In this document: positions 1-64,000 of the stretch, one piece after another | Position numbering within the stretch: position 1 is the first letter of the stretch | How the letters are laid out: every line of letters begins with the position of its first letter | IMG/VR virus record: IMGVR_UViG_3300045999_011383 | DNA from: a virus | Length of the DNA: 64,000 nt | Direction: 5' to 3' (one strand) | Notes under the pieces: generated by a model | Told to the model about the DNA's origin: nothing | The model's database searches: none | What the model saw: only the letters and a program-made list of their open reading frames with translations | Translations under genes and position numbers: made by a program

Positions 1-16
1 GCGATTGTTTGATATT

Positions 17-217
17 TTAGAATGGAATGTCGTCAGGGTCGCCTGACTTCTCATACTCCGCCCAGCAATCATACCAAGCCTCTTGGGCGGTTTCTATGTA
101 GGTTGTGTAAACCTTCGGTACAAAAAATTCAATTCTCATAAAAGGCAGTTTTATTGCGCATAGTCTTTTCCGGTATAACCGGAAGCGAACTTCGCATAAA
201 TTAAATAAGTCTGTCAT
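17..217 (-). CDS. small early protein (66 aa) ending in SSB C-terminal-tail-like motif DPDDIPF
   Basis: Tracked ORF 17..280 trimmed to the ATG at 217. That ATG follows GGAGACACAGACA downstream of a repeated promoter copy. The tracked N-terminus MTINSEIDYIK.. is the promoter read as protein. Confidence 0.5.
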   Translation of the reverse strand: MTDLFNLCEVRFRLYRKRLCAIKLPFMRIEFFVPKVYTTYIETAQEAWYDCWAEYEKSGDPDDIPF

Positions 218-250
218 TGTCTGTGTCTCCCGTGTTTTGTTGATACTCTT

Positions 251-280
251 AATATAGTCTATTTCACTATTTATTGTCAA
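251..280 (-). promoter_or_regulatory. repeated early promoter, copy 1 (TTGACA-18 nt-TATATT on minus strand)
   Basis: Reverse complement reads cacTTGACAataaatagtgaaatagacTATATT, about 35 nt upstream of the ATG at 217. Confidence 0.6.
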
Positions 281-368
281 GTGGCTTTAAAAATATTTTG
301 TACTGAATTTTTAAAAGTTTAATGAATACTTATAACCCCGATATAGTCACCAGGATCATAAGCATCTA

Positions 369-1046
369 TTAAATGACTCCACGATCAGATAACGCAAAAT
401 ATTCTGTTATGGTAGCTGTTCCGTTTCTGATCTTGGTTTTTGCTTCGTCGATAATTTTGCGGTCATCAAGATTAGCTGATTTAACAGCTTTATTTATGCG
501 GTTATATTCCTTTTCGGATTGACTAAAGGTGGTGTATATTTTTACTTCTCCAAATGTCTTGTGATAATAAGATTTAACTGTTTGGTCTTCTATCAATTGT
601 TTTCTTATACTGGAAACAGTCTTTTCAAAATAAGTATCCATTATTGCCCCGTCAAGCCCAACAAGGTAATAGTCTTTGGTATCCACAACAATATGGATAA
701 TACAGGCTGATTTACCTGTATTGATACATCCTAAATAGTCAGCACCTATTACGTAAGCATTGGCTTGACTTAGCTTTGTTCTTAATGTTTGTGTAGTGGG
801 ATTAGACTTAGATTCAGCTTTTTTCTTTGGTGCTGCGGTTACTGTGGGCTGTTTAGTCTGCTTGTCCAGATAATTATTAGCCCAGGTTTTAGCAGCGTTG
901 TAACTCCGACGATACGAAGTTTTTCCGCACGGGAAATAAACATACCACTTGTCAGTATCAACACCAATCTTTATTTCTACTACACCCTGGGGTGCAATAG
1001 CAGTGTAATGTCCGGCGGTTTTTCTTGTAAATTTTAAAGTAGTCAT
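369..1046 (-). CDS. hypothetical early protein (225 aa)
   Basis: Long ORF whose start lies directly downstream of promoter copy 2. No motif recognised. Confidence 0.6.
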   Translation of the reverse strand: MTTLKFTRKTAGHYTAIAPQGVVEIKIGVDTDKWYVYFPCGKTSYRRSYNAAKTWANNYLDKQTKQPTVTAAPKKKAESKSNPTTQTLRTKLSQANAYVIGADYLGCINTGKSACIIHIVVDTKDYYLVGLDGAIMDTYFEKTVSSIRKQLIEDQTVKSYYHKTFGEVKIYTTFSQSEKEYNRINKAVKSANLDDRKIIDEAKTKIRNGTATITEYFALSDRGVI

Positions 1047-1081
1047 TTCTTTTGTCCCTTCTGTTTTTTGTTGATACTCTT

Positions 1082-1111
1082 AATATAGTCTATTTCACTA
1101 TTTATTGTCAA
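1082..1111 (-). promoter_or_regulatory. repeated early promoter, copy 2 (minus strand)
   Basis: Promoter core (1082-1111) and adjoining 5' UTR (about 1070-1115) are nearly identical to copy 1 (about 240-285). TTGACA is at 1106-1111 (rc) and TATATT at 1082-1087 (rc), with an 18-nt spacer. Confidence 0.6.
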
Positions 1112-1262
1112 GTGGTTTTAGGAAATATTTTTTAAATTCTTAAAACCCTTGATTTACAAGAGTTTGAGGATTATTGAGGTGCAATAGTCTAGCGATCGCT
1201 CAAATCCCCAACCGTAAAATAGCTACACAAAGATATTTGTAAAAGTTCAGTACATAAACCTG

Positions 1263-1292
1263 TTGACAATAAATAGTAGGATAGACTATAGT
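1263..1292 (+). promoter_or_regulatory. repeated early promoter, copy 3 (TTGACA-18-TATAGT)
   Basis: ttgacaataaatagtaggatagactatagt, followed by the conserved 5' UTR ..ggaaacaagggagacagacaaATG. Confidence 0.65.
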
Positions 1293-1326
1293 AGTTACAT
1301 ACACAGGAAACAAGGGAGACAGACAA

Positions 1327-1752
1327 ATGAAATTTACAGTTAACTTTCAAATCCGCACTATCAAGCACCAAATAAAAGCTACATTAAAACTTATTGCAGA
1401 CGGCATTAAATCTTATGTTGACCAGTTGGTTACTTTAGAGGGTGATTTAGAAAAATTAGAAGCATCTCTAGCACCTTCGTTAGCTGCATTGGGTAAAATC
1501 ACAAAAAACATGATTAAGTCTGTAAAGGGCAATATTCACTTTACATCGGTAGAAATTAAGGCTATAAAATCTATTCTTGAATCTGGTCTTTTAAGTGAAG
1601 GACATACTCAATTTAGAGTAGGAAGAAAAGATTATTATTTCTTAGGAATTGAAGGAAAAGAAATAAAAGTGAGAATTGGTGAAAACAGAACACGCGATTA
1701 CAGTAATGTCATGGATTATGTTTGCAGCAATGGTGTAGTAACTCTTAAATAA
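1327..1752 (+). CDS. hypothetical early protein (141 aa)
   Basis: ORF starts at the conserved distance from promoter copy 3 with a GGGAGA Shine-Dalgarno. Confidence 0.65.
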   Translation: MKFTVNFQIRTIKHQIKATLKLIADGIKSYVDQLVTLEGDLEKLEASLAPSLAALGKITKNMIKSVKGNIHFTSVEIKAIKSILESGLLSEGHTQFRVGRKDYYFLGIEGKEIKVRIGENRTRDYSNVMDYVCSNGVVTLK

Positions 1753-1769
1753 AAATTTTCTAAAACTTG

Positions 1770-1798
1770 TTGACAATAAATAGACGATAGACTATAGT
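1770..1798 (+). promoter_or_regulatory. repeated early promoter, copy 4 (TTGACA-17-TATAGT)
   Basis: ttgacaataaatagacgatagactatagt. Confidence 0.6.
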
Positions 1799-1828
1799 AA
1801 TTATACAAACAAAAAACAAAATAAAATT

Positions 1829-1990
1829 ATGAAAGGACAGCAATTTACTTTTAACAACGTTGCCTACGCCTTGCACCACAAAATTGAATGCCATATAACA
1901 ACCCAACTCCCTGGTTGGGTTTGCTCACGGCAGGGTACTCCATACTCAAAATTCTTCTTAGATGAAGAATTGAGAGCGATCGCTTCCTGA
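1829..1990 (+). CDS. mini-protein (53 aa), paralog of 3181..3345
   Basis: Below the ORF-track cutoff. Translates as MKGQQFTFNNVAYALHHKIECHITTQLPGWVCSRQGTPYSKFFLDEELRAIAS. It has its own promoter and terminator, and a second diverged copy keeps the frame. Confidence 0.55.
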   Translation: MKGQQFTFNNVAYALHHKIECHITTQLPGWVCSRQGTPYSKFFLDEELRAIAS

Positions 1991-1992
1991 TT

Positions 1993-2032
1993 AAAACCCC
2001 TGGACTAGCAACAATCCAGGGGTTTTGTTTTT
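1993..2032. terminator. repeated bidirectional rho-independent terminator, copy 1
   Basis: aaaaCCCCTGGActagcaacaaTCCAGGGGttttgttttt. Confidence 0.7.
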
Positions 2033-2097
2033 GGCTAAATCCCCAACCGTAAAATAGCTACACAAAGATATTTGTAAAAGTTCAGTACATAAACCTG

Positions 2098-2127
2098 TTG
2101 ACAATAAATAGTAGGATAGACTATAGT
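2098..2127 (+). promoter_or_regulatory. repeated early promoter, copy 5
   Basis: ttgacaataaatagtaggatagactatagt. The whole ~110-nt module 2035-2160 duplicates 1200-1326. Confidence 0.65.
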
Positions 2128-2160
2128 AGTTACATACACAGGAAACAGAGGAGACAGACA

Positions 2161-2619
2161 ATGACTACAACATTAAACCAATATACTCAACAAGACTATA
2201 GTTCAATCAACCGGGTTTTAAGATACGGGAAGCACCATGAAAGTGCAGAACAAATAATTGAAGATTTACAAAATGTTAAATGCTTTAAAGGAACAGTCTA
2301 CCGTGGCTTAACCCTTGACAAGTCAGAAATATCAACAACTTTTAAGGTCGGTAAAGTTTACCGGGATATGGGCTTTATGTCCACATCCAAAAGCCAAGTC
2401 GTAGCTCAGAAATTCAACTGTTTGGGTGTACCCTTGTCCAGAACAGATAACAGATCGATTACCCTTGTGATTGAGTCTAAAACCGGGAGAGATATTTCTA
2501 AGTTCTCTAAATACCCTGAAGAACGAGAAGTATTGTTCTTACCCTTAACCGGGTTTGAAGTTATTTCCATCGAAAAAGACGGCTGGGAAGAATATAAAAT
2601 TTATTTAAAAGAAATTTAA
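2161..2619 (+). CDS. mono-ADP-ribosyltransferase, R-S-E class
   Basis: Tracked ORF 2098..2619 trimmed to ATG 2161. Ordered motifs are VYRG (Arg), FMSTS (STS) and PEEREVLF (ExE), with spacing typical of C3/Alt/Mod-like ARTs. Confidence 0.75.
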   Translation: MTTTLNQYTQQDYSSINRVLRYGKHHESAEQIIEDLQNVKCFKGTVYRGLTLDKSEISTTFKVGKVYRDMGFMSTSKSQVVAQKFNCLGVPLSRTDNRSITLVIESKTGRDISKFSKYPEEREVLFLPLTGFEVISIEKDGWEEYKIYLKEI

Positions 2620-2746
2620 TTATTAATCTTCATAAATAACTTGCAACTGCTTAGACAAAAGTTTAAGCGGTTCTTTGTTTTACTTGCTTGTTTGTACTGT
2701 ACGAAAAGTTAACCAAAATTCAGTACAAAATATTTTTTAAAACCTA

Positions 2747-2776
2747 TTGACAATAAATAGTAGAATAGACTATAGT
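2747..2776 (+). promoter_or_regulatory. repeated early promoter, copy 6
   Basis: ttgacaataaatagtagaatagactatagt. Confidence 0.6.
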
Positions 2777-2809
2777 AGTTATATAAACAAAAACAAGGGA
2801 GACAAGACA

Positions 2810-3001
2810 ATGGCTACTACAACATTTTCAGCATTAATCAAACAGATGAGTAAATTTTCTAGCTTGCAGTCCGCCAGGACTTTTTGTGACAACGCAGTTA
2901 AAATTAATATGATACTAATGGGAGATGACGGAAAATACTGGGTAGGATTACCCAGATACACAAATCAGCTTCACGCCCAAGGATATGAGTATATTAAATG
3001 A
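2810..3001 (+). CDS. hypothetical early protein (63 aa)
   Basis: Tracked ORF 2747..3001 trimmed to ATG 2810 after GGGAGACAAGACA. Followed by terminator copy 2. Confidence 0.55.
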   Translation: MATTTFSALIKQMSKFSSLQSARTFCDNAVKINMILMGDDGKYWVGLPRYTNQLHAQGYEYIK

Positions 3002-3018
3002 AACAACCTACGTACTAC

Positions 3019-3058
3019 AAAACCCCTGGATTAGCAATAATCCAGGGGTTTTGTTTTT
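3019..3058. terminator. repeated terminator, copy 2
   Basis: aaaaCCCCTGGAttagcaataaTCCAGGGGttttgttttt. Confidence 0.7.
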
Positions 3059-3122
3059 GACTAAATCCCCAACCGTAAAATAGTTGCACAAAGATAAGGG
3101 AAAAGTTCAGTACATAAACTAC

Positions 3123-3152
3123 TTGACAATAAATAGTAGAATAGACTATAGT
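3123..3152 (+). promoter_or_regulatory. repeated early promoter, copy 7
   Basis: ttgacaataaatagtagaatagactatagt. Confidence 0.6.
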
Positions 3153-3180
3153 AATTATACAAACAAAAAAAACAAAGATC

Positions 3181-3345
3181 ATGGAAGGACAGCAATTCAC
3201 TGTAGGCAGCGTTGCCTATATTTTCCATCACAAAATCGAATGCCATATAACAAAGCAAGTACCGGGGTGGGTTTGCTCTGAACAGTTCACTCCATACTCT
3301 CGATTCTTCTCAGATGAAGAATTGAGAGCAATATCTACTTCCTGA
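3181..3345 (+). CDS. mini-protein (54 aa), paralog of 1829..1990
   Basis: MEGQQFTVGSVAYIFHHKIECHITKQVPGWVCSEQFTPYSRFFSDEELRAISTS. The HHKIECHIT and PGWVC cores are conserved with the first copy. Confidence 0.55.
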   Translation: MEGQQFTVGSVAYIFHHKIECHITKQVPGWVCSEQFTPYSRFFSDEELRAISTS

Positions 3346-3347
3346 TT

Positions 3348-3386
3348 AAAACCCCTGGACTAGCACTAGTCCAGGGGTTTGTTTTT
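3348..3386. terminator. repeated terminator, copy 3 (serves convergent genes)
   Basis: aaaaCCCCTGGActagcactagTCCAGGGGtttgttttt. Confidence 0.7.
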
Positions 3387-3394
3387 GTTGTGGA

Positions 3395-4216
3395 TTAAAT
3401 TACTTCAACCACAGATGGATGCCACTGCAACGACTGGACGGTTTTGTTATGTCCCTTTGCAGTGTCTAAGACTATTTGGGAATATTGTTTTCCCTCCTCT
3501 GTGGGCAGCCATAAAGGATTATTGTTAGCAGTGTTTTTGACCTGTAAGCCCTTTTCCGCTAGTAATGAGTTCATCTTCTGCGCTGACAATTTCACCCCGG
3601 TTTTAGCTTCATATAGCTCCGCTAATTTGCCTGGTCGGATCAGCTTATCCTCAATGGGAATACTTAGCAGCGACTTTGATTCTTCCATCGCCGAAGCGAG
3701 CGCCGGGTAAATTTTAGCAACCTGGTTAGCCTTGACTGCGGCTTTTAAGTTGGGGTGAACGTCAGTACCATCAAGTATTAAATCTATAAGTATACTTGCA
3801 TCCTGACACAAGCCTATAAGTCCCCTATCCTTAGATTCTTGTTTTTCCCAACCCACCTGTTTTTGCATCCATACCCGGACACCAATGGACGTAAAAACAG
3901 TATCCACAAGTTCAGCTTGTTTCTTGCAATACCTACCAGCTTTATATGCGTAGTATTTGGCTATGACTGCGATCGCTACATCTGGTATTCCTGCTTCTGA
4001 CCATGAGATTTGTTCACCACTATCAAACCCATACTCTGTAAGCATTTCAGCCAATTTAGAGGGATTTTGTTCACCACTCTTGAAGTTACTCAAGAGTGAC
4101 ACATGATCAACATCCATCAGTCTAGCGACCGCACGAATAGAGGCTTTACCTTTACCTTCGGGGTCAACGGTAATTTCGTTCTTGATTTGCTCAACGATTA
4201 ATGCTAAATTGGTCAC
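3395..4216 (-). CDS. antirepressor-like protein with KilA-C-like C-terminus (tentative)
   Basis: C-terminal segment KLSAQKMNSLLAEKGLQVKN..WLPTEEGKQYSQIVL resembles KilAC/ANT DNA-binding tails. It shares an upstream motif with two other KilA-type genes. Confidence 0.45.
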   Translation of the reverse strand: MTNLALIVEQIKNEITVDPEGKGKASIRAVARLMDVDHVSLLSNFKSGEQNPSKLAEMLTEYGFDSGEQISWSEAGIPDVAIAVIAKYYAYKAGRYCKKQAELVDTVFTSIGVRVWMQKQVGWEKQESKDRGLIGLCQDASILIDLILDGTDVHPNLKAAVKANQVAKIYPALASAMEESKSLLSIPIEDKLIRPGKLAELYEAKTGVKLSAQKMNSLLAEKGLQVKNTANNNPLWLPTEEGKQYSQIVLDTAKGHNKTVQSLQWHPSVVEVI

Positions 4217-4357
4217 GACAGATTAACCCGCCTTTTTCGGGTGAAATGTTAACCAGTGATACAACCGTTCTGAGTGGTGACACACTCTTTACGGTGCTGG
4301 TTTGAATTATTATAGCACGTAATCGCAAATATAACAATCTTTATTGACGTATTGATT

Positions 4358-4399
4358 AAAAAACCCCTGGACTAGCGACAATCCAGGGGTTTCGTTTTT
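4358..4399. terminator. repeated terminator, copy 4
   Basis: aaaaaCCCCTGGActagcgacaaTCCAGGGGtttcgttttt. Confidence 0.7.
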
Positions 4400-4410
4400 G
4401 ACTAATTAAA

Positions 4411-5103
4411 TCAGTTCTTTACTGACTGAATAACAAGTGTAGTTGTTTCCGGTAAAGCAATACCAGGGTAAGCAACACGCCAAGCATCATGAGAGTATAA
4501 ATTTTTCTCAACAAATCTTGGGCATGGCACTTTTTTAATTTCCAATCCCATTTTTACGGATACCGTTTTGAGTCTGCACCATTTAAACCGAGTTTCTGAA
4601 ATACCGTTGAACTTGGCTATGCGGACAATAGAGGAATAGTTGAATAACTCATCAACCGCTTCAGATAGGCATTCATTTTGTTGTTCTAAAAGGATGTTTT
4701 GTGCTTCTAGTCGTTCGTTCTCTTCTGCCAACTTTGCGGCTTCTAGCAACGCTTGAGAATAGGTTTTTGGTATTTGGTGTGCGATCGCTGTACTACCTGT
4801 TGACATCAGATTAAAAATATGTCCATCACACCACACAGCAAATTCTGGACTAATCCATCTAGCTAAGTTGATAGCTAAACTAGGATGTCCCCAAGTACCG
4901 CCGTTTACCCCCTCTTCTGAATAAACTACCTCAGATGTGAGTGAGTTAGCTAAAATCCTTATGTAGTCTTGAGTTTGCTTTAGTCGCGTCCAGTTGTCAA
5001 GTCGTTTCCCGTTGGCTTGACACATCTGGGTAAGGTTGATAAACCCGTTTTGACGGCGAGAAATTGTTTGTCCGTTATAATCAAAAACTGCTAAATTATT
5101 CAT
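4411..5103 (-). CDS. KilA-N domain protein
   Basis: N-terminus reads ..FINLTQMCQANGKRLDNW....GGTWGHPSLAINLARWISPEFAVWCDGHIF, the canonical KilA-N signature. Confidence 0.7.
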   Translation of the reverse strand: MNNLAVFDYNGQTISRRQNGFINLTQMCQANGKRLDNWTRLKQTQDYIRILANSLTSEVVYSEEGVNGGTWGHPSLAINLARWISPEFAVWCDGHIFNLMSTGSTAIAHQIPKTYSQALLEAAKLAEENERLEAQNILLEQQNECLSEAVDELFNYSSIVRIAKFNGISETRFKWCRLKTVSVKMGLEIKKVPCPRFVEKNLYSHDAWRVAYPGIALPETTTLVIQSVKN

Positions 5104-5236
5104 GTGACCTCAGCGTTAGGTTACTTCCCCTGCGGACTTGGTGTTAGTCGCACCACCCGGCGAGGGGATTACATACCAATTGTAACACATTTTATAGGCA
5201 CTCAAAACACTTGCGGTGTAATTTAGTTAGGCGCAT

Positions 5237-6571
5237 TCAAAACCCTAGCGAGTTTAAATATTCTTCTGATTGTGTGTCATCCTTTGGTTTTGTGGAAAGC
5301 GTACCTATTAACTTAGCTTCAATACCCGTAAATTTCTCAAACCGTTGACATATAATTTCGCAGTAATCAGGACTCAATTCAAACCCGTACACGGTGCGAC
5401 TACCTTCCATCTTTTGCGCTGCGATTATCGTTGTACCGCTCCCTAAAAATGGTTCATAAATAAGTGATTCCGTCGGTGCGTAAGCACTTAAATAATGTTC
5501 AGCAAACTCGACTGAAAACGTAGCTCCATGAGTCCACTCTCTGTTAGTTGCACAGGATGAGGAGTAGACATTGCTAAAACTACCTCTACTAAATACAGCC
5601 GTCTTTATCGCTCTATTTGGATTACTATCAGATGCAAATACGAATATAAACTCAAAAGCAGAATTACAGACTTTTTCTGCCATCGCTGGCTGTGGATTCG
5701 TTTTTGACCAAATCAACACATCAGCCAAATGCCGAGAATATCTACCAACCCAATCAAAAAGCGATATTTTATTTCCACTAAGACATTGAATGTTAATGAA
5801 TTGATAATCTGAAACTATAAAAGCATTGGAGAGAAATTGATCCAAAAGACGTAAGTATTCTTCGCCTTGTAAATTGTCGTCGTAGTTGTCTTTATACGCG
5901 GTATTTTCTTTCTTGAATCTACCATTTCTCAATTCAACGTTACTCGAAAGATTGTAAGGTGGCGACGTAAAACAGATAGACGCTTTCTCGTCACCAAATA
6001 AAGCCCTAACATTACTCTCAATAGTTGAATCACCACAACATATTTTATGCCGTCCTAATTGCCAAATCTCACCTAATTTAACCCGTGAAATAATCTCTTC
6101 TGTCTGTTCATAATCATCCTCACCACTGCCACTATCATCATTATTATTATCTTCCGGTTCATCATCTAAAAAACTTAGTTCCAATTCCCCAAAACCCGTC
6201 AAACTTAACTCAAAATCACTATCCTGTAGAAACTCAAAATCAATCTTTAACATTTCCGGGTCAAATCCAGTGTTCATGGTCAGCTTGTTATGTGCTAACC
6301 GATATGCCACTTTTTGAGTATCTGACAACCCAGTAATTTGAATTACGGGAATTGTACTATCACCACGTTTCTTGGCTGCTAAAAGCCGACCGTGACCTTC
6401 TAATACTTCACCATTCTCATCTACCGCTATCGGGTCGAGAAAAGTAAATTCCTCAATGGAGTTAGCTATTTGTTCAATGTGGGAATCAGGATGTAACTTA
6501 GCATTGTTCTCATAAGGAGTTAATTTGTCAATATCCCATTCTTCAATTTGTCCACGCTTGATTTTGCTCAT
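5237..6571 (-). CDS. ParB-like nuclease domain fused to a DNA methyltransferase (SPPY type, N4-C or N6-A)
   Basis: N-terminus has LEGHGRLLAAKKRG (ParB/Srx fold). The MTase part has motif IV FTSPPYNL and motif I EPFLGSGTT near the C-terminus (beta-class order). Confidence 0.85.
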   Translation of the reverse strand: MSKIKRGQIEEWDIDKLTPYENNAKLHPDSHIEQIANSIEEFTFLDPIAVDENGEVLEGHGRLLAAKKRGDSTIPVIQITGLSDTQKVAYRLAHNKLTMNTGFDPEMLKIDFEFLQDSDFELSLTGFGELELSFLDDEPEDNNNDDSGSGEDDYEQTEEIISRVKLGEIWQLGRHKICCGDSTIESNVRALFGDEKASICFTSPPYNLSSNVELRNGRFKKENTAYKDNYDDNLQGEEYLRLLDQFLSNAFIVSDYQFINIQCLSGNKISLFDWVGRYSRHLADVLIWSKTNPQPAMAEKVCNSAFEFIFVFASDSNPNRAIKTAVFSRGSFSNVYSSSCATNREWTHGATFSVEFAEHYLSAYAPTESLIYEPFLGSGTTIIAAQKMEGSRTVYGFELSPDYCEIICQRFEKFTGIEAKLIGTLSTKPKDDTQSEEYLNSLGF

Positions 6572-6890
6572 TGAAATACCACCTGTAGGCTCTGTTCATT
6601 GTACGTTGTATCATACCATGTTTGTCATTGTTTAATCCCTTAAAGTCAATCAATTCTCTAATTTTTTGGGCAGGAATATCTCTGAATAATTGCCCAAGTG
6701 ATTGACCTATAAAAACATCAGTCAATGTTTCTACTCCTGTAAAATCTAATTGCAATGATTCCCCATTTAACAAATGGGGATGAATCAATCTGTACAATCT
6801 TTGTCCGTGTTCAATAGCGATCGCGCCATGTCCAGTAACATCAAAAACTTTATATATCTTCATCATCATCTTCATTCTTGCTTGGATCAA
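6543..6890 (-). CDS. STAS-like / DUF4325-like small protein (tentative); start uncertain
   Basis: GESLQLDFTGVETLTDVFIGQSLGQL resembles the DUF4325 pattern. Several Met codons lie at 6863-6890. Confidence 0.4.
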   Translation of the reverse strand: MIQARMKMMMKIYKVFDVTGHGAIAIEHGQRLYRLIHPHLLNGESLQLDFTGVETLTDVFIGQSLGQLFRDIPAQKIRELIDFKGLNNDKHGMIQRTMNRAYRWYFNEQNQAWTN

Positions 6891-7413
6891 TGATTTGGTA
6901 GCCCTCTTTAGCTAGTTTGTCAACAGCCGCATTAACATCAACATAATATTTTATTCCTCTAGTCTCGTTAATGGCATTTGTTGACCGCTGTAGGGCTTGT
7001 GACCACTGGTTTGTTTCAGGTGCGCTATGTTGGGAAATCGCCCTCTTTCTTTCTTCTCCCGGCAGTTCCAAATCTTCTGCTAGTTGCCTAGCTTTTTGCT
7101 CAATTATTTTAGCTACATAATCCCTAGTGAGTTTGTGTACTTTGTAGTTTTCAATGATAATTTGAGACAATTCATCTGATATTCTCTCGGATACCCTGTG
7201 TATAGTTTTAACCTGAATAGTTGTCTGCAAAGTGTCTTGATAGCGTCTTCTCTGGTCTACCCACAATTCTCGCTTTACCCATCCTTCAACAGTTCCCTTA
7301 CTCAAGCCAGCCTGGACAGCTAGTTTTCTGATACCTATATCCTCCTCGCTCTCAACGTAACGACGACGACACTGCTCTTTTGTCCACGGCTTTGGTAGTT
7401 TTTCCCATTTCAT
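6850..7413 (-). CDS. HTH-containing protein (terminase-small-like N-terminus, tentative)
   Basis: GIRKLAVQAGLSKGTVEGWVKR is a helix-turn-helix near the N-terminus. No adjacent large terminase. Confidence 0.45.
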   Translation of the reverse strand: MKWEKLPKPWTKEQCRRRYVESEEDIGIRKLAVQAGLSKGTVEGWVKRELWVDQRRRYQDTLQTTIQVKTIHRVSERISDELSQIIIENYKVHKLTRDYVAKIIEQKARQLAEDLELPGEERKRAISQHSAPETNQWSQALQRSTNAINETRGIKYYVDVNAAVDKLAKEGYQIIDPSKNEDDDEDI

Positions 7414-7568
7414 AATAAGACCCCTCTTATTTTAATTTCCGGTAATCATACATATATGTTAGTTAATTGCTCTGCTTTTTTATTAATCTTAATACAATAT
7501 TTTATTTAAGCATAATTAATAAATAAAAGCGGGTCAAGTATTAACCCAACCTGCTTACTCAATACTTG

Positions 7569-8180
7569 TTATTTATTTTGTTTCCAATATTTAAGCTTTA
7601 CGTAATTCTCCTCTATGCTATTTACCGCATCAACACCTGACTTGGTTAATCGATAGTAGTCCCGATTTTTGCCCTTGACTACCACGCTACGAACCTTTTC
7701 AATAAGTTCTTTTTCAGTCAGCTTGTTCAGAGATGGGTACAAACTCCCATAACCAATGTCATGTCCGCAGCATTCACTAAGTGCTTGTTTGATCTCAAGT
7801 CCGTACATTGTGCGATCGCAGATAGCTCTTAAAATCAATTCTTCACTGATAGATAACTTCATGCTCTTGTTGCACCAACGGACAATTTCTTTTAATTGCC
7901 TTAAGGCAAAAACTGGCAGCTTGTCGTTTAAGTATTTTTCCGCAATCTCTTTTGCTTTTTCAGGGTTGTCAGCTTTTACGTACAGGGACGCACATTTAAC
8001 TGCTATGGTTGCAACCCTCTTAGTATTACCAGGATCAACAGAGTTTAATGCCCGTTCCTCTTCCTGGGCAGCCAAAAGGAACATCTGCGTAGACTCCTCT
8101 ATTCTGTGTGTCTTACGCAGATGCTCTGCTTCTTCTGCGTATTTCTGACTGTTCGTATAACTAGTTAACCAAACACTCAT
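7569..8180 (-). CDS. PadR-family winged-helix regulator with helical N-terminal extension
   Basis: C-terminal ILRAICDRTMYGLEIKQAL....GSLYPSLNKLTEKELIE....YYRLTKSG matches the PadR pattern. Confidence 0.7.
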   Translation of the reverse strand: MSVWLTSYTNSQKYAEEAEHLRKTHRIEESTQMFLLAAQEEERALNSVDPGNTKRVATIAVKCASLYVKADNPEKAKEIAEKYLNDKLPVFALRQLKEIVRWCNKSMKLSISEELILRAICDRTMYGLEIKQALSECCGHDIGYGSLYPSLNKLTEKELIEKVRSVVVKGKNRDYYRLTKSGVDAVNSIEENYVKLKYWKQNK

Positions 8181-8185
8181 TTTTT

Positions 8186-8449
8186 TTAGTTGCTAAGAAG
8201 ATTCCAAAAAAAAGTATCATCGTTCCAGGCACGAGGGGTCGTATCAATGTGACGCAACCACCAAGCAAAATTATTTTTAATAAGGGAAAATCCCCTTAAA
8301 AACCTGTTTTCCTTCTCTTCCTTTATCTTTGAAACCACTAAGAATTCTATTTCTGGATGATCAAGCTCTGTTTGAAGTATCGTGACAATATCCTCCTCTG
8401 AAAGATTTGGACTAACCATAATATTAATTTGTAAATTCCAAGTTTTCAT
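8186..8449 (-). CDS. hypothetical protein (87 aa)
   Basis: ORF co-oriented with and tightly spaced to its neighbours. Confidence 0.45.
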   Translation of the reverse strand: MKTWNLQINIMVSPNLSEEDIVTILQTELDHPEIEFLVVSKIKEEKENRFLRGFSLIKNNFAWWLRHIDTTPRAWNDDTFFWNLLSN

Positions 8450-8513
8450 AGTTTAAATTCCCTTTTGGTTTCCTGTTTATTAATTATTATCATATATCAA
8501 ATTACGGATAACG

Positions 8514-8843
8514 TCAAGGTCTGAATACTTGAATTAAGCTTAGTTCTAACTCAAAAACAACTGCGCTTAAATAAGTAAATTTGAATGTCTCGCAACGATA
8601 AAGAACTGAATCAAAATAGAATGGTTTGCCTAAATTTTCTGTTAAAAATTCATCTATTTCTACATATTCAAATTGATTATCTATGGTCAGGGTTAAAGTT
8701 TGGGTTGCTGTAGTTTGATTAAGTTGACTCCTGTTTCCCCTCTCGTCAACCCCACCCTCGAAAATCCGAGAAATAAAACTAGATTCATACTGTACCGCAT
8801 TATCCCACTTTAACTTTAAAGAACTTGGTGCAACTGCATACAT
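8514..8843 (-). CDS. lambda gpM-like minor tail protein (tentative)
   Basis: 109 aa, the same length as lambda gpM. The pattern ..TLTLTIDN..EIDEFLTENLGKPFYF....CETFKF....FELELSLIQV parallels the gpM family layout. Confidence 0.4.
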   Translation of the reverse strand: MYAVAPSSLKLKWDNAVQYESSFISRIFEGGVDERGNRSQLNQTTATQTLTLTIDNQFEYVEIDEFLTENLGKPFYFDSVLYRCETFKFTYLSAVVFELELSLIQVFRP

Positions 8844-9004
8844 ATTTTAATGATAAAGCTGTTGGTTATTAGCCAACAGCACCCTTAATTTATCAGAGTT
8901 TGACATCTACAATTATATCACAAAAATCAAACTTTAGCTACAGTTACAACTTCTAATGTTGATATTTAATCATGCCCTCTTGAGACTTGTTCCAAATATC
9001 ATTT

Positions 9005-9514
9005 TTAATCATCTGTTTCCTGGATGTTTGAAAAGATAACCATTTCTAATTTAAGCTTACCGTCATCATGAACTGTTTTAAATGTCACCTCTTTTTCTTT
9101 GGTTTTCCAGCTTCTTCTAACGTATCTTCTAAGCGCTCCTGTGGGAGTAATCGTATCACCCACAGAATTTGTTTTTACCGGAGCATCTTTGTACTTTTTG
9201 GTTAAGTATTCCAAATGGGTGCTAACATCAGTAGACAATAATATTATTTCATTTAATTTATTGCTGTCAAAAATATAGCAAACAACGTAAACAGCGTTAT
9301 AGCCAGTCCAGTAAGTATTGTAAACCTCTCTGCCTAACTTAAAGTCTTCACCGCAAGTACCTTTCATGATCTCAAGCTTGTTTGGTGCAACTTTAGACAC
9401 CTGCTCCAGGGTCATTCCCCATTTAGCACCACCCCATTGAGCTTTTGCCGGGGACGTAGCCATCAATAGTAATGATAATCCAATTCCTAGTGTTTTTAAT
9501 AACATATTTGTCAC
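9005..9514 (-). CDS. secreted protein with signal peptide
   Basis: N-terminus KTLGIGLSLLLMATSPAKAQ is a typical Sec signal with an A-x-A cleavage site. Confidence 0.6.
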   Translation of the reverse strand: MTNMLLKTLGIGLSLLLMATSPAKAQWGGAKWGMTLEQVSKVAPNKLEIMKGTCGEDFKLGREVYNTYWTGYNAVYVVCYIFDSNKLNEIILLSTDVSTHLEYLTKKYKDAPVKTNSVGDTITPTGALRRYVRRSWKTKEKEVTFKTVHDDGKLKLEMVIFSNIQETDD

Positions 9515-9574
9515 CTGGTTATGTTTGTGCTAAAATCAAAAAATGCCAGGAAAGCAGACCTGGCAAAAAGCGGG

Positions 9575-10063
9575 CTAAATCTGAAGAAACAAGTTTAATG
9601 TGGGAATAGGCACGGGGAGATGAGAGCAAAAGTCTACCCCGTTTTTCTTTGCCCATCTTCTTAGTGTCCGCACAGATACAGACTTACCTAGCTGTCTCTG
9701 TAGCCAGTTCGGTACATCCTTTCCTAGTACACCATCAATGCGTACTCCATTTCCCAACGCTTGATCCAATGCTACTTTTGTTGCAGGTTGGTTTAGGCGT
9801 GTAATTATTTCTTTTAAACTAATACGGGACTGCCAACCAGCAGGGTGTTTGTTCCCTCGCTTTTGCTCACACCGCATATACGCAAGCATGAATAATCGCT
9901 GGGCATAAGTCTTGTCAACCATTGGTTCAGTGCCTTTCGGGTTTTTGCGACCGTCCGGTACTCGACATATACGCTTGTATTTCCGCCAGGTGCGATCGCA
10001 TATTGCACCATTATAGAGTTCTACACAATTAGCCCGTACCCAACGCTCAGGGTATTCATTCAT
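9575..10063 (-). CDS. hypothetical protein (162 aa)
   Basis: Long ORF in a co-oriented block. Confidence 0.5.
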   Translation of the reverse strand: MNEYPERWVRANCVELYNGAICDRTWRKYKRICRVPDGRKNPKGTEPMVDKTYAQRLFMLAYMRCEQKRGNKHPAGWQSRISLKEIITRLNQPATKVALDQALGNGVRIDGVLGKDVPNWLQRQLGKSVSVRTLRRWAKKNGVDFCSHLPVPIPTLNLFLQI

Positions 10064-10289
10064 AAACTACAATTGCCTCCATTAGTTCTTGTAATGTAGT
10101 AAAACTGTGAGAATTGCTACGGTATTTCTCCGCAGTGTCTAGAATTTTCTCAGCTATATATTCGTTTTCGCAAATAATAACCAATGCTTCTAAAACCTTT
10201 CTTGCTTGATGATTCTTAAGATCATTGCACTCACTATTCAGGTATTGCAACATAGTCAACAATGGAACTTTCCACATACTTACCTCCAC
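10056..10289 (-). CDS. hypothetical protein (77 aa)
   Basis: Overlapping start/stop junctions with both neighbours suggest an operon. Confidence 0.45.
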   Translation of the reverse strand: MEVSMWKVPLLTMLQYLNSECNDLKNHQARKVLEALVIICENEYIAEKILDTAEKYRSNSHSFTTLQELMEAIVVYE

Positions 10290-10765
10290 TCATCAGCCCA
10301 AATAAAATCAATACCAGCAGACAAGGCGCATTGCTGATCATCTCTGTTTACACCTACCATTAAAGCATGGGTTAGTGGTAGGGATGTATAATCCTCAATA
10401 AATTGGTGAATCATACCAGGCGCGGGCTTGCGGTAATTACGCCCAAAAGGTAACTCAACCCAAGCAGTATCACGATGACACCTATAAGCCGTACTTCCAT
10501 CAAAGGTTGTACAGAAATTAACAGAACTTAAATTGGGTAACAATTCCATTGTGTAGATTTGTTCCTGAATACAAGATGATAATGTCTTTCTGCGTCCTTG
10601 TATTCCCACTTGGTTCGTAATTCCAGTAATATCCCAATCCGAGTATTTACTAATGATGTCTGTGACACCTGGTATTAATTCCTGGTCTCGTGGGTTGAGA
10701 ATAATATTACTTCCTGACTTAGATTGCCTAATGGCATTTAGGGACAAAAATAATATTTTACTCAT
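10280..10765 (-). CDS. HAD-IIIA (GmhB / PNK 3-phosphatase-like) fold protein with substituted nucleophile motif
   Basis: Motif II GITNQVGI and motif III YRKPAPGM are present. Motif I reads FLSLNAI instead of FLDRDGT, and motif IV reads MVGVNRDD instead of VGDxxxD. Confidence 0.55.
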   Translation of the reverse strand: MSKILFLSLNAIRQSKSGSNIILNPRDQELIPGVTDIISKYSDWDITGITNQVGIQGRRKTLSSCIQEQIYTMELLPNLSSVNFCTTFDGSTAYRCHRDTAWVELPFGRNYRKPAPGMIHQFIEDYTSLPLTHALMVGVNRDDQQCALSAGIDFIWADEWR

Positions 10766-11126
10766 CTTCTTTAGATTTTGTGAAGTTTAATCTTTTTCGT
10801 CTGCTGACATTTTTGTAGTGACCAAAAGATTTCATCTGGATATCTTGTACTGATACTCCAAACTCAGCAGCCTTCTCTTTTTCGTGAGACTCAACTACTT
10901 GCTGTTCCTGTCTCCATAAAGTCGCTACGGCCATTTTGATTACGTCCGTTATGTCCATGCCATAGCACGCACCTATTCTTAACACCTTGCGCTTTAACGC
11001 ACTAGAGATTTTAGCGCGAACTTCCCTGGGTTCGTCACTAACTACTTTTTTGCCGTTGATCAACCCCCGGTCAGGATGGGTGGCAATATCCTTCTCAATC
11101 TCTTCTCTTGTCCGTGGCTTAGTCAT
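10758..11126 (-). CDS. hypothetical protein (122 aa)
   Basis: ORF overlaps the downstream gene by 8 nt. Confidence 0.5.
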   Translation of the reverse strand: MTKPRTREEIEKDIATHPDRGLINGKKVVSDEPREVRAKISSALKRKVLRIGACYGMDITDVIKMAVATLWRQEQQVVESHEKEKAAEFGVSVQDIQMKSFGHYKNVSRRKRLNFTKSKEDE

Positions 11127-11257
11127 ATAGAACCTAAAACTATTATTTTCACTAATAGCACACTAATAGAGGAATATGCTATTTTTAAAATTAAAATCCC
11201 TCTAATTGTTGAGAGCAATTAGAGGGATATGTCACCCCGCACAGGAGCTAACTAATT

Positions 11258-11503
11258 ATGGCACGAATGAAGCTAATTGAACCAGTTTTACCCCAAAAAG
11301 AGGCAAAAGCAGCCGGACTAAATCCCGGCGATCGCGGCTACCAAAAGTTTTGTATCAACTGGGTTGAGCAAAAAATATCTAAATATTATGAAGGAACTGG
11401 GCTACAACCACCTGTAACCGCAACCGTCCAGAAATGGTTCTACGCCGACGAATTACCGGACTGGGTGGCTGTTTTCCTGCTGAATCTAGCTAAAAATAAC
11501 TAA
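11258..11503 (+). CDS. hypothetical protein (81 aa)
   Basis: First gene of the plus-strand block. GGAG lies upstream of the ATG. Confidence 0.5.
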   Translation: MARMKLIEPVLPQKEAKAAGLNPGDRGYQKFCINWVEQKISKYYEGTGLQPPVTATVQKWFYADELPDWVAVFLLNLAKNN

Positions 11504-11614
11504 TCCAAAACCCCTTTAATTGTCAGCAAATGTGGGAAATCCCACATATCTATTGACGCTCTATTAGAGGGGTTTTATAGTAAGTACATACCGGACATGA
11601 CCCGGACATGAGAG

Positions 11615-11905
11615 ATGAATCTACCAAAGATCAGCCGAAAAGAGGCGGGAGTAACTTTAAGCGTAAGCCAAAGACAAATACAGCGATATATCCGGTTTGG
11701 ATTTGAAGTTTTAGGGGTGTTTGAAAACTTTTTTAACGCCCAATCAGAGGAACTAAATGGCTTTCCTCTAACAGAAAAAGAACTTGCCGAACTAACTAAG
11801 ATACAGCAGTTAATACGTAAGTACAAAAACGTAAGAAACAGTCATCAACAAATCAAAAAGGAGTTTGATAGTGAGCAATGCACAAGTGATAATTTTAATC
11901 CGTAA
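11615..11905 (+). CDS. putative HTH DNA-binding protein
   Basis: AGVTLSVSQRQIQRYIRFG is HTH-like. The antisense ORF 11575..11826 was rejected. Confidence 0.45.
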   Translation: MNLPKISRKEAGVTLSVSQRQIQRYIRFGFEVLGVFENFFNAQSEELNGFPLTEKELAELTKIQQLIRKYKNVRNSHQQIKKEFDSEQCTSDNFNP

Positions 11906-12006
11906 ACCAGAAGGAGACGGCTATATAGAGTGGAGAACAGATGCACCGTTAAGCATCTTTACAGCCAAGGCTAAAAAAGAAATCAAACAAAAACTAGGAG
12001 TCACCA

Positions 12007-12552
12007 ATGAGCGTATTTAATATTATCAGAACTTACTTAACTCAAAATATTTCTGATGAAGAATTAGAAGCAAGAGCCATAGCGATCGCTAATGAAGTCG
12101 AGTTAGATTTAACCAGTATTTACGACCCTGAATCTGAAACCTTTAATGAGCCAAACGTCAAATTTATTGCTGAGGAAATTGATAAACAATCCGGGTCAAT
12201 AGCATTAATTCCTAACAGCAACTCAATTGATTTAGTGACTGAAAAACCAGGAAAGAAAGCCCGAAATACCAAGAATAAAAGCACCGGGCATAATCCTATT
12301 GAGGATTTAAAGCCAGTTATCATACAATTAAATCAAACAATATCTTCACGGGCAACAAACATGAAAAATATTGTTGCCAGAAAAGTTGAAGAAAAAGAGA
12401 ATTCAATTGTAGATGATTTAGTTGGGCTGACTAACAACATGGAGTCAAATATTGTAGGAAAGTTTACGGCAGAACTCAAGAAGAGGTCGGAAGAAAACAA
12501 AAACTTTCTCGAAGAATTTGAGTCAGCTTTTGACGAGGCATGGGGTAATTAG
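12007..12552 (+). CDS. hypothetical protein (181 aa)
   Basis: Long ORF; no motif recognised. Confidence 0.55.
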   Translation: MSVFNIIRTYLTQNISDEELEARAIAIANEVELDLTSIYDPESETFNEPNVKFIAEEIDKQSGSIALIPNSNSIDLVTEKPGKKARNTKNKSTGHNPIEDLKPVIIQLNQTISSRATNMKNIVARKVEEKENSIVDDLVGLTNNMESNIVGKFTAELKKRSEENKNFLEEFESAFDEAWGN

Positions 12553-12629
12553 TGGCATTATTAGCCCTTCCTATTGGCTGGTAGCGGCCATATTTGCTCA
12601 ATTGTTCATAGCATCAGGAATAGTAATTT

Positions 12630-13031
12630 ATGCAGTTTCCCAGCCATCTAGAGACACAGGAGGATATCCAACAACCCCAGAAGAACCCACTAGAACTTAC
12701 CGTGAAGCCCGGTGGTGAGTTTGCAGTCAAAGGTTCTATTCCTGAAGATATCCTTGACAGGATCATCACGTCATCTGACTATCACAAAGATAAACAGTAT
12801 CGCGCTGAAGAGCAAAGTCGGCGCGACGCAAAGTACCACAAAGATCAGCAGTATCGCATTGAACAACAGATTCAGCGCGATGCAACCATAACTAATATTT
12901 TCACTATTAGTTTTTTGGGGTTGACCTTTCTTGTATTAATTCTCTGTGCATATTTAAGTATCAACAAATCAACCAACCAGGAACATCAAAATGTTAGACA
13001 ACATATTCGGGGGACTTGCGTCCAGCAATAA
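12630..13031 (+). CDS. C-terminally membrane-anchored protein with a tandem 17-aa repeat; start uncertain
   Basis: YHKDKQYRAEEQSRRDA followed by YHKDQQYRIEQQIQRDA, then the TM segment IFTISFLGLTFLVLILCAYL. Competes with ORF 12518..12718 at its 5' end. Confidence 0.4.
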   Translation: MQFPSHLETQEDIQQPQKNPLELTVKPGGEFAVKGSIPEDILDRIITSSDYHKDKQYRAEEQSRRDAKYHKDQQYRIEQQIQRDATITNIFTISFLGLTFLVLILCAYLSINKSTNQEHQNVRQHIRGTCVQQ

Positions 13032-13431
13032 TAAAACTGATCTAAAAGGAATTGGAACTAATGTCACAAAAATTGGGGACATGGGTAGTTCTTTAGCAAG
13101 AATTAAAGAGAGAATGATCCTTCCAGAATCAGTTTCCGCCCAACAGGTTTTAAACGAAGCTAAACACACTGGAGAAATAGAAGCCCAATTAGAATTAGCA
13201 AGAGACATAGTTACCAGTAGAAGTCAGCAAATGGATCAGCTACTAAGGCTTCATGAGTTGAATGTTCAGCACACTCAAAAAGTAATGCAAGTTGATGAAC
13301 GTTTAAGAGGGATTGAAGCTAGTCACGGTAAAGTTGTATCTAGGTATCAACTAGGCGCAGCAGAAACTCAAGTTAACTTAAACGCCTACGAAACAGTCTA
13401 TACGGTTCAAGCTACGGAGATATTTTCATGA
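12991..13431 (+). CDS. coiled-coil protein (146 aa)
   Basis: Heptad-rich sequence; overlaps its neighbours. Confidence 0.45.
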   Translation: MLDNIFGGLASSNNKTDLKGIGTNVTKIGDMGSSLARIKERMILPESVSAQQVLNEAKHTGEIEAQLELARDIVTSRSQQMDQLLRLHELNVQHTQKVMQVDERLRGIEASHGKVVSRYQLGAAETQVNLNAYETVYTVQATEIFS

Positions 13432-13910
13432 TATTCAAGAGGAATAGTGAAGCCGACGCTACTCTATTCCGATTCTTTAATAAAGTTGGCTGGGGTGTGC
13501 TTTTGTACAATGCTTACACCCTGTACCCACACTTTTACAACTTATTAAAGAGTGCGGAATATTGGCAAAGAATCTTTGCAAGTGCAGTAACAGTTGCTTT
13601 GATTTTGGGGATTGAATTATCTGTAACCACGGTTTTATTTGACCCCAAAATATTAGTTAAGATTTTAGAAAAACCTAGAGCAGATAAAGAGGTGAAGCAA
13701 ATATTTGATGCAGTGTTTTTTGTTGGTATAACAGCTTTTTTGCTAATAGCAGCCTACACTTTCTGGACTGATTATCAAATCAATTTAAAACAGTTAGGCA
13801 ATCCTTCCTTGATGTTTTTAAAGGTTTTGTGTGGGGTATTTGTTGTTGGTAGTGAATTAGCTTTTGGTTGTGCAAATGTCTTTTATTTAGCAAGCAAAGA
13901 GGAAGACTAA
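13428..13910 (+). CDS. polytopic membrane protein (about 4 TM)
   Basis: Hydrophobic segments WGVLLYNAY.., VTVALILGIELSVTTVLF, AVFFVGITAFLLIAAYTFW and VLCGVFVVGSELAFGCANVFY. Confidence 0.6.
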   Translation: MIFKRNSEADATLFRFFNKVGWGVLLYNAYTLYPHFYNLLKSAEYWQRIFASAVTVALILGIELSVTTVLFDPKILVKILEKPRADKEVKQIFDAVFFVGITAFLLIAAYTFWTDYQINLKQLGNPSLMFLKVLCGVFVVGSELAFGCANVFYLASKEED

Positions 13911-13911
13911 G

Positions 13912-14007
13912 ATGTTAATCCCAGACATCACAGGTATAATTACAATACTATTAATTGCACTGTTCTTAGGCATGATTTTGTACTTGCAATATGACATGAG
14001 AAGGTAA
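13912..14007 (+). CDS. 31-aa single-TM mini-protein
   Basis: MLIPDITGIITILLIALFLGMILYLQYDMRR. It exactly fills the gap between the stop at 13910 and the ATG at 14011. Below the track cutoff. Confidence 0.4.
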   Translation: MLIPDITGIITILLIALFLGMILYLQYDMRR

Positions 14008-14010
14008 GTA

Positions 14011-14298
14011 ATGGATAAAGAATTTTACGGGGGGTTACTATTCTGTGGTTACGCAACCTTTCAGCTTCTAAGCTTTTTGTTAAAAGCATTTCCTGTTACC
14101 ACTGGAGGGGCGATCGCACTAATATTTTTAGGATTATTACTAATAATAATTAGTGGCATTAATAACTGGTTAGGTTTGTACTACAAACATCACGGAATTC
14201 TCAATAAAACACAAAACATAGTAGGTTTTGCACCTATTTACACACTAGGAAGTTTAGCTTTATTTGCAGTCATGGTAGGAATTTATGCAGCATCTTGA
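14011..14298 (+). CDS. membrane protein (3 TM)
   Basis: Almost entirely hydrophobic, 95 aa. Confidence 0.6.
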   Translation: MDKEFYGGLLFCGYATFQLLSFLLKAFPVTTGGAIALIFLGLLLIIISGINNWLGLYYKHHGILNKTQNIVGFAPIYTLGSLALFAVMVGIYAAS

Positions 14299-14794
14299 GA
14301 GAATTTTAAAACGACTAGAAACTTTGGCTTTGGACAACCCTGAACACATTATACTTGATGATTCCTGGTTAGATAATCTATGCGGTAGTTTAGTAGCACA
14401 AAAACAAAACTCAAGTCAAAATCAGTATCCTCAACTAATAGTAACCGGGGAATTTGGCATTGGTAAATCAAGTTTGATTAAGATGATTCAGGAAAGAACT
14501 GGTTTCCACAGAGACGACATTTTGGAAAGACAAAGCCCACTAATTGCAAAAATTGGACTTACCAAAAAACAGCGAGAAAACATCTCTTTTATTGCAATGG
14601 GTACTCGTGTGATGGGGTACTTACTAGGCAGTCTTAATTACTGGAATATTAATCCAGAATTAGGTGTGCTTTTTGAAGAAGTACGGGATTTACTTGACAA
14701 CGAATACATTCCTTGTGCATTGGTAATTCCCACGAATAAAGACCCTTACATAACATTAGCACCTAACCTACCAAAACCTTATGCAGATTCGTGA
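14285..14794 (+). CDS. short P-loop protein, truncated paralog of the 516-aa ATPase
   Basis: Walker A GEFGIGKSS. Shares DDSWLDNLCGS and CALVIPTNKDPYITL blocks with DDFWVDELCESS and YALVIPTRGNPFVAL of ORF 14781..16331. Confidence 0.55.
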   Translation: MQHLERILKRLETLALDNPEHIILDDSWLDNLCGSLVAQKQNSSQNQYPQLIVTGEFGIGKSSLIKMIQERTGFHRDDILERQSPLIAKIGLTKKQRENISFIAMGTRVMGYLLGSLNYWNINPELGVLFEEVRDLLDNEYIPCALVIPTNKDPYITLAPNLPKPYADS

Positions 14795-16331
14795 AACCCC
14801 TTTTACCAAGGATAGAGACAACTTTCTCCCATTAATGATGACAGAACGATTATTAATGGGAACGCTGGCAATTACAGCCATAGCAGGTACTTTTTCCCCT
14901 GTATTATTTTCCCATCAAAATAACTCGGTTAAGTTGGTTCAGCAAATATTTGGATTATTCTCAGGTATTTGTTTTACTGGAGAATCTTATCGCAGGAAGC
15001 AAAAAGAAAAATTCTACAACTCCATAGAACAGGCAAATTTAGCTATTGTCAACAATCAGCTTAAAGGGTCTTTTGCCTTTGAACAGTGTCGAACTCAGAT
15101 TGATTCTAAGCGGGAATTAGCTTCTTATGTCAACTTATTGCCAGAAATAGAACGACCCCGATGGACACAAGAATTTGGGCTACATGGCTTAGTTGAGTTA
15201 CCGCAGATACAGCAAGCAGTCCTTGAACAGCCTAAGCAGTTGCCCGGTTCTCGTAGTATTCCTAACCCAGAGGTTGCCACCATTGACGAACAATCAGTAC
15301 AAGCAATTATCAATCCTAGCGTAAGACAACTACTGCAAGAATTAGCATCTCAGTATCCTGAATATGTGCGGATAGATGATTTCTGGGTTGATGAATTGTG
15401 TGAAAGTTCATCTAGACAAAACATGAGCGATCGCGCCAATCATCACTTTAGTTTTTGGGGAGAAACCCAATCAGGGAAATCAACTTTAGCAGGTGTTTTT
15501 ATCAATAAGATTGCTGCTAATTCACAAAGGCCAGCTTATGTGTTTTGTTCAGATCCCAAGAATTACTTAACAGCTTGGTTGTGTAAATTTAGCCGCAAGT
15601 TTGATGGGTTTAAAACCAATTTAGATCATTGGGTTACTTTTGCCACGAAAGTTATAGATGCACGTCAGGATGAGTTTAAAAACAACCGCAAGGGTGAAGG
15701 ATTAAGTGAAATATTCTTGGTTCAAGACGAGGTTAATGTTGTTTATGGTGAGGGCAAAGGACTACTTGGACAAGTACCAAAAGAAACGGCAATGAACCTT
15801 TGCGCTATGTGGAATTATATTATTAATTTCACCGCAGCCATGAAAATTCACGGCATCTTTATGGGACAAAATCCATTAAGTACCTACACTGGTTTTTCCC
15901 GTCCTGCACTTAAAAATATTTGCTTTTTGGCATTGGGGAAAGTGTCCAATTATGTACTTACTAGAATGCCAGAATTGTTAAATGTCAAAGCAGAAATATC
16001 TGATTTGTTTAGTCAAGTGTGTGAACTCTTAGACAGGGAACAGGTGAGATATGCCCTGGTAATTCCTACTCGTGGTAATCCATTTGTAGCCTTAATTCCG
16101 GTATTTGATATTGATGCAATGGAACAGGTCAACGAACCCCAAGAAACTGCTCCTAAGCAAGACGCAGTTAACTATTACGAAATACTGATTGAATGGATTA
16201 AAGAATTAGAGAGATTCCCCACCAACGATGAACTAAAAGCAGCCTGGAAACACTTGACCGAACAGGAACTAAATGATAACGGGATTGAGTTACTAGCGTC
16301 CAAATTAAAAGAGGAATGGGAAAATGAGTAA
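14781..16331 (+). CDS. membrane-anchored P-loop NTPase (FtsK/TraD/HerA-like, tentative)
   Basis: Two N-terminal TM segments, Walker A FWGETQSGKST and Walker B IFLVQDEVN. Confidence 0.6.
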   Translation: MQIRETPFTKDRDNFLPLMMTERLLMGTLAITAIAGTFSPVLFSHQNNSVKLVQQIFGLFSGICFTGESYRRKQKEKFYNSIEQANLAIVNNQLKGSFAFEQCRTQIDSKRELASYVNLLPEIERPRWTQEFGLHGLVELPQIQQAVLEQPKQLPGSRSIPNPEVATIDEQSVQAIINPSVRQLLQELASQYPEYVRIDDFWVDELCESSSRQNMSDRANHHFSFWGETQSGKSTLAGVFINKIAANSQRPAYVFCSDPKNYLTAWLCKFSRKFDGFKTNLDHWVTFATKVIDARQDEFKNNRKGEGLSEIFLVQDEVNVVYGEGKGLLGQVPKETAMNLCAMWNYIINFTAAMKIHGIFMGQNPLSTYTGFSRPALKNICFLALGKVSNYVLTRMPELLNVKAEISDLFSQVCELLDREQVRYALVIPTRGNPFVALIPVFDIDAMEQVNEPQETAPKQDAVNYYEILIEWIKELERFPTNDELKAAWKHLTEQELNDNGIELLASKLKEEWENE

Positions 16332-16527
16332 GAAGTTAGAGGGCTTTATCTTAGGGTCAGAACAGGGATTAATCCATAAGAATACTGGACTTTATGACAT
16401 TATTTTCACCACCAAAATAAGGGAAGCAAGACTGTTTAATTCAAGACGTGAAGTTGACACTTTTAAAACATTAAGAGGATTAGATTTGATGCCACTAACT
16501 TGTTATCAAATCTGTCAACAAACATAA
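16324..16527 (+). CDS. hypothetical protein (67 aa)
   Basis: Start overlaps the stop of the ATPase gene. Confidence 0.4.
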   Translation: MSKKLEGFILGSEQGLIHKNTGLYDIIFTTKIREARLFNSRREVDTFKTLRGLDLMPLTCYQICQQT

Positions 16528-16687
16528 TGAATACTTTGCTGGCAAAAGAGTATATGAGTAATTGTATACTCTTTTTAAGCATTAAAAATTATCGTTATTT
16601 ATGTTTGATTACCTATGCTAATATATTGTTGTATAATAACAAAAGTTCACTAATTTATTTTTTTAATTTTGGTTTAGAGCGAAGATT

Positions 16688-17506
16688 ATGTTTAGCCCAC
16701 AGCAAGTATTAGACTACATAAAAACGCGGGGTGGCGATGTTGAACTAAGGGATTTAAACCACTTTGGCAATAGTTTAATCAAAAGATTAGAAGCAGCAAG
16801 ATGTATTAAGATAACTGGTAGGGTAGGGGAACTTAAAGTATCTCTAATTTGCAGTAATTTTGACAGCAAGCAACAGAAAAATATTGAACCCACTGAAACC
16901 ATTGTTCAACCCCCAAAACACCCTGAGAAGGCAAAATTAAAAAAGCCTAAAACACCATATAAGCGACTTAAACCCAAAAAAGAAAAAGCCCCAGGGATAA
17001 AAACTAAGTGTAAATTGTTAAGAGAATCAATACTTAATGAAATCAAAAAGTCCAATAAACCCATGTCCACAGAAGACATAAGAACGGCACTAACTTTAAA
17101 TATGAGTGCAAAAAGGGTTTACTATCATTTAAAAAGTCTTGAAAAACAAAATTTAATCACCTCATTTGATTGGCATATTATCTTTTGGGTAAGTATAGAG
17201 AAAAAAGACTTATTGAACAAAGCTCCCGCAATGTATGTACCAAGAGACAGAAACAAAGCCCTTGTTTTAGAAGTTTTAAAAACCGCAGATAAAGCGTTGT
17301 CTGTAAAAGATGTTGTTGCATTGTTGTTCTTTAAATTGTCCGCATATACAGTCAGAAGAATATTGTCAATACTTATTCAGGACGGCATTGCTCAAAGCAA
17401 TGTTGTTCCTAGTAACAAAGAATTTTACTATGCTTGTAACGACAACACAAAAGCAATAATAAGTTTGCAAAAATTAAAAAAAACAAAGTTTTCTCCCCTG
17501 AATTAA
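16688..17506 (+). CDS. protein with winged-helix repeats and a lysine-rich linker
   Basis: MSTEDIRTALTLNMSAKRVYYHLKSLEKQNLIT is ArsR/MarR-like wHTH. The linker reads KKPKTPYKRLKPKKEKAPG. Confidence 0.5.
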   Translation: MFSPQQVLDYIKTRGGDVELRDLNHFGNSLIKRLEAARCIKITGRVGELKVSLICSNFDSKQQKNIEPTETIVQPPKHPEKAKLKKPKTPYKRLKPKKEKAPGIKTKCKLLRESILNEIKKSNKPMSTEDIRTALTLNMSAKRVYYHLKSLEKQNLITSFDWHIIFWVSIEKKDLLNKAPAMYVPRDRNKALVLEVLKTADKALSVKDVVALLFFKLSAYTVRRILSILIQDGIAQSNVVPSNKEFYYACNDNTKAIISLQKLKKTKFSPLN

Positions 17507-17592
17507 GTTAAGATCAAAATAGTTTTTGAACCTACTACTCCCATGTCAAATCAACACTCAAGTGAGTATGTTTCCCACCAAAAAGATGAATT

Positions 17593-17949
17593 ATGCAGTT
17601 GGGAACTATGAAAAATACTCAATCAAAAATAGACTACAGTAAGCGATACGGAAATCCTAGAAAGTATCGCCAACAATGCGCGATCGCTCACAAGTCAACC
17701 CATGGGCTATGCTGTTATTGCATTACTAGCAAATCAGATGAATTACATCATGCCTACTACGGCAAGGATGTCATAGGAGAATCGGTATTTCCTGTTTGCT
17801 TACGTTGTCATCAAACTATCTGTCATGACCCCAAGAATTGGATTATAGACCACAAAAATCAATTGTGGAAAAATAGAAACACCACCAAGTTTTTAGAAAG
17901 ACTAAAATTAGGTTACAGGCTATTATATGAAGGCATAAACCTGATATAA
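17593..17949 (+). CDS. HNH-like zinc-finger nuclease (tentative)
   Basis: CCYC....ELHHAYY....VCLRCHQTICHD resembles an HNH/His-Me finger arrangement. Confidence 0.45.
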   Translation: MQLGTMKNTQSKIDYSKRYGNPRKYRQQCAIAHKSTHGLCCYCITSKSDELHHAYYGKDVIGESVFPVCLRCHQTICHDPKNWIIDHKNQLWKNRNTTKFLERLKLGYRLLYEGINLI

Positions 17950-18128
17950 TGTCAATGTGTAATAAGACCCCAGGATGGGAAACTGCGCTCCCATCTTTTT
18001 TTTATTGCACACATTAATAAAAATAAATGGTATAATAAAAAAGTCTTTTGGCTGTTACCCTGTTGTATAACCACTCGCGCCTCCTCCGCGAGTTTTTTAT
18101 TTTTAAAGTCATCTGGTAGAGGTAATTT

Positions 18129-18935
18129 ATGAAAAAAAATAACTTATTAATACAGTTGATGGTTCTGTCGTTGGTGCTACAAACGGCAATACATTCTGAA
18201 ACCGGAATTACTAAAAAGGCAATTGCAGTAAATGAGTCATCTTTGATTAAAGCTCAAGCACCTGTTCCTCAAAAAACAGAAGTCCAGAATAAAGAAGATT
18301 ACTATGAACTTCGTGATGCACTAAGATCCCTTGATATCATCAAAGCCTTAATAATTTTTTCTGGATGTATTTTTACAGCCATTGTATCCATGATGGGTGA
18401 GGCTTTGGTTAAGCAAGTTATTGAGCAAATCAAAAATATTGTTATTGAAGTTGTTGGTAATCAACAGATGTTTAACAACATATCCTCTTCAGAAATTACA
18501 GAAATCAATGCAATGATGGAAAGGATTAGGTATGACTTAAAAGCAGTCAGAATATCTTTGTTTAAATTCCATCTAGACAACCATTCTATATTTTTAGAAG
18601 TAGCATCTAGTGGCAAACACTCAATGGCTAGTCGCCCGCCAATTTCTAGGCATTTTTTTGATAGTGCCATTAAACCTATGATTGATAATAAAATTTCCTA
18701 CTCTTGCTGCGGTAGTGAAGGTGAGGTTTGTTCTACTTGGTTAAGCAGTAGAGACACGGGACGTTATGCTATATATTTATTTTATTATAAAGAAAATTTC
18801 GCTGGATTTATATTAGTTGAATGGAGTAAATCTTTCTTTGAAAATTGGTTTTTTAATGAAGACATGGGAAAATGTGAACCACAATTAAAGATGCTATCTG
18901 CTATGATCAGTGAAGCAATAAAGGACAAAAATTAA
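18129..18935 (+). CDS. signal-peptide/membrane protein (268 aa)
   Basis: N-terminal LLIQLMVLSLVLQTAIHS signal and an internal TM LIIFSGCIFTAIVSMM. The C-terminal domain distantly resembles that of 38764..39441. Confidence 0.55.
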   Translation: MKKNNLLIQLMVLSLVLQTAIHSETGITKKAIAVNESSLIKAQAPVPQKTEVQNKEDYYELRDALRSLDIIKALIIFSGCIFTAIVSMMGEALVKQVIEQIKNIVIEVVGNQQMFNNISSSEITEINAMMERIRYDLKAVRISLFKFHLDNHSIFLEVASSGKHSMASRPPISRHFFDSAIKPMIDNKISYSCCGSEGEVCSTWLSSRDTGRYAIYLFYYKENFAGFILVEWSKSFFENWFFNEDMGKCEPQLKMLSAMISEAIKDKN

Positions 18936-19002
18936 ACTGTTGTAAAACCCTGGCAATGCACAATAAATCAATAGTAGAGCGAGCAACTACCAGGGTAAAT
19001 AT

Positions 19003-20139
19003 TTAATCTCTTATTTGCACAGGCATGGTTAAATATGTCATTTTTAATCCACTTAACGGAGTAAAAATAACTGGTTGCAACTGATGATTTAAGTGAATTT
19101 GAATCTCTGCGGAAGATAACTCTTTAAGTCCTTCCAAAAGATATTTAACATTAAACCCGACTTCGATATCAGTACCAGAAACTTGGGCTGGTATTGACTC
19201 TATAGCACTACCCACATCTTGAGTTTCGCAGGACAAAATTACTAGTTGATTGTCCCTATCTAAAGACAATTTGACAATATTGTTTTTCTGACTAGCTAAC
19301 ACAGAAATCCGTTCTAAGGTGCTAATAAATTGTTTTCTGTCTATTGTTACTTCTCGCTCAAATTGCCTGGGAATTAATTGATTATAAGCAGGATAATGAC
19401 CTTCTAATGTGCGACTGGTTAATCTTTGGTTTCCACGCACAAATACTACTTGTACCGGATCTATGTAAATTTCAACCTGTTCAGGAGCAGAACCCTGGCT
19501 TAACATTTTTTGCAATTCTCGTAACGCTTTAGCAGGAATTGTCACCTCTGATTCTTGATCCTCGTCTGACTCACGACTGGTTTCCACTACCGCTAATCTG
19601 TGTCCATCGGTAGAGGCAAATTCTATACTATCTCGCTTTAAGAAAAAATGCACACCAGTGAGAACCTGTTTAGTCTCATCAGAGCTAGTAGCAAATAAAG
19701 TACGTTGCAGTCCCTCGCTAAGTGCCGAAGCAGAAACCTCAATTGGTTCTACCTCGTGAACTGTTGGCAACTCAGGAAACTCATCAGCATTCATAGCACG
19801 GACTTGATAGCGACCGCTTTTAGGTTTTAAAGTGACGGTAATACCACCGCTTTCTTCTTCAGTGCTACTGATTGTAATGTCACCCTGGGGTAATTTAGAA
19901 ACAATATCTAAGAGTAGTTTAGAAGGTATGGTAATTTCACCACCCTGTAACACCTGAGCATCAAAAGTAGTACAAATGCCTAAACTTAAATCAAAGGAAG
20001 TTAATTCCACTTGATCAGTGTCGCTGTTAGCCTTTAACAAAATATTAGCAAGTACCGGATGAGTTGGGCGTGAAGGAACAGCACGACTAGCCAAAGAAAG
20101 ATTGGCGTTAAGTTCAGATTGAGAGCAAATTAATTTCAT
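19003..20139 (-). CDS. dnaN: DNA polymerase III beta sliding clamp
   Basis: 378 aa. MKLICSQSELNANLSLASRAVPSRPTHPVLANILL and the C-terminal ..PVIFTPL....YLTMPVQIR are typical DnaN throughout. Confidence 0.95.
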   Translation of the reverse strand: MKLICSQSELNANLSLASRAVPSRPTHPVLANILLKANSDTDQVELTSFDLSLGICTTFDAQVLQGGEITIPSKLLLDIVSKLPQGDITISSTEEESGGITVTLKPKSGRYQVRAMNADEFPELPTVHEVEPIEVSASALSEGLQRTLFATSSDETKQVLTGVHFFLKRDSIEFASTDGHRLAVVETSRESDEDQESEVTIPAKALRELQKMLSQGSAPEQVEIYIDPVQVVFVRGNQRLTSRTLEGHYPAYNQLIPRQFEREVTIDRKQFISTLERISVLASQKNNIVKLSLDRDNQLVILSCETQDVGSAIESIPAQVSGTDIEVGFNVKYLLEGLKELSSAEIQIHLNHQLQPVIFTPLSGLKMTYLTMPVQIRD

Positions 20140-20268
20140 GATCTGTGGGAATGTTACTCGTATTAATACTATATTTAATAATAATATTAATTGATTAGTT
20201 TGTCAATAATACTCTCATTTTATGGTATTATTTTTATAGAAATTAATAATTAAAATCAGCAAAAAACC

Positions 20269-21714
20269 ATGACCGAAAAACCAGGGGAATATACAGCCAA
20301 GTACAAGCCAACTCAATTAATTCAAGGAACTGGACAGACTGCATTGATAACAGGATGGACTATCAAAGAAGCAGTCCAAAAACATTTGAGTAACCATGAA
20401 TATGCAGTTATTGGGCAACTATACTCACCCACAAGAGGGATTAACTTAGTGGTTCGGAATCTGCTATTAAATCCTCATGTTAGGTACTTAGTAATTCTCA
20501 ATGGAACTAAGGAAGACAAAAACGCAGGTGGCTGTCAATGTTTAGCTGACTTTTTTCGTTATGGTTTCAATAAAGGTATTAGTGATATTGGTAGAAAAAC
20601 CTGGGTAATTTCTTCTTCTATTACTGGCTATATTGACATCGAGATTGATATGAATGTTTTAAAAAAATTGCGTGAGTCTGTAGAAATCAAGGAAGTACAA
20701 TCAATAGCCCAAGCTGTTGAAGCGGTCAGAGATTATGCAACTAAAAAACCCGTTGCACCTTGGGGAACACCCTTAGAATTTCCCATGAGTACAATTGAAT
20801 CAAATACCCTACCAGGACCCCTCTATGGTCACAGAATAGAGGGTAAAACCATTGCGGAAACCTGGGTAAAAATCATCCATAGAATTAAAACAACCGGGGT
20901 GATCCGACCCACTAGCCATGATGGAACGTGGCAGGAATTGATAGATTTAATGGCAATTATTACCAATGAGCCTGATGATTTTTACTTTCCTGAACCCAAC
21001 TATTTGCCAGTAGATAGAAGTTTTTTACAAGAATATATTTCTCAGATATTAGAGGACGCGCCTAGTCAAGAAGGGATAAAATACACCTATGGACAAAGGT
21101 TACGTTCCTGGTTTGGTAAAGACCAGGTTCGACAGGTAATTGAAAAGCTAACCCATGACATTAATTCCGCCAGGGCTGTAATGTCTCTGTGGGATATTAA
21201 AGAAGACAACGATGAATCTAATCCCCCCTGTTTAAATCATATTTGGGTAAGGGTAGTCAGCGGTGAACTGTCTTTAACCGCAACCTTTCGTAGTAATGAT
21301 ATGTTCTCAGCATGGCCAGCCAATGCCATGGGTTTAAGGGCTTTACAGAAATATATTTATAGTGCTTTATTGAGTTCCCATCAATCCCTCAAATTAGGTC
21401 CATTGATTACCATTAGTCAGAGCGCTCATATTTATGATGATTGTTTTGAGAATGTCAGCAAGGTAATCTCATCTCAGTATGGTAAGATTGCCAAAAACCA
21501 GGATTACTCTGATCCTGTGGGGAATTTTATTATTAGTAATCAAGAGGGTAAAGTCGTGGTTGAGCATACCACCCCTGGTTCAGGAGAGGTGGTTAATTGT
21601 TATTCAAATAAGTCCGCTTATAAGGTGTCACAAGAAATAATGAGAGATTGTCCAGGGTTGCAAAACTCCCATGCTATGTATTTGGGATGGGAGTTGTGCA
21701 AGTTAAAGTATTAA
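20269..21714 (+). CDS. thymidylate-synthase-family pyrimidine C5 transferase with about 170-aa N-terminal extension
   Basis: Catalytic-Cys motif NPPCLNHIW, then TFRSNDMFSAWPANAMG (the RS.D region) and SQSAHIYDD (the HiY motif). Substrate specificity cannot be read from the sequence. Confidence 0.75.
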   Translation: MTEKPGEYTAKYKPTQLIQGTGQTALITGWTIKEAVQKHLSNHEYAVIGQLYSPTRGINLVVRNLLLNPHVRYLVILNGTKEDKNAGGCQCLADFFRYGFNKGISDIGRKTWVISSSITGYIDIEIDMNVLKKLRESVEIKEVQSIAQAVEAVRDYATKKPVAPWGTPLEFPMSTIESNTLPGPLYGHRIEGKTIAETWVKIIHRIKTTGVIRPTSHDGTWQELIDLMAIITNEPDDFYFPEPNYLPVDRSFLQEYISQILEDAPSQEGIKYTYGQRLRSWFGKDQVRQVIEKLTHDINSARAVMSLWDIKEDNDESNPPCLNHIWVRVVSGELSLTATFRSNDMFSAWPANAMGLRALQKYIYSALLSSHQSLKLGPLITISQSAHIYDDCFENVSKVISSQYGKIAKNQDYSDPVGNFIISNQEGKVVVEHTTPGSGEVVNCYSNKSAYKVSQEIMRDCPGLQNSHAMYLGWELCKLKY

Positions 21715-21829
21715 ATTGTGCTTTAGCGTTCTTGTTCTTCTTTCTTTTGTTCTTCCTTGAATGTTCGCCAATCATCGAGAACTTTAAACCATTTTTTCTC
21801 CAAACACCAAAAATTTAACTCTCAAAAAA

Positions 21830-22852
21830 CTAGGAAACCTTGATTTCAGCGATCGCTTCTTCTAAATGTTCCTGAATCACTAATCCCTCTCGCTCTAAAA
21901 TCGCTCGTTTAGCTGCATCTTGGGCAACCCTCACAGCTTGAGCCGCAGAAAAATCTTTCATCTGTTCAATAATTCTTGGCCAGTTGATAGATCCCACTTC
22001 AATTGCAGATAGTGTTTCCCTCAGTATAAATTCTAGTTCTTTTTCTCCCGGTTTGGGTACTGCAATCAGATCATCAAATCTCCTCCATAGGGCAGTATCC
22101 AAAGATTTATTCAAATTCGTAGCGGCTACCATAAGCCCAGAAGAAGGTTGATATTCATCCAAAATTTGCAAAAATGTATTTACTACTCGCTTAATTTCTC
22201 CCACTTCCTGAGAATCTTCTCGTGTCTTAGCAATTGAGTCACATTCATCTAAAAATAATAAACATGGATTTTTTGCAGCATCCTCAAATACCAGTCTTAA
22301 ATTACTGGCTGTCTCCCCTAAAAAAGACGACACCATTGCATCAAAACGTACTTTTAACAGTGGTAAACCTGTATTCCAGGCTAAACGTTCTGCTCCTAAT
22401 GTCTTTCCACACCCAGGCGGTCCATAAAGGAGAATTTTTTGCCGATAACGCAGCCCATGATGAGCTAGTCTATCTCTTGCTGCATACTCGCGCTCAATTC
22501 TTTGAAAACGCTTTTCAATTTTTTCAGGCAATACCATGTAATGACGTAGTTTATCCCTTGGTATGGTCGTTACCAAGGGAAGGTTAAAACGCTTACTGGT
22601 TGGTAATTCGCTTAAACCCTGTAAGTTTTCTCCTGTTGTTTGTGTGGCATTTGCAAGAAAGGAAACAGGTTTGATAGGGTCGGGAGATTGATCTCTGGGT
22701 TTCTTTTTAGCAATATTCTCTAACTGGTCAGCAAGGAGGGTATGCCCTTTACTGCGCTCTTCTTCTATGACCAGATATGCAAGTTTGTCAATCGCTTCTT
22801 GGTCTGAACTAGCGATCGCTCTGAAAAACCTTTTGAGAATCTCTCCCTTCAT
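21830..22852 (-). CDS. classical AAA+ ATPase
   Basis: Walker A LLYGPPGCGKT, Walker B LLFLDECDS, and second region of homology ATNLNKSLDTALWRRFD. Confidence 0.85.
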   Translation of the reverse strand: MKGEILKRFFRAIASSDQEAIDKLAYLVIEEERSKGHTLLADQLENIAKKKPRDQSPDPIKPVSFLANATQTTGENLQGLSELPTSKRFNLPLVTTIPRDKLRHYMVLPEKIEKRFQRIEREYAARDRLAHHGLRYRQKILLYGPPGCGKTLGAERLAWNTGLPLLKVRFDAMVSSFLGETASNLRLVFEDAAKNPCLLFLDECDSIAKTREDSQEVGEIKRVVNTFLQILDEYQPSSGLMVAATNLNKSLDTALWRRFDDLIAVPKPGEKELEFILRETLSAIEVGSINWPRIIEQMKDFSAAQAVRVAQDAAKRAILEREGLVIQEHLEEAIAEIKVS

Positions 22853-22951
22853 ATTGCCTCTCTCTGCAAAAATAGAAGTTTCTTATGTATGTAGTACAAT
22901 TATACTCTATAACTCAGTGGATGACAAATTGTATCATGATCTTGCCTTGCA

Positions 22952-22965
22952 TTGCAACTGGGCTT
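22952..22965. repeat. inverted partial CRISPR repeat (14-nt perfect anti-repeat)
   Basis: ttgcaactgggctt is the exact reverse complement of repeat positions 23-36 (aagcccagttgcaa). Confidence 0.7.
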
Positions 22966-22968
22966 TGA

Positions 22969-23034
22969 CTTGCAATTAACCCAGTCCCTCAAGGTCGGCT
23001 TCTTGCAATTAACCCAGTTCCCCAAGTCCGGTTT
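22969..23034. repeat. two tandem spacerless degenerate CRISPR-repeat-like 33-mers
   Basis: cttgcaattaacccagtccctcaaggtcggctt followed by cttgcaattaacccagttccccaagtccggttt. Each aligns to the 37-nt repeat at roughly 24 of 33 positions and they abut repeat 1. Confidence 0.6.
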
Positions 23035-24171
23035 GCTTCAACTATCCTCAGTCCCTAAGCCCAGTTGCAAGTGTCAAGGGGTTTATTTTCGAAACCCTTA
23101 TATTTCCTACGTCGTTTCAACTATCCTCAGTCCCTAAGCCCAGTTGCAAGTGAAGGACGTGATTCTAATGCAGCAAAGAACATCTGTTTCAACTATCCTC
23201 AGTCCCTAAGCCCAGTTGCAAGACACATTCTTTATCTTTTAAATATAGCTTATACCATCTGTAGTTTCAACTATCCTCAGTCCCTAAGCCCAGTTGCAAG
23301 AACACCTTACCACCTTTAAGGTAAGACGGCACTTTAGGTTTCAACTATCCTCAGTCCCTAAGCCCAGTTGCAAGACAGAATTGAGAGAACTTTCAAGCCA
23401 TAAGAGAGTAGCGTTTCAACTATCCTCAGTCCCTAAGCCCAGTTGCAAGATTTTCAAAAATTTAAAAATGAATCTGGACATGAAGATGTTTCAACTATCC
23501 TCAGTCCCTAAGCCCAGTTGCAAGAATGCACATTAACAAAAAAAAACCATGAAAAACCGTTTCAACTATCCTCAGTCCCTAAGCCCAGTTGCAAGAAAAC
23601 TTATCAGATACTTAATAAGGCTATAGGTTAGTTTCAACTATCCTCAGTCCCTAAGCCCAGTTGCAAGCTCCCATTTATACAGCTTACTAGCAGCGCAAAT
23701 AGTTTCAACTATCCTCAGTCCCTAAGCCCAGTTGCAAGTCAAAAATCAACAGGAATTGGCCACTACTATTGAAGGATGTTTCAACTATCCTCAGTCCCTA
23801 AGCCCAGTTGCAAGATAAAGCCGTCCGGGGAGGCATGACTAATGAGGATGGTTTCAACTATCCTCAGTCCCTAAGCCCAGTTGCAAGTTGAGACAGTTAA
23901 ACCCAAGGTACTTTAACCTAGTTTCAACTATCCTCAGTCCCTAAGCCCAGTTGCAAGAAAGTATTAAAGAAATGCTCAAACTACCGGCATGTTTCAACTA
24001 TCCTCAGTCCCTAAGCCCAGTTGCAAGTTGCTACATTTACCATACTTATGGAAACTGTCAATGTTTCAACTATCCTCAGTCCCTAAGCCCAGTTGCAAGT
24101 TACTTTGTAAGACGTTATGTAAGACGGCGATGGAGTTTCAACTATCCTCAGTCCCTAAGCCCAGTTGCAAG
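23035..24171. CRISPR. CRISPR array: 16 x 37-nt repeats, 15 spacers (33-42 nt); transcription direction unresolved
   Basis: Repeat is GTTTCAACTATCCTCAGTCCCTAAGCCCAGTTGCAAG. Starts are 23035 (one mismatch, GCTTCAAC), 23114, 23186, 23264, 23338, 23413, 23488, 23559, 23631, 23702, 23778, 23851, 23921, 23991, 24063 and 24135. All spacers are unique. Confidence 0.97.
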
Positions 24172-24514
24172 TCCCGGCTTTCAAAAGCTTTATAAGTCAA
24201 GGGTTTCAAAGGCAATTCTGGCGGACCTGCTAAAAAATCTCATTTCAGCCGCTTAAATCAGCTTGGGTCTTTAAAAGAAACTGAGCGAAACTCTTGCAAT
24301 GTCATGGTTCTGGACTTTTGGCGAATGTCCAGGGTTTTTACCCTAGCTTTGATATGCCAAAAAGATGAGATAGTTGCCAGCCATAGTTCCGGCTGGTCTT
24401 TGGGGGTTGTCGCCTTCCCCCTTACTTTTTAGGGTAAAACCCTTACAAGTCATAAGCTAACATTACATTAGCTACCCGTCCAAACTGCGGTAATTTAATA
24501 TTAACCTAGTCCTA
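24172..24514. ncRNA. ORF-free, hairpin-dense spacer between cas12-like stop and array (candidate tracrRNA/scaffold or leader)
   Basis: Stem-loops at 24312-24330, 24331-24344, 24377-24396, 24402-24421 (GGGGG/CCCCC followed by ttacttttt), 24431-24443 and 24455-24474. Confidence 0.3.
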
Positions 24515-26389
24515 TTACTTTGTCAAGCGTTTTTTCTTAAATCTTTTAGGCTTTTGATAAACCAGCCTAACATTATGGTATTTGACCTCTCCCAATTCAA
24601 AACCACCATTCTGTTTATGATTTCTAGCAGCATTGGTATCAGCTTGTTGGGCAACGTCAAATAATTTACAGTCAGGGTTTTTACAGACAAATTCATACTG
24701 CGATCGCCTTTCCCCTTTCTGTCCGCAACAATGGCATATTTGAGAGCTATAATTAGCAGGTGGTTCATGGAAGTTGCCACCTCTATTTTCTATTTTTTGC
24801 TTGGTTTTAGCTTTCAAGTCACCTAAACATCTTTGTCTCATAATCCAGTTTAAACCACGTTTAGCAGATGCACCATTGTGAGCATATCCCACACCCTCTG
24901 GTAATGCTTTTGGATCTACTTGTTTAAGTAAGTTGGTAACTTGTGTATCCTCCCAAGATATATGTTCATAAGTGCGAGATAATCTTGTGGATAACTTGTG
25001 ATTAAAGGCATTAGAGGAATTAGCCCCGCGTTCGTGTAGACGGCTGATTTTTTGTTGTAACTTAGATTCATTCTTTGTCTTGATTCTAGAGGTCTTGTTG
25101 CCTAAGCTTTTCCATTTTTTATCATTAATTAATTCAGCGTTGTCTAGACGTGATTGTAATTCCTCAATGTGAATTGAGATCCGCTCCCTAGTAAGGTTAG
25201 GAAGGAATAAAGCCCCATGATCTGTAGACACTACAGCCTGTACCCCAGGGTCAATACCCGCACTCAGATTTTTACCTTTTAAAACTGATGACTGCTTAAT
25301 TTGTTGCTCAATGAATTTCAGTTTTGACTTGATATCTTGGTACTCTTCACTGTCTTCACCAAACTCTTTTTTTACCTTGGGTAACTTATTTGTTAGTACA
25401 GACTTTTCCTCTTGCAATGGGTGAGCAACTACAATATTAATGTAGTATCCTGACTGCTGTTTGGTAATCATGTATGTCCGTGGCAAAACCTGAGAAAGAT
25501 TCAATCTTTTTACCCAGTTTTTGTCAGCAATAGTGATGGGAGTAAGTCCGGTGACAGTAACTATGTTTTTGTCAATGTCAATCCTGTTAGGCGCACATTG
25601 ATTATTAGATAAAGTTGCAATCTTGTCTACATCTTTTTTGAATTTTGGCTTTCTACTGTTTATCCTTTTAGGATCTAAAAATGCCTTCCAAGATTCCTTA
25701 AAAAATGCTAACAGCCCGCCAATATAGTGGGAAGAAACCTGCAAGTCTGGTAAATTTTGGAATGCTCTTAAAGTATTTAATCCAGTCACGTTGTCAAGTT
25801 TTTCCAAAGTAGTCAGTTCCCTACCCTCATACTTTCCACTAGGGAATGTGCGGTATTTGTGAGGGACTATTTCTATCCGTTGCCAGGGCTTATCGCCTTT
25901 AACTAATTTGTACCCCTTGACGTAAATAACGCCTTTTTTGGTATTAACTGGAATATTGATATTTTCATCTCTCTTCCAATAATTCCCGCCTGTGGCTATT
26001 TGACAGGATAATCCTTCATAAGCACTATTTCCAAGCCTTAATGGCACAGGAATAATGCCTTCCAAGCTAAATGGACTCCATCTGGTAAATATCTCAAATT
26101 CTTTCTTGCTAACTAATTCCTGTTCTTTTTTAGACAGCTTAGGCTTATCCTTGGTGGAATAGTAATCTTTAACTAATTGTTGTTGCTCAGGTTTAAGTTT
26201 TTCCAGTTTTTCAGTAGCCTTGGTTAAATCTGCACTGCGTTTAGCAGCCCAAGCATACCAATCTACGCAGTGATTGTGTAGTTGGTTGGAAAGTGCTAAA
26301 TTCCACAGCCATGTTAATTCATCTAAGTAGCGATCGCACACAGCCGCCTGTTCTGATGAGAGTTTGATTTTAATCTTAATTGTCTTCAT
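24515..26389 (-). CDS. cas12: TnpB-like type V CRISPR effector (Cas12 family), RuvC residues intact
   Basis: 624 aa. TnpB-like N-terminus IKIKLSSEQAAVCDRYLDELTWLWNLALSN. RuvC-I GIDPGVQAVVSTDHG, RuvC-II HISWEDTQVTNL, zinc finger CHCCG..x13..CKNPDC, RuvC-III QADTNAARN. Adjacent to the array. Confidence 0.85.
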   Translation of the reverse strand: MKTIKIKIKLSSEQAAVCDRYLDELTWLWNLALSNQLHNHCVDWYAWAAKRSADLTKATEKLEKLKPEQQQLVKDYYSTKDKPKLSKKEQELVSKKEFEIFTRWSPFSLEGIIPVPLRLGNSAYEGLSCQIATGGNYWKRDENINIPVNTKKGVIYVKGYKLVKGDKPWQRIEIVPHKYRTFPSGKYEGRELTTLEKLDNVTGLNTLRAFQNLPDLQVSSHYIGGLLAFFKESWKAFLDPKRINSRKPKFKKDVDKIATLSNNQCAPNRIDIDKNIVTVTGLTPITIADKNWVKRLNLSQVLPRTYMITKQQSGYYINIVVAHPLQEEKSVLTNKLPKVKKEFGEDSEEYQDIKSKLKFIEQQIKQSSVLKGKNLSAGIDPGVQAVVSTDHGALFLPNLTRERISIHIEELQSRLDNAELINDKKWKSLGNKTSRIKTKNESKLQQKISRLHERGANSSNAFNHKLSTRLSRTYEHISWEDTQVTNLLKQVDPKALPEGVGYAHNGASAKRGLNWIMRQRCLGDLKAKTKQKIENRGGNFHEPPANYSSQICHCCGQKGERRSQYEFVCKNPDCKLFDVAQQADTNAARNHKQNGGFELGEVKYHNVRLVYQKPKRFKKKRLTK

Positions 26390-27189
26390 GTCCGTCGTCT
26401 TCCTGTTGTTTTTGTCAATTGGTGTTGATGTAAATAGCTGTTTTGTGCTATATTGTTAGTTGCCGCTCCCCCAAACTAGCGGCTAAGTACCTGGTAATAG
26501 AAACGTCGTTATTGGTACTAACCGCGTTTTTTGGTATTTATTTAGGATAGCACAAATTTGGTAATTTAAAAATATTTTTTATATTAAAAATTAGACATTA
26601 ACTGATAGTTGCATACACCCCAAATCTTTACCCCAGTCATGTTTTAACTAATTCCTGCTTTCTTTTGTAAGACAATAATGTCAGACAATGTAAACAATGT
26701 AGACAAATAATCTTGTTTGAAAACAGCCACAGAACCCGTCATTTTAACCACTGGGTTCTTATTACTTATTGACAATTAGTAGATTAATAAATGTCTGCTG
26801 ATTAGGCAGACGGTATTGCACAGGTGACAACCGAGTTATTAGTATAGCATCATAGCAAGTTATTTATACAACAATTAAACAATTGCAAAATTCCGTATAC
26901 TTTAGGGTTGGCACTGGAAAACTATAAGGATATTATAGGGATATAGAGTATCTAAGCGGAATGCCCTTCATAAGAGGATTTGAGAAAAGAACTAACACCA
27001 CAGATATCTGTTGTTCCTGAGACAAAGGTGCGCCTGCTGCGCTTAAACACTATTACAGAAAAAACAAATAGACTTTGTTTCAGAATTTATAAAGCAATTT
27101 TAAAGCGTACTTATTGCATAAATAAAAAAATACCCACTAAAGCGTGTTAGTGGGTAGTGGAAATAAGCTACTTCACTGGAATACTTGCA

Positions 27190-27441
27190 TTAAATTAACT
27201 CCAGCAAAATTGTTAATGCGGACTGGATACTGTTAATAGCATCTTTGATTAATGCCCGCTTTTGGGTTGCGGGTTTGTTTGGACTAGAAACTAATAACTC
27301 ATCATTAGCTATTAGTTTCATGAATTTGGAAATGTTGGGGTCTTCACCCCACAGGCAGCCAAACTCCAAAGCTTTATTCTCTAGCTTGGCTTTGTCTTCC
27401 ATTGAGATAGAGAGCGTGATGCTCTCTTGTTTTCTACTCAT
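27190..27441 (-). CDS. ribbon-helix-helix (CopG/Arc-like) small regulator
   Basis: ESITLSISMEDKAKLENKALEFG has a beta-strand-then-helix pattern. Start overlaps the upstream ORF stop (ATGA). Confidence 0.5.
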   Translation of the reverse strand: MSRKQESITLSISMEDKAKLENKALEFGCLWGEDPNISKFMKLIANDELLVSSPNKPATQKRALIKDAINSIQSALTILLELI

Positions 27442-27947
27442 AGAGAAATATTCCCTTTATTTTCAATCCACCATTTTGCGGACGTGGGAATTTTCTTATT
27501 GTTTTTTAGTGCGATCGCAACATCATCTATTGCTCTAACTGCTATAGATTTAGCCCATTTAATCTGCTTTTCAGAGCCTTCAAACTTTAGCGACTCTACA
27601 TAATTAAGAGCATCTTCTCTGTTGCTTTCTGAGACTGGATCTTCTTCCTCGATCTCATAATCGCACGGAATACTATCTAAATTCTTTAAAACAGCACTGA
27701 AAATTATTTCATTTATAGGTACAGAAGAGAGAATAAAACTCTCTTCTCTGATTACCTCTAGAACTAAATCTTCAGCAATAGATTGATAGGTTTCACCTGG
27801 CTCTAACTGGAACTCAGAATTGCTCACTAAATATTCCACTACCTTTCTAACGGCTTTCTGGCATTCTGGATTTCTAAAATCCACACGAATCATTTGAAGC
27901 CCAGAAGTGTCAAATTTATTTAAAAGCCTTCTTTGTTTGATAGCCAT
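27438..27947 (-). CDS. hypothetical acidic protein (169 aa)
   Basis: Co-transcribed with the RHH gene. No motif recognised. Confidence 0.5.
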   Translation of the reverse strand: MAIKQRRLLNKFDTSGLQMIRVDFRNPECQKAVRKVVEYLVSNSEFQLEPGETYQSIAEDLVLEVIREESFILSSVPINEIIFSAVLKNLDSIPCDYEIEEEDPVSESNREDALNYVESLKFEGSEKQIKWAKSIAVRAIDDVAIALKNNKKIPTSAKWWIENKGNISL

Positions 27948-28108
27948 GATACAATACCTTTAAACGATGTTTTACTTAGAGGCTTGGGCTTGCTCCCCTT
28001 GCCTCTATATTTATATCATTACACAATATTTTATCCTTGTCAATAGCAAAGTGTCCGTATTTTAAATATTTTGTACTGAACTTTTGAAGTTGTAAATTGT
28101 ACAACATA

Positions 28109-28207
28109 AAAAGAAGTAAACGACGTAACCGACATCAACTAAAACAGCAACTAAGAAAATTAGATGCGATCGCACTTAAACAAATCCATAGCAGCTTGGG
28201 GGGATAA
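28109..28207 (+). pseudogene. N-terminal fragment homologous to ORF 39453..39776
   Basis: Translates as KRSKRRNRHQLKQQLRKLDAIALKQIHSSLGG*, compared with KRQARRHRHLLKKQLRELDAIAKKQINNNYNL.. in the 107-aa protein. It has no ATG and lacks the Cys-rich remainder. Confidence 0.4.
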
Positions 28208-28413
28208 ACCCGACATATCTAAGCTTTTAAGTAGATAGCCCAACGGGAAATACTGCTTTCTTGTTCTGATAAACCCACCAAAAAACAAAGTCCTTTAATT
28301 AAAGAAGCGATCGCGCTTATTCAAAAAGGATTGTCAATTTTAATAGAATTAATTTAGTTTTTAAAGCGCTCTTGACAGGGCGTTTTTTGTTGTTTAAAAA
28401 CTTAATTTAATTG

Positions 28414-28443
28414 TTGATTAATTGTTAATCAATGTGTTATACT
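28414..28443 (+). promoter_or_regulatory. candidate promoter of the csf operon (TTGATT-18-TGtTATACT, extended -10)
   Basis: ttgattaattgttaatcaatgtgttatact, 38 nt upstream of the GTG at 28481. Confidence 0.4.
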
Positions 28444-28480
28444 AAATCAAGATTAAATTACTTTAGTTTGGGAAAGTAAA

Positions 28481-28999
28481 GTGACAACCAATCATTACGG
28501 AATGCCACAGACACGAGACAAGTGTTATGGCGTGGCTGCTTGTTTAAGTTATTGGGTTTTTAAATGCCGTGACAGGAAACGTAGTCCAGCCATGGGAACT
28601 AAAACCTGGACATATTTGGAATCTTCTATCAAGAATTGTGCAGAAATATCCACAAATTTAGAAGATTATCTACAAAATCTTTGTGATAAATTGATATCGC
28701 AATTAAGACCTGTAGAGCTAACCAAAATTATTCAACCAACTCAGAGAATACTGAGAATTAATGAAGATGCAACTGAAATCAAGGAACTACCAATAGATCG
28801 AAGTTTGGTTTTTATGGGGTGGCTTGACTTGCTTGCCGATATTGAACCCCACGGATTTAGTGAGTGGGACGTAATGGAATTGTTAAGAACAAAAACAGGA
28901 GTTATTCAAGTAATTTGTCGTCTGCGATTTGAAGAAGATAGAAGTGTGGGGCTTGATGAACCAGAAGAATTTATTGAGGTAGAGGTGACAAATGTTTGA
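28481..28999 (+). CDS. first gene of csf operon; possible Cas11-like small subunit (assignment by position and size only)
   Basis: 172 aa, GTG start. Its stop overlaps the csf2 ATG. No diagnostic motif. Confidence 0.4.
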   Translation: MTTNHYGMPQTRDKCYGVAACLSYWVFKCRDRKRSPAMGTKTWTYLESSIKNCAEISTNLEDYLQNLCDKLISQLRPVELTKIIQPTQRILRINEDATEIKELPIDRSLVFMGWLDLLADIEPHGFSEWDVMELLRTKTGVIQVICRLRFEEDRSVGLDEPEEFIEVEVTNV

Positions 29000-30125
29000 T
29001 AATTATAATATTTTTGACAGAGAGAAATTAACCCTGCATTGCTTAATCACGCTACAGACACCATTGAGCCATATAGGCGAAGTGTCTGGCAATGTTAGCA
29101 ATCTGAAAACTACTAAGTTATTGGACTTTGAAGGTAATCCTAGAAGTGTTTTTGTCTATTCTGGTAATGCAATCAGAAACGGTATTTTGCGCCGGGTAGG
29201 AGTGGCAGCAGCACTCACGGAATTAGGAATTAAGGTAAATCCAGATACTCACCATACAATGTTTGCTGGCGGGCGAATTGATGGGGGGACAGCTTCGGAT
29301 ATGGAACTGGATAAAAAGATCCGGGTCTTTATGCCTTGGCTATCAGTATTGGGAACAGCCAAACCCATAGGTGTTTTTGGGACTAAAGAAGCCCAGATGG
29401 TAGCTGGTAGAAGTAATATTGGCAGTGGTTATTTAGTCTGCTATGAGTCAGCAGAATACGTTTACAACCAACTCCCAGCAGTTTTACCACCGGAAATACA
29501 GCCAACTATGGCCTTATTAATTGAAGCTAAAACCAGACTTTCTTCCGACCCTTTTGTATCCACAAAATCAGAAGACTTAACTAACTGGAATCAAGCAAAA
29601 TCAGAATGTTTGCCACTGATCAAAAAAGCAATGAAAACATGGACTGAATACTTAACAATTGATCAGACAACTCGCAGAGATAGCACTTTAGATCCCAACT
29701 TACTCAAATTTCTACCATCAGAAGTACAAGCACAATTAACAGGTGATGGTAAAACTAAAGAAAAAACTAAATCAGATCAGATGATTGCGTCTGACAGGCT
29801 GATCATGCCCGGTGCTAAACTTTATTCTCGATGGGATCTAACTTGTACTCAAATAGAAGAGGGATGGATATTTGATACTTTACTCAAGTTTTCAGAATCA
29901 CCTTATATTGGTGGTAAAGGCAATCGTGGCAATGGCAGGGTTCATCTTGATTTCTGGTTTCAGTCTGACCATGAACGGGGGTTATTGTGTTCTCTGAAAG
30001 ATGGAATTATGGGAGATAGGTTTCTTAATTCCCATCAAAAATATCGGGAATATATCAATCAGTATCAGCAGTTTTTAAGTGAAGCAAAAACATCCAAGGA
30101 ATTAAGGAAGTTGTTAGGTGAATAA
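28992..30125 (+). CDS. csf2: Csf2-like Cas7-family RAMP (type IV backbone subunit)
   Basis: LITLQTPLSHIGEVSG....VFVYSGNAIRNGILRR is the RAMP N-terminal motif. Also MFAGGRIDGG and WLSVLGTA, with C-terminal G-rich loop YIGGKGNRGNGRVHLDF. Confidence 0.75.
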   Translation: MFDNYNIFDREKLTLHCLITLQTPLSHIGEVSGNVSNLKTTKLLDFEGNPRSVFVYSGNAIRNGILRRVGVAAALTELGIKVNPDTHHTMFAGGRIDGGTASDMELDKKIRVFMPWLSVLGTAKPIGVFGTKEAQMVAGRSNIGSGYLVCYESAEYVYNQLPAVLPPEIQPTMALLIEAKTRLSSDPFVSTKSEDLTNWNQAKSECLPLIKKAMKTWTEYLTIDQTTRRDSTLDPNLLKFLPSEVQAQLTGDGKTKEKTKSDQMIASDRLIMPGAKLYSRWDLTCTQIEEGWIFDTLLKFSESPYIGGKGNRGNGRVHLDFWFQSDHERGLLCSLKDGIMGDRFLNSHQKYREYINQYQQFLSEAKTSKELRKLLGE

Positions 30126-30804
30126 TTTAAAAGTCACTGCATATTTGTCTACACCGATTGGTGTCTATGACAATTGGAGTCCTTCTTTGGAGGGACTTCT
30201 TACCTATAGATTACTAGAAGAAAATAATCTATTGTCTCCCAATCCCACCGCAGAGCAAGTAGCAAAGGTTCAGAATTTTTTAGTAAATGAATTACCGCTT
30301 AAACAGAATACAATAATGAATGATAAGTATTTCTGTGTAAGTTCACCTTGCTATGTGGTTCAAGGTGAGGCTACTGATAAATATCGGAAAAGATGGGACA
30401 ATCACGAAAATAATCTGAACTGGGGAAAAAGAAAGCCTAAATTCTTGACGGGTGAAGGTGCAGAAAAGTCCTATGATTTACCGCTATACACTCGTTTAAC
30501 AAATAGTATTAGTTGGTTTGTAACAGGCGACAGAACCAAGATTGACGCTCTATTGTCACCTGTTACCCATATTCAGAAAAAACGAAGTTATGGCAATGGT
30601 GAAGTTAAGCAATGGCAACTAGAAATAGTTTATGACGACTATCATTTGTGGCGAGATAATAAACTAATGCGTCCTATGCCCGTGAAGTTAATATCACAAA
30701 AAATAGATAATCCTCAAATGATTTGGGGATGGAAAAGCCCGTCTTGGTTAGCAGAAAATAAAGAACTTTGTTATATGCCAAAGGACAATGTGATTTATGC
30801 TTAG
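30118..30804 (+). CDS. csf3: Csf3-like Cas5-family RAMP
   Basis: KVTAYLSTPIGVYDNWSPSLEGLLTY at the N-terminus and G-rich loop KKRSYGNGEVKQW. GTG start overlaps the csf2 stop. Confidence 0.6.
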   Translation: MNNLKVTAYLSTPIGVYDNWSPSLEGLLTYRLLEENNLLSPNPTAEQVAKVQNFLVNELPLKQNTIMNDKYFCVSSPCYVVQGEATDKYRKRWDNHENNLNWGKRKPKFLTGEGAEKSYDLPLYTRLTNSISWFVTGDRTKIDALLSPVTHIQKKRSYGNGEVKQWQLEIVYDDYHLWRDNKLMRPMPVKLISQKIDNPQMIWGWKSPSWLAENKELCYMPKDNVIYA

Positions 30805-31543
30805 TAATGGCTCTGGGGTTCAATACCCTTGGTTGAAAAAGAAAATTACTAAAGCTATTAATTTCATTAATCAGTGGCTAGAACAATGCAACTATCAGGT
30901 TTATGCAAGTATTTCCGGTGGTAAAGATAGCTTAGTAATGTCTCATTTGATCAGGAAAGTTTACCCTGATTGCCCGTTAGTTTGGGTAAATCAAGGGCTG
31001 TTAGCAGAATGGGATGATTGTATTGAATTATTGGAATACTTGAAAACTCAAAACTGGAACATTATTGAGCTTTGTCCAGTTCGTGATTTATGGCATTTAT
31101 ACATAGATCACGGAGTTCCGTTAGAGGGTACGATGGATACAAAAGTAGATAAATTAATCAACCAAAAATTGATTTATGATCCATTGCAAGAATACCAAGA
31201 AATCAACAATATCAAAGGGTACGCATGGGGAATAAGGAAGCAAGAAAGCAAAAACAGAGCATTTTATCTTAACAAGTACGGTGAAGTTCATGAACTAAAA
31301 AATGGGTTAATTTGTTGCTCGCCTATTGCTCACTGGACTACAGAAGAAATATGGCAGTACATAGATATGTACTCACTCAAATACCCAGCAATTTATGACA
31401 TTAACAAAATGACAGTCAGGAATGGTTGCCCGATTGGAACTACAGGAGCAAACTGGGGTAGATTAGCTGAATTAAAAAGATATTACCCCAATATTTACAA
31501 CCAATTTGTTGATAAATTCCCACAAATATCGAACTATGTCTAA
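30797..31543 (+). CDS. cysH: PAPS-reductase / CysH-like PP-loop enzyme
   Basis: PP-loop ASISGGKDSLVM, then WGIRKQESKNR and PIAHWTTEEIWQYI. Embedded inside the csf operon with overlapping junctions. Confidence 0.85.
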   Translation: MLSNGSGVQYPWLKKKITKAINFINQWLEQCNYQVYASISGGKDSLVMSHLIRKVYPDCPLVWVNQGLLAEWDDCIELLEYLKTQNWNIIELCPVRDLWHLYIDHGVPLEGTMDTKVDKLINQKLIYDPLQEYQEINNIKGYAWGIRKQESKNRAFYLNKYGEVHELKNGLICCSPIAHWTTEEIWQYIDMYSLKYPAIYDINKMTVRNGCPIGTTGANWGRLAELKRYYPNIYNQFVDKFPQISNYV

Positions 31544-32294
31544 TTGCTACCTTTGCGCTAAACCAGCATCAAATCCACTAGAATTATCCAATACTTTCAC
31601 CATGCACTCATCGGCTAAGTGTCCAGACTCTAAGCTGCTGTGCGATCGCTGCTATTCTACAATTTCTGGTAATCAAAAGCAGTTATGGTATTGGAATGAA
31701 GGTAAAAATAAGTGGTCAAAACTGTGGGGACGATCTTTGTCCAGGGTGTACCAAGGCGATACTTTAATAGCACCAATAATTAAAGGCACTCACACTGAAG
31801 GCAAAGATACTTTCAGTGTGGTTAGAAACTTATTGACGCGGGTAGAAATCAGGGAATATTTATTAAATCCTCCTGAGCCACCGTTCACTATCGCTATAGC
31901 AGAATCAGGACAAAAACACATTATCCCATGGGCATTAGAAGCGCGTAGCTGTAACTTTTTTCCAATTCAATTTGAGTTAGACACGGTTTATATTGACAAC
32001 AGATTCAAGGAATCTTTGCAAGTATATGAACAACTAATGGGATTAGGGTTTAGTAAGTCTGAAATTGATTCAGGAAACTACAGAAGCGATAGATTGATGA
32101 AAGTGTTTGATAAATTTTGGGAACTTGAGGAATCCATAAAAGCCATTAGAGGGACTAGATTAATGGAATTAATAAATTACGTCGCTCAACTACAATCAAG
32201 TGCCGTCGTGGCGGAAATAAAGCCAATTCCTGTAATTCCTGTTTCTCCCACGAGTCCAGACAAATCAAATCCAGTTCAGTTATCGTTGTTTTAG
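31536..32294 (+). CDS. csf1: Csf1-like zinc-finger large-subunit protein
   Basis: Tracked ORF trimmed to the ATG at 31536 (ATGTCTAA overlap with the cysH-like stop). N-terminal CYLC..x21..C..x6..CDRC cysteine cluster; about 250 aa. Confidence 0.55.
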   Translation: MSNCYLCAKPASNPLELSNTFTMHSSAKCPDSKLLCDRCYSTISGNQKQLWYWNEGKNKWSKLWGRSLSRVYQGDTLIAPIIKGTHTEGKDTFSVVRNLLTRVEIREYLLNPPEPPFTIAIAESGQKHIIPWALEARSCNFFPIQFELDTVYIDNRFKESLQVYEQLMGLGFSKSEIDSGNYRSDRLMKVFDKFWELEESIKAIRGTRLMELINYVAQLQSSAVVAEIKPIPVIPVSPTSPDKSNPVQLSLF

Positions 32295-32310
32295 CAAAAA
32301 CCCTTATAAT

Positions 32311-32402
32311 TCCGATCCGTTAAAAATAACGCTGGAGTCTTTAAAATCAACGCTGGAGTCAGCAAAGATAACGCTGGAGTCCTTAAAATTAACATTGGAG
32401 TC
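32311..32402. repeat. iteron cluster: 4 x AACGCTGGAGTC-type 12-mers at exact 21-bp spacing
   Basis: Cores at 32328, 32349, 32370 and 32391 (the last reads aacattggagtc). The 29-nt lead-in tccgatccgttaaaaataacgctggagtc matches 50459-50487 at 27 of 29 positions. Confidence 0.75.
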
Positions 32403-32558
32403 GTTAATTTTAAGGTTTCATCTATATTATTAAACAATCTTAATTAACAATCTTAATTAAGAGTCTCTAGTTTAAGTACAAATAAAAATGCTCACCAAGG
32501 TGCATGGTGAGCATAATATGTTGAAACCTACTCAATGCAAGTATAGCAAATTTAACCC

Positions 32559-33548
32559 TTAAATTGCATTTTTAATAGCCTGACAAATTCGTTGCATAAG
32601 CAATGGGGGAATGGAATTTCCAATTCCCCTAACATCAACCGCAGACTTACCCGACCATTTATAAGAATCAGGAAAAGATTGTATTCGTGCTAACGCATGG
32701 GTGCTTAAACTCTTGCAAGTATCACCACAGACAATATCAATTATTTTAGAGCGATTGCCATTGTGTCCATCGTCACCTAACACTGCACGAATAGTCCAAC
32801 ATGGTTCTAATGGTGTTTTGACCTTGGGTTTGCCACGGTATCCAATTCGTTCTACTAGTACCATTGAGTCGCCATAGGGTGCTACAGCGTCCTTCTGTCG
32901 GGGTGTTATCTGTGATTCAGTGAAGTGGGGAATCAGATCACAAATCGCTTCATGCCACCCAATCCAGTTTTTCCTAAATAGATTAATTTGCCCATTAATT
33001 GCTTTTCCATACTCAGGAATAATGCAAGGAAAGTCAAACCCATCAGATACGGCAATACTTAAAAACCGTTTTCGGGATTGAGGTACACCGTAATCAGCAG
33101 CATTGTAAATACCTTTGCCAATCCGATATCCTTTGTCTATTAAAAATGCTTCAAAGTCCAGATAAACCTTTGATTTAGAATAACCGGGGACGTTTTCTAA
33201 AACTATAAATTCAGGTTCATATAAGCTGTAAAATTCATGGGTTGCACTCAATATATTAGCACGAACGCTATCTTTATTGGTAGCCACATTAACCACTGAA
33301 AAGTCTTGACAAGGTGGTGAAGTTTGGTGAACTAAAATATCGCCATTCCGGTCTTTTTTGGTGGGAATATTTAAATTCCTGAAGTTAACTTTGGCAATAT
33401 CTTCTATTAATACATCCCCACAATTAGTTTGATAAAGTTCTGCTATTCTAGGATCAAACTCAATAGCAGATATTGGTTTTAATAAAGCAGACATTGCACC
33501 TATAGTTGAGCCACCGCATCCTGAAAAATGAGTAGAGTAATAAATCAT
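32559..33548 (-). CDS. dcm: DNA cytosine-5 methyltransferase
   Basis: Motif I FSGCGG, IV SPPCQDFS, VI LENVPG, VIII QSRKRF and X GNSIPP, in canonical order. Confidence 0.9.
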   Translation of the reverse strand: MIYYSTHFSGCGGSTIGAMSALLKPISAIEFDPRIAELYQTNCGDVLIEDIAKVNFRNLNIPTKKDRNGDILVHQTSPPCQDFSVVNVATNKDSVRANILSATHEFYSLYEPEFIVLENVPGYSKSKVYLDFEAFLIDKGYRIGKGIYNAADYGVPQSRKRFLSIAVSDGFDFPCIIPEYGKAINGQINLFRKNWIGWHEAICDLIPHFTESQITPRQKDAVAPYGDSMVLVERIGYRGKPKVKTPLEPCWTIRAVLGDDGHNGNRSKIIDIVCGDTCKSLSTHALARIQSFPDSYKWSGKSAVDVRGIGNSIPPLLMQRICQAIKNAI

Positions 33549-33808
33549 TTATGTTTCACCTGTATTGCACCTTGAATTATCAAAAATCTCCAATCAATAT
33601 TGTCCCTAATTCTGTTAGAATTACGCTTACACATAAACCAACTTTGAGATAATGTTCCACGCCAAAATATTGTATCTAAAATCATAACAAAATACTCTAT
33701 GCCCAGAAGTTTTAAATAAAACCCACCGGGCTTTAAGTTAACCACAAAGATGGTTTGTCCACCTTTTTCTATTACAAAACCTATGTCTTTAGTTCTTTGA
33801 ATTTTCAT
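33545..33808 (-). CDS. hypothetical protein (87 aa)
   Basis: Stop overlaps the dcm start. Confidence 0.4.
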   Translation of the reverse strand: MKIQRTKDIGFVIEKGGQTIFVVNLKPGGFYLKLLGIEYFVMILDTIFWRGTLSQSWFMCKRNSNRIRDNIDWRFLIIQGAIQVKHK

Positions 33809-33829
33809 GTTTTTAGATCAATAAGTAAG

Positions 33830-34075
33830 CTATAAAACATCATAACAAAATAAATTCCACATCCAAGTTTTGCCATTTTTAACAATTTCTTGGGGTCTAT
33901 CAATTACTGTATCAAAATTTCTGCCACGACAGTTTTTATTGCTTCTCCAGGTTTGCACCATTCTTTGTTCCGAACATTCTCTATCCAAGGATTTCATGCG
34001 TCCCCAGCAGCCATCAGCATCCTTAAAATAGCTACCACAAATACCAAACATTCGCCCATTTTTTAATGTTATCAT
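33830..34075 (-). CDS. hypothetical Cys/Trp-rich protein (81 aa)
   Basis: Co-oriented ORF. Confidence 0.4.
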   Translation of the reverse strand: MITLKNGRMFGICGSYFKDADGCWGRMKSLDRECSEQRMVQTWRSNKNCRGRNFDTVIDRPQEIVKNGKTWMWNLFCYDVL

Positions 34076-34176
34076 TTTGCCACTGTACTACTATTGTTAA
34101 AAACAACAAAACCGCTAGGTGAGCGGTAATGTTGCGGCAGTTCTACGACGACCCCTAGACTGTGTCTATTTAGATT

Positions 34177-35340
34177 TTAGCACATACTTAGTTGGGTTTC
34201 ATTGTTTGCAAGTGAAGCGCAAATATCGTACATCTCAGCCCATACGTAATCATCTTTTGCAATTGACGACAAAGGCTGTCCTGCGTATTTTGCTTGCATA
34301 GATATTTGAAAATATCTAGTTAACATTTTTTTGATCAAACTTATCTTGGTTTTCTCGCTTACTTGCAATCTGTAGTCCCCTGTTTCAGTTTTTTCTACAA
34401 AAACTCTAAAACCAGAAATTATCGGGAAAACCAAAGATTGCTGAGTTATCACACAGGTAAGTATTTCATGGTTAGGCAACTTGGTATATTTCCTAGCGTC
34501 GTTTCCACTTTTTGTAAACCTTGTTCCTGTAGCACTAGAATGATGCTGTTCTTCTAGCCTTTTGAATATTTTAGACTGAATATCTATAGCGTCGTGAACT
34601 AACGAAAAAAGTTTTTTTGGTACTAAGTCTCGACGTATAGAATTAGCGGCGTGTATTGAAAGCTTTGGATGCTTCTTTTTGCTGGTATTGGACGGAGAAT
34701 AACTTGGATCTAGTGCCAAAATAAGACTGCAAATCCTGGCAATTGTACAGCACCCATCAACATTTGTTGTCTGCACTCCAAATTGTCCTTCGTGATAAAT
34801 AATTCTGTACTTTTCAAGCTGCGGCTTCATCCAGTCATAGTCACCGCTATAATTTGCTAAACTCATTTTTGAGACGGCTTTACTGGTATTTAATGCGATC
34901 GCCTTTTCTTTTAATTCAATTTCATCAAAACCTGAATAGATTATGATGTTTACAAAAACTTGAGAAATATCTATCTCTTTAAAATTAGCAGCCACGCAAA
35001 AAGCTAATAGCCGATGACCACCATCTAACAATCCATCGGAATCTTTAAACGTCAATCTAATCAAACTTGCAGTAATTTTTGAGCAATCAGCAGCAAGATG
35101 AAGTGGTGAACTAATAACCGAAACACCCTTTTTTAAGGACTCAATTATTGACTCGGTAACAGAGTTTTTTGTCGGTCTTCTTACGTTGGCAGTTAGCGGG
35201 ATTTTCCATAAAAGATGAGATTCGCTTTTACCGTTAGCTTCAACTAAATCCTTAAGAGTAGTTGATACATGATACTCTTTTCCCTGTTGAACTGGAAATT
35301 CATTTAACGACCGGATGTTTAAACTAATAGCGTGTGCCAT
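34177..35340 (-). CDS. DGQHR/DndB-like (ParB-Srx fold) protein, variant motif DGGHR (tentative)
   Basis: GLLDGGHRLLAF followed by ..ALNTSKAV resembles the DGQHR-domain core. Confidence 0.35.
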   Translation of the reverse strand: MAHAISLNIRSLNEFPVQQGKEYHVSTTLKDLVEANGKSESHLLWKIPLTANVRRPTKNSVTESIIESLKKGVSVISSPLHLAADCSKITASLIRLTFKDSDGLLDGGHRLLAFCVAANFKEIDISQVFVNIIIYSGFDEIELKEKAIALNTSKAVSKMSLANYSGDYDWMKPQLEKYRIIYHEGQFGVQTTNVDGCCTIARICSLILALDPSYSPSNTSKKKHPKLSIHAANSIRRDLVPKKLFSLVHDAIDIQSKIFKRLEEQHHSSATGTRFTKSGNDARKYTKLPNHEILTCVITQQSLVFPIISGFRVFVEKTETGDYRLQVSEKTKISLIKKMLTRYFQISMQAKYAGQPLSSIAKDDYVWAEMYDICASLANNETQLSMC

Positions 35341-35494
35341 AATTGGATGGTGGTTTAATTGATTTCACATCAATAAAATATTTTATTGATGTGAATTTAC
35401 TTATAATAATATCATAAATTAATTTATTTGTTAAAAAAATAAACGGTTTTTAAAATACCCACTAATACGCTTTAGTGGGTACAAAAGATTCAAG

Positions 35495-36121
35495 CTAAAT
35501 CTTTTTCAGTGCATCCCAAGGGTCAATCCCGCATTCCATATAGGTCGTTAATCGAGTTTGACAACGTTCTAATTTGTTTAACGTCTCAAAGTCCGTAAAG
35601 TCTCGCTGACCGTTCTCTAATCCAATTTTAGCTTGCATGAAGGAAACAAATCGGGCATATTCCCAAGGTTCTTTAAATCCGTATTGTTGAAGCTGATTAG
35701 TCAATGGGCGGAAATCATGCCTGGTGTTGAATCTTGCAGTCAACCAACGCTGTCTTTCTTCTGCTTCATGCTTGACCCCAAAGGCATCGCAAAACAACTG
35801 ATAAAGCGACTGGTTCACCAATATCCGGGTCATGATCTGGGCTTTCTGATTCCCTTTAAAAGCCAACTCAGCAATCAAGTTTCCAAATACTTCTAGTGGA
35901 ATAGCATTTATACCTTTAGGGTTAAGTGATGTCTTGAGTTTGGCGAACTGGAAACTCTTGTCTAGTAAGCTTTTGATGTCTCTTGATGCTTGGTTTTTGT
36001 CGAACTGAAAACAGCTACTTAATTGAGGAACACCTACGTAATATTCCCCACTTTCGGACATTAATCCTTCAAGAGAAAGATTTTTGCCAAACTTGACTTC
36101 TGTTATAATTGCAGTTATCAT
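35495..36121 (-). CDS. hypothetical protein (208 aa)
   Basis: Shares an upstream promoter motif with the KilA-type genes. Confidence 0.5.
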   Translation of the reverse strand: MITAIITEVKFGKNLSLEGLMSESGEYYVGVPQLSSCFQFDKNQASRDIKSLLDKSFQFAKLKTSLNPKGINAIPLEVFGNLIAELAFKGNQKAQIMTRILVNQSLYQLFCDAFGVKHEAEERQRWLTARFNTRHDFRPLTNQLQQYGFKEPWEYARFVSFMQAKIGLENGQRDFTDFETLNKLERCQTRLTTYMECGIDPWDALKKI

Positions 36122-36255
36122 GGTGATATATCTTGATATGAAATACCATAAGCAGCGCTGAAACTTTGCTTATGGTATTTTAATTATAACACTTAATCGC
36201 AAATATAACTACAGTTGTTGATATAATAAAAGAATATTTTTATTAAGTACAGGGC

Positions 36256-37110
36256 ATGATTAATCAAGTAATTCATGGTGATTGTTTTGAAGTTTTGAAA
36301 ACTATTCCTGATGGTTCTATTGACGCTGTAATCACAGATCCGCCTTACATGACAACTGATTTAAACTTTGATAAAACAGGCTTTGATGTTGACTTATTCT
36401 TAAAATTATTATTACCAAAACTTAAAAGTGATGGACAATTAGCTGCATTTGGGAGTATTGAATTACTTGCTAAGTTTAGCGGTATTTATCCTATTAGATG
36501 GTCAGGAATGTGGTTAAAACCGAGAGGAGTGATGAGAACTCATACAGCCAAGAAACCTATGAGCAAAAGCGAACCTTACTGTATATTTGCTCACCCAAAA
36601 CATAAAGTATCAAACCTTGTTTATAACAAAATATTATTGCCAGGAGAGCCTTATGAAAAAAAACAAAAAAATACTGGCTATATTAGAGACGGCAAAAATC
36701 AAATAGATAGAGCAAATACTTCTGCATGGACTAAGGACGGGTATATCTCAAAAAACCTGGGTACAAGACAACAAACAGATGTTATTGAATCTCCGTTCAA
36801 AGGCTGCATGAAACATCATGAACGAACCATTCACCCCACACAAAAGCCTGTAGCACTGATATCTACATTGGTTCAGTGGATAACCAACCCCGGCGATACA
36901 GTCCTTGACCCTTTTGCTGGTAGTGGTACAACAGCACTAGCCTGTAAAGAACTCAACAGAAACTATATCTGCATTGAGAAGGAACGGGAATATATTGACA
37001 TTATTCATCAACGCCTAAACACACCCATAGCTGAAAGGGGATTAACTGTAGAGGAACAGGTAGAGATTGAGAAAACTAAGTCACCTTATCAACAGTTGTC
37101 ATTGTTTTAG
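36256..37110 (+). CDS. DNA N6-adenine/N4-cytosine methyltransferase (DPPY, beta class)
   Basis: Motif IV AVITDPPYMTT at the N-terminus and motif I LDPFAGSGTT near the C-terminus. Confidence 0.85.
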   Translation: MINQVIHGDCFEVLKTIPDGSIDAVITDPPYMTTDLNFDKTGFDVDLFLKLLLPKLKSDGQLAAFGSIELLAKFSGIYPIRWSGMWLKPRGVMRTHTAKKPMSKSEPYCIFAHPKHKVSNLVYNKILLPGEPYEKKQKNTGYIRDGKNQIDRANTSAWTKDGYISKNLGTRQQTDVIESPFKGCMKHHERTIHPTQKPVALISTLVQWITNPGDTVLDPFAGSGTTALACKELNRNYICIEKEREYIDIIHQRLNTPIAERGLTVEEQVEIEKTKSPYQQLSLF

Positions 37111-37154
37111 AAATACCCACTAAAGCGTGTTAGTGGGTAGTGGTAATTTACGGA

Positions 37155-37898
37155 CTATTCAAACACTCTATTAACCCTTCTTCCTGATTCAGAGCATATA
37201 TTACGGCATTGATTAAAACCATTAGCTGCATTATCATCTATCTTTTCAGATGCGATCGCTTCTGCTAATCCCACAGCCATTAATTCAACCCTGGAAAGTC
37301 CATCTCTGAGTTTGGTAATCCCACGACTTTGCTTGACCTCTTTGGCTGTTCCCCCAAGCAAGGGTTTGTAAATCTCATTGGTGCAGATTGCATATTCGTG
37401 GGGTGCAGTAACACCATGTTCTTTCAGTGTGTCAGTAAATTGCACCCTGGTTTCTAGTCCTTCTATGCGCTGCTGAATCCACTCTTCAGTATGTCCTTGT
37501 TTTTGCCATCCCTTTTTAGCACGTTCCCTACCGCGCTTATATGCTAACTCTGGGTTTACCTCCTCTTCTATGCGCTCTTTAACCCAATCATAAAACTGAG
37601 ATTTGAGAGAAGGGGACAAATATCCGGCATAATCAATGGCCAATTTCCAGTGAGCTAGTGTTTTACCGTTGCGTCCTCTTGTAACTTTAAAAACATCTGA
37701 TAATCTGATATTATCTTTTAGTCTTTTGCTGTCAAGGATTTGATTGATTAGCATATCCGTACTGGGAAGTAATCGCCACTTAGCAGGGGTTTGGCTTTCG
37801 GGTCTTCCTGCCATTTCCCATAACTTAGTAAGATTAATAAAATCCTGATCAATTTCTACAGAAATCCCATTGTGGATAAAAGCTGATATATTAGACAT
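37155..37898 (-). CDS. KilA-N-like domain protein
   Basis: Tracked ORF (GTG at 37958) trimmed to the ATG at 37898. FINLTKLWEMAGRPESQTPAKW ... LAHWKLAIDYAGYLSPSLKSQFYDWV matches the KilA-N pattern. Confidence 0.55.
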   Translation of the reverse strand: MSNISAFIHNGISVEIDQDFINLTKLWEMAGRPESQTPAKWRLLPSTDMLINQILDSKRLKDNIRLSDVFKVTRGRNGKTLAHWKLAIDYAGYLSPSLKSQFYDWVKERIEEEVNPELAYKRGRERAKKGWQKQGHTEEWIQQRIEGLETRVQFTDTLKEHGVTAPHEYAICTNEIYKPLLGGTAKEVKQSRGITKLRDGLSRVELMAVGLAEAIASEKIDDNAANGFNQCRNICSESGRRVNRVFE

Positions 37899-38184
37899 GA
37901 TTAGCCTACTTTGTCTAGGTTGGTTGCCAGTGATATCGCCGTTGGGAATGCTGACCACATTCTTAACGGTGCTGGTATTTTAATTATAACACTTAATCGC
38001 AAATATGACTACACTTATTGATATAATAATCATGTACTTTTATTGATAGCCATGGGTAATCAAAGGACTACAATCCAGGCTGATTAATAACTGAAGATTT
38101 AGGTGGTTTTATTCCCCAGTAGATGCTTTTAAATAATTGACAAAAAAATTCTTCTGCATATTGTTAAGTGATTTTTGTGGCTAG

Positions 38185-38574
38185 TCAATCTTCAATAAAT
38201 GATAGATAAAACTCGCCTGAGAACTTCCATCCATCAATCCTGGAATAGGTATTGCCATAGGAAAAGATATCTTTTTTGAATATTTTAATAAAGCATTTAC
38301 CATGTTTTTCCTCTTGGTAATCTTCAATAAAAACACCATTTAAACCAGCAATTGAAGGGCAAAATCTGACATAAGGAGGAGACATGACAACTGCTAGTTT
38401 GGGAGTAGTCAGGGGAGGGCTGGCGCATTTGTAAGTTATTACTCCATACTCAGCTAATATATTAATAGCTGTCTCACCCCCAATCAGCCCTACATCTTTT
38501 GCCTTTTGTAATGCGTAGTCCCAGTCAATCAAAACAGCTACATTGGTGTTTTTGAATGGATTTAAAGTTTTCAT
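38185..38574 (-). CDS. hypothetical protein (129 aa)
   Basis: Isolated ORF with clear flanking intergenic regions. Confidence 0.5.
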   Translation of the reverse strand: MKTLNPFKNTNVAVLIDWDYALQKAKDVGLIGGETAINILAEYGVITYKCASPPLTTPKLAVVMSPPYVRFCPSIAGLNGVFIEDYQEEKHGKCFIKIFKKDIFSYGNTYSRIDGWKFSGEFYLSFIED

Positions 38575-38763
38575 AGTTTTAGTTTTGGGAATGTTGATAC
38601 CATTCCTGATGTGCGCTGGTTATCATTGTAGCACACAGATAGAAAATATGGCTAGATTCTGTTACAATAGATTTGGATGACTTGATTTAGTAGTTAGCGG
38701 TCAGGGTCGTTGGGAACAACTGGGATATTCTTGACGACACTGATTTTATTAAGCAGGTTTTTT

Positions 38764-39441
38764 ATGACAAAAGCCACTCAAGGTCAAGCACAAAGCATTT
38801 TTTATTCTACCAACACTCATATATTTGTTGGTAATTCACTGATGGTTGTGTTGACAGTTTTGTTGGTATACTTAATATATTTATGCCACAGTAAAATTAT
38901 TCCATCGTTGCAATCGTTGGATAATAAAGCTTTTAGAAAAAATAATAACAGGCCACGATTATCCCCAGCAGAAGAAGCAAAGGTTAAGGGATACATGAGA
39001 GAGATAAGAGATTTTACACAATTTAATCGCGTATCTCTCTATTTCTTGGATTTACCTTATTTATCCGAAGAATCTGTACAAGCGGAATCTTACACTTTGT
39101 GGATAGAAGCATCTAAAAGTATTCCTATGCGAAAAGATACTAAATTATCTTTTGCTTATATAAGTGAAGAGCTTAATCGTGCAATACCAGCAAGAGTTAA
39201 GTACAGATACTACCAGTACGCTAAAAATGGCTTGGTGTGTCAGCAATGGTTAACAGATCGCAAAACAGCAAGTTATACATTCTATATAATTCACAAATTC
39301 TCGTTTTTGCTATTAGAAAGAACCTCTGGCAACATTTTGAATAATCTTTTAAGACACAAAGAAAAAGATGATTACCTTAATCTTTGTGAATCTATTGAGT
39401 CTATTATTGCTCCCAAACTCAATCCTATTGGTAGGCTGTAG
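38764..39441 (+). CDS. membrane-anchored protein, distant paralog of 18129..18935 (tentative)
   Basis: Trimmed to the ATG at 38764. TM segment LMVVLTVLLVYLIYL. RVSLYFLD...CQQWLTDRKTASYTFY parallels RISLFKFH...CSTWLSSRDTGRYAIY. Confidence 0.5.
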   Translation: MTKATQGQAQSIFYSTNTHIFVGNSLMVVLTVLLVYLIYLCHSKIIPSLQSLDNKAFRKNNNRPRLSPAEEAKVKGYMREIRDFTQFNRVSLYFLDLPYLSEESVQAESYTLWIEASKSIPMRKDTKLSFAYISEELNRAIPARVKYRYYQYAKNGLVCQQWLTDRKTASYTFYIIHKFSFLLLERTSGNILNNLLRHKEKDDYLNLCESIESIIAPKLNPIGRL

Positions 39442-39452
39442 TCATCTGATAA

Positions 39453-39776
39453 TCAACACCAATTTCTTTCTCCTGGGCATTTCTTGACGTTTTTACAAGG
39501 TAGTTTATAACCTGATATATGCCCAGCCCATCTACTATTTTCATCTGCCCAAGTGCAACTAATATCAGCATTCAGCAGGTAGTGTGGTCTGATAGTTATA
39601 CCACACCCTGGGCAACGATTTCCGCCCCAAGAACTAGCAGCAAGATTGTAGTTATTATTAATTTGTTTTTTAGCGATCGCGTCCAATTCCCTAAGCTGCT
39701 TTTTAAGTAAATGGCGATGTCTGCGGGCTTGTCTTTTTGTTTTCATTACACATTGCGATCCAATGACATTACACAA
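39453..39776 (-). CDS. Cys-rich small basic protein (107 aa)
   Basis: CPGCG ... C ... C ... C pattern. Its N-terminus is duplicated as a fragment at 28109-28207. Confidence 0.5.
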   Translation of the reverse strand: MCNVIGSQCVMKTKRQARRHRHLLKKQLRELDAIAKKQINNNYNLAASSWGGNRCPGCGITIRPHYLLNADISCTWADENSRWAGHISGYKLPCKNVKKCPGERNWC

Positions 39777-40057
39777 TTAAAGCTAGTAGTCAATGTTGCT
39801 TTAATGGATCTATCCAAAGATTTGAGATAAGCATACATCAAGAAACAAGCAGCGTTAAAGTTCATTCTTGACTCACTAGGAATTGAATAAACAATTTGGC
39901 CATTAATTGTCACCAAGCCACGGTAAACGTCGTTTGAGCCGCAAATCAGAACACAATGGCGTGCTGTTTGCAACGCAAAATTAACTTGATTGCCATCAAC
40001 CTTAAAATTGTCCTGGGTGCAGACAAAGTACCTAGACGCTGTTTCTAACAAGTCCAT
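39746..40057 (-). CDS. hypothetical protein (103 aa)
   Basis: Co-oriented overlapping gene chain. Confidence 0.4.
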   Translation of the reverse strand: MDLLETASRYFVCTQDNFKVDGNQVNFALQTARHCVLICGSNDVYRGLVTINGQIVYSIPSESRMNFNAACFLMYAYLKSLDRSIKATLTTSFNCVMSLDRNV

Positions 40058-40059
40058 GC

Positions 40060-40281
40060 TTATTCCTCTTGCTTAAATGGCTCATCAAACCCCCACTGAT
40101 GAGCTAAAAGTTTTTCGTAGCTTAATCTTTGGATCTCGTGATGCCTAAACAGATTAATCAAAACCTGTTGAGTTTGTTCATGGGACATCTGCCTAACCTG
40201 TTGCTCAAATGCAACTATCTTAAATTGTGAAGCAAGTGGTAATTCTTCAAATTGGCTCATAATAAGATCCCAGACATACAT
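40060..40281 (-). CDS. hypothetical protein (73 aa)
   Basis: Co-oriented chain. Confidence 0.4.
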   Translation of the reverse strand: MYVWDLIMSQFEELPLASQFKIVAFEQQVRQMSHEQTQQVLINLFRHHEIQRLSYEKLLAHQWGFDEPFKQEE

Positions 40282-40510
40282 CTAAAACTTCACCCAACAC
40301 TTCATCAAAAATTTCCTCTACAGTCGCACCCTGTTGAAGTTTACAACCCCAATAATCAACGACAGAATCTAAGTCCTGTGGCGACCAAAGATCAAGGGAC
40401 GCGAGCTTTTTTCTTAACAGATCCTTTTGCCAATTAAACCAAAAATTATCAATCATATTTAATTCCCAAACTATTAAACATATTATTACAAATTTCTGAT
40501 AAAATAGCAA
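40247..40510 (-). CDS. hypothetical protein (87 aa)
   Basis: First gene of the chain, divergent from 40534. Confidence 0.4.
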   Translation of the reverse strand: MLFYQKFVIICLIVWELNMIDNFWFNWQKDLLRKKLASLDLWSPQDLDSVVDYWGCKLQQGATVEEIFDEVLGEVLDVCLGSYYEPI

Positions 40511-40533
40511 GTGAATTTTACGCAGGTGTCATC

Positions 40534-41079
40534 ATGAAATACGTTAATCACATTAATGCAATCTCTAAAGAAATAAGGTTTAAGCCGTTAAATACGATTG
40601 AAATAAAGATAATTGAATCATTGTGTTTAGGCGGAACGTACCTGGAGATAGCTACGGAAATAAACTACGACCACGGGTACATCGGACAATTAGCCCGTCA
40701 GATTTACGGATTGATTGGACAAAAACACAAGGTAAAAATCAAAAGAGATAACTTTGTAGCTGTATTAGATTCAGTCATGGGAGGGGAATTAGAGGATGAT
40801 TTCTATGGCTGTCATGGGATTAATCCTAAAAGTATTTTTAATGCCAATGTTCTTGAATTTAAGCAAAGCGAGATATTAATTAACGTGACTACTTTTTGGA
40901 AATTTGACGCTAAAAATGAATGCTTAGTTTTAAAGACTAAACACCCAATAGTCTTAAAGTTAAGTGACTTAAAAACCAACCCATTTAACACGATTTTAAA
41001 TGCAACTAGACAAGAGCAAATGTCAGGAGATGCGCTACTAGAATTGTTTAAAATCTTGGATAATTATTTCGATAAATAA
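40534..41079 (+). CDS. LuxR-type HTH protein
   Basis: LNTIEIKIIESLCLGGTYLEIATEINYDHGYIGQLARQIYGLIG fits the LuxR/GerE HTH pattern. Confidence 0.5.
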   Translation: MKYVNHINAISKEIRFKPLNTIEIKIIESLCLGGTYLEIATEINYDHGYIGQLARQIYGLIGQKHKVKIKRDNFVAVLDSVMGGELEDDFYGCHGINPKSIFNANVLEFKQSEILINVTTFWKFDAKNECLVLKTKHPIVLKLSDLKTNPFNTILNATRQEQMSGDALLELFKILDNYFDK

Positions 41080-41134
41080 CCTATTTATTGATAAAATGAT
41101 AATGTTTTAAAAAACCTACATCACGGCATTTACT

Positions 41135-41686
41135 ATGAGGATAAGTGAGCTTCCAATAGAGACACTACAGATTATTTTGAAAGGGAGAACCTGCGATTTG
41201 GTTGATAGACTAAATCTCCCAAGACACACAATTGATTACATCAGAAGAACAATTAAGAAGGGGATAGCAAGGGTAGATTATTCAAAGCTAGACATAAATG
41301 CTACCCCTCAAAAAATAACAAACAAGGTCATTGAGGCTCGACCTTGGAGCAGAGAATCAGATAATTTTCTGTTAGAAAAATCAGGCTTAAAAGACTTAAA
41401 ACACATAGCTCATTTTCTGAGAAGAAGCCTGGAAGACGTAGAGGCGCGGATGCAATACTTAATAAAAATAGAACAGGAAAAGCATCCAATTGAACAAATA
41501 CTTGCTAATCACCCCAACCTATTGCCAGGGCAGATTGAACAGGCTCGAAGCATATACAAGTACAGTCCAGCGGGCGTGGCGGAATATTGCAAGGTAGTGA
41601 GTGCTTATAAAAGTCGCCGGGCTGAACTAAATAAAACTTTTTCCAAGGAAAGTTGGGAACAATTACGAAAGAAATTACAAAGGTAG
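41135..41686 (+). CDS. hypothetical protein (183 aa)
   Basis: Long ORF; no motif recognised. Confidence 0.5.
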   Translation: MRISELPIETLQIILKGRTCDLVDRLNLPRHTIDYIRRTIKKGIARVDYSKLDINATPQKITNKVIEARPWSRESDNFLLEKSGLKDLKHIAHFLRRSLEDVEARMQYLIKIEQEKHPIEQILANHPNLLPGQIEQARSIYKYSPAGVAEYCKVVSAYKSRRAELNKTFSKESWEQLRKKLQR

Positions 41687-41916
41687 TGACGAGTCAAAAG
41701 CCTTATCCTGACTAGGTTTTAGCGGTAGTGACGGGAAATGCTAACCTACATCCCTATATATAGGATCATTTTCCTTCCTTGGGGTGTTGGTGGGGGGGGG
41801 ACGGGAATGGGAAGGGATGTGACTCTAAAAATCCTTTCTTTTACGCAATAAGACCTTAGTTCTCCCGTCACTATCCTTAAAACCCTTACAGAGAAAGACT
41901 TTTGACCCGTCACCGC
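41683..41916. ncRNA. candidate structured RNA: three nested helices around a G-rich core
   Basis: gtgacgagtc (41687-41696) pairs with gacccgtcac (41904-41913). tagtgacggga (41726-41736) pairs with tcccgtcacta (41863-41873). acatccct (41748-41755) pairs with agggatgt (41813-41820). The core is ggggtgttggtgggggggggacgggaatgggaaggg. Confidence 0.3.
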
Positions 41917-42068
41917 TTCTAACATTTGACCTGCCACAGTTGAGTGAAGGATGACTCAAAAATATTTTTAAGCAAGTTTAGTGTATATATAAAATTATTT
42001 ATTTTCGGTGTTGACGGTTGTTTCTTTATGCTTTATTATAGAAATACAACGCAACGGGTAAACACAAA

Positions 42069-42587
42069 ATGACTAAGCTAACATTTGGAAAACACAAAAA
42101 TGAAGATATTGCTAACGTTCCCACAGAGTATCTAGAGTGGGGAAAGTCAAAGCTAGACTCTCCTAAGTGGAGAGAAGCTTTTGCTTCAGAGATCAAAAGA
42201 AGGCGGGATGAAGAAAAAGAGAAAAAAGCTTACATTAAGGCTAATATTAATACACAAGAGGTTTTAAACCTCTTATACGAAGAGGCGGAAAAAGAACTCT
42301 TCCTTGGCGATGATGAAGATGAAGTTATGAGAATAACATCCAAGGATGTACAGCGTTTATTCACGGAAAAAGTTAACCGCGTAAAAGCGGAAATAGAACT
42401 GGAAAAATTAGATGCTCAGTTTTGCTCCAAATGGGGCATTACGGAAAAGCAGTTAAATCTAATACATGACTTATCCTTTCATGATGAGTTGACCCCCAAC
42501 AGATTTTCTACCACTGAAAAATATGAGTCTGCTTGCGAGTATCTACAGGCACGGGAAGACCTGCTAGGAATTATGTGGAGTTTGTAA
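42069..42587 (+). CDS. DUF3820-like protein
   Basis: N-terminal LTFGKHKNEDIANVPTEYLEWG is the signature of that family. Confidence 0.5.
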   Translation: MTKLTFGKHKNEDIANVPTEYLEWGKSKLDSPKWREAFASEIKRRRDEEKEKKAYIKANINTQEVLNLLYEEAEKELFLGDDEDEVMRITSKDVQRLFTEKVNRVKAEIELEKLDAQFCSKWGITEKQLNLIHDLSFHDELTPNRFSTTEKYESACEYLQAREDLLGIMWSL

Positions 42588-42676
42588 AAAGTTCCACATA
42601 ATTTAATTACTAGCAAATAAGCCAGTTCCTAGCTGGTTTATGACACAGAAATCAGCTAAAAAATGGATAGACAACC

Positions 42677-43180
42677 GTGCAATTTAAGTCGTTAACATAT
42701 AAAGCAGTTCATGCCTACACAAGTTACAACAAGCTTTCAATTACAGAAGCAGATAGGATAGCTTCTGTAAATTTCAATGATATCCCTGATGTCATTGAGA
42801 CAGACTTAGGCAATATCTATATTGCCGATGATGTCTATATAATAGACGCTTGCGAAAACCCAGGAAAGACCTGGAATCACAACAAAAAAAGTGATTGGTA
42901 CACGCACGTACCAACCGGGGTTAAAGTAAAAAAAGAGAGTAAAAAGTCCCCTAACTACAACAAACCCAACGGAGAAGGGGTTTGTGAGACAACCCTAACG
43001 GTCAAAATTCCGTTACCCTCCAAGAGAGGGCAGAACCCCAACTCTCATCATAATCGGACCAAGACGGGAAATATCTCCCGTAGCATCAGATTATCCGCAG
43101 AGGAATGGGAACTCCTGGGACTACTGGGAAATGGCAGTCACTCCCAGGGAATCAGAAACATCTTAAATTCCCGCAACTAA
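42677..43180 (+). CDS. hypothetical protein (167 aa)
   Basis: ORF followed by a terminator. Confidence 0.45.
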   Translation: MQFKSLTYKAVHAYTSYNKLSITEADRIASVNFNDIPDVIETDLGNIYIADDVYIIDACENPGKTWNHNKKSDWYTHVPTGVKVKKESKKSPNYNKPNGEGVCETTLTVKIPLPSKRGQNPNSHHNRTKTGNISRSIRLSAEEWELLGLLGNGSHSQGIRNILNSRN

Positions 43181-43185
43181 CTCAA

Positions 43186-43217
43186 AACCCTGTAAGTCAA
43201 TTACAGGGTTTTATTTT
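43186..43217 (+). terminator. rho-independent terminator
   Basis: AACCCTGTAAgtcaaTTACAGGGTTttatttt. Confidence 0.7.
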
Positions 43218-43225
43218 GTCCTTAA

Positions 43226-43417
43226 TCAATCGTGCCGTTGACAAGTTTTTAACGCAAATGCGTTGTTTCAGCCGCGTTTCTAGCAGTGTCAATCGTGCCG
43301 AATAATGATTCTACCATTATCAATCGTGCCGTTTGTTCCTGGGGATTTTAAGAAGGGTAGCGTGAACCTATTGCTGTACAAGGGTTTTAGCCAGTGACAA
43401 GTGAACGGCACGATTGA
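43226..43417. repeat. four copies (3 direct, 1 inverted) of the 12-mer TCAATCGTGCCG
   Basis: Direct copies at 43226-43237, 43289-43300 and 43320-43331; inverted copy at 43406-43417. They lie between the terminators of two convergent genes. Confidence 0.7.
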
Positions 43418-43467
43418 ATCATGAAATCAAAAGTGCCTGTTTTTGGGGTTTTTGAGTTCTTATTCCC

Positions 43468-43506
43468 ATAAAAAACGCGATCGCTCAACAGAAAAGCGAT
43501 CGCGTT
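43468..43506 (-). terminator. rho-independent terminator built from two HIP1 sites
   Basis: 12-bp stem aacgcgatcgct / agcgatcgcgtt, with a T-run on the minus strand. Confidence 0.65.
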
Positions 43507-43648
43507 AAAGGTGTTTTCAGAAGGTACTACTAGTATAGCAAATTAGTTCAGTGGTTGCCCAGTCAGTTCTTTGTGGTATGCTATATATGAGGTGAACGCT
43601 GACTTCATGTCATGTGCTTAAACAACTTTTGTTTGTTTAAGCCTAGCC

Positions 43649-44314
43649 TCATGGCTTATGAATTAATGTTGACGCTGAACAATCTTTCCCTAATTTAATA
43701 TCAAAGATAGCGTCGTAGCATTGCCGACCGCTGTTCATGACTGGTTTTCCGTTCTTAAACTGCGGAACACCTTGGATTGTTTTTTGGCACTTACTCATAG
43801 GAATACCTTCCTTAAGGTAATCCACTCTATCCGCGATCGGATAGATGTGACGAATATGTGCGTTCAAAGATTCCCAAGCTTTAGCTCTTCCTTGAGAGCA
43901 ATTCCAATCCAGTGGCATTAGAAATAGTAGTCGGGAATTGGGGCTATTATTAAGTAGTTCCAAGGATTTAGCAACTGCTTCAACACACAGAGAAAAAGGC
44001 GGGTTAGTGATGATAAGGTCGCATCCCCATATAGAGACATCCTTAAAAAAATCACCATTTACCCATGTAGCTGACTTGGCTTTTTCTTTCCCTTGCAAGA
44101 ATCGGGAATACTTGATTTCTATACATTCTATTGAGCGATCGCTCGGTAGGTATTTAGCTATCTGCCCAGAACCAGCAAAGGGTTCTAGTATTTGTTTGTC
44201 CGTGGGTAAGACCAGTCTAGACATAGCGACAGCAAGCCAGTCAGGTGTCTCATAGTCGTCGTTTGTGAAGTCACTCGTGGTGACTTGTTCTTGAAAAAGT
44301 GCTAATTGGTTCAT
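43649..44314 (-). CDS. DNA N6-adenine methyltransferase (NPPF type)
   Basis: Motif I ILEPFAGSGQI followed by motif IV LIITNPPF. Confidence 0.8.
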   Translation of the reverse strand: MNQLALFQEQVTTSDFTNDDYETPDWLAVAMSRLVLPTDKQILEPFAGSGQIAKYLPSDRSIECIEIKYSRFLQGKEKAKSATWVNGDFFKDVSIWGCDLIITNPPFSLCVEAVAKSLELLNNSPNSRLLFLMPLDWNCSQGRAKAWESLNAHIRHIYPIADRVDYLKEGIPMSKCQKTIQGVPQFKNGKPVMNSGRQCYDAIFDIKLGKDCSASTLIHKP

Positions 44315-44453
44315 AGTAAAAAAAGCAGTTTAATGACGTGCTTAGGTCAAAAGTTATTTATTAAAGTCCACTCAAAAAACTCAATCTTGAGTGTTACAGG
44401 CTGCCTAAGCAGCTTGTATTCAAAGGCGGATCATGAGAGATCCGCGTTTTCAA

Positions 44454-44684
44454 CTAAAAAACATCAACTACAGGATTACCCCTGCCCCAGCGGGCTGACC
44501 AGGAAAGCCCCGACCAAGTAGTGACACGGGTAATTTTCCCGTTCTCTACTTTAATACTTGCTTGCTCTGTGGGTATTTCCCCAAAGTGAAATACGTCACT
44601 CTCAGGAAACTCAGTCCCTATCAAGGTACGAAGTGCTTCAGCACTCTTCCAGTTAGCAATTATGAATTGTTTAATATCGTCCAT
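44454..44684 (-). CDS. hypothetical protein (76 aa)
   Basis: Tracked ORF trimmed to the ATG at 44684, preceded by AGGAGACAGAC. The removed N-terminus is the translated 68-nt repeat element. Confidence 0.45.
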   Translation of the reverse strand: MDDIKQFIIANWKSAEALRTLIGTEFPESDVFHFGEIPTEQASIKVENGKITRVTTWSGLSWSARWGRGNPVVDVF

Positions 44685-44710
44685 GTCTGTCTCCTGTGGG
44701 GTGTAATGTA

Positions 44711-44777
44711 AATTTGGCTTCCCACTACTACCAAGGGGTAGTTTCGGACGGTAGCCAGCCGTCCTCGTCAGGTGGGG
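44711..44777. repeat. intergenic ~68-nt structured repeat, copy 1
   Basis: aaatttggcttcccactactaccaaggggtagtttcggacggtagccagccgtcctcgtcaggtgggg. Confidence 0.65.
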
Positions 44778-44778
44778 A

Positions 44779-45015
44779 TTAAAAGTGTTTAACACCCCTT
44801 CTTTTTCTGACTTTTTCTACATCGCTGTAGAAAGACTCTCTAGCATCAAAACTAACACGATTACTGCGGGCAAAAGCCGCAGCTTTTGCAGGACAGTTGA
44901 AGAAGTGAAAAGAACAACAGCGTTCCTTGTTTGCGTCAAGGTACTCAATTTGGATCTCCCAAAATTTTTGCTCTGGAGTTTTGTCCAAGTAGCTCGGTCT
45001 TTCTAATGCTTTCAT
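44779..45015 (-). CDS. hypothetical protein (78 aa)
   Basis: ORF bracketed by the two repeat copies. Confidence 0.5.
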   Translation of the reverse strand: MKALERPSYLDKTPEQKFWEIQIEYLDANKERCCSFHFFNCPAKAAAFARSNRVSFDARESFYSDVEKVRKRRGVKHF

Positions 45016-45126
45016 GATTGTCTCCCTGTTGTTCTTTGATATTTCTATCTTATTCTATAAAGAAACAATTGTCAATACTGAAATTAGAATTATTTTATTT
45101 GACAAGTGTTTTTATTATAGTGGGGT

Positions 45127-45195
45127 AAATTTGGCTTCCCACTACTACCAGGGTGGTAGTTTCGTCCGGTAGCCAGCCGTCCTCGTCAGGCGGGG
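45127..45195. repeat. intergenic ~68-nt structured repeat, copy 2
   Basis: aaatttggcttcccactactaccagggtggtagtttcgtccggtagccagccgtcctcgtcaggcgggg. Confidence 0.65.
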
Positions 45196-46425
45196 TTAGG
45201 CTGTTTGCAGCCACTTCTCGAAAGACTTGATTGGGAAGCCTTTCTTCTGTTGAAGAATTTTGTACTCTTGATATTGCTCTTTTTGAGCAGCAAGCAGTTC
45301 ACCTACTCGCTTGCGTTCAGCTAACAGGCTGTTTATGTGGTTCATGACTACATCCCGGTTTGAACCCAAAGATTTAGATTCGCGGGTACGTTCAGCCAAC
45401 CCACGAGTACGGTCTTCGCATTGCTGCCACGCTGTTCCGTCTTGGCTATCCCACCAGAAAGAGTAGATGTAATCATCGCCAACCCAGAAACGATTAACAC
45501 TACCCTTGGAATCAACTTCTTTTTGAAACCAATCAGGCATGGGTGTAGCCAGTTTAGCAGCTTCTTCAGCTGCTATTTTTGCCAGTCTATCCTGCTCCCA
45601 ACGAGCGCGGATAGACTCTATCTTGAATACTAAGTCTGCAAAAGAAAGATTTTCGCGCTTACAATAGTCGCGCACATACCCTTGCATTGATGCAAGGATT
45701 TGTTCTTCAGTGTTAATCCGAAGAAGATCAACCTTTTCTTCACACCACAGAGTACGCCCATCTGCATGGGCGTACTCCCAGACGGTATAGTAGGTTTTAT
45801 CTGAGTAGATGTCCCCTGAAAAACTTAGGGACTGATTGTAAGTTGATTTAGTTTTTTCCTTTCCTGTGGGAACAAAGGTTTCCCCCCAGTATTTTCTGGG
45901 GAGGTTATGGCAGTAGATGTCTACTGCCGCTTCAAGTGACTTTTGATTAAACATAGCGCACGGTGCGGCGCTATGATGATACTTATGCCAGTCGTCTAAA
46001 CAGGTCAAACCTGCTTGGATTTCTTTTAGCAGAGGATCAGTGGTTAGTGTTTCCTGGACTTCATCCCAGGAGACACATTGCCACAGTCTGTCAGAATCGC
46101 TATCAATATCGCCATAGATAGCGACTTCTAAGTCGTACCAATCCAAATCTTCTGGATTGGTGTCTACTTGAATAATGTCTATTAATCCAGAGGTGTTTAG
46201 AACTCCATTTAAGATTACAGCTAATTTTTTTTGAATTTCAGGATGAAGTTCTGTAACGTTAATTTTAAACATTTTTGTCTCCTCTTGTACCTGTTCCTGT
46301 TCCTCTAATTGAGCGTCAATACTGATTAACTCATCTACCCAGCGGTAGATGTTTTGCTGACCTCTCCCGACGCGGGAGATCAAATTTACTAGCACTTCTC
46401 TTCTTTTTAGCAAGTCCATGTCCAT
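45196..46425 (-). CDS. hypothetical protein (409 aa)
   Basis: Long ORF; no motif recognised. Confidence 0.6.
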   Translation of the reverse strand: MDMDLLKRREVLVNLISRVGRGQQNIYRWVDELISIDAQLEEQEQVQEETKMFKINVTELHPEIQKKLAVILNGVLNTSGLIDIIQVDTNPEDLDWYDLEVAIYGDIDSDSDRLWQCVSWDEVQETLTTDPLLKEIQAGLTCLDDWHKYHHSAAPCAMFNQKSLEAAVDIYCHNLPRKYWGETFVPTGKEKTKSTYNQSLSFSGDIYSDKTYYTVWEYAHADGRTLWCEEKVDLLRINTEEQILASMQGYVRDYCKRENLSFADLVFKIESIRARWEQDRLAKIAAEEAAKLATPMPDWFQKEVDSKGSVNRFWVGDDYIYSFWWDSQDGTAWQQCEDRTRGLAERTRESKSLGSNRDVVMNHINSLLAERKRVGELLAAQKEQYQEYKILQQKKGFPIKSFEKWLQTA

Positions 46426-46482
46426 AACCCTCCCGCGTCGTCTGTTTCTATATTTCCATTATGTATGGATAGAATTATTTTG

Positions 46483-46689
46483 TCAAGTCTTTTCCAAAAC
46501 TTTTTTTTCGCTTTCCAGAAAAGCAGCCATACCCCTTGCTACGTCTGGGTTTCGGGCGAGCCTCTCAATTAGCTCACCAAAGGCTATACATAAATGGTCG
46601 GCATAGCATTGATATACACATTTAGCTGTCGGGGTAAGCCTAAGCGTAAGTTTTGCCTTGTTTTTAGCGTAGTCTGATTGTCGTGCCAT
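46483..46689 (-). CDS. small regulator-like protein, paralog of 52710..52916
   Basis: Shared C-terminus ..ERLARNPDVARGMAAFLESEKK compared with ..EQMARNPDVLRGLADFVENRKK. Confidence 0.5.
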   Translation of the reverse strand: MARQSDYAKNKAKLTLRLTPTAKCVYQCYADHLCIAFGELIERLARNPDVARGMAAFLESEKKVLEKT

Positions 46690-46697
46690 AGTCTTCC

Positions 46698-47015
46698 TTA
46701 ATTGTTGGTGTCCATCAATTCTATCATTACATTATCTTGCTTACTGCTCAAATATTCAGCATACTTGGCAGTTGTTAAAGAGATTAAGCGTTGCTGCTCT
46801 ATGAGTGGTAGTCCCAAGACCAAATATTGATCCAACTCAAAACCAGGACGGCAGCCCAAAGCCAAGCATAACTCTATGTATTTCTCTAATCCTGGAGATA
46901 CCTTACCTGACTGCCATTCACTAAGCGTGCCTTGAGACACGCCGGATAACTTTGCGGCTTTATTTGTGCTTTGAGCGCGTTTGCATATACTAGTAATCAA
47001 TGCGCCTAAGTTCAT
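46698..47015 (-). CDS. XRE-family HTH regulator
   Basis: AAKLSGVSQGTLSEWQSGKVSP. Confidence 0.75.
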   Translation of the reverse strand: MNLGALITSICKRAQSTNKAAKLSGVSQGTLSEWQSGKVSPGLEKYIELCLALGCRPGFELDQYLVLGLPLIEQQRLISLTTAKYAEYLSSKQDNVMIELMDTNN

Positions 47016-47623
47016 AACAACCTGATGTAGAAATCATCTCCACTGGCAATATCTATGAAGTTGTAGATATCCAGTACGCTACCAGTATTGTCCTCAAAGA
47101 GTTCAGTATCAGCGATCGCTTCTAAGGTATTGAAACTAGGAATAACCCGACCACTTTCAATAGTCCAAATGGTTCTAGAAATCAAGGAAAAATCTTGAGA
47201 AGAACACATATCTGCTAATACTTGCTTAGTGATTCCCCTCTTTTCCCTAGTGGATTTAATCAATCCCCCTAGTCTGTACAACCCGTCCCTGACCCATCTT
47301 TTTCTTTGCTTGGGTACGGGAAAATCAGCGTAAGGTGTTTGGCTAATAATATCTATGCACTCATAAATGCCTAAGAGCCTACCTGAATCATCACGAAGTA
47401 AACCTGATGCTGCTATGGCTTCTATTAGGTTATACGCAGGACAAGTTTTCCCTTGTTCCATCTGCTTTAGCGCGGTGTAACTAACCGCAAAAAACTTGTC
47501 AGAACATATCTGCGAGAAGTACCGCAGACTCATTTTTGCATCCTGGCGAGAACGTTTGACCATTGCTCCCAGTTTGGCCATTCCCTCTTTTGTCCATTTT
47601 TTTCTGTACCCTGTTCTGTTCAT
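47012..47623 (-). CDS. tandem-XRE HTH repressor-like protein
   Basis: Two internally repeated halves (..SLRYFSQICS....ALKQMEQGKTCPAYNLIEAIA.. and ..TKQVLADMCS....IWTIESGRVIPSFNTLEAIA..). Confidence 0.7.
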   Translation of the reverse strand: MNRTGYRKKWTKEGMAKLGAMVKRSRQDAKMSLRYFSQICSDKFFAVSYTALKQMEQGKTCPAYNLIEAIAASGLLRDDSGRLLGIYECIDIISQTPYADFPVPKQRKRWVRDGLYRLGGLIKSTREKRGITKQVLADMCSSQDFSLISRTIWTIESGRVIPSFNTLEAIADTELFEDNTGSVLDIYNFIDIASGDDFYIRLL

Positions 47624-47680
47624 AATTTTTACCGTTCACATATTCACACAAAAATATCATAAATTTTTGTAATTCTCTTA

Positions 47681-47720
47681 TGTATCACAAGATATTATGG
47701 TATTATGATATCGTGATACA
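47681..47720. promoter_or_regulatory. operator-like inverted repeat in divergent control region
   Basis: TGTATCAC (47681-47688) and GTGATACA (47713-47720) lie between the divergent XRE and RHH genes. Confidence 0.45.
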
Positions 47721-47733
47721 CGAATAAGGAGAA

Positions 47734-47925
47734 ATGAATTTAATAAAAATCAAAGCTAGAGACAAACGACAGATTAGGATTGACCCTAAGTTGCACCAAA
47801 GAATTAAGATTTTAGCCGCAGAACATCACACTGAAATAGGTTTGTTGGCTGAAGAATTAATTCTTTTAGGCATAAAAAGTTTGAAAGATGAAAGTACAGG
47901 ACATGATCAAAAATCATCGTGGTAG
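47734..47925 (+). CDS. RHH (CopG/Arc-like) small regulator
   Basis: RQIRIDPKLHQRIKILAAEHHTEIGLLAEELILLG. Confidence 0.55.
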   Translation: MNLIKIKARDKRQIRIDPKLHQRIKILAAEHHTEIGLLAEELILLGIKSLKDESTGHDQKSSW

Positions 47926-48265
47926 TGGTCGTTTAGAAGCTTACGCAATGGCTTTCTCAGAAGAGGTTAGTCAATGGTTTCAGGTTGGTTTAAAGTTCTT
48001 TGAAAGCGATCGCACTATAGCTAAGATTGAGTATCTTGATTCAGTAGTAGAGCCAACAATAGAGTTTGATTGTCAAGAGTTGCTTGAAGAATATCCATTG
48101 TCTGTTGCCAGCAATAACTACAACGGAAAAACCATTATTATTCAATTTCCGTATATATGGATTATAAAGCCAAGTGATTCAATTTTTTGGAGTAGTGAAA
48201 TGGGAAAAAAAGATGCTCAATTCATATTAAGAAAAACAGGTCGCATTAAGTCAGTATCTAACTAA
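47888..48265 (+). CDS. hypothetical protein; start uncertain (Met at 47888, 47903 or 47948)
   Basis: ORF in the plus-strand chain. Confidence 0.45.
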   Translation: MKVQDMIKNHRGSGRLEAYAMAFSEEVSQWFQVGLKFFESDRTIAKIEYLDSVVEPTIEFDCQELLEEYPLSVASNNYNGKTIIIQFPYIWIIKPSDSIFWSSEMGKKDAQFILRKTGRIKSVSN

Positions 48266-48517
48266 ATGATACCACCATTAAGATTGCCACCAAAGGATTT
48301 TGCTGTACTACCGCGCCCAACTAATCCCCAACCTTGGGAACGGATATCAAAGCCAGCTTATTGGTTTGGAGACAGGCTAAGAACAAATCTAGGATGGGGG
48401 ATATGTTCAGGGGTCAAGCGTATAAGTACAGGGGATTGGCTTTACTACATTGATCTAGACGACACCTTTTGTCCACATCCGTTTGCAGAATCAGAAATTA
48501 AGGAGAAATTAAAATGA
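48266..48517 (+). CDS. hypothetical protein (83 aa)
   Basis: Abuts its neighbours with no gaps. Confidence 0.45.
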   Translation: MIPPLRLPPKDFAVLPRPTNPQPWERISKPAYWFGDRLRTNLGWGICSGVKRISTGDWLYYIDLDDTFCPHPFAESEIKEKLK

Positions 48518-49038
48518 GACAAATTACCAAAATCAAAGCAAAAAGAAACGATGATACAGAAATGGTGGCAATTACTTACGCCATTTTTAATGAAGATGGT
48601 GAGGAGCAAAAAACCGTGACTGTACGTAGCAAAGAAGAAGCGTCGGACAGTTTTTATCAGGCACTAGACAGCCTAAGAAGCGTTTTGATAGATGCAGTGG
48701 GATTAGATGCTGATATTTGGAAAGAAGGATTAGTTACTGATTTTGCAATCAAAGATAAAGAGGATTTGGTAAGTCTTGGCATTGGCGGAAAGTGTGAGAT
48801 ACAAGGCAGATTTGTCACTGTTTCCACTAAAGATGTATTGATTGAGAAATCTGCTTATGAACACAAGATTGTGTCTGCGGTACTAGTTGAAGCTTCTGAA
48901 TATTTAGATGGTGAACGCAATGGCTGGAAACAGTCCTCTTTATTCACAATGGAAAACCCAGGCAATAGTGATGAAGACGAAGATGAAGGCGGTGAAGCAG
49001 AAGAAGAAAAAGTGGCGGAACTAGCTATTGGTTTTTAA
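48514..49038 (+). CDS. hypothetical protein with strongly acidic C-terminal tail ending in Phe
   Basis: ..NSDEDEDEGGEAEEEKVAELAIGF. Confidence 0.5.
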   Translation: MRQITKIKAKRNDDTEMVAITYAIFNEDGEEQKTVTVRSKEEASDSFYQALDSLRSVLIDAVGLDADIWKEGLVTDFAIKDKEDLVSLGIGGKCEIQGRFVTVSTKDVLIEKSAYEHKIVSAVLVEASEYLDGERNGWKQSSLFTMENPGNSDEDEDEGGEAEEEKVAELAIGF

Positions 49039-49092
49039 TTTCTGCATAAAAAAACTCCGTTGTTTAACGGAGTTTAACGGGATAAACAAAAG

Positions 49093-49329
49093 GTGCTTAC
49101 ACTTATTATCTTATCAAAAAAAATGGAACAAACAACAATCAAAGAAAGTGATTACAAAGTAGGGGATAAAGTTGAGTACAAACACCCTAGCAATGGGTGG
49201 CTGAAAGGTATTTTTATTGGTTTCCATACCCCAGGATTAGCCCCTCCGGGGTGTAGATGGAGTTTTATAGAGATTCGTATCAACGGGAAAATACACAAGG
49301 CTTATTCTTTAAATCAGATTAGAAAATGA
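49093..49329 (+). CDS. hypothetical protein (78 aa)
   Basis: ORF chain. Confidence 0.4.
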   Translation: MLTLIILSKKMEQTTIKESDYKVGDKVEYKHPSNGWLKGIFIGFHTPGLAPPGCRWSFIEIRINGKIHKAYSLNQIRK

Positions 49330-49553
49330 AAAGCTGTTTAAATTGTACCCTGTCAGGGTTTGTCATCGAGAAGCATGGCGAAATTTACACCTACGAAGGC
49401 GACTGCAACGATACTTATTTCCCTCTCACGGAAATAATCAAAGTCCTAAAGTGTAAAAAAGATGATAAGCAAGAATTAAAAGATGAGCTAGAACCAATAT
49501 TTGCAAAAGTCGGAAGCAAGTGCAGGTTTTACGATCCTGTATCCCAACAATAA
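49326..49553 (+). CDS. hypothetical protein (75 aa)
   Basis: ATGA overlap with the upstream ORF. A terminator hairpin follows at about 49562-49590. Confidence 0.45.
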   Translation: MKSCLNCTLSGFVIEKHGEIYTYEGDCNDTYFPLTEIIKVLKCKKDDKQELKDELEPIFAKVGSKCRFYDPVSQQ

Positions 49554-49683
49554 AAGCTAGTAGCCACCTAAGCAGGTGGCTTTTGTTTGCTCATTTTTAC
49601 TTAGTATATAAAAATCTTTTATGGTACTATTCCCAAGTTACTAGCGATTAAGTTATTATAGTTTTGTTGAAACTCAAAAAATT

Positions 49684-49872
49684 ATGGCAAACAAAAACGC
49701 TGTGCCACCTAAATCGGCACAATTTAAACCCGGATGGAAATCAGGTAAAACCAAAGCTATTAAAGTTCCAATAGCTTTGGAGAAGGAAATTAGAGCGATC
49801 GCTCTAATACTGGACGGAAACCCGGAAAGCTTCCAAAAAATACTAGAATTTGCCAAAACACTGGCAAAGTAG
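49684..49872 (+). CDS. small basic protein (62 aa)
   Basis: Preferred over the antisense ORF 49674..49931 because of the plus-strand context. Confidence 0.4.
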   Translation: MANKNAVPPKSAQFKPGWKSGKTKAIKVPIALEKEIRAIALILDGNPESFQKILEFAKTLAK

Positions 49873-50014
49873 TATAATATATAAAAAGCCACCGCACTGT
49901 TGTCAGCAGCACGATGGCAGCCCCTACTCACGTCTTTATAACTAGGAGCATCTTAATCATGAATCATCTTTTGGTTTTTGTCAATAAACTGTTGCACGCC
50001 CGTGGAGGTGTGTA

Positions 50015-51190
50015 ATGGGAAAACACTTAATAAGACACTACGGACGGTATATTTATCGTCATGAAGATTATCAGGCGATTTGTCAAGGGGATGACTGCGC
50101 CGCACAAGTTCTTAGTTTATTTGAGTTCTGGACCAGTTGCCGAATAGAAGAGATTCGGCGTGTACAAAGCTACAACGATCAAAACAAGAAAAATACTTCT
50201 CTTGTTTTGCAAGTACCAACGATGTGGTTGTACGAAACCACTGAAGATATAAGCATAGGCATATTAAATGCCTATGGCGACTCGTCCATAAGGAAGTCAG
50301 TTAAAAAGCTTCTTGACTGGGGGTTTCTTGATTCAAGAAATTCTAAGCACAATTTTGATCGAACTAAAGAATACAGATTTAACACTGATGTGATTCAATC
50401 AGCACTAGATCAGTGGAACAATCAAAATCAAGATGTAAACGCTGAAAGCATTGATAAATCCGATCCGTTAAAAACAACGTTGGAGTCGGTGAAAAAAACG
50501 TTGGAGTCGGTGAAAAAAACGTCGGAGTCGGTGATTTTAGAGGATGATCTATATTCTTCTAACATTCAAATTAAACAATCAGATTTAACAGCAGGGGTGA
50601 AAAGACCAGAAGTAGAAAATCAACTTGTGGATTTAAACCCAAACCACTCTAGAACTTTTGATTTAAAAGGAAGTCTTTCCCATAACCCGATAACCCCTCC
50701 AGAGGGTCAATTTGCGCCCGCCGCCCCGGCGCGTCTTGACAAAGCGAATATTACTGAACCATTTGGAAGGCCGCGCAAGACGGCTAAAGAAATAGCCTGG
50801 GAATGGCTACCAGATGGACCGTGGAAGAAAGAAGGGCAACTGGATAATGAGTTCTGGCAATGGCTCGCGTTGCAGTGGATGTCGCAGTTTGGCACTGATA
50901 TCCATCAGGCGAGGGCTAACGTCTACAGCCACTTCAAAAAGGACACTAACAACCTAGAAATCCGATGGAAGGAATATTCCATCAAAACCAAAAAAGAGGT
51001 GGCTGTAACACCCCTTCCTGAAATTGTATTAACGTGGCTGCCTATGCAGCATCAGGTCGTATGGGAACAGTACATCAACTGCAAGAGCCTAGAAGAATTT
51101 TATAGCAAGCGCAGTTGGAATCAAGCGTATTTGGAGTACGCATTAATCAATCAAGCCAACTTTGATTGGTCTAAACATTTATCTGCATAA
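50015..51190 (+). CDS. replication initiator-like protein carrying internal iterons
   Basis: Lies immediately upstream of dnaB. Three 21-bp-spaced iterons inside the gene encode the peptide repeat TTLESVKKTLESVKKTSESV, a layout like lambda O/ori. Confidence 0.55.
   Translation: MGKHLIRHYGRYIYRHEDYQAICQGDDCAAQVLSLFEFWTSCRIEEIRRVQSYNDQNKKNTSLVLQVPTMWLYETTEDISIGILNAYGDSSIRKSVKKLLDWGFLDSRNSKHNFDRTKEYRFNTDVIQSALDQWNNQNQDVNAESIDKSDPLKTTLESVKKTLESVKKTSESVILEDDLYSSNIQIKQSDLTAGVKRPEVENQLVDLNPNHSRTFDLKGSLSHNPITPPEGQFAPAAPARLDKANITEPFGRPRKTAKEIAWEWLPDGPWKKEGQLDNEFWQWLALQWMSQFGTDIHQARANVYSHFKKDTNNLEIRWKEYSIKTKKEVAVTPLPEIVLTWLPMQHQVVWEQYINCKSLEEFYSKRSWNQAYLEYALINQANFDWSKHLSA
50459..50529. repeat. origin-like iterons: 3 x AACGTTGGAGTC at 21-bp spacing inside the initiator gene
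   Basis: Cores at 50476, 50497 and 50518 (the last reads aacgtcggagtc). Confidence 0.7.
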
Positions 51191-51210
51191 CAATACCCAG
51201 GTCAACTACC

Positions 51211-52548
51211 ATGTTTACTCAAGAAACTTTAGTACCGCCTCAAAGCATTGAGGCTGAAGAAGCTATTTTAGGCGGAATCTTACTAGATCCCGAAGCGATC
51301 GCGCGAGTATCTGATCTCTTACCCTCTGAAGGGTTCTATGTTGATGCACACGCAGTCATTTATAAGGCTGCTTTACACCTTCATGCTCAACACAAACCTA
51401 CAGATTTATTGTCTATGGCTAATTACTTAGCCGATAATGAACAACTAACAAGAGTTGGCGGTAGAAATAAATTAGCCACTTTAATAGACCGTACCGTTTC
51501 GGCTGTTAATATTGACGCTTTAGCAGGGTTGGTTGTGGAAAAATACCAGCGACGACAGCTAATTAAGACCCTTAATGAGTCATTAAGAATAGCATGGGAT
51601 GCTTCTTTGTCTGTCCATGAAGCCGTTGAAGAGTGTCAACGGAAGATTCTGGACATAAGCACTACCGAAGCAAAGTCAGAATTAGTCCATATCAGCAGTG
51701 CCGTTACTTCTTTGTACACAGAGAAGTATGAAATCCAAAAAGGGGAACGACCCGCCCCTATCAAGACGGGATTTTATGATCTGGACAACCGATTAGGAGG
51801 GTTGCATAAAAAATTACTTTACATCTTGGCTGGGAGGCCAAGCATGGGTAAAACCGCTTGTGCTATGGCGATCGCCTGGCACGTTGCTAACTCTTTAAAG
51901 GAAAATGTTTTTGTATTTTCCCTGGAAACATCTAAGGAAGATTTAGCGGTTAGGTTAGCCGCTAAGATCACCCGAACCTGTCTGAACCAGTTCGTAAAAA
52001 ACCAACTCACTCAAAACGAGTGGAATGAGTTTTTCAATTTAACTCAGTCGCAAATATTGGCTGATTCAAGGCTGTTTGTTTGTGACAATTTCAGTATTTC
52101 TCCTATGGAAATGAGAAATACAATTAGGCAAAAAAGAGCCAGGACTGGGGACGTGGGACTGATTGTGGTTGATCACCTCACCCTGCTTGCTAGGAATGAC
52201 AAGTCCAATGGCAGGGACTTTCGGATCAAAGTTGGCGACACCAGCCGAATGCTCAAGGAATTAGCGGGAGAACTTAATTGTCCGGTGCTGGCTTTGTCTC
52301 AATTGAATCGAGCCACTGAAAGCCGGACAGACAAGAGGCCTACCATGGGTGACTTATCCGAAAGCGGGAACATTGAGCAAGATGCAGACGCTATCACGAT
52401 GATCTATCGTGATGAATACTACAATAAAGAAACCACAGACGTAGGTGTAGCTGAATTGATTACCACAAAGGCACGTAACGCCGAAACGGGAACAGACAGG
52501 TTGCTGTTTGATGGCCAGTATTCAGAGTTTAAGAACTTAGCTTACTAG
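51211..52548 (+). CDS. dnaB: replicative DNA helicase
   Basis: PQSIEAEEAILGGILLDPEA N-terminus, Walker A AGRPSMGKTA, Walker B LIVVDHL and ALSQLNR are typical DnaB. Confidence 0.95.
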   Translation: MFTQETLVPPQSIEAEEAILGGILLDPEAIARVSDLLPSEGFYVDAHAVIYKAALHLHAQHKPTDLLSMANYLADNEQLTRVGGRNKLATLIDRTVSAVNIDALAGLVVEKYQRRQLIKTLNESLRIAWDASLSVHEAVEECQRKILDISTTEAKSELVHISSAVTSLYTEKYEIQKGERPAPIKTGFYDLDNRLGGLHKKLLYILAGRPSMGKTACAMAIAWHVANSLKENVFVFSLETSKEDLAVRLAAKITRTCLNQFVKNQLTQNEWNEFFNLTQSQILADSRLFVCDNFSISPMEMRNTIRQKRARTGDVGLIVVDHLTLLARNDKSNGRDFRIKVGDTSRMLKELAGELNCPVLALSQLNRATESRTDKRPTMGDLSESGNIEQDADAITMIYRDEYYNKETTDVGVAELITTKARNAETGTDRLLFDGQYSEFKNLAY

Positions 52549-52709
52549 TACATCAATAAAAGTAAATAATTACCAATTACCCACTTTGGTATAAGTGGGT
52601 AATTTTATTTGTACATCTATAAACATATTTTTATTCCTATAGGCATTTAACATTTGATTTTATCATGCTAGATTGATTGTATCCATACACAATCACAAAG
52701 CGAGAATTT

Positions 52710-52916
52710 ATGAGCGGAAAGCCAAAATACGGTGAGGTCAAGATTCCTAAGCAAATCATGATTACTAATGACGCTAAACAAATCTATCGTGCTTATGCAC
52801 GCTCTATAGGCACTAACAACAATGACTTAATTGAGCAAATGGCGCGAAACCCTGATGTATTAAGGGGTTTAGCCGATTTTGTGGAAAACAGAAAAAAGTT
52901 TTCCAAAACCACTTGA
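52710..52916 (+). CDS. small regulator-like protein, paralog of 46483..46689
   Basis: Trimmed from the TTG at 52677 to the ATG at 52710. Confidence 0.5.
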   Translation: MSGKPKYGEVKIPKQIMITNDAKQIYRAYARSIGTNNNDLIEQMARNPDVLRGLADFVENRKKFSKTT

Positions 52917-53024
52917 CACTTCCATCTTGTAATGATATTATAGATATATAAACAAAAACGACCGCCCCTCCGACCAAGAAGTAAGCAGCCGTTTTGTTAG
53001 TCCCATACACAGGAATAACTTATC

Positions 53025-53831
53025 ATGACACATCCAAAGTATTCTGTCAAGTTTTTACTCAAGAAAGGAATTAGCTACTGTAAGATGGTAGCTAAAGATT
53101 TAGGTGTCATCCCAGAGGGTGACAAAAGACAATCGTTCACCTGGGCTGATGCCATAGTCAGTCACCAGGCTAATTTACAGCCTGAAAAAGTTGAAAAACA
53201 GCAGGTTGTTATTGAATACATCAAAGGTTTGACAACCTGCGACTTGGCAGCGTATGTCGTCAAAGATTTGGATGGAAACATCATAAGAGACGATTTCCGC
53301 ACTTACGCAGCCGCAGAGCGATGGGCTGCTAGTAGATTTGAAGTCATAGACCGAGAGACTTTTGTCCAGCAAAAGATTATTGATCTTCTTGAAAATCAAA
53401 TTCAAGAAACAAAAGAAAAGATAATAATTCATGAAATAGACTTCGGTTACGCTGAAGTCCGCAGAGGACAAGACGTTGTGGCCACTATTAGCCATAACTT
53501 TGACAATGGTAGCTGGGAAGTCCAGTTAAAAGGGCGATTTGAAAGCTTTTTGACTTACGCAGAGGCGGAAGCCTTTGCAATTAATTACATAGATGAGCGG
53601 GGTAGTGGTAGGGTTATGCCGCTAAAAAAAGAACCAAATTATACCCTCGAAGATCAGCAGATCAGTGATCCGCTCGGTGAGCGCTACACCGTTCGCCTTA
53701 AAGGACATTTAGCCGGGAATATCTGGCTTGACATTAATAAGGGATGGACATTGGGTAGTAGTCACTACTACCCAGAGCCTTTGGCGGCTGCCAAAGCACT
53801 AGCAAAACTAACAAGAAAGGAATTAGTGTGA
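53025..53831 (+). CDS. hypothetical protein (268 aa)
   Basis: Long ORF. Confidence 0.55.
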   Translation: MTHPKYSVKFLLKKGISYCKMVAKDLGVIPEGDKRQSFTWADAIVSHQANLQPEKVEKQQVVIEYIKGLTTCDLAAYVVKDLDGNIIRDDFRTYAAAERWAASRFEVIDRETFVQQKIIDLLENQIQETKEKIIIHEIDFGYAEVRRGQDVVATISHNFDNGSWEVQLKGRFESFLTYAEAEAFAINYIDERGSGRVMPLKKEPNYTLEDQQISDPLGERYTVRLKGHLAGNIWLDINKGWTLGSSHYYPEPLAAAKALAKLTRKELV

Positions 53832-53995
53832 TGATAACAAAAACGAGGGCTTATCAAGAAGCTCTGCAAAATGCAGGAATAAATGAAAATTTAGCCCGTA
53901 ATGCAGCCGTCGTGCTACGCGTTGACGAGTTTGGAAAACCCCGTACAGAGAGGGGTCAAAGGGTTATAGACAAACTACACAACAGTGCTAAATGA
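53831..53995 (+). CDS. 54-aa mini-protein
   Basis: The ATG shares one nt with the upstream TGA (TGATG). Below the track cutoff. Confidence 0.35.
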   Translation: MITKTRAYQEALQNAGINENLARNAAVVLRVDEFGKPRTERGQRVIDKLHNSAK

Positions 53996-54222
53996 GATTA
54001 TTCAACTTATGTGATGAGACTTTTGTTCTCATCATAAAAACAGTGAAACTACTGGGAATAGTGGTATACTATCCAGTAGTTCTAAGCTCCAAAGAACCCT
54101 TTCTTTACGAGCAATATCAGAGGACAAAAGACTCTGATTACCTTCCTTTTTAATCCGAAGGCTGGGTGCGATGCCTTTATATCCGCACACTTGAAACAAT
54201 TAAAGGACTAATCAAGGAACAC

Positions 54223-55365
54223 ATGGCTACACTATTGGAACAATTCAAAGATCACACTATTGCATCAACTCAAATACCTTATTGTCAAATAATTTCCCCG
54301 CCCAACCTGGTTGCGGGCAAACTCTCTAAATGGGAGAATTTAATAGGCGAAATAGGCTTTTTTATTAAAGCCACAGAAGCTGAAAAAGCTGGATTTATGC
54401 CAGATGATACTTGGCAGCCCTACGAAGCTTCCCTGGGGTCTGGGACTGAAGTTGGTTTTATCACGCAGTCTCCAAAGTTTGCCATTATTCATAAGTCAAA
54501 CCGAGAAATTCAATATCGTCCATCAAAAGACGATAGATACACCTTCGTAGGTTTGGCCTGGGAAAATGGCGCAGAAACGCCATTACTAGCAACCGCCAAA
54601 GCAGACAAAAACCACTATAAAGTGGTTGTTAGGCATCTTGTGCTTTTTTTAGGCAAAGATGATAAACCTCTGCACACCAGTCCAATTCAATACACTGCAA
54701 AAGGGGCGTTTGCTGCGTCTTTATATGCAGAAACAAAAGACCTTTATGAAAAGGTAGGCAAAACTTATTTTGCCAGACTTAAAATGGCTGGTAAGCCTTG
54801 TTCAGGTGGATTACTGTCGCCTTTCGCCTTGGCTTTTGTTAAAATTAATATGGAAATCGGATTCCAGCGCAACCATGAAAAAGAATCTCCGTTTTGCATA
54901 CCTGTAGGGATAAAAATCCCTACAGTAGAGAACATTGGGATCTCGACGGAGTTTTACCGGAAAGCCGGAAATAGAAAAATTGTGTTTACTGGAGTCCCAT
55001 TAGAGGACGTACTGTTGTCAATGTCCTCTGAAGCAGGAAAAGTAATAGCTCAGTGGTATTCTGAGCATCAATCATTTTCCAAGCCACGCAAAGAAATTCA
55101 AGTTTTTGAAGGCTGTGTTGAGTTTTCTCAAATATTAAAAAACGACTCAACAGGGGTTTTAGCCCTTTCCAAAGAAAACAAAAAATTTAATATTCCTGAA
55201 AATCTAGCCCACATTGCCATGGGCGGAAAGTGGGAAGTTATGGGGACCGTTGATGGTGATACAGTTATCGTCAAAACCGCAGAAGCGTTTGACGATGGTT
55301 ACAGCCCTTTTGTTAAATCAGAATTTGCTGATGAATCAACGGCAGAAGATGATTACGGATTTTAG
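54223..55365 (+). CDS. hypothetical protein with acidic C-terminus ending DDYGF (possible ssDNA-binding/annealing role, speculative)
   Basis: Trimmed from the GTG at 54166 to the ATG at 54223 (AAGGA upstream). Tail reads FADESTAEDDYGF. Confidence 0.5.
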   Translation: MATLLEQFKDHTIASTQIPYCQIISPPNLVAGKLSKWENLIGEIGFFIKATEAEKAGFMPDDTWQPYEASLGSGTEVGFITQSPKFAIIHKSNREIQYRPSKDDRYTFVGLAWENGAETPLLATAKADKNHYKVVVRHLVLFLGKDDKPLHTSPIQYTAKGAFAASLYAETKDLYEKVGKTYFARLKMAGKPCSGGLLSPFALAFVKINMEIGFQRNHEKESPFCIPVGIKIPTVENIGISTEFYRKAGNRKIVFTGVPLEDVLLSMSSEAGKVIAQWYSEHQSFSKPRKEIQVFEGCVEFSQILKNDSTGVLALSKENKKFNIPENLAHIAMGGKWEVMGTVDGDTVIVKTAEAFDDGYSPFVKSEFADESTAEDDYGF

Positions 55366-55418
55366 TTAAATTTAAATCATGTGATTGCACCCCAACGCGA
55401 TCGCATGATTGGTAAAAA

Positions 55419-55649
55419 ATGCAAGAAAGGAACAAGATGAAAATATACCGACTTGACGAAAGCGTACCCAAGCCCGATTGGTGGCGCGAAGAAGACAACC
55501 TGAATGGGAGTAACCCAAAGAAAAAGATATGGGTTGAAGAAGCCGTCATGATTTTCGGGCAAATAGTTTACACCGAAAAATATAAATTGATATCCCGAAA
55601 AGAATGGAAGCGAAATGAAAAACATCGCCAACATAAAAACAGGTATTGA
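55419..55649 (+). CDS. small basic protein (76 aa)
   Basis: Plus-strand context. Two antisense ORFs over the same DNA were rejected. Confidence 0.35.
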   Translation: MQERNKMKIYRLDESVPKPDWWREEDNLNGSNPKKKIWVEEAVMIFGQIVYTEKYKLISRKEWKRNEKHRQHKNRY

Positions 55650-55667
55650 ATAGGGAAACAAAGCTTA

Positions 55668-55738
55668 AATTAATCATGCGATCGCGTGATTGGTAAAGAG
55701 GGAAAAACAGTGATCGCTCTTTTGTTGGGCGATCGCAC
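55668..55738. repeat. HIP1-containing intergenic repeat, copy B1
   Basis: aaattaatcatgcgatcgcgtgattggtaaagagggaaaaacagtgatcgctcttttgttgggcgatcgcac. Confidence 0.65.
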
Positions 55739-55756
55739 TACCAGGAGAAAGCAAAA

Positions 55757-56023
55757 ATGATTGACATTGAAGAATTAATTTCATTTGACAATTACAAAAC
55801 AGTGGGATATTACACTAGATCCCATGCAGACAAAAACTTTTTCTTAGAAGCTTTACTGAAGGAAAATGATTTCAACAAAGAGCCGGAGGTAAGTGATGTC
55901 AAACATGAATACTGGAAAATTGATGAGGAAATAGACGATGATTTAAAAGAATATTATTCTTTATCAGAGGAAGAAGATCCTCACTCATTCCCAATCACTG
56001 TGATTTATTTAGATCACCACTAG
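55757..56023 (+). CDS. hypothetical acidic protein (88 aa)
   Basis: ORF between repeat junctions. Confidence 0.45.
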   Translation: MIDIEELISFDNYKTVGYYTRSHADKNFFLEALLKENDFNKEPEVSDVKHEYWKIDEEIDDDLKEYYSLSEEEDPHSFPITVIYLDHH

Positions 56024-56096
56024 TAAAACTGAAAAGCAGAGACAACTATGGCTAGTACAAAAACAGGTATTGAATGAACAGGATTGGAGATTGAAC

Positions 56097-56459
56097 ATGA
56101 ACATTGACTTAATAGAGCAAACCATTAAATCGAGTCTGAGTTTTTACAGCACGGTCTTGAGTCCTGAGTTCGCCTCAAATAGCCAAGACCCTAATCATTC
56201 AATAAAGTTAAACTTGGTTAGAGAAGCTTTAGCCCTAAAAGCTGAAGCTGAATCTGAAAATATTGCTTGGGAAACAGCAGTGTTGATGATGGATGTTTAC
56301 AAGGCAAGAAAGACTTATTCCAGAAGCGATGAAGACGATTTTTTATTCAGTCTTCTGATGCTGAAGATGGGAAACGAACTGGGAATAAGTGTGGTATTAA
56401 GTTTTGCCCCTAACGTTATTTCGATTGCCAAACTATACAATAATAAGGAGTTGTACTAA
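56097..56459 (+). CDS. hypothetical protein
   Basis: Trimmed from the TTG at 56070 to the ATG at 56097. Confidence 0.45.
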   Translation: MNIDLIEQTIKSSLSFYSTVLSPEFASNSQDPNHSIKLNLVREALALKAEAESENIAWETAVLMMDVYKARKTYSRSDEDDFLFSLLMLKMGNELGISVVLSFAPNVISIAKLYNNKELY

Positions 56460-56803
56460 TGTACAATTTACAGGACATTCCGCATTACGAACGCTCAGTG
56501 CTTTATCATATCATTAAAATAAGTTTAAATGAGCAAATAGTATTAATGGATAAAGAGGCAACTTCAGAAAGATGGAATTTCATAAAACTCCATTATCAAG
56601 TTTTGGAGAAATTAACTGACATCACCTCTCCGTTAATGGTTGTTCAAGAGGAACTGGATTTCATGGTATTTATCGGGCGAATACTGGTGAACACTAGCTC
56701 ACCAGTATTAGAGCAAAATAGACGATTAGTGTCTATGTTTGTTACGAAATGGACTTCTCGTGACTGGCTTCAAAGCCAAGCGAAAAAAGCATTTAGTGTA
56801 TAA
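56459..56803 (+). CDS. hypothetical protein (114 aa)
   Basis: TAATG overlap with the upstream gene. Confidence 0.45.
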   Translation: MYNLQDIPHYERSVLYHIIKISLNEQIVLMDKEATSERWNFIKLHYQVLEKLTDITSPLMVVQEELDFMVFIGRILVNTSSPVLEQNRRLVSMFVTKWTSRDWLQSQAKKAFSV

Positions 56804-56812
56804 GAGACAAAA

Positions 56813-56900
56813 CTTAAAATGATTATGCGATCGCACAACGTGATCGCGTGATTAGTAAAGAGGAAAAAACAGTGATCGCTCTTTTGTTGGGCGATCGCGC
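56813..56900. repeat. HIP1-containing intergenic repeat, copy B2
   Basis: ..gcgatcgcgtgattagtaaagaggaaaaaacagtgatcgctcttttgttgggcgatcgcgc. A third, partial copy lies at 55366-55422. Confidence 0.65.
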
Positions 56901-56920
56901 TCACAGCAACCAAGGAAAGA

Positions 56921-57115
56921 ATGCAGTATATTGGATACCTTTTGATTGGCGATGAAAAAATAAAAGTTGTTGTTAAGCAAGGGAAGGCGTATCGCTCTTT
57001 AAAAATTAGACAATCTGGAGCAGACGGTGATTTTTTAGCTAATGAAAGTGATCAGTTTTCTAATTATCCCTCTCTGATCAGGGAGCTAAAAATGGGAAGG
57101 CAGATTTCAGTTTAA
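56921..57115 (+). CDS. hypothetical protein (64 aa)
   Basis: ORF between repeat B2 and the gp37/68 gene. Confidence 0.4.
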   Translation: MQYIGYLLIGDEKIKVVVKQGKAYRSLKIRQSGADGDFLANESDQFSNYPSLIRELKMGRQISV

Positions 57116-57136
57116 AAATAAGTTAACAGAGGTAAT

Positions 57137-57895
57137 ATGGCTAGTGTAAATACAGGCATTGAATGGACAGATAAAACCTGGAATCCTACCACAGGTTGCG
57201 ACAAAGTTAGCCCAGGTTGCTTACATTGTTACGCAGAGACTTTAACTAACCGATTCCCCAAATCTTTTCCTTATGGATTTGATTTAACGCTATATCCAGA
57301 AAGACTGAAAGAGCCTTTAAAATGGCGTACTCCCAGTAGAATCTTTGTTAATAGCATGAGTGACTTATTCCACAAAAAAGTACCCTTAGATTTTATTCAA
57401 GAGGTCTTTAAAGTCATTCAGGCTACCCCTCACCATGTCTATCAAATATTAACAAAAAGACCGGAGCGATTAGTTGAATTATCACCACATCTAGAGTTTC
57501 ATAAAAATATCTGGTTAGGTGTATCAGTGGAAAATCAAAGTTATGTTTCTCGTATTGACTTACTGCGTCAAGTACCAGCAAATGTGCGGTTTCTGTCTTG
57601 TGAGCCATTGCTAGGTTCATTAAACCTTGACCTCACAGGCATTGATTGGGTCATTGTTGGTGGGGAATCTGGACAAAAACACCGTCCGATGAAAATTGAA
57701 TGGGCTGAAAGTATCCGTGATCAATGTCAAAAAGCAAAAGTAGCATTTTTCTTTAAACAAGTTGGTGGTAAAACTCCTAAGTCTGGAGGTAGTCTTTTAA
57801 GCGGACAATTGTTACAGCAAATGCCCGCTGCTTGGGAAAAACACCAAGCTACTGCTTGGCTTAAACAGCCTAAGCAAGTTGCTTTGTTTAACTAG
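57137..57895 (+). CDS. phage Gp37/Gp68-family protein (DUF5131)
   Basis: TGIEWTDKTWNPTTGCDKVSPGCLHCYAE ... FVNSMSDLFH ... VGGESG is the family signature. Confidence 0.85.
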   Translation: MASVNTGIEWTDKTWNPTTGCDKVSPGCLHCYAETLTNRFPKSFPYGFDLTLYPERLKEPLKWRTPSRIFVNSMSDLFHKKVPLDFIQEVFKVIQATPHHVYQILTKRPERLVELSPHLEFHKNIWLGVSVENQSYVSRIDLLRQVPANVRFLSCEPLLGSLNLDLTGIDWVIVGGESGQKHRPMKIEWAESIRDQCQKAKVAFFFKQVGGKTPKSGGSLLSGQLLQQMPAAWEKHQATAWLKQPKQVALFN

Positions 57896-57953
57896 TTCAA
57901 AAGGGTAGGTAGCCGCCAAGCAAAACCTACCCTATATCACACAGGAAGTGACC

Positions 57954-58082
57954 ATGAAAAAATACCAAATTCTATTGCTGTTAATAGCAACTTTAACAAT
58001 TTTTAACATTGCCAGTCCTGTACCGGCAGCCCGTGACGATCAGACGGGTGAGTGCATTAAAAAAGGTAAGTGTAAAGACTAA
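57954..58082 (+). CDS. 42-aa secreted mini-peptide
   Basis: MKKYQILLLLIATLTIFNIASPVPAARDDQTGECIKKGKCKD has a signal-like N-terminus. GGAAG lies upstream and a terminator immediately downstream. Confidence 0.4.
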   Translation: MKKYQILLLLIATLTIFNIASPVPAARDDQTGECIKKGKCKD

Positions 58083-58085
58083 TAC

Positions 58086-58112
58086 AAAACCCGCTAGTAG
58101 TAGCGGGTTTTT
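58086..58112 (+). terminator. rho-independent terminator
   Basis: aaaaCCCGCTAgtagTAGCGGGttttttt. Confidence 0.7.
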
Positions 58113-58123
58113 TTAATGATTAA

Positions 58124-58618
58124 TTACGGATTAGCGATCGCACTAATTTGATGTATGCGTTTTACTAGTAGTCCGTTGTCTATTTCCGCTTGCTGTTTTT
58201 CCAGTTCTAATGCGTTTAGTTGCTCGCTCAATTGTTTTAGCTGTAGTAGGGATTGTCCATACTTGTCCTGAGTTTCAAGTAAGTCTGTCTGTAATTTTTC
58301 CTTCTCAGATTGCAGTTCATTAATCTGCGTTTGTAGTTGCAGATTGTGTTTGAAGCTGATGATTCCCCTTACTTCATCTAAGCTGCAATCATAATTAGGG
58401 ACTACCCAAGATTCAATAGGAAGAAAAGCACCATCACGAGATAAAGAGTAGTCCACCAAAAATACCCTGTCTTGAGGTGTGGGTGGCAATTCAATGGTAA
58501 TTTGCCCTTCATTAATTTCATAGGTATTAATGCCCGCCGTTACCCCAAGAAATGGAATATTTGGCTTGAGTCTAACAAAGCCTCGCTGAATATCTAATGA
58601 CCCTGATATTTTGACCAT
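58124..58618 (-). CDS. tail-associated protein with C-terminal coiled coil
   Basis: LQLQTQINELQSEKEKLQTDLLETQDKYGQSLLQLKQLSEQLNALELEKQQ. Confidence 0.5.
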   Translation of the reverse strand: MVKISGSLDIQRGFVRLKPNIPFLGVTAGINTYEINEGQITIELPPTPQDRVFLVDYSLSRDGAFLPIESWVVPNYDCSLDEVRGIISFKHNLQLQTQINELQSEKEKLQTDLLETQDKYGQSLLQLKQLSEQLNALELEKQQAEIDNGLLVKRIHQISAIANP

Positions 58619-58619
58619 C

Positions 58620-59252
58620 TTAACCTCTTATCCTTGCAACTGCGGGGAAACCACCAAATTTAAGTGTGTGTCCATGATACTGCTTACACATCTCTAAATC
58701 CTTGCGACAGGCTCTTTTGTCCGGTGTCGTTGTTTGTCCAAAGATATCAAAATGTACATTAGTGGGTGCTTGGCAATCACCATCACTCAAAGTGTACTGA
58801 CATCTTTTAGAGTAAGTCCGGGCTGGTAGCTTTTTCCTTTCTAGGGAATAGGGAGAAAGGGCAAAGCTGAATTGATTTTGATACTCACCTGTATACTGAG
58901 ATATCTCTAGTAGGAGCGGAAAAAACTGACTACTATCTGCTGTGGGTTGTCCGTCTAAAAACATTGGTAATGTTTGTTTAACAATGACTTCAGCCTTAAT
59001 AACTTCGTGAGCATCAATAATGTCGCCTACTAATCCAGAAATATCGGATACAATCAAGGAAGTACGCGCCTCAACGCTTTCCCCACTTCTACCAAAGCTC
59101 CCTAGTTGACAGGGGTAGCCTTGGTAGAAAACACCGCCAAAGGATACCGAGCCATAATTGCAGATTTTAATATCAAAGTCATTGGTTTTGATTTGAATTA
59201 AATCAATTAAAACCTCAGAATCTAATGATTGGTTGGCTGCTATTAATGTCAT
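58620..59252 (-). CDS. lambda gpL-like minor tail (tail tip) protein
   Basis: VLIDLIQI....GGVFYQGYPCQLGSFGRSGE....SLIVSDISGLVG parallels gpL. The C-terminus has four Cys and ends KFGGFPAV. Confidence 0.65.
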   Translation of the reverse strand: MTLIAANQSLDSEVLIDLIQIKTNDFDIKICNYGSVSFGGVFYQGYPCQLGSFGRSGESVEARTSLIVSDISGLVGDIIDAHEVIKAEVIVKQTLPMFLDGQPTADSSQFFPLLLEISQYTGEYQNQFSFALSPYSLERKKLPARTYSKRCQYTLSDGDCQAPTNVHFDIFGQTTTPDKRACRKDLEMCKQYHGHTLKFGGFPAVARIRG

Positions 59253-59689
59253 GATTGCGATTTTAAATCCTCAATCTCGTGGACATAAACAACATCAAAA
59301 CCTGCTAATTCTACGTCACTTGTTTCTATAAAAGGTTGATAATTTGGGTCGGGTTCAGTGCGTTGCAATAAGGCAAAAATAGCATTAAAAGTTTCTTCTG
59401 AAATTAACTCACCTTCTTTCAAGATCGCAAGATTTGTTAATGCAAAATCAATTGATCTACTTTGGATTGATTCTACAAATCTTTCGTAGGTTTTTGTTTC
59501 TACAACTTTTATTGTATTCTCGTCAATCCCAATTTTAATTATGTCTTCCAGTGTGGGAACTATTGGTATTTGCTCCTGTGGTTTAGGGTTGGGAATTAAC
59601 TTTTTTTCATTCAATTTTCCAGTTAGTTCCCTGGCGGATAATTCAGGAAATTGTGCAATTTGAGAAAGTAGCCATTGTTGTTTTGTCAT
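59249..59689 (-). CDS. hypothetical tail-module protein (146 aa)
   Basis: ATGA overlap with the gpL-like gene. Confidence 0.5.
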   Translation of the reverse strand: MTKQQWLLSQIAQFPELSARELTGKLNEKKLIPNPKPQEQIPIVPTLEDIIKIGIDENTIKVVETKTYERFVESIQSRSIDFALTNLAILKEGELISEETFNAIFALLQRTEPDPNYQPFIETSDVELAGFDVVYVHEIEDLKSQS

Positions 59690-59701
59690 AGTTTTAAATT
59701 T

Positions 59702-60454
59702 TTAAATATATGGGGGTGAGAATTTAAAAGGATGGTTGTTTGCTAAGTTGTCGGCTGTACCCCACCTCCAAGCGAAGTAGCCCTCAATCTGCTGGCGGCT
59801 TGCAGTGGAGAGGGCAGACCTGATTAGCAAAAGTTCCGAAATGTTTGCGTCAAGAAATTGGGGGAACCAAGACCTCCTCCCAATTTCTATTGTGCTGTCA
59901 ATATTAGTGTTTATGATGTTTGGAGTCGCCGTTGTTTGCTGCAACAAAGTCCCATTTCTGTGTGCTTGTCTAATTCCAGCATCAAAAGTGTAGTTCTGTA
60001 TATCCGCGCTGGAAGTATAAGGGATATTAACTGGAGCAGTATTATTGATCCAAAAGGCTCCGCCCGACTCGATGCTAAATTGTGAACCGTTGTTACCGGC
60101 GGTATTGATTAGAGTCCCGGAAGTACCTCTTATGACGGTTGATACTGTCAAACCACTCAGTCCAGAAATTAAACCGCTCCACCCCGAAGAAGACAAAAAA
60201 TCATCCAAACCATCAAACGATAGGGATGGCTTTCCGTTTAGTCCATCAGGTGTGTATGTCGGCTGATTTGCTTTGGTTGCTTGTGTTGCGTGCCTGTTAT
60301 TTCCTGATATATCGCTCCACTGAGAAGCCGTTGTACCATCAAGAATTACGCTACCTGACTCCATTGTGCTAAACCATGCAGCAATATTAATTCCTGGTAT
60401 TTTGTCAGGAGTCAATAGCCTTCTCGTTATCACAATCAATTTACTATTTCTCAT
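59702..60454 (-). CDS. LamG/concanavalin-like domain tail fibre protein
   Basis: Trimmed to the ATG at 60454, just after the upstream stop. WSDISGNNRHATQATKANQPTYTPDGLNGKPSLSFDGLDDFL is a Laminin-G_3 signature. Confidence 0.6.
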   Translation of the reverse strand: MRNSKLIVITRRLLTPDKIPGINIAAWFSTMESGSVILDGTTASQWSDISGNNRHATQATKANQPTYTPDGLNGKPSLSFDGLDDFLSSSGWSGLISGLSGLTVSTVIRGTSGTLINTAGNNGSQFSIESGGAFWINNTAPVNIPYTSSADIQNYTFDAGIRQAHRNGTLLQQTTATPNIINTNIDSTIEIGRRSWFPQFLDANISELLLIRSALSTASRQQIEGYFAWRWGTADNLANNHPFKFSPPYI

Positions 60455-60455
60455 A

Positions 60456-61310
60456 TTATGCCAAGAAAGAATTGATAGTGATTGTACCTGTTTCTGCACT
60501 GCTTGTGGGTGTAAATGCGTTTGGAGTTACTGCGTATGCCCACAAAGAAGTGCTATTTGCGGCTAATTTAACCTGCCTGTTGATGTTTGATGCCATAGCA
60601 AAAAAGCTACCACCACCTCTCATCGTTGCAATTGATAAGGTAATTCCATCTTCAGTTAAGTGAAAGTCTCTATCAGCAGATGCACCATTAAAAACAAGAT
60701 TGTCAGCGATCGCGGATGGAGGTGAAGCACTGTATAAATAAATTACAAGGCTAGTCATCCCGCTGGGAGGCGTGGAAGTATTGAACATTATTTTTATATT
60801 ATTAATAAAAATATTACCCCCACTAGAACCAACATTTGACAGTTCGATTATTGAGCCATATACGTCATTAGCTGTATAAGCAGTTGCTCCCGATGGTCTT
60901 TGAATAGTTGCGGTACTAGCAAATCCAGTTCCGTTGCTTAATGCCCTAGAGATAGCAGACAGCCATCCCAGGATACCTCCCCCACCCGCGGGCATGGTTG
61001 CATCAGTGATTTGAGTACCAAAACTAATTTGATTCGTTACGTCTACTGGTAATCTGTTATTTATCGGTGAAGGTAATCTGTCGGTAATTGTTTTCCAAAT
61101 AGCTGATACCCACCCCAGGATACCTCCCCCACCCGCGGGCATGGTTGCATCGGTGATTTGAGTACCAAAGTCTACAGTAGTAGTACCACCTCCCCCTGTA
61201 CCACCACCCTCTACTTGAACGATGGGAATATAAGGAGAATCAGGCGTACCTTCTCCTGTGGCCTTGACATATTCCGCCGTTCCTCTTACTCCTAAAATAG
61301 GCTGATTCAT
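60456..61310 (-). CDS. fibre-like structural protein, paralog of 62820..63407, with internal Gly-rich duplication
   Basis: Shared N- and C-termini with the 195-aa ORF. Insertion carries 2 x FGTQITDATMPAGGGGILGW. Confidence 0.55.
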   Translation of the reverse strand: MNQPILGVRGTAEYVKATGEGTPDSPYIPIVQVEGGGTGGGGTTTVDFGTQITDATMPAGGGGILGWVSAIWKTITDRLPSPINNRLPVDVTNQISFGTQITDATMPAGGGGILGWLSAISRALSNGTGFASTATIQRPSGATAYTANDVYGSIIELSNVGSSGGNIFINNIKIMFNTSTPPSGMTSLVIYLYSASPPSAIADNLVFNGASADRDFHLTEDGITLSIATMRGGGSFFAMASNINRQVKLAANSTSLWAYAVTPNAFTPTSSAETGTITINSFLA

Positions 61311-61357
61311 TGCTTTATTTTACAAGAATATTGGTTCAATGTTAGCACAAAATCATA

Positions 61358-62284
61358 TTAATTTGCTACTCTCATTAATATGTAATCTCCTGTTAGATCC
61401 TGTGCATTAGTGTTACCTAATCTACCAACTACAACACAATGAATTACGCCATGGTTTTTGTATGCTGATGTGGCATTAGCCATATTTAAAGATACAATAT
61501 CCCCTAATTGAGGGGCTGGTTCAGTGCCGTCAACTTTCCATTTAAAAACATTAGGAATATAGCCTAGCGGGACTGTATTTAAAGTTGGTCGCCTAAGATA
61601 TAATTCAACCTCGCTTTGGGTGGCTGTACCGTTAATTTTTGTGTGAGCATAATTAGCGATCGCCCCTGTAGTTGCCACCAAAAGATTGTCTACTAAAGTT
61701 CCTGCTGAACACTGATTTTGGAGTAACGAATTAGAAAATCCCTCAGATGCTCTGCCAGTATAAAAACAATAGGAATTAAGTGGAAAAGCAAAATCTGAAT
61801 TACTCAAAACTCCATTACTAAAAAAGTAATAATTAAGTGCATTTTTAAATATAAAAATGCTAAAAGATGAATTGTTTGCAACCATCCAACAAATTATTTG
61901 AGAATTTGTTGACGGGTTCATCAGAGCCGTACTACCATAAACCCTGGTTAAATTTTCGTGAAATATAACAGATGCTGCATCCGGCGGATCAAAGCCTATC
62001 GAACGCATAAGAAAAATAAATCTAGTTGTATTTGGGTTAACAATACCAGGCCAAGAATTGAAGCCAGGTGTGGTTATAGTTCCAGCAAGGGTTTCTTGAG
62101 TAATATTTGGCCTCCAATCAATTCTAAAAAAGAAGTTAGAAGCATCAAAAAAAGTCCCATTAGCTCTATCATTAGAACCCAGTGCTTGCCTGATACAAGT
62201 TAATATTTCAGCCCAGTTAATAGGCGTAGTCCCAAATTTACTACCTATATAATAATTTCCAAAGGCATCATTAAAAATAGTCAT
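61358..62284 (-). CDS. hypothetical tail-module protein (308 aa)
   Basis: Long ORF with an ATGA overlap. Confidence 0.5.
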   Translation of the reverse strand: MTIFNDAFGNYYIGSKFGTTPINWAEILTCIRQALGSNDRANGTFFDASNFFFRIDWRPNITQETLAGTITTPGFNSWPGIVNPNTTRFIFLMRSIGFDPPDAASVIFHENLTRVYGSTALMNPSTNSQIICWMVANNSSFSIFIFKNALNYYFFSNGVLSNSDFAFPLNSYCFYTGRASEGFSNSLLQNQCSAGTLVDNLLVATTGAIANYAHTKINGTATQSEVELYLRRPTLNTVPLGYIPNVFKWKVDGTEPAPQLGDIVSLNMANATSAYKNHGVIHCVVVGRLGNTNAQDLTGDYILMRVAN

Positions 62285-62814
62285 GATAAAGCCCCTTTGC
62301 TTTGCTCTTCAAAGCTTAATGATTGTATTAAGGTAAGTGTATTTTTGTTTTGTTCTTCAAAATTTAGTAAACTAACTTGCTGGGATATAAATATTTTTTG
62401 TTCTGTAAAGGTTGCGGTTATTTCCCATAAGTTAGCTCCTTGATTTGTGGCACTCCATTTATCACAGATAAAATCTTTATACCCAAAAGCATCACTAGGT
62501 CGCCATTGAAATCTAGCAAAACCCCCGTACTGTTTGAATGTAGATACAATCTCATCTTTTAAGATTGTACTTAAATCGGGAATTGCTATTTCATAAGTTG
62601 CTCTCACAGAATCAGGGTTAATTACTGTTTGGCTGTAATTGTCTCCTAATTTAGTAGTCTGCTGAAATATTGTTTTGCTACCAGAATAACTCCATTTTAT
62701 AGGTGGTAAACTCAAGATAGGTGCATTGGAACTGGGTGGCGGAAAAAATGTTGTACCACTTATTGCACCCTTGCTTTGTTGCTCAAACTCTAGCGCGGCT
62801 ATTGGATTAATCAT
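62281..62814 (-). CDS. gpM-like minor tail protein (tentative)
   Basis: GDNYSQTV...YEIAIPDL...IVSTFKQYGGFARFQWRP...FICDKWS...WEITATFTEQ follows the gpM family pattern. Confidence 0.4.
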   Translation of the reverse strand: MINPIAALEFEQQSKGAISGTTFFPPPSSNAPILSLPPIKWSYSGSKTIFQQTTKLGDNYSQTVINPDSVRATYEIAIPDLSTILKDEIVSTFKQYGGFARFQWRPSDAFGYKDFICDKWSATNQGANLWEITATFTEQKIFISQQVSLLNFEEQNKNTLTLIQSLSFEEQSKGALS

Positions 62815-62819
62815 GTTGA

Positions 62820-63407
62820 CTACTTAGCGTATAATCGAACTATAAAACTACTACTAGCATTATGACTAAAGGCAGATAAACTTACCAAGTATCCCCATAG
62901 AGACGTACTGGCATTGGACAACTTAAACATTGAATTAATCAAGATTGTTTCAGTTACAACTGTTCCCCCGCCCCTGGCTAAGTTTGCAGTTAAGGCAATT
63001 CCATTTAATGTTAACAAGGATGCTCTGTTGTTGGTAGGAACACTAAATAATTCATTGTTAGCAAATGTGGTTGCAGGACTAGAATTGAATAAGTACAGCG
63101 CAAAATCGCTCATACCAGTGGGTAGGGTTGCTAAGTCAAAGACAATGCTCACACTAGTTAATTCAATGATCCCCCCACTATTTCCAATATTAGGAATTTG
63201 GAATAAGTTGCCATAAACTTTGTTAATATCATAAGCTGTTGTTGTGGCTGGTTTAGTGACAGTAACCTCAGAAAAATATTTAGGATTACTGACAACTAAG
63301 TTATTAGCAACTGTAAATGCTGGTATGTAAGGCGTGGCTAAACTGCCATCGCCATCTGCCTCTCTGTACTGTGTGTTTCCATTTGGACCAATATAAGGCT
63401 GTGCCAT
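62820..63407 (-). CDS. fibre-like structural protein, paralog of 60456..61310
   Basis: MAQPYIGPNGNTQYREADGDGSLATPYIPAFTV compared with MNQPILGVRGTAEYVKATGEGTPDSPYIPIVQV. The C-termini are also collinear. Confidence 0.55.
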   Translation of the reverse strand: MAQPYIGPNGNTQYREADGDGSLATPYIPAFTVANNLVVSNPKYFSEVTVTKPATTTAYDINKVYGNLFQIPNIGNSGGIIELTSVSIVFDLATLPTGMSDFALYLFNSSPATTFANNELFSVPTNNRASLLTLNGIALTANLARGGGTVVTETILINSMFKLSNASTSLWGYLVSLSAFSHNASSSFIVRLYAK

Positions 63408-63999
63408 TAAAATTCTCCTGCAAAGAATGAGTTGTTTTTGTTATTAAAAGAAGAGACTAACTTAGCACCAAGATTATTAGCTTGAATAAAGATACTAACC
63501 TTGTTATTTGTGGTTACAGCCGCTATTCTGACAATATAATCGCCAATGGTTAAATTGTCCCATCTAGCTGAAAGTTCCGCTGTTTCTAATATGCTATTCC
63601 ATTCAGATCCTTCACTTTTTTTGTATTGTATTCTGTAGTTTTTGATGTAAGGTTCTTCTATCAATCTTACACTATTAATACTTCCTGTGACTGGACTTGG
63701 TGCGGAATTTGAAACAGTAAAACTAAATTGAGTATTACTGATCTTTGTAATAATAAATCTGCTGTTGTAAGCTGATTGATCCGCTCCACTAATTTGAATT
63801 AAATCATTGGTTTGATAGTTGTGATTGGCTGTTGTGGTCGCGATCGCACTACCATTAAAAACAGTCAGACTGGAAACACTAAGCTTAGTTCCAAAATCTT
63901 CCCTATAAGGTCGTTGCCATGAAGCTAGTAAAGAATAAGTATCAATATTATTGATGCTAATTTTTATTAGCTCTACAGAAAAATTATTAGGTGGTGCAA
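63407..63999 (-). pseudogene. tail fibre/FN3-like gene running off the window, apparently frameshifted near 63840
   Basis: One minus frame is open from the window edge to a TAA at 63799-63801. A second frame is open from 63847 to 63407 but has no start before a TTG at 63664. The joined reading ..LTVFNGSAI|ATTTANHNYQTNDLIQISG.. is continuous. Confidence 0.4.
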
Positions 64000-64000
64000 C

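Follow-up and report, generated by a model that had tools for sequence, protein, structure and literature searches.

The miniature CRISPR nuclease Cas12p, the effector of type V-P systems (also called 'Cas12 hacker'), has already been characterised, and structures of it are available (PDB 9JFS and 9JG3). The 9JFS nuclease is biochemically active, and an identical Cas12p together with a 37-nt repeat of the type described below is enough for interference in experiments. The authors of the Cas12 hacker preprint modeled the effector with three upstream and three downstream ORFs using AlphaFold-Multimer and obtained no reliable complex; type IV systems are nowhere mentioned in that work. The only solved type IV-B complex was assembled on non-CRISPR RNA despite crRNA co-expression. 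Among cyanobacteria and their phages, I-D and III-B systems are present in Aphanizomenon hosts (PMC6293099), and cyanophage N-1 has a transcribed array without cas genes. Here, we analyze a 64,000-nucleotide stretch of viral DNA (IMG/VR record IMGVR_UViG_3300045999_011383, hereafter the window) in which a cas12p locus lies beside a type IV-B operon, a neighbourhood for which we found no description in the literature searched.

Phage and host

The window derives from a tailed cyanophage, a relative of Aphanizomenon phage vB_AphaS-CL131 (CL131). Its DnaB and that of CL131 share 73.9% identity, and it encodes Phage_tail_L, a minor tail protein, a virion structural protein, and NblA (nblA). The CL131-like DnaB, the tail genes, and nblA bear out the preliminary description of this DNA as a phage-like element. 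The relatives of the window are IMG/VR viral contigs, homologues carry the labels Dolichospermum, Cuspidothrix, Anabaena, and Sphaerospermopsis, and the host is best explained as a bloom-forming, filamentous Nostocales cyanobacterium of the Aphanizomenon/Dolichospermum kind. The full phage genome is probably ~110 kb, of which the window covers 64 kb, and both CRISPR-derived modules are best placed in a variable accessory region of the phage.

A type V-P locus with its own tracrRNA

The first module comprises the following features.

22969–23034, no strand: two 33-nt units, degenerate and without spacers, of a second repeat type ('D-type')
23035–24171, minus: CRISPR array, 16 repeats of 37 nt and 15 spacers of 33–42 nt
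23151–23185, minus: spacer 14, AGATGTTCTTTGCTGCATTAGAATCACGTCCTTCA, with a protospacer in the V-U2 effector gene of related cyanophages
About 24307–24491, minus: predicted tracrRNA gene between cas12p and the array, from conservation and co-variation
24498–24526, minus: promoter-like site TTGACA-17-TAATAT, a consensus match only
24515–26389, minus: cas12p, 624 aa, type V-P effector ('Cas12 hacker') by phmmer and the Pfam TNB domain

Phmmer aligned residues 1–615 of the window protein with chain A of 9JFS at 1268 bits and ~88% identity; models for the Cas12f1-like TNB domain, guided_TnpB, C2c8, and Cas12u2 are matched as well. The RuvC triad D380/E480/D584 is intact, the thioredoxin pocket is kept (W44, Y45, W47, W104, F107, L109, I112, I113, V115, L117, C129, I131, and I174), and the PAM contacts D199, N263, and Q264 are retained. 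The orthologue at locus L017, ~88% identical to the window protein, is the same as 9JFS at 613/613 residues compared, and by analogy the window protein would share its nuclease activity, PAM, and thioredoxin dependence. The preliminary description was right to read a RuvC-intact, TnpB-derived type V nuclease; the protein is not unclassified, however: the class 2 half of the island is the catalogued Cas12p of type V-P, and a named subtype was an outcome that the description itself had listed as counting against it.

As written in the window the repeat is GTTTCAACTATCCTCAGTCCCTAAGCCCAGTTGCAAG, which on the cas12p strand reads CTTGCAACTGGGCTTAGGGACTGAGGATAGTTGAAAC. Mismatch is confined to the copy at 23035, a degenerate terminal repeat, the other 15 copies being perfect, and the leader-proximal end of the array lies at 24171. 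A repeat scan recovered the array exactly as first described (16 repeats and 15 spacers at 23035–24171), while the start coordinate of 22952 given for the island marks merely a spurious ORF crossing the repeats. Each repeat forms a hairpin followed by an 8-nt tail ...GAAAC, and the ...UGAAAC end after the stem would resemble the 5' handle of class 1 crRNAs, as in cyanobacterial I-D repeats. The D-type units look like the remnant of an array serving a V-U2-type effector in related phages: at L017, a 28-repeat D-type array faces a convergent V-U2-like effector gene, and L007 keeps a two-repeat D-type mini-array.

The cas12p ORF lies 343 nt from the array. The tracrRNA gene in this gap was overlooked in the preliminary description. 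Its 5' end, ACCGCAGUUUGGACGGG, contains a GUUU predicted to pair with the 3' AAAC of the repeat as a pseudoknot, and its anti-repeat, CAACUAUC, is predicted to pair with GAUAGUUG of the repeat; for the 3' end, the sole guide was the analogous published tracrRNA of 185 nt. This layout agrees with the published Cas12 hacker sgRNA architecture, and the promoter-like site lies upstream, ending 7 nt before the tracrRNA begins. Thirteen sequences share the conserved tracrRNA, and 9 of its 17 predicted pairs show compensatory changes; it is kept downstream of every Cas12p homologue, down to 49% identity. Gene, tracrRNA, and array lie on one strand and in that order at every Cas12p homologue locus examined, with constant spacing at at least 13 loci. 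Across nine loci the anti-repeat co-varies with the repeat: the summed duplex energy of the tracrRNA 3' part with its own repeat is -267.8 kcal/mol, against -193 ± 15 kcal/mol for shuffled pairings, and a single permutation in 100,000 gave an energy as low as the one observed. Because the conserved anti-repeat co-varies with the repeat, the array is assigned, on sequence grounds, to Cas12p. The system being tracrRNA-dependent, crRNA production is explained without Cas6, and the dependence on a host Cas6 raised earlier is not required.

In agreement with the preliminary description, a scan of 78 window ORFs that reach 90 aa and of 37 non-overlapped ORFs between 55 and 89 aa in length gave no credible match to cas1, cas2, cas4, cas6, or dinG. 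Since the window holds 64 kb of a genome of probably ~110 kb, this absence applies to the window only. A 146-aa helical ORF (12991–13431) gave only a 13-bit match to Cas1 and was judged spurious.

Spacer 14 matches the V-U2 (C2c8-like) effector gene, in its 3' part, at 33/35 positions in L017, 32/35 in L007, and 31/35 in CL131 gp061. All of these matches are imperfect, and the GTA at the 5' flank of the L007 protospacer is the sole canonical flank among them. The whole array gave two weak hits against 50,697 phage records, the better to CL131 and the other (E = 0.3) to an E. coli phage; 14 of the 15 spacers have no match in the sequence collections searched, these records included. At a related locus, a spacer of L020 matches the cas12p of L022 at 36/36 positions. 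The spacer 14 match supports a role of the array against rival phages, and with it the earlier idea of warfare between mobile elements. No spacer is shared among the window, L017 (= L043), and L019 (= L044), despite the same repeat and ~87% identical Cas12p, which makes the suggested dependence on host adaptation plausible.

An array-less type IV-B operon

About 2.1 kb beyond cas12p lies a five-gene operon, cas11-csf2-csf3-cysH-like-csf1 (28481–32294, plus strand), preceded by two small ORFs.

27190–27947, minus: two small overlapping ORFs (83 aa and 169 aa) that separate cas12p from the csf operon
28481–28999, plus: cas11-like small subunit, 172 aa; three PADLOC type IV Cas11 models, best 2.5e-6
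28992–30125, plus: csf2 (type IV Cas7), 377 aa; PADLOC Csf2_0_IV 9e-35
30118–30804, plus: csf3 (type IV Cas5), 228 aa; PADLOC Csf3_0_IV 2.5e-40, TIGR03116 2.7e-9
30797–31543, plus: cysH-like PAPS-reductase-family PP-loop protein, 248 aa; Pfam PAPS_reduct 6e-18, SGGKDS
31536–32294, plus: csf1 (type IV Cas8-like large subunit); PADLOC Csf1_0_IV 1.6e-21, TIGR03114 4e-8

The ORF coordinates give 8-nt overlaps at the cas11/csf2, csf2/csf3, and csf3/cysH-like junctions. For csf1, the listed TTG at 31506 is probably too early and the start is probably the ATG at 31536, which would give an 8-nt overlap at that junction. The weakest of the five assignments is cas11, a gene directly upstream of csf2 and overlapping it. 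A Foldseek search with the AlphaFold (AF2) model of Csf2 (mean pLDDT 77.8) returned type IV Csf2 chains exclusively in the top 32 hits, with the type IV-B entry 7JHY at rank 37. Homologues of csf3 and csf1 carry Pfam PF27782:Csf3 and PF27781:Csf1, respectively, and the csf1 product has an N-terminal CxxC...CxxC zinc finger. Unlike true CysH, the cysH-like protein is devoid of a C-terminal ECGLH-type catalytic cysteine motif, as read directly from its C-terminus, and it matches PDB PAPS reductases (~4e-5) over residues 37–207 only. The complete type IV-B cassette first proposed is thus upheld by PADLOC, TIGR, and Pfam models and by the Csf2 structure comparison; profile and structure searches place the products within the Csf families, and the cysH-like protein in PAPS_reduct. 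The csf ORFs are intact, with 60–99% identity across hundreds of contigs. The 83-aa ORF is ribbon-helix-helix-like by eye and accompanies the csf operon in related phages; profile searches gave no family hits for it or for the 169-aa ORF, and the two are possibly a regulator.

Linkage and separability of the two modules

The csf operon lies within 0.9–8 kb of cas12p on each of the nine informative viral contigs whose Cas12p is at least 77% identical, and the contig encoding the published Cas12 hacker-1 is among them. In the window, cas12p and csf are still adjacent despite inversion and mosaic rearrangement, a pattern that selection for linkage would also give. The nine contigs are close relatives, and the linkage may therefore be shared descent.

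Each module also occurs on its own. Four cyanobacterial loci (L036–L039, 68–49% Cas12p identity) have the tracrRNA and 5–35 repeats but lack csf within 10 kb; housekeeping genes surround L038, and L039, in a Scytonema genome assembly, has no phage genes nearby. The csf operon is found without an array or cas12p within 10 kb at L029–L035, and without an array of at least three repeats at L014 (full 10 kb on each side) and L015 (~2.2 kb upstream only); at L007, csf is present while cas12p and its array are absent. Csf2 homologues are far commoner than Cas12p homologues (300 versus 56 clusters). Some relatives of this csf operon have a Cas6 gene (L032, Gloeobacter pGMOR1), and indifference to crRNA is therefore not general in the clade. 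The central novelty claim of the preliminary description, one array paired with two effectors, is left unsupported by the tracrRNA co-variation and by the modules being found apart.

Weighing the alternatives

The Csf complex might load crRNAs from the same array as Cas12p, cut by a host Cas6 or released as a by-product of tracrRNA-dependent processing, and one array would then drive both cutting and binding or silencing effectors against rival phages or host genes. This is unlikely, although the neighbourhood is kept in nine of nine informative relatives and survives rearrangement, the repeat's hairpin and 8-nt ...GAAAC tail are like class 1 repeats (presumably of I-D kind), and variants of the operon contain Cas6. 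Outside this group, an archaeal virus is reported to carry a type IV-B system that has a mini-array of its own (PMC10848311), and crRNA scavenging has long been proposed for type IV-B (PMC8175902). Against sharing, related phages often have the csf operon without an array within 10 kb, it is also common for a Cas12p-array locus to lack csf, co-variation ties the array to the Cas12p tracrRNA, no Cas6 was found in the window, and the solved type IV-B complex took non-CRISPR RNA, not the co-expressed crRNA.

It is more doubtful still that host class 1 systems (I-D or III-B) are the main users of the array and Cas12p a secondary one, with a hijacking or decoy array redirecting or saturating host Cascade or Cmr complexes. 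The repeat architecture is presumably like that of cyanobacterial class 1 repeats, spacer turnover without phage cas1-cas2 implies contact with host machinery, the transcribed cas-less array of cyanophage N-1 offers a precedent, and both systems are present in Aphanizomenon hosts (PMC6293099). However, the 21-nt repeat core is confined to two phage contigs in JGI metagenomes, no host array with it was found there, and cyanobacterial plasmids gave no match to the repeat; the anti-repeat co-variation speaks for selection for Cas12p use, and Cas12p with such a repeat suffices for interference. Least probable by far is an ordinary IS200/IS605-type TnpB element that happens to lie close to an array in decay, the csf genes being relics without function. 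GenBank annotators call homologues 'transposase', there is a weak Pfam OrfB_IS605 match, and the gene is split in two ORFs in a Cuspidothrix MAG. This reading is already contradicted by the fixed spacing to tracrRNA and array, the intact and widely conserved csf ORFs, and the lack of any tnpA found; the perfectly conserved repeats with diverse spacer sets and the identity of the L017 orthologue with the active 9JFS nuclease argue in the same direction.

Proposed roles of the two modules

We favour, with a probability of roughly 70%, two independent counter-defence or competition modules in one variable island. The sequence itself shows what each part is, that tracrRNA and repeat match, that the two modules are conserved and separable, and that a spacer matches a rival's gene; the reading keeps all component identities of the preliminary description and drops the novelty of the class 2 nuclease and the shared array. 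Module 1 is a complete type V-P system of cas12p, tracrRNA gene, and 15-spacer array on the minus strand. By homology with Cas12 hacker-1, the tracrRNA would pair with the 3' part of each repeat and host thioredoxin would activate the Cas12p-tracrRNA-crRNA complex, which would then cut double-stranded DNA beside a 5'-GTN PAM. It would be aimed at competing phages, with at least one spacer matching a CRISPR effector gene of CL131-like rivals. New spacers would be supplied in trans, most likely by host Cas1-Cas2, because the phage fragment encodes no Cas1-Cas2 and the spacers of close relatives are fully replaced; against this, the JGI metagenomes yielded no host array with this repeat.

Module 2 is an array-less type IV-B cassette (cas11, csf2, csf3, cysH-like, and csf1) that would build a Csf ribonucleoprotein filament independent of the neighbouring array. 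Given this independence, the odds are about even that the filament has a counter-defence role in which it captures small guide RNAs of the host, assisted by the CysH-like PP-loop enzyme at the expense of ATP. That the modules adjoin would reflect their position in one hypervariable island and not a common use of crRNAs.

Composition of the island and its carrier

Two CRISPR-type modules lie next to each other in the island, and their elements are:

23035–24171: CRISPR array
24307–24491 (−): tracrRNA
24515–26389 (−): cas12p, a 624-aa ORF, 343 nt from the array
28481–32294 (+): type IV-B operon of five overlapping ORFs, in the order cas11, csf2, csf3, cysH-like, csf1

Repeat finders, ORF coordinates, and PADLOC and Pfam matches bear out the array, the nuclease, and the overlapping five-gene operon listed in the preliminary description. 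We conclude that these elements make up two separate modules in one hypervariable island. The composite-island interpretation offered earlier finds partial support: its class 2 half belongs to a known family of solved structure, and the class 1 half is type IV-B. The reported lack of adaptation and processing genes was confirmed by scans of the ORFs of 90 aa or longer (Pfam and PADLOC) and of 37 non-overlapped ORFs of 55–89 aa (Pfam); no Cas1, Cas2, Cas4, Cas6, or DinG was found among the scanned ORFs of the 64-kb window. A 13-bit PADLOC signal for Cas1 (E ~2e-4) in a 146-aa helical ORF (12991–13431) was rejected as spurious.

The DnaB of the carrier shares 73.9% identity with its counterpart in Aphanizomenon phage vB_AphaS-CL131 (CL131); further products are KilA-N proteins, several DNA methylases, a beta clamp, a DnaD-like loader, minor tail proteins, a virion structural protein, and NblA. 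The island has its closest relatives among IMG/VR viral contigs, and the labels on homologues in public assemblies read Dolichospermum, Cuspidothrix, Anabaena, Sphaerospermopsis, and Nostocaceae. DnaB, gene content, viral relatives, and homologue labels together point to Nostocales as the probable host clade, which the Cas12p preprint (bioRxiv 10.1101/2025.01.20.633832) had left open. Megablast of the island against plasmids and phages returned no match, and Rfam and tRNA scans of the window returned nothing.

Several other features accompany the two modules:

20269–21714 (+): 481-aa protein with a thymidylate-synthase-like domain and a C-terminal PterinBD-DUF4346
21830–22852 (−): IetA-like AAA+ ATPase (PADLOC 2.5e-79; NCBIfam IteA 226 bits, under the cut-off), just past the trailer end of the array, with no IetS protease partner nearby
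32328–32402: four iteron-like repeats with 21-nt spacing and core AACGYTGGAGTC, just past csf1
40060–40281 (−): NblA-like small ORF (Pfam 7.5e-8, above the gathering score), a phycobilisome degradation protein
50476–50529: three further repeats of the same core and spacing, within the DnaD-like helicase-loader gene
57137–57895 (+): DUF5131 protein matching the PADLOC candidate-defence models PDC-M41B and PDC-M30B (E ~1e-104)

The nblA gene is a typical cyanophage auxiliary gene. The AACGYTGGAGTC core has seven matches in the window against 0.32 expected, and the iterons are possible replication-origin or initiator binding sites. Elsewhere in the window are two N6/N4 methylases, a Dcm methylase, and an ORF with an ADP-ribosyltransferase domain, which with the thymidylate-synthase-like protein may point to DNA modification.

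The nuclease belongs to a characterized family

Judged from its sequence, the nuclease is a type V-P Cas12p, of a family already named ‘Cas12 hacker’ and characterized (Wang et al., bioRxiv 10.1101/2025.01.20.633832). Members are phage-encoded nucleases of 500–700 aa that are bound and activated by host thioredoxin; they use a 185-nt tracrRNA, a 37-nt repeat, and a 5'-GTN PAM, with RuvC residues D378, E478, and D582 (bioRxiv 10.1101/2025.01.20.633832). A phmmer search of the Protein Data Bank matched chain A of 9JFS/9JG3, deposited as ‘Cas12p’, at 1268 bits and ~88% identity over residues 1–615. The RuvC triad is kept in conserved contexts (D380, E480, D584; reference D378/E478/D582), the zinc finger is recognized by the Pfam Cas12f1-like TNB domain (3.7e-9) and has its CxxC motif, and the PAM-contact residues D199, N263, and Q264 are retained. 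In the thioredoxin pocket, the REC residues W44/Y45/W47 and the hydrophobic residues of TB.a are kept and C129 corresponds to reference C127, the one exception being L51, which is replaced by R. At residue level, the window protein would be expected to bind thioredoxin, and by analogy with the reference family a 5'-GTN PAM and dsDNA cleavage are predicted. The preliminary description was right to see a Cas12/TnpB-like nuclease here, though one that already has a name and a characterization.

Older models describe the protein less well. NCBIfam C2c8 (type V-U2) scored 187.6 bits against a curated cut-off of 350, over the C-terminal half only, and annotated c2c8 genes and the CL131 effector are 25–29% identical to the protein. 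Because the score falls under the cut-off and Cas12p fits far better, V-U2 was rejected and counts only as the nearest older model. The reading as an IS200/IS605 TnpB transposon was also rejected: no tnpA was found, the gene occurs as one copy in the window, and in every homologue a tracrRNA and a CRISPR array come after the gene, so that the ordinary IS-borne TnpB considered at the outset does not describe this locus.

Comparison with known systems places the locus more closely. The reference Cas12 hacker and the window share, besides the ~88% identical effector, the RuvC triad, thioredoxin pocket, and zinc finger, the same tracrRNA with its GUUU:AAAC pseudoknot, the 37-nt repeat, and the phage origin; the spacer set differs, and the window array is inverted relative to the csf operon. 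With respect to the preprint, the host range is narrowed to Nostocales and genome-borne cyanobacterial relatives are added (L038, a retrieved cyanobacterial contig). The closest cultured relative is CL131 (DnaB 74% identical), a lytic cyanophage whose type V-U2 locus has a TnpB-derived type V effector and a 10-spacer array but no adaptation genes (PMC6293099). Its effector, 28.6% identical over 60% of the protein, belongs to another family and goes with another repeat, CL131 has no csf genes, unlike the window, and its effector gene is matched by window spacer 14. Like Cas12p, the Cas12k of type V-K CAST is a cyanobacterial effector (~640 aa) whose long tracrRNA is encoded between gene and array; its PAM is GTN, its repeat ends in ...GAAA(G/C), and the WED, RuvC, and PI domains of the two proteins are structurally similar (bioRxiv 10.1101/2025.01.20.633832). 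Cas12k, however, has an inactive RuvC and works with TnsB, TnsC, and TniQ, whereas the window has an intact RuvC and no Tn7 genes; none of the Cas12k models matched the window.

The array is matched to the Cas12p tracrRNA

The tracrRNA begins at 24491 on the minus strand (ACCGCAGUUUGG...), and a TTGACA-17-TAATAT site ends 7 nt upstream of its start. We compared 13 tracrRNA sequences, whose sources were phage contigs, MAGs and chromosomes of cyanobacteria, and a cultured phage, Cr-LKS4. In these, a conserved ACCGCAGUUUGGRCGGG stands immediately 3' of the stop codon of each homologue and is followed by stems in which nine of 17 predicted pairs show compensatory changes. The GUUU of the tracrRNA is the published pseudoknot partner of the AAAC at the 3' end of the repeat, and a second anti-repeat is also present. 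At least six different repeat sequences occur among the related phages, and each tracrRNA, through its 3' part, pairs more favourably with its own repeat than with the others: the summed duplex energy is −267.8 kcal/mol, against −193 ± 15 for shuffled pairings, with the observed value attained in 1 of 100,000 permutations. This co-variation of anti-repeat and repeat assigns the window array to Cas12p; the array is read from the minus strand, the 24171 end being the leader end.

An array-less relative is found in Cylindrospermopsis phage Cr-LKS4 (L028), which encodes a Cas12p homologue of 45% identity and has no CRISPR array. It carries three stand-alone tracrRNA-like scaffolds, at 8009–8150, 8371–8500, and 15096–15240. 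Two of them sit behind identical TTGACA-17-TATAAT promoters; in two, a terminal ...GGGAAC gives way to unrelated sequence, and the pseudoknot position reads GUUC instead of GUUU. A search for targets of the putative guides found none. These scaffolds look like natural single-guide (omega-RNA-like) genes and, if so, would be the unsplit counterpart of the tracrRNA/crRNA pair.

Spacers and their targets

The array comprises 15 unique spacers (33–42 nt) between 16 copies of the 37-nt repeat, and a repeat finder and Tandem Repeats Finder agree on this. A mismatch occurs in one copy alone, that at 23035. Spacer 14 (23151–23185) matches the 3' part of V-U2 effector genes in three cyanophage sequences: 33/35 positions in L017, the viral contig that encodes Cas12 hacker-1; 32/35 in L007, a related locus, where the 5' flank is GTA; and 31/35 in CL131 gp061. 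The 5' flanks at the three protospacers are GTA, GCA, and TCA. CL131 is the sole cyanophage matched by the array in a 2.3-Gb phage collection; the other match there, to an E. coli phage at E = 0.3, is weak and at chance level. The proposed search of cyanophages and plasmids yielded one cyanophage target gene: the other 14 of the 15 spacers were matchless in all collections searched, exact 22-nt seeds of spacers 1, 5, and 6 had zero matches in IMG/VR, and a distant-mode search of the whole array against plasmids matched neither repeat nor spacer.

The 139 or more unique spacers of related arrays were compared with the window, CL131, and the retrieved loci through L039, and two effector-gene targets were the only ones obtained. 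A Cas12p-array spacer of contig L020 (5287–5471) matches the cas12p of contig L022 perfectly (11025–11060, 36/36); it differs from the cas12p of L020 itself by one mismatch, and the 5' flank is TTG, not GTN. The picture suggested by these matches is one of CRISPR against CRISPR, in which cyanophages would target one another's effectors. Two degenerate units at 22969–23034 have the repeat type used by the V-U2 effector of L017; the ancestor of the window therefore probably possessed a V-U2 system that was later lost.

Three lineages with the same repeat and Cas12p ~87% identical have zero spacers in common, which implies active turnover without phage-encoded Cas1-Cas2. New spacers may be acquired in trans through host machinery; the host I-D system likewise selects GTN PAMs. 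Because the 21-nt core of the repeat was found in only two phage contigs in JGI metagenomes, and in no host array, we infer rather than conclude acquisition by the host.

The operon is type IV-B

The type IV models of PADLOC recognize Cas11 (2.5e-6, best of three models), Csf2 (9e-35), Csf3 (2.5e-40), and Csf1 (1.6e-21), and the products also match TIGR03114-03116. The fourth product is CysH-like by family match (Pfam PAPS_reduct, 6e-18), with an SGGKDS PP-loop. The assignment of the first gene, which overlaps csf2, to a cas11-like small subunit is weak but consistent. If the csf1 start is the ATG at 31536, and not the TTG listed (31506), its junction has an 8-nt overlap like the other three, whose overlaps follow from the ORF coordinates. 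For an AlphaFold2 model of Csf2 (pLDDT 77.8), the first 32 Foldseek matches are all type IV Csf2 chains, after which come a type III Csm3, more chains of type IV-A, and, at rank 37, the IV-B entry 7JHY. Profile comparison, joined for Csf2 by structure comparison, supports placing these Cas11 and Csf products in the type IV families, as first proposed. DinG, RecD, a Cas10-like protein, and Cas6 were not found in the operon or in the rest of the window. The cassette has every defining feature of type IV-B that is open to testing and is bona fide type IV-B.

As in type IV-B, represented by the Mycobacterium sp. JS623 complex (PDB 7JHY), all five signature genes are present, on a mobile element; there are no DinG, RecD, Cas10, Cas6, or adaptation genes, and the C-terminal catalytic cysteine motif is missing from the CysH-like protein. 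Differences are the gene order, cas11-csf2-csf3-cysH-csf1, and the great divergence of the sequences (phmmer E = 0.84 against the solved Csf2). The window cassette resides on a tailed cyanophage, whereas a 2020 survey placed IV-B mainly on actinobacterial plasmids, and it lies 2–8 kb from CRISPR arrays, whereas IV-B loci are normally array-less. A literature search for cyanophages and type IV-B found no papers, and we found no earlier report of this host range and mobile-element type for a IV-B cassette. The IV-B locus of the Bathyarchaeia ‘Fuxiviridae’ is likewise virus-borne, with a CysH-like gene, an array close by, and no adaptation genes, but its carrier is a virus of archaea whose mini-array has one spacer and which lacks a class 2 effector, in contrast to the long, Cas12p-tracrRNA-matched array of the window (PMC10848311).

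The cysH-like slot is exchangeable within the clade (related loci L006, L019, L022, L029–L032, and L001). One variant has a PAPS-reductase-family gene 28–30% identical to that of the window, followed by a cupin gene in L029–L031. A Cas6 gene is added in L032, beside a tape-measure gene, and in Gloeobacter morelensis pGMOR1 (L001), which has the cupin gene too. No array lies within 10–12 kb of these Cas6-bearing operons (12 kb for pGMOR1). Scavenging of crRNA and sponging of guide RNA have been proposed for type IV-B in the literature, neither of them demonstrated. A Cas6 and a Csf complex on a phage with no array nearby fit action on host CRISPR transcripts, which favours counter-defence; we lean towards this role here, with low confidence.

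Are the two modules coupled?

Nine viral contigs encode a Cas12p at or above 77% identity and extend far enough on the flanks to be informative; all nine carry the csf operon, a linkage within one phage lineage that is not yet distinguishable from common descent. In these contigs it lies upstream on the same strand, with 0.9–8 kb of variable DNA between. The protein of L017 matches the 9JFS sequence at 613/613 residues, which means that in the published Cas12 hacker-1 locus a type IV-B operon stands 0.9 kb upstream; the preprint (bioRxiv 10.1101/2025.01.20.633832) makes no mention of type IV. L017 (IMGVR_UViG_3300042378_000447, Ga0208362_1000015) holds three CRISPR-type modules in 12 kb: the type IV-B operon, Cas12p and its array of 10 repeats, and, convergently oriented, a V-U2-like effector whose 28-repeat array is built of another repeat. 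In the window, the cas12p-tracrRNA-array block is inverted, within a mosaic rearrangement, and lies on the other side of the csf operon, with adjacency retained.

In other loci the modules occur apart. Loci L036–L039 (Cas12p of 68–49% identity) have a tracrRNA and 5–35 repeats with no csf genes within 10 kb. Of these, L038 and L039 (49–50% identity, 29–35-repeat arrays, no cas1 or cas2 within 10 kb) lie in cyanobacterial genome contigs rather than recognizable phages, the former among housekeeping genes near argS, a sigma-70 gene, and NAD synthase, the latter in a Scytonema assembly; the Cas12p family is thus not restricted to phages. Csf2 is absent from Cr-LKS4 and CL131. Conversely, the csf operon is much commoner than Cas12p (300 against 56 clusters); cas12p and array are absent within 10 kb of the csf operons of L029–L035 and in the available flanks of L014 and L015, and in L007 csf adjoins a V-U2-type effector with a two-repeat mini-array and no cas12p.

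These observations bear directly on the proposal that one array drives two effectors. The csf operon lies 4.3 kb from the array, but the repeat is matched to the Cas12p tracrRNA, the modules occur apart, and related csf operons have no array; the proposal is not supported by the evidence and we regard it as unlikely. A functional basis for the adjacency of types IV-B and V-P in CL131-like cyanophages is equally improbable in our estimate, and AlphaFold-Multimer of neighbouring ORFs gave no reliable complex (bioRxiv 10.1101/2025.01.20.633832). If coupling exists, one possible form is that the Csf complex loads phage-array crRNAs, with their class-1-like repeats, in a two-effector, one-array weapon; another is that Csf captures host I-D/III-B crRNAs, which have the same ...GAAAC handle, while Cas12p attacks rivals. 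PAPS-reductase-family enzymes are classical thioredoxin clients and Cas12p needs thioredoxin, so Cas12p and the CysH-like protein could meet on that host factor.

Implications

If the coupling is true, type IV-B would gain a defined RNA substrate and a role; if the modules are mere neighbours, the island is a well-documented but ordinary case of genes for defence and counter-defence gathering in the variable region of a phage. Scavenging and sponging, the two standing ideas on type IV-B, have so far had no natural setting in which to be tested. The window and the Cas12 hacker-1 contig place a IV-B cassette within a few kb of live-looking arrays, on a lytic phage of a host equipped with I-D and III-B systems, and so provide concrete RNAs and proteins with which to test its function. 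The Cas12p family gains a Nostocales host clade, relatives in genome assemblies, one of them among housekeeping genes, and natural targets, the spacers matching effector genes of rival phages. The interest of the locus thus lies in the overlooked IV-B neighbour of a published effector, in a natural setting for IV-B tests, and in spacer matches that speak of CRISPR-against-CRISPR competition among viruses of bloom-forming cyanobacteria.

Follow-up and report, generated by a model that had tools for sequence, protein, structure and literature searches.

The region at 22952-23071, at the left end of a CRISPR array in the window (the whole 64,000-nt stretch of viral DNA analysed here), is the trailer end of a minus-strand type V-P array and probably a recombination junction, or scar, rather than a guide-RNA element. 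Alignment with related phages establishes that a cassette swap took place at this locus, and places its junction at the left end of the array. The features of the region are collected in Table 1.

Table 1. Features of the Cas12p locus and its left flank, in window coordinates.
Feature	Coordinates	Strand	Remarks
AAA+ ATPase (IteA-like) gene	21830..22852	-	start of flank common to G001
Pair of overlapping promoter-like sites ahead of the AAA+ ATPase gene	22899..22957	-	
Window-specific trailer piece	22923..22968	-	46 nt, from unit B to the G001-shared flank
14-nt inverted copy of sense-repeat positions 2-15 ("anti-repeat")	22952..22965	.	
Unit B, V-U2 (fam2) repeat minus first 4 nt	22969..23001	-	CCGACC variant
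Unit A, V-U2 (fam2) repeat minus first 4 nt	23002..23034	-	sense AAACCGGACTTGGGGAACTGGGTTAATTGCAAG
Terminal (oldest) repeat	23035..23071	-	ends AAGC rather than AAAC
Cas12p CRISPR array	23035..24171	-	16 repeats x 37 nt (sense CTTGCAACTGGGCTTAGGGACTGAGGATAGTTGAAAC), 15 spacers of 33-42 nt
Spacer 14	23151..23185	-	matches c2c8 gene of V-U2-bearing sibling phages
Leader, tracrRNA to first repeat	24172..24364	-	aligned, conserved across Cas12p loci
Predicted tracrRNA	24365..24491	-	ACCGCAGUUUGG...GGCUGGCAACUAUCUCAU, U-run just downstream; conserved in 8 loci
Promoter-like site for tracrRNA	24498..24526	-	TTGACA-17-TAATAT, 10/12 consensus matches
cas12p effector gene (type V-P, "Cas12 hacker")	24515..26389	-	624 aa; phmmer vs PDB

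The swap is most easily seen against the sister phage G001, the nearest record to the window phage and our reference for comparison. The upstream flank (window 26948-26367 vs G001 28332-28915) is 96% identical and its homology ends 8 nt into the open reading frame; homology resumes at 22922, and the downstream flank (window 22922-17888 vs G001 31967-37000) is 98.1% identical. Between these flanks nothing aligns, and G001 carries c2c8 and a 19-repeat array exactly where the window has cas12p, the tracrRNA and the Cas12p array. Sibling cyanophages hold either of two distantly related type V cassettes from the same start codon, namely c2c8 with a V-U2 array, as in G001, or cas12p with its tracrRNA and Cas12p array, as in the window. 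In the window lineage, the Cas12p cassette would have displaced c2c8 and almost the entire V-U2 array, leaving only the tail of the old array: two V-U2 repeats, abutting and each without its first four bases, and then a V-U2-type trailer. Types V-P and V-U2, whose effectors are about 30% identical, act as alternative alleles at one cyanophage locus, traded as gene-plus-array cassettes. Single-step origins from an L001-like or G001-like ancestor were also modelled, as an in-register crossover and as a microhomology crossover at GAAAC, and neither reproduces the sequence; nor does one inversion between 14-bp arms reproduce the present order.

The orientation of the array follows from its effector. 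The cas12p product matches Cas12p 9jfs_A with E=0 and 1268 bits over residues 1-615 (phmmer, PDB); it also gives partial TnpB and C2c8 matches, and its gene is the sole TnpB-like gene detected near the array within the 64-kb window. In the published system, the repeat, ending in AAAC, precedes the guide in the crRNA (Wang et al., bioRxiv 10.1101/2025.01.20.633832; PDB 9jfs, 9jg3), and tracrRNA nucleotides G7-U10 pair with that end of the repeat in an AAAC:UUUG pseudoknot; the solved sgRNA includes just the last 10 nt of the repeat (PDB 9jfs), and the PAM is GTN (Wang et al., bioRxiv 10.1101/2025.01.20.633832). As the effector is Cas12p, with a crRNA repeat that ends in AAAC before the guide, the minus strand is the sense strand of the array.

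The predicted tracrRNA points the same way. It lies between cas12p and the array, carries GUUU at positions 7-10 as in the published Cas12p, and has a structure of 25 consensus pairs, 7 of them with compensatory changes. Its anti-repeat, CAACUAUC, is located after GGCUGGCA and co-varies with the 3' end of the repeat across loci; the spacer-proximal repeat end is paired by CAACUAUC and GUUU within this RNA. The -10 element of its promoter-like site ends 7 nt ahead of the predicted 5' end at 24491; indeed, the interval 22700-24700 has six predicted promoter-like sites, all of them on the minus strand and none on the plus strand. Given the minus-strand reading and the position of this tracrRNA (~24365-24491, minus strand), the left end of the array is therefore its trailer. 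An adjacent Cas12p, a tracrRNA with GUUU at 7-10 and repeats that end in AAAC together identify the locus as type V-P. For annotation, this settles which strand of the phage Cas12p locus is sense, where its tracrRNA lies, and which end of the array is leader and which is trailer. Scans of the window returned no Rfam family at gathering thresholds and no tRNA. Two leader motifs of L003, AAGCCCAG and GCCCAGTT, were considered as extra anti-repeats and rejected, because L001 shares the motifs though its repeat differs there.

The locus shares with the published type V-P system (Wang et al., bioRxiv 10.1101/2025.01.20.633832) an orthologous effector, a phage origin, a 37-nt repeat, and a tracrRNA that sits between gene and array and whose GUUU at positions 7-10 pairs with the AAAC end; it differs in its hybrid array tail, which includes V-U2 repeats. 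The main text of that study is silent on array ends, on adjoining or replaced V-U2 arrays, and on spacers against rival effectors.

Within the junction, the analysis confirmed the two 33-nt units that the earlier note had placed, back to back, at 22969-23001 and 23002-23034, and found them to be 85% alike; the note's description of them as decayed copies of the array's own repeat holds only loosely. They match that repeat at 24 of 33 positions, versus 33/33 and 30/33 for variants of a second repeat family, fam2. Unit A is identical (33/33) to the G001 repeats at 31357 and 31720 and matches all L001 fam2 repeats at 32/33, and unit B matches both the major repeat of G001 and the terminal repeat (R5) of L030 at 30/33. 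Arrays of fam2 directly follow bona fide C2c8 genes in L001 (28 repeats; C2c8 call by NF038192, 487.6 bits against a cut-off of 350) and in G001 (19 repeats). On this sequence evidence, the two units are shown to be remnants of a different, V-U2 (C2c8) array family, and not a product of decay of the Cas12p array. They do not make up a functional V-U2 array, as they abut without a spacer and no c2c8 gene lies near the array. In a search of 185,579 species genomes, no fam2 repeat was found in cellular genomes, and the family was seen in phage contigs only; a host origin of the units is thus unsupported. A third fam2-like match, at 42610, was dismissed as a chance match.

A comparable locus is known from cyanophage vB_AphaS-CL131, in which a type V-U2 (C2c8) TnpB-like effector is followed by an array of 36-37-nt repeats, with no cas1 or cas2 (PMC6293099). 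G001, L001 and L030 share this layout, and the window's two units would come from such a repeat family, likened to that of CL131 by locus layout; the window differs from CL131 in having two spacerless repeats and no c2c8 gene. The four nucleotides missing from the start of each unit are exactly the bases that would give a GTG PAM, and the loss of GTG from both units is a regularity that a plain scar model would not lead one to expect.

The oldest repeat of a CRISPR array tends to drift. In the window, the repeat at 23035-23071 is the only one changed among the 16, just as the earlier note had observed, and this oldest repeat is altered at a position needed for crRNA formation: in the sense orientation AAAC has become AAGC, which alters crRNA position -2 in the published AAAC:UUUG pseudoknot and may leave a G-U wobble. 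A lone substitution in the pseudoknot motif of the last repeat fits the drift known for such repeats.

The most striking element of the trailer is the 14-mer TTGCAACTGGGCTT at 22952-22965, which was confirmed to be the exact reverse complement of positions 23-36 of the plus-strand repeat. Chance is an unlikely source of this match: with at most one mismatch allowed, the window contains 17 copies of the 14-mer (this one, and one in each of the 16 repeats), compared with 0.03 in shuffled sequence. Six of its 14 bases are the palindrome TTGCAA, which is also part of a trailer motif that recurs in V-U2 arrays (window CAGTTGCAATGCAAGGCAAGA vs L030 AATTGCAAGGCAAGGCAAGA, about 17 of 20 positions by hand count). 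As TTGCAA is palindromic and lies within this motif, the non-trivial inverted part is about 8 nt (AAGCCCAG), and the match still beats chance without the palindrome (8 nt at a fixed position). The same TTGCAA forms the -35 element of the upstream of two overlapping promoter-like sites of the ATPase gene (TTGCAA-18-TACAAT with TG, 9/12; the other is TTGTCA-17-TATAAT, 11/12).

Tracr anti-repeats of type V-K (Cas12k) and of other tracr-dependent type V systems pair with the spacer-proximal part of the repeat, form part of a conserved, structured RNA, and change along with the repeat. The 14-mer resembles them as a short, array-adjacent stretch complementary to the repeat, and differs in that it appears to have none of these traits, in a locus whose predicted tracrRNA lies elsewhere. 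On the sense strand its partner is the 5', spacer-distal portion of the repeat (positions 2-15), rather than the end that the mature crRNA retains. The trailers of L001, L002 and L003 hold no inverted repeat match of at least 8 nt, and a counterpart is absent from the trailers of 11 other arrays, leaving the window alone to stand out among the 12 when scored against shuffles. Moreover, the repeat of L001 differs exactly in the part that the 14-mer matches (CTAAGACT), and has no compensating partner there. The earlier note had staked its proposal on conservation or co-variation of the anti-repeat in homologous loci; in this comparison, neither was seen.

These observations bear directly on the first of two readings in the earlier note, in which transcription of the array runs along the plus strand and the 14-mer serves as a tracr-like anti-repeat of V-K style, encoded in the leader. 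Despite its perfect 14-nt complementarity to every repeat, we regard this reading as almost certainly wrong: it is contradicted by the published crRNA polarity and AAAC:UUUG pseudoknot, by the conserved, co-varying tracrRNA predicted on the minus strand, by the lack of a predicted plus-strand promoter-like site, and by the non-conservation of the 14-mer. PAM-consistent protospacers, too, occur in the minus orientation only; in the related L025 locus, taken in the minus-equivalent orientation, a 5' GTG flanks 2 of 3 protospacers, and the window's one protospacer (of spacer 14) has GCA. The left-end feature should not, therefore, be filed as a tracrRNA or guide element. The second reading fared better, as the minus strand, the trailer end and a predicted fold-back onto the last repeat all stand, and only the attribution of the two units to decay of the array itself falls away.

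Could the fold-back nonetheless have a role at the RNA level? The duplex of the 14-mer with the repeat is predicted at -24.5 kcal/mol, and the 14 bp formed with the 5' half of the terminal repeat can be extended, with the end of spacer 15, to an interrupted helix of about 20 bp. The whole fold-back reaches -55.7 kcal/mol (z = -2.8), one of 200 shuffles folds as well, and the long-range helix appears in both the MFE and the centroid structure. The stretch from the array to the ATPase promoter has no predicted intrinsic terminator. Such a helix might protect the RNA from exonucleases, offer a site for RNase III to split the array RNA from the ATPase mRNA, or curb the extra terminal repeat. Mutated terminal repeats and hairpins are known to suppress extraneous crRNAs (Liao et al. 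2019, PMC6610086; Migur et al. 2026, PMC13187072), and hairpins that control the extra repeat have been described in type II-A, II-C and VI systems (PMC13187072). As in those systems, the repeat-guide order of the window's array leaves an extra repeat at the far end, which is solely substituted and has a pairable flank; here, in contrast, the substitution is a single, wobble-permitting A-to-G, the helix covers the dispensable 5' half, and the arrangement is unconserved in relatives. The published precedents, furthermore, concern leader-side repeats. The 12 nt at the 3' end of the repeat, with which the tracrRNA pairs, stay outside the helix, which therefore presents no obvious block to an extraneous crRNA. 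The 14-mer may also pair with the nearer units instead (9 bp, -16 kcal/mol), and the fold-back is missing from 11 other array ends, those of the closest Cas12p loci included. A functional fold-back is thus unlikely in our view, with one parallel in its favour: G001 has, near its trailer and inside its last spacer, an inverted copy (17/19) of the 5' 19 nt of its own repeat, and this anti-repeat is predicted to fold onto the G001 terminal repeat in an analogous hairpin. That G001 and the window each have an anti-repeat fitting their own array hints at selection or a shared mechanism.

We favour instead the view that the 14-mer is part of the recombination scar and probably has no dedicated function. 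It would have arisen in a V-U2-type trailer, the TTGCAA half being the palindrome of the trailer motif and the adjoining 8 nt a stretch copied, in inverted orientation, from a nearby Cas12p repeat, perhaps by a template switch primed on the palindrome. The trailer piece at 22923-22968 does hold a stretch resembling the V-U2 trailer motif. Exact searches of IMG/VR found no match for this piece elsewhere; when the query was the 14-mer together with its flank, or the junction at the ATPase promoter, there was either no hit or a hit to G001 alone. No closer relative with the junction was found.

A different origin, which we consider quite doubtful, is that the 14-mer is the remnant of a former V-U2 spacer, acquired from the antisense strand of a Cas12p array and starting after GTC in the reversed repeat. 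The segment does begin directly after a fam2 repeat, which is where a spacer would be, and the last spacer of G001 offers a parallel: a normal 36 nt between normal repeats, it consists of the reverse complement of the fam2 start and 17 further nt, and begins after the homologous GTC of the reversed fam2 repeat, so that the homologous start points are at most 3 nt apart. The correspondence is, however, imperfect, with 15 of 18 positions matching and only 1 of the first three; the piece extends over 46 nt, no terminal repeat follows it, and no donor array was found in IMG/VR. A donor search of IMG/VR with the last spacer of G001 gave no hit but G001 itself.

It is tempting to speculate that the V-U2 remnants are weapons, though we judge this to be improbable. 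In one form, the terminal repeat and unit A might yield a fixed Cas12p guide (the RNA species GAUAGUUGAAGC + AAACCGGACUUGGGGAACUG) directed against the V-U2 arrays of co-infecting siblings. Of the 28 fam2 repeats in L001, 27 match the initial 20 nt of unit A (AAACCGGACTTGGGGAACTG), each after GGTG, which supplies the published GTN PAM; G001 repeat 31720 likewise matches at 33/33 with a GTG PAM, and the window's own copies of the units are preceded by AGC and AAG and so would not be self-targets. Against these points, most G001 repeats have GCG and 2 mismatches, the terminal repeat is altered in its pseudoknot motif and would retain a G-U wobble at best, and recombination alone can account for the junction, because the swap is recent (flanks 98% identical). 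In the other form, the remnants might act as RNA decoys for C2c8, by analogy with the solitary repeat units that reportedly serve as RNA anti-CRISPRs in phages. Like those, the units are spacerless repeats from a CRISPR type foreign to the phage that carries them; here, though, the matching systems belong to sibling phages and not to the host (fam2 was seen in phage contigs only, with none in the 185,579 species genomes, which would suit a weapon against siblings), and the units are short of the repeat's first 4 nt and have no predicted promoter of their own.

Spacers in this phage group do point at the effector genes of rivals. Spacer 14 matches the c2c8 genes of four V-U2 phages (34/35 in G001, 33/35 in L001, and 94% and 97% to the L030 and L032 records), with the reservation that its protospacers are flanked by GCA, not GTN. 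A spacer of L025 matches the cas12p gene of L006 at 33/33 with a GTG PAM, so effector-against-effector targeting occurs in this phage group. Perhaps the Cas12p cassette carries weapons against the V-U2 cassette found at the same locus in sibling phages, with spacer 14 and a hard-wired terminal guide, which would match every GTG-flanked repeat of rival V-U2 arrays, acting as an RNA-guided, homing-like allele drive between two CRISPR systems. A co-infecting rival would be cut and repaired from the near-identical flanks, converting the V-U2 allele into a Cas12p allele, and the hybrid array tail would be both footprint and right homology arm. We give this proposal little credence at present; if true, the targeting of rival arrays by a terminal-repeat guide would be a new way for phage-borne CRISPR systems to come into conflict.

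Leaving such drive aside, the recombination that we favour for the window has parallels among its relatives, and exchange between V-P and V-U2 is, judging by their arrangements, recurrent. The V-U2 phage G006 retains a solitary Cas12p-type repeat (92% over 38 nt), in L003 a decayed fam2 repeat in reversed orientation follows the Cas12p array, L001 carries both arrays, tail to tail, and in L036 the ATPase gene has an unrelated upstream region. The junctions of these exchanges hold array repeats and solitary repeats, in a group whose spacers target rival effector genes. The GenBank phage collection gave no match to the window's array region in either near or distant mode, and a metagenome scan recovered duplicates plus one new array type, that of L025.

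The left end of the array is probably a scarred junction left by a cassette swap that involved two type V systems of phages. The features that the earlier note had pointed out here were all re-found, so the observation itself is confirmed: the 14-mer is an exact inverted copy of part of the repeat, the two 33-nt units are real, abut one another and are 85% identical, and the sole substitution of the array lies in repeat 1. At one mismatch or fewer, the 14-mer occurs in the window only at this site and once per repeat, with shuffled sequences giving 0.03 matches.

Features at and around the array in the window
Feature	Position	Strand	Remark
Inverted repeat copy (14-mer)	22952-22965		TTGCAACTGGGCTT; exact reverse complement of plus-strand repeat positions 23-36
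Unit B	22969-23001		fam2 30/33
Unit A	23002-23034		fam2 33/33
Repeat 1	23035-23071		only substitution of the array
CRISPR array	23035-24171	minus	16 repeats
Spacer 14	23151-23185
Predicted tracrRNA	24491 down to 24365	minus	ACCGCAGUUUGG...GGCUGGCAACUAUC; between cas12p and array
cas12p	24515-26389	minus	624 aa
Look-alike of spacer 14	25147-25167		17/21; within cas12p
csf/cysH operon	28397-32094		type IV-B; beside cas12p

The suggestion that this region is a plus-strand leader encoding a tracr-like anti-repeat is wrong, as the array is read on the minus strand and the locus already has a tracrRNA elsewhere. The neighboring gene is an orthologue of Cas12p ('Cas12 hacker'; match to PDB 9jfs, E=0), which uses a GTN PAM, a crRNA with the guide directly after the repeat 3' end (...AAAC), and a tracrRNA whose G7-U10 pairs with the crRNA AAAC (bioRxiv 10.1101/2025.01.20.633832). 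An AAAC repeat end is present on the minus strand only (CTTGCAACTGGGCTTAGGGACTGAGGATAGTTGAAAC), and the predicted tracrRNA has GUUU at exactly positions 7-10, with a promoter-like site (TTGACA-17-TAATAT) ending 7 nt upstream of it. In addition, this tracrRNA is conserved in eight related loci, with compensatory changes at 7 of its 25 consensus pairs, and its last segment varies in step with the repeat 3' end (CAACUAUC, CAGCCUUC, CAAUCCUCAG). The array spacers of L025, a related phage locus, taken in the minus-type orientation, have a 5' GTG at two of three matches in other phages, and each of the six promoter-like sites in 22700-24700 lies on the minus strand. AAAC polarity, tracrRNA, GTG flanks and promoter-like sites therefore place the trailer at the left end. 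Among other related loci, the tracrRNAs of L008 and L009 have a nearly full-length anti-repeat ending in TTGCAAT when aligned with window 24365-24380, where a 19-nt deletion in the window, L001 and L003 leaves CAACUAUC only. Upstream of cas12p, L004 (1-1033) and L006 (3786-4564) carry a second tracrRNA-leader-array module, which is inverted and has a diverged repeat.

Although the alternative trailer reading thus had the correct array end and strand, it took the two units for decayed copies of the array's own repeat, and they are instead V-U2 repeats. The comparison covered loci with Cas12p relatives, 11 from IMG/VR and 8 from metagenomes. In L001, L002 and L020, a second array with as many as 28 repeats lies tail to tail behind the Cas12p array; the repeat of this second array, fam2, reads GGTGAAACCGGACTTGGGGAACTGAGTTAATTGCAAG in its own sense, and a fam2 array directly follows a gene that the NCBIfam model for C2c8 (type V-U2) scores at 487.6 bits against a cut-off of 350 bits. 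The match of both units to fam2 variants is far closer than their loose likeness to the array's own repeat (24/33 positions each), a likeness that arises because the two repeat families are themselves ~70% alike (26 identical positions).

The nearest genome compared, the sister phage G001 (100 kb, with terminal repeats), aligns with window 26948-26367 at 96% identity and with window 22922-17888 at 98%, and no alignment was found between these flanks. Within this gap, G001 carries c2c8 (28893-30656) and a fam2 array of 19 repeats ending at 31966, and the window carries cas12p, the tracrRNA and the array, plus both fam2 units and another 46 bases. Between the effectors, identity is only ~30%, and upstream homology stops 8 nt into the effector ORF (ATGAAGAC). 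Because the flanks align and the cassettes between them do not, the locus is a gene-plus-array cassette exchange. Units A and B are what remains of the tail of the V-U2 array that was replaced, and such exchange is recurrent in this phage group. Indeed, a V-U2 phage (G006) retains one solitary Cas12p-type repeat, the Cas12p array of L003 is followed by a reversed, decayed copy of fam2, and the ATPase gene of L036 has an unrelated upstream region. IMG/VR searches found no relative with the exact window junction, and no single rearrangement tried reproduces the present order there.

Several neighboring arrangements were also observed. The G001 c2c8 ORF runs into the first array repeat, its last 8 codons and stop being repeat sequence, which leaves no intergenic space between gene and array, a TnpB/omega-RNA-like layout. 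Solitary Cas12p-type and V-U2-type repeats lie at gene-module junctions in L034 (G006 25146-25182 and ~25560-25620), L030 and L032, the V-U2 ones with the motif AATTGCAAGGCAAGGCA(A/G)GAG after them, shortly before gene starts. Perhaps such solitary repeats mark recombination sites for cassette exchange. The csf/cysH operon adjoins cas12p in L001, L003, L006, L008 and L009 as well, and is missing in G001, where window position 28397 joins 32094.

The 14-mer is neither conserved nor co-varying with the repeat in homologous loci, as a functional anti-repeat had been expected to be: a comparable inverted match was missing from the trailers of all 11 other arrays scored, and the L001 repeat differs in exactly the 14-mer-paired part with no compensating partner. 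A fold-back role in the trailer RNA, the other proposal of the earlier note, has to be weighed against this lack of conservation. The predicted fold of the trailer RNA (-55.7 kcal/mol, z = -2.8) has an interrupted 20-bp helix that the 14-mer region closes by pairing with the end of spacer 15 together with the last repeat's 5' half, and the window's sole repeat substitution falls in the AAAC pseudoknot motif of that repeat. In G001, the first 19 nt of the array's own repeat recur inverted (17/19) at the start of its last spacer, and a strong hairpin of this spacer with the terminal repeat is predicted (31896-31966; L028 13897-13967); hairpins and mutated end repeats controlling an array's extra repeat are documented (PMC13187072). 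However, the 3' end of the repeat, where the tracrRNA binds, lies outside the predicted window helix, and we regard the fold-back role as improbable.

TTGCAA within the 14-mer is a palindrome, and window CAGTTGCAATGCAAGGCAAGA resembles AATTGCAAGGCAAGGCAAGA, the motif after fam2 repeats in L030 (~17/20 positions by our count), so that ~8 nt (AAGCCCAG) alone form a non-trivial inverted copy, which at a fixed position is still unlikely by chance. These 8 nt may have been copied from a nearby Cas12p repeat, with the palindrome priming a template switch. Of two promoter-like sites for the AAA+ ATPase gene downstream, one has TTGCAA as its -35.

It is conceivable that the V-U2 remnants serve against rivals, and the sequences allow, but do not demonstrate, targeting of the rival V-U2 allele by the Cas12p cassette. 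Fam2 repeats were seen in phage contigs only, with none found in 185,579 species genomes. Exactly the first four fam2 bases (GGTG or GGCG) are missing from each unit, and a crRNA from the last repeat would have unit A as guide. The first 20 nt of unit A match 27 of 28 L001 fam2 repeats, with GTG before each, and one G001 repeat matches unit A at 33/33 with GTG; in front of the window's own copies stand AGC and AAG. Spacer 14 matches a conserved c2c8 site in four V-U2 sibling phages (G001, 34/35; L001, 33/35; the records of L030 and L032, 94-97%), but the protospacer flank is GCA rather than the published GTN, and an anti-rival role for the remnants seems to us improbable too. A spacer of the L025 Cas12p array (8503-8535) matches the L006 cas12p gene (9445-9477) at 33/33 with an adjoining GTG PAM; a second matches L004 with GTG, and a third matches L006 and L004 with ATA.

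Follow-up and report, generated by a model that had tools for sequence, protein, structure and literature searches.

A 64,000-nt stretch of viral DNA (the window) carries a locus that is very probably a phage-borne type V-P CRISPR-Cas system, the effector of which is an orthologue of Cas12p ("Cas12 hacker"), a family described and structurally solved in 2025 (bioRxiv 10.1101/2025.01.20.633832). Since the 624-amino-acid (aa) effector falls within Cas12p (type V-P), it is a member of an already-known family and does not represent a new subtype. The gene appears to encode a real small CRISPR nuclease, apparently active, with its own tracrRNA and an array of 16 repeats.

The effector and its family

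The cas12p gene (positions 24515..26389, minus strand) is an ORF with an ATG start. Its product can be divided into WED/REC, a thioredoxin-binding (TB) domain with Cys129, PI, RuvC (D380/E480/D584) and a zinc finger (C552, C555, C569, and C574). The RuvC-I motif GIDPGVQAVVSTDHG was found at residue 378 (catalytic Asp380), the RuvC-II motif HISWEDTQVTNL at residue 476 (catalytic Glu480), and the RuvC-III motif QADTNAARN at residue 582 (catalytic Asp584), with the zinc-finger motifs CHCCG and CKNPDC at residues 552 and 569, respectively. Thus, every motif behind the first-pass proposal that the protein is a type V effector whose RuvC and zinc finger are intact was located, and the three catalytic residues and four zinc-finger cysteines were invariant across 47 homologues sharing 39 to 80% identity with the query. 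Y45 was likewise invariant, and W44, W47, C129, and I131 were kept in at least 90% of these homologues. The Pfam family Cas12f1-like_TNB scored above its cut-off (37.1 versus 26.3 bits). The insertion to which the size of the protein relative to TnpB had been attributed is N-terminal and, by homology to the solved structure, corresponds to the REC and thioredoxin-binding domains. Exact matches to the protein were found only on contigs of 2.4 to 2.7 kb, which lack genomic context.

Sequence comparison with PDB entries identified 9jfs_A/9jg3, labeled Cas12p (1268 bits over query residues 1 to 615), with 541 of 615 residues (88%) identical to residues 129 to 741 of 9JFS. The entries 9JFS/9JG3 are the structures named for Cas12 hacker in the preprint (Wang et al., bioRxiv 10.1101/2025.01.20.633832). 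A profile search with the 624-aa protein gave 954 bits for Cas12p and 51 bits for the next match. The AF2 model (pLDDT, 87.9) was compared with known structures using Foldseek, and the best match was again Cas12p (9jg3_A; E value, 3.6e-86; TM, 0.86/0.92; rmsd, 2.9), followed in second rank by a TnpB (TM, 0.40). The view that the effector could not be assigned to a named subtype is therefore superseded, as it is 88% identical to Cas12p over its full length and lies inside an existing subtype with the same locus architecture (gene-tracrRNA-array).

Agreement extends to residues of known function. The RuvC triad of the preprint (D378/E478/D582) corresponds to D380/E480/D584 here, and 19 of the 21 residues probed in that work were identical, including C127 (here C129), D197, N261, and Q262; the two changes were L51R and K332N. 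At the thioredoxin interface, 13 of 14 residues were identical to those of Cas12 hacker and C129 was present, the sole change being L51 to R. PAM-contacting D199, N263, and Q264 were retained, with N in place of K334. The likeness to Cas12p/Cas12 hacker thus includes the fold, the RuvC triad, the zinc finger, and the TB-domain pocket with its Cys, together with a tracrRNA with a GUUU:AAAC pseudoknot, an array adjacent to the gene, a lack of adaptation genes (here among the neighboring ORFs scanned), and a viral genomic setting. The 624-aa protein differs in being 12% diverged, with two residues inserted near residue 96 and ∼9 additional ones at the C terminus. The host of Cas12 hacker was undetermined in the preprint, whereas the carrier here is a CL131-like phage of Nostocales.

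Array, tracrRNA, and leader

The CRISPR array (23035..24171, minus strand) consists of 16 copies of the 37-nt repeat GTTTCAACTATCCTCAGTCCCTAAGCCCAGTTGCAAG and 15 spacers of 33 to 42 nt; the repeat tail occurred 16 times, compared with 0.5 occurrences expected by chance. In the transcribed (minus-strand) orientation, the repeat reads CTTGCAACTGGGCTTAGGGACTGAGGATAGTTGAAAC. This orientation was assigned because of the degenerate terminal repeat (the leader-distal copy is mutated to ...GAAGC), the strand of the anti-repeat, and the conserved 3′ AAAC. The 5-bp CAACT/AGTTG stem across a 19-nt loop, previously described for the repeat, was confirmed. Two degenerate 33-nt units without spacers lie at the trailer end (22969..23034). 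Sequence comparison linked them with the repeat found in a second array (12928-14950) of the related viral contig L001, where that array abuts a V-U2-type effector gene, and they are probably the remnant of such an array. A derivation of the phage repeats as copies of host class 1 repeats was considered but is not claimed, because the CL131 paper reported that the repeats of that phage show little similarity to host repeats.

A predicted tracrRNA of ∼118 to 133 nt (24359..24491, minus strand) was delineated from sequence, covariation, and the published layout, in keeping with the earlier suggestion of a tracrRNA-dependent effector. It lies directly downstream of cas12p, with the scaffold beginning 24 nt past the stop codon, and its motif occurs once in the window. 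Stem 1 carries a GUUU loop (24485-24482) able to form a pseudoknot with the 3′ AAAC of the repeat and is followed by four further stems, the anti-repeat CAACUAUCU (24376-24368), whose complement lies at repeat positions −5 to −13, and a U-run (24363-24359). The arrangement matches the published sgRNA description of Cas12 hacker. The putative 5′ end was placed from the promoter together with the register of the published tracrRNA, and the 3′ end is approximate. A consensus scan identified a putative σ70-like promoter for the tracrRNA (24498..24526, minus strand; 10 of 12 matches), with hexamers TTGACA (24526-24521) and TAATAT (24503-24498) spaced by 17 nt and overlapping the cas12p stop codon. 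In an alignment of orthologous loci, as well as in a chromosomal Sphaerospermopsis locus, a −10-like element was equally spaced.

Support for the tracrRNA comes from covariation rather than from single-sequence folding, as the RNA folded alone gave a nonsignificant z of −1.5. Compensatory changes were present in 10 of 31 predicted pairs across seven distinct orthologous sequences, and the anti-repeat covaried with each locus's own repeat in 12 related loci. An Rfam search of the window at gathering thresholds matched no family, and the tracrRNA therefore belongs to no curated family. A leader (24172..24358, minus strand), defined by blocks conserved across related loci, separates the tracrRNA from the first repeat; a consensus promoter scan of its minus strand found none.

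Other readings of the effector

It is very unlikely that the effector belongs to type V-U2 (C2c8), which has previously been described from Aphanizomenon phage CL131. That assignment would draw on the best generic profiles, NCBIfam V_cas_c2c8 (E value, 4e-55) and PADLOC Cas12u2 (E value, 3e-56), and on the CL131 paper, which places the array-adjacent TnpB-like gene of that phage (gp061) in V-U2; both proteins are small TnpB-derived effectors beside an array in the same phage group. However, the NCBIfam score (NF038192) reached 187.6 bits, short of the cut-off of 350, with the better of two matching stretches at residues 364 to 559. CL131 gp061 and its L001 homologue (587 aa; 79% identical to gp061) each shared only 29% identity with the protein. 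L001 also encodes the V-U2-type effector and Cas12p in distinct genes, each accompanied by an array of its own and with differing repeats, and V-U2 proteins are 466 to 587 aa rather than 624 aa in length. The V-U2 reading is disfavored by these low identities and by the presence of both genes in L001. An even smaller likelihood attaches to a TnpB of the IS200/IS605 or IS607 type using an omega-RNA, next to an array present by chance or serving type IV-B genes. Some homologues of the protein are annotated as "transposase" or "IS605 OrfB," guided_TnpB scored 91.4 bits, the start of the scaffold just past the stop codon resembles an omega-RNA, and no array accompanies a homologue (45% identity) in Cylindrospermopsis phage Cr-LKS4. 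TnpB and TranC intermediates share the RuvC and zinc-finger core and an RNA scaffold at the 3′ end of the gene, and they were the next-best structures, with a TM of 0.36 to 0.40 by query length and at most 0.63 by target length. The TnpB profiles nevertheless fell under their NCBIfam cut-offs (guided_TnpB, 91.4 versus 100; IS200_TnpB, 36.9 versus 425; IS607_TnpB, 36.3 versus 350), and the four flanking ORFs within 3 kb (21830-22852, 27190-27441, 27438-27947, and 28481-28999) had no Y1 or serine recombinase match. The gene-tracrRNA-array order is kept in 12 loci, in each of which the anti-repeat follows that locus's own repeat, and the 88%-identical protein works experimentally with a crRNA and a tracrRNA (bioRxiv 10.1101/2025.01.20.633832). 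Unlike TnpB, the effector would take its guide from a CRISPR array via a separate tracrRNA, and it has a large REC and TB insertion and no TnpA among the scanned neighbors.

A Cas12k-like effector, acting as the non-cutting guide module of a transposon, is the least probable reading and is effectively refuted. Similar size, a cyanobacterial setting, tracrRNA dependence, and V-K-like repeat ends speak for it, and, according to the preprint, Cas12 hacker and Cas12k have the GTN PAM in common and resemble each other in the PI domain (bioRxiv 10.1101/2025.01.20.633832). Cas12k, however, has an inactive RuvC and resides inside a Tn7-like element, whereas the RuvC triad here is intact and invariant, and no Tn7-type family was matched in the scanned ORFs (a subset) between 12.0 and 39.4 kb. 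Structural similarity was low (Foldseek rank 38; TM, 0.25/0.32), and Cas12k was absent from the profile search at an E value of ≤0.01. The first-pass annotation had likewise set the protein apart from Cas12k by its catalytic residues and the lack of nearby Tn7 genes, which agrees with these results; the resemblance that it drew in size and repeat ends is superficial.

Phage setting, targets, and possible function

The window represents a CL131-like cyanophage of Nostocales. Its DnaB is 74% identical to that of Aphanizomenon phage vB_AphaS-CL131, and a virion protein, KilA-N proteins, and orphan methylases were identified. Relatives were found on IMG/VR viral contigs of 43 to 95 kb, with 90 to 95% nucleotide identity in several flanking blocks, whereas a nucleotide BLAST search of the locus against isolate phages returned no match, so that relatives were confined to metagenomic viral contigs. 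No tRNA or rRNA genes were present in the window, and no Cas1, Cas2, Cas4, or other adaptation genes were detected among the scanned ORFs, all within ∼10 kb of cas12p. Scanning ORFs of at least 70 aa for CxxC motifs of the thioredoxin type revealed none in the window that resembles thioredoxin. Adjoining the cas12p-tracrRNA-array block is a complete type IV-B module (Cas11-Csf2-Csf3-CysH-Csf1), with its genes at 28481-32294, and the two remain neighbors across the phage lineage, in two different arrangements.

Eleven viral contigs, one Cuspidothrix MAG, and the chromosome of Sphaerospermopsis kisseleviana share the order gene-tracrRNA-leader-array, which reads cas12p-tracrRNA-leader-array in loci L001 to L004 and L006 to L012 and in the S. 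kisseleviana chromosome. Repeats end in GAAAC in L001 to L012 and in UAAAC in S. kisseleviana. The chromosomal locus (GCA_002368075.1, AP018314.1) is 63% identical and lies among housekeeping genes; the wider Cas12p family is thus not exclusively viral.

When the whole array and 119 pooled spacers from all related arrays were compared with isolate phages using BLAST, the only match was that of spacer 14 to CL131, the remainder being low-complexity noise. Spacer 14 matches the V-U2 effector gene of related (rival) phages at 33 of 35 and 31 of 34 positions. No protospacer was identified when IMG/VR was scanned for exact matches to spacers 1, 5, and 6, or metagenome contigs for exact matches to spacers 1 and 5, and the S. 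kisseleviana array spacers matched neither the window nor any fetched locus. Unique phage spacers numbered 98. The 5′ flanks of the only three independent protospacers found in the family were GCA/TCA, TTG, and GTG, which did not recover the published GTN PAM. That PAM was reported for Cas12 hacker in the preprint, as were dsDNA cleavage and thioredoxin dependence, the latter two in an E. coli heterologous system (bioRxiv 10.1101/2025.01.20.633832), and these properties might extend to the present locus by analogy with the 88%-identical protein.

In the proposed mechanism, the tracrRNA would be transcribed from its own promoter overlapping the 3′ end of cas12p and would pair with pre-crRNA of the adjacent array through the 9-nt anti-repeat and the 4-bp GUUU:AAAC pseudoknot. 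By analogy with Cas12 hacker, the Cas12p-tracrRNA-crRNA complex could bind host thioredoxin via the TB domain (hydrophobic pocket and Cys129) and recognize PAM-flanked double-stranded DNA, which the RuvC site (D380/E480/D584) would cut. The likely use in a CL131-like cyanophage of Nostocales would be attack on competing phages or other mobile elements. The gene, its motifs, family membership and fold, the tracrRNA with its covariation, the array, the conserved architecture, and the phage setting are observations, whereas the tracrRNA ends, the processing of crRNA, the origin of new spacers, and the natural targets are inferences.

As a type V effector, the protein adds little, as the family, guide RNA, structure, and thioredoxin cofactor were all reported in 2025. 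Its modest value lies in natural history: a close Cas12 hacker orthologue can now be placed in CL131-like phages of Nostocales that form blooms (the Aphanizomenon, Sphaerospermopsis, and Cuspidothrix group). V-P, V-U2, and type IV-B modules occur together in these phages, the spacers of which can match type V effector genes of relatives. A chromosomal copy is available in the sequenced S. kisseleviana genome, and the system could therefore be studied there. Together, the host link, chromosomal copy, mixture of modules, and spacer match open the native role of the V-P system in phage-phage conflict to experiment.

The repeats of the array end in a GUUGAAAC/CUGAAAC tag, which resembles the one typical of class 1 systems. 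It is conceivable, although improbable, that the Csf complex of the type IV-B module loads crRNAs from the cas12p array in a two-effector system against rival phages. If so, the array would be the first natural guide source for a type IV-B system, and the phage would carry a two-effector immune system of "borrowed parts" directed against rival phages, including their type V effector genes.

Identity of the effector and conservation of its locus

The cas12p gene (24515..26389, minus strand) starts with ATG and encodes 624 amino acids. The coordinates and motifs reported by the first-pass annotation were all confirmed, and each motif was mapped to a residue number: the RuvC motifs GIDPGVQAVVSTDHG (residue 378; Asp380), HISWEDTQVTNL (residue 476; Glu480) and QADTNAARN (residue 582; Asp584), and the zinc-finger motifs CHCCG (residue 552) and CKNPDC (residue 569). 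Generic libraries gave only partial answers on the identity of the protein. Pfam Cas12f1-like_TNB scored above its cut-off, the top NCBIfam match, V_cas_c2c8, fell below (187.6 bits; cut-off, 350), as did guided_TnpB in the same library (91.4; cut-off, 100), and the top PADLOC match was Cas12u2. The PDB sequence search was decisive: 9jfs_A and 9jg3 ("Cas12p") matched query residues 1 to 615 with 1268 bits and 541/615 identical residues (88%), the PDB chain carrying 128 additional N-terminal residues outside the matched region. These entries are the structures of "Cas12 hacker (Cas12p)," type V-P (Wang et al., 2025; bioRxiv 10.1101/2025.01.20.633832). The published catalytic residues D378/E478/D582 map exactly to D380/E480/D584, an offset caused by a 2-aa insertion near residue 96. 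Using an AlphaFold2 model built from 47 homologues (pLDDT, 87.9), Foldseek returned 9jg3_A (TM, 0.86/0.92; E value, 3.6e-86), followed by TnpB (8iaz, 8h1j), LaTranC and Cas12f with query-normalised TM values of ∼0.35 to 0.40; Cas12k ranked 38th (TM, 0.25/0.32). When PDB sequences were searched with a profile, Cas12p scored 954 bits and the next match 51 bits, with Cas12k absent at an E value of ≤0.01. The protein had been considered not assignable to a named subtype, a claim that fails since it is a close orthologue of a family already described and structurally solved: identity, fold and locus architecture place it inside Cas12p (type V-P), with an identical locus arrangement, the very outcome that had been set in advance as refuting the claim. 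It is not new. The locus looks functional, and its value lies in its context, namely, the host assignment, the copy on a chromosome, the presence of V-U2 and type IV-B systems alongside, and spacers directed at effector genes.

Eleven IMG/VR viral contigs and one Cuspidothrix MAG encode proteins 71 to 88% identical to the query. In every locus extending far enough, the order was gene, tracrRNA, leader and array, and in these related loci the array begins ∼285 to 390 nt past the stop codon on the same strand, with repeats ending GAAAC. No match to transposase families was found in the four flanking ORFs within 3 kb (21830-22852, 27190-27441, 27438-27947 and 28481-28999). Tn7-type families gave no match among the ORFs scanned from 12.0 to 39.4 kb, bearing out the earlier remark that Tn7 genes are not nearby. 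Carriage of the gene by an IS was therefore ruled out by the conserved locus order and the lack of transposase matches in the flanking ORFs, and a CAST by the same conserved order and the lack of Tn7-type matches among the scanned ORFs.

Mutational evidence has been reported for a thioredoxin-binding pocket (W44, Y45, W47, L51, W102, F105, L107, I110, I111, V113, L115, C127, I129 and I172) and for the PAM contacts D197, N261, Q262 and K332 (bioRxiv 10.1101/2025.01.20.633832). Across the 18 probed residues and the RuvC triad, 19/21 are identical in the window protein; the exceptions are L51R and K332N, and K332A had only a slight effect (Wang et al.). In a set of 47 homologues with 39 to 80% identity to the query, no variation was seen at D380, E480, D584 or any of the four zinc-finger cysteines, and C129, I131, W44, W47 and D199 were kept in at least 90%. 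The lysine-rich insertion noted from the sequence maps onto the REC helices and the TB domain, the second half of which is described as basic (Wang et al.).

tracrRNA, array and proposed mechanism

The CRISPR array (23035-24171, minus strand) lies 343 nt past the cas12p 3′ end and comprises 16 copies of the 37-nt repeat and 15 spacers of 33 to 42 nt. The repeat tail was found 16 times where 0.5 copies would be expected by chance, and the terminal repeat (23035-23071) is mutated to GAAGC. The anti-repeat strand, the conserved 3′ AAAC and this mutated repeat indicate that the array is transcribed on the minus strand, as is cas12p. An IetA/IteA-like AAA+ ATPase gene (21830-22852, minus strand; PADLOC IetA E value, 2.5e-79) adjoins the array, and no IetS-like partner was seen among its scanned neighbours.

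The predicted dependence on a tracrRNA was upheld by a candidate located in the 343-nt interval that separates the stop codon from the array and is conserved in relatives. On the minus strand, a promoter-like site (TTGACA-17 nt-TAATAT; 24526-24498) overlaps the cas12p stop codon and is followed by the tracrRNA 5′ motif ACCGCAGUUUGGACGG (from 24491; its single occurrence in the window), four additional stems, the anti-repeat CAACUAUCU (24376-24368), complementary to repeat positions −5 to −13, and finally a U-run (24363-24359). The published tracrRNA is 118 nt, and its positions 7 to 10 (GUUU) form a pseudoknot with the final four repeat bases AAAC, a pairing conserved family-wide (bioRxiv 10.1101/2025.01.20.633832); the window tracrRNA has the same register. 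Seven distinct orthologous sequences gave a five-stem consensus with compensatory changes in 10/31 pairs. The co-change of anti-repeat and repeat is more telling: from locus to locus, CAACUAUC occurs with ...GAUAGUUG-AAAC, CAAUCCU... with ...GGGAUUG-AAAC and CAGUCCU... with ...GGGACUG-AAAC. Single-sequence folding of the tracrRNA was not significant (z, −1.5), and an Rfam search of the window returned no family for it.

The tracrRNA, its promoter, the anti-repeat and the GUUU:AAAC pairing are strongly supported. The tracrRNA would be transcribed from its own promoter-like site and would join the array transcript through the anti-repeat and GUUU:AAAC pairing. By homology to the 88%-identical protein studied experimentally, the complex would then bind thioredoxin through the TB pocket and Cys129, recognize a PAM and make staggered cuts by RuvC cleavage. 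A scan of ORFs of at least 70 aa for CxxC motifs revealed no thioredoxin-like ORF in the window, and the ORFs scanned within ∼10 kb of cas12p yielded no adaptation genes.

In two related loci (L004, 885-1033 and 1-700; L006, 6234-6564 and 5786-6218), a further tracrRNA-like segment, accompanied by a leader and an array, lies several kb upstream of cas12p and is oppositely oriented; a second effector gene was not seen. In Cylindrospermopsis phage Cr-LKS4 (OQ625504.1), a 45%-identical homologue (6001-8007) lacks a CRISPR array, and the tracrRNA-like 5′ motif ACCGCAGTTCGGGCGG occurs instead as three stand-alone copies, at 5009, 5371 and 12096. Flanks were read for the copies at 5009 and 5371, and each of these lies behind a TTGACA/TATAAT promoter. 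These stand-alone scaffolds may be natural single-guide RNAs.

Spacer targets and co-resident CRISPR systems

The target matched by spacer 14 (23185-23151) is the stretch of a V-U2-type effector gene that encodes RuvC-III, with 33/35 positions in the related contig L001 (15324-15358) and 31/34 in Aphanizomenon phage CL131 (MG209611.1, 63137-63170); the 5′ flanks are GCA or TCA, whereas the published PAM is GTN. In L004, spacer 2 (array 5287-5471) targets cas12p itself, matching 36/36 in L006 (11025-11060) and 35/36 in its own genome (4128-4163). Its protospacer flank is TTG, and that of a third protospacer case is GTG; taken together, the flanks fall short of confirming a GTN PAM. Other protospacer searches gave nothing further (exact-match searches of IMG/VR with spacers 1, 5 and 6 and of metagenome contigs with spacers 1 and 5, BLAST of 119 pooled spacers against isolate phages, and S. 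kisseleviana spacers against the window and related loci). The spacer matches fit a role in conflicts among related phages, as speculated earlier (bioRxiv 10.1101/2025.01.20.633832).

CL131 carries a published "V-U2" locus, but the effector of that locus, gp061, shares just 29% identity with the window protein. Its identity to a 587-aa V-U2-type protein encoded in L001 (14899-16662) is 79%; the gene for this protein directly adjoins a second array (12928-14950; 28 repeats), its ORF terminating within the last repeat. Since L001 carries both this gene and cas12p, and given the 29% identity, V-P and V-U2 are distinct families able to co-reside. The window holds V-P only, plus two spacerless 33-nt units, probably remnants of the second repeat type (22969-23034); its trailer (22952-23034) includes these units, the same as in the L001 second array, together with a partial repeat in inverted orientation.

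A complete type IV-B set (28481-32294, plus strand) lies 2 kb from cas12p, as identified by PADLOC with weaker NCBIfam and Pfam matches. It encodes type IV Cas11 (28481-28999), Csf2 (Cas7; 28992-30125), Csf3 (Cas5; 30118-30804), a CysH-like PAPS reductase (30797-31543) and Csf1 (Cas8; 31506-32294); among the ORFs scanned between 27190 and 33548, none matched DinG or Cas6. All five genes keep the same order in 13 IMG/VR contigs, usually 1 to 11 kb from cas12p in two arrangements and sometimes without it. In three contigs (L018 to L020), cas12p follows csf1 at a distance of 0.9 to 2.4 kb and shares its strand, whereas in the window it is on the other side of the module and divergent; some contigs (L021 and L028) carry the module with neither cas12p nor an array inside 10 kb. 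No INPHARED isolate phage carried a Csf2 homologue. Type IV-B systems usually lack arrays and their RNA partner is not known in the literature; this neighbour is not mentioned in bioRxiv 10.1101/2025.01.20.633832. A functional link between the module and the cas12p locus is conceivable but unlikely.

Phage context and host group

The window is phage DNA: it encodes a DnaB with 74% identity to the CL131 protein (next phage match, 37%), several blocks are 90 to 95% identical to IMG/VR contigs, and it encodes KilA-N proteins, a DnaD-like loader, a virion structural protein and phage-only families; no tRNA genes or Rfam families were found in it. Four DNA methyltransferase genes (5237-6571, 32559-33548, 36256-37110 and 43649-44314; types ParB-fused N6/N4, C5, N6/N4 and one more) may be phage anti-restriction equipment.

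Hosts of Cas12 hacker were left undetermined in bioRxiv 10.1101/2025.01.20.633832. Assemblies of Anabaena, Sphaerospermopsis and Cuspidothrix contain annotated homologues, and a 63%-identical homologue is present in the 5.35-Mb Sphaerospermopsis kisseleviana chromosome (AP018314.1, 845833-867713; within this region, gene 10001-11881 and array 12230-13734). This gene, annotated by NCBI only as a "zinc ribbon domain-containing protein," is flanked by infC/ilvN-type and zwf/opcA/tal housekeeping genes and has the same promoter and tracrRNA plus a 21-repeat array. These occurrences place the host group in Nostocales, and, given the chromosomal locus, the wider Cas12p family is not exclusively viral.

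Two 21-nt tandem repeats (50471-50534 and 32320-32407) share the core ...AACG(C/T)TGGAGTC, one lying within the gene for the DnaD-like loader, which directly precedes dnaB; they are iteron-like and may mark a replication origin. The gene at 20269-21714 (plus strand) encodes a 481-aa protein in which an MtrA-like N-terminal part is joined to a thymidylate-synthase domain, with a pterin-binding DUF4346 at the C terminus.
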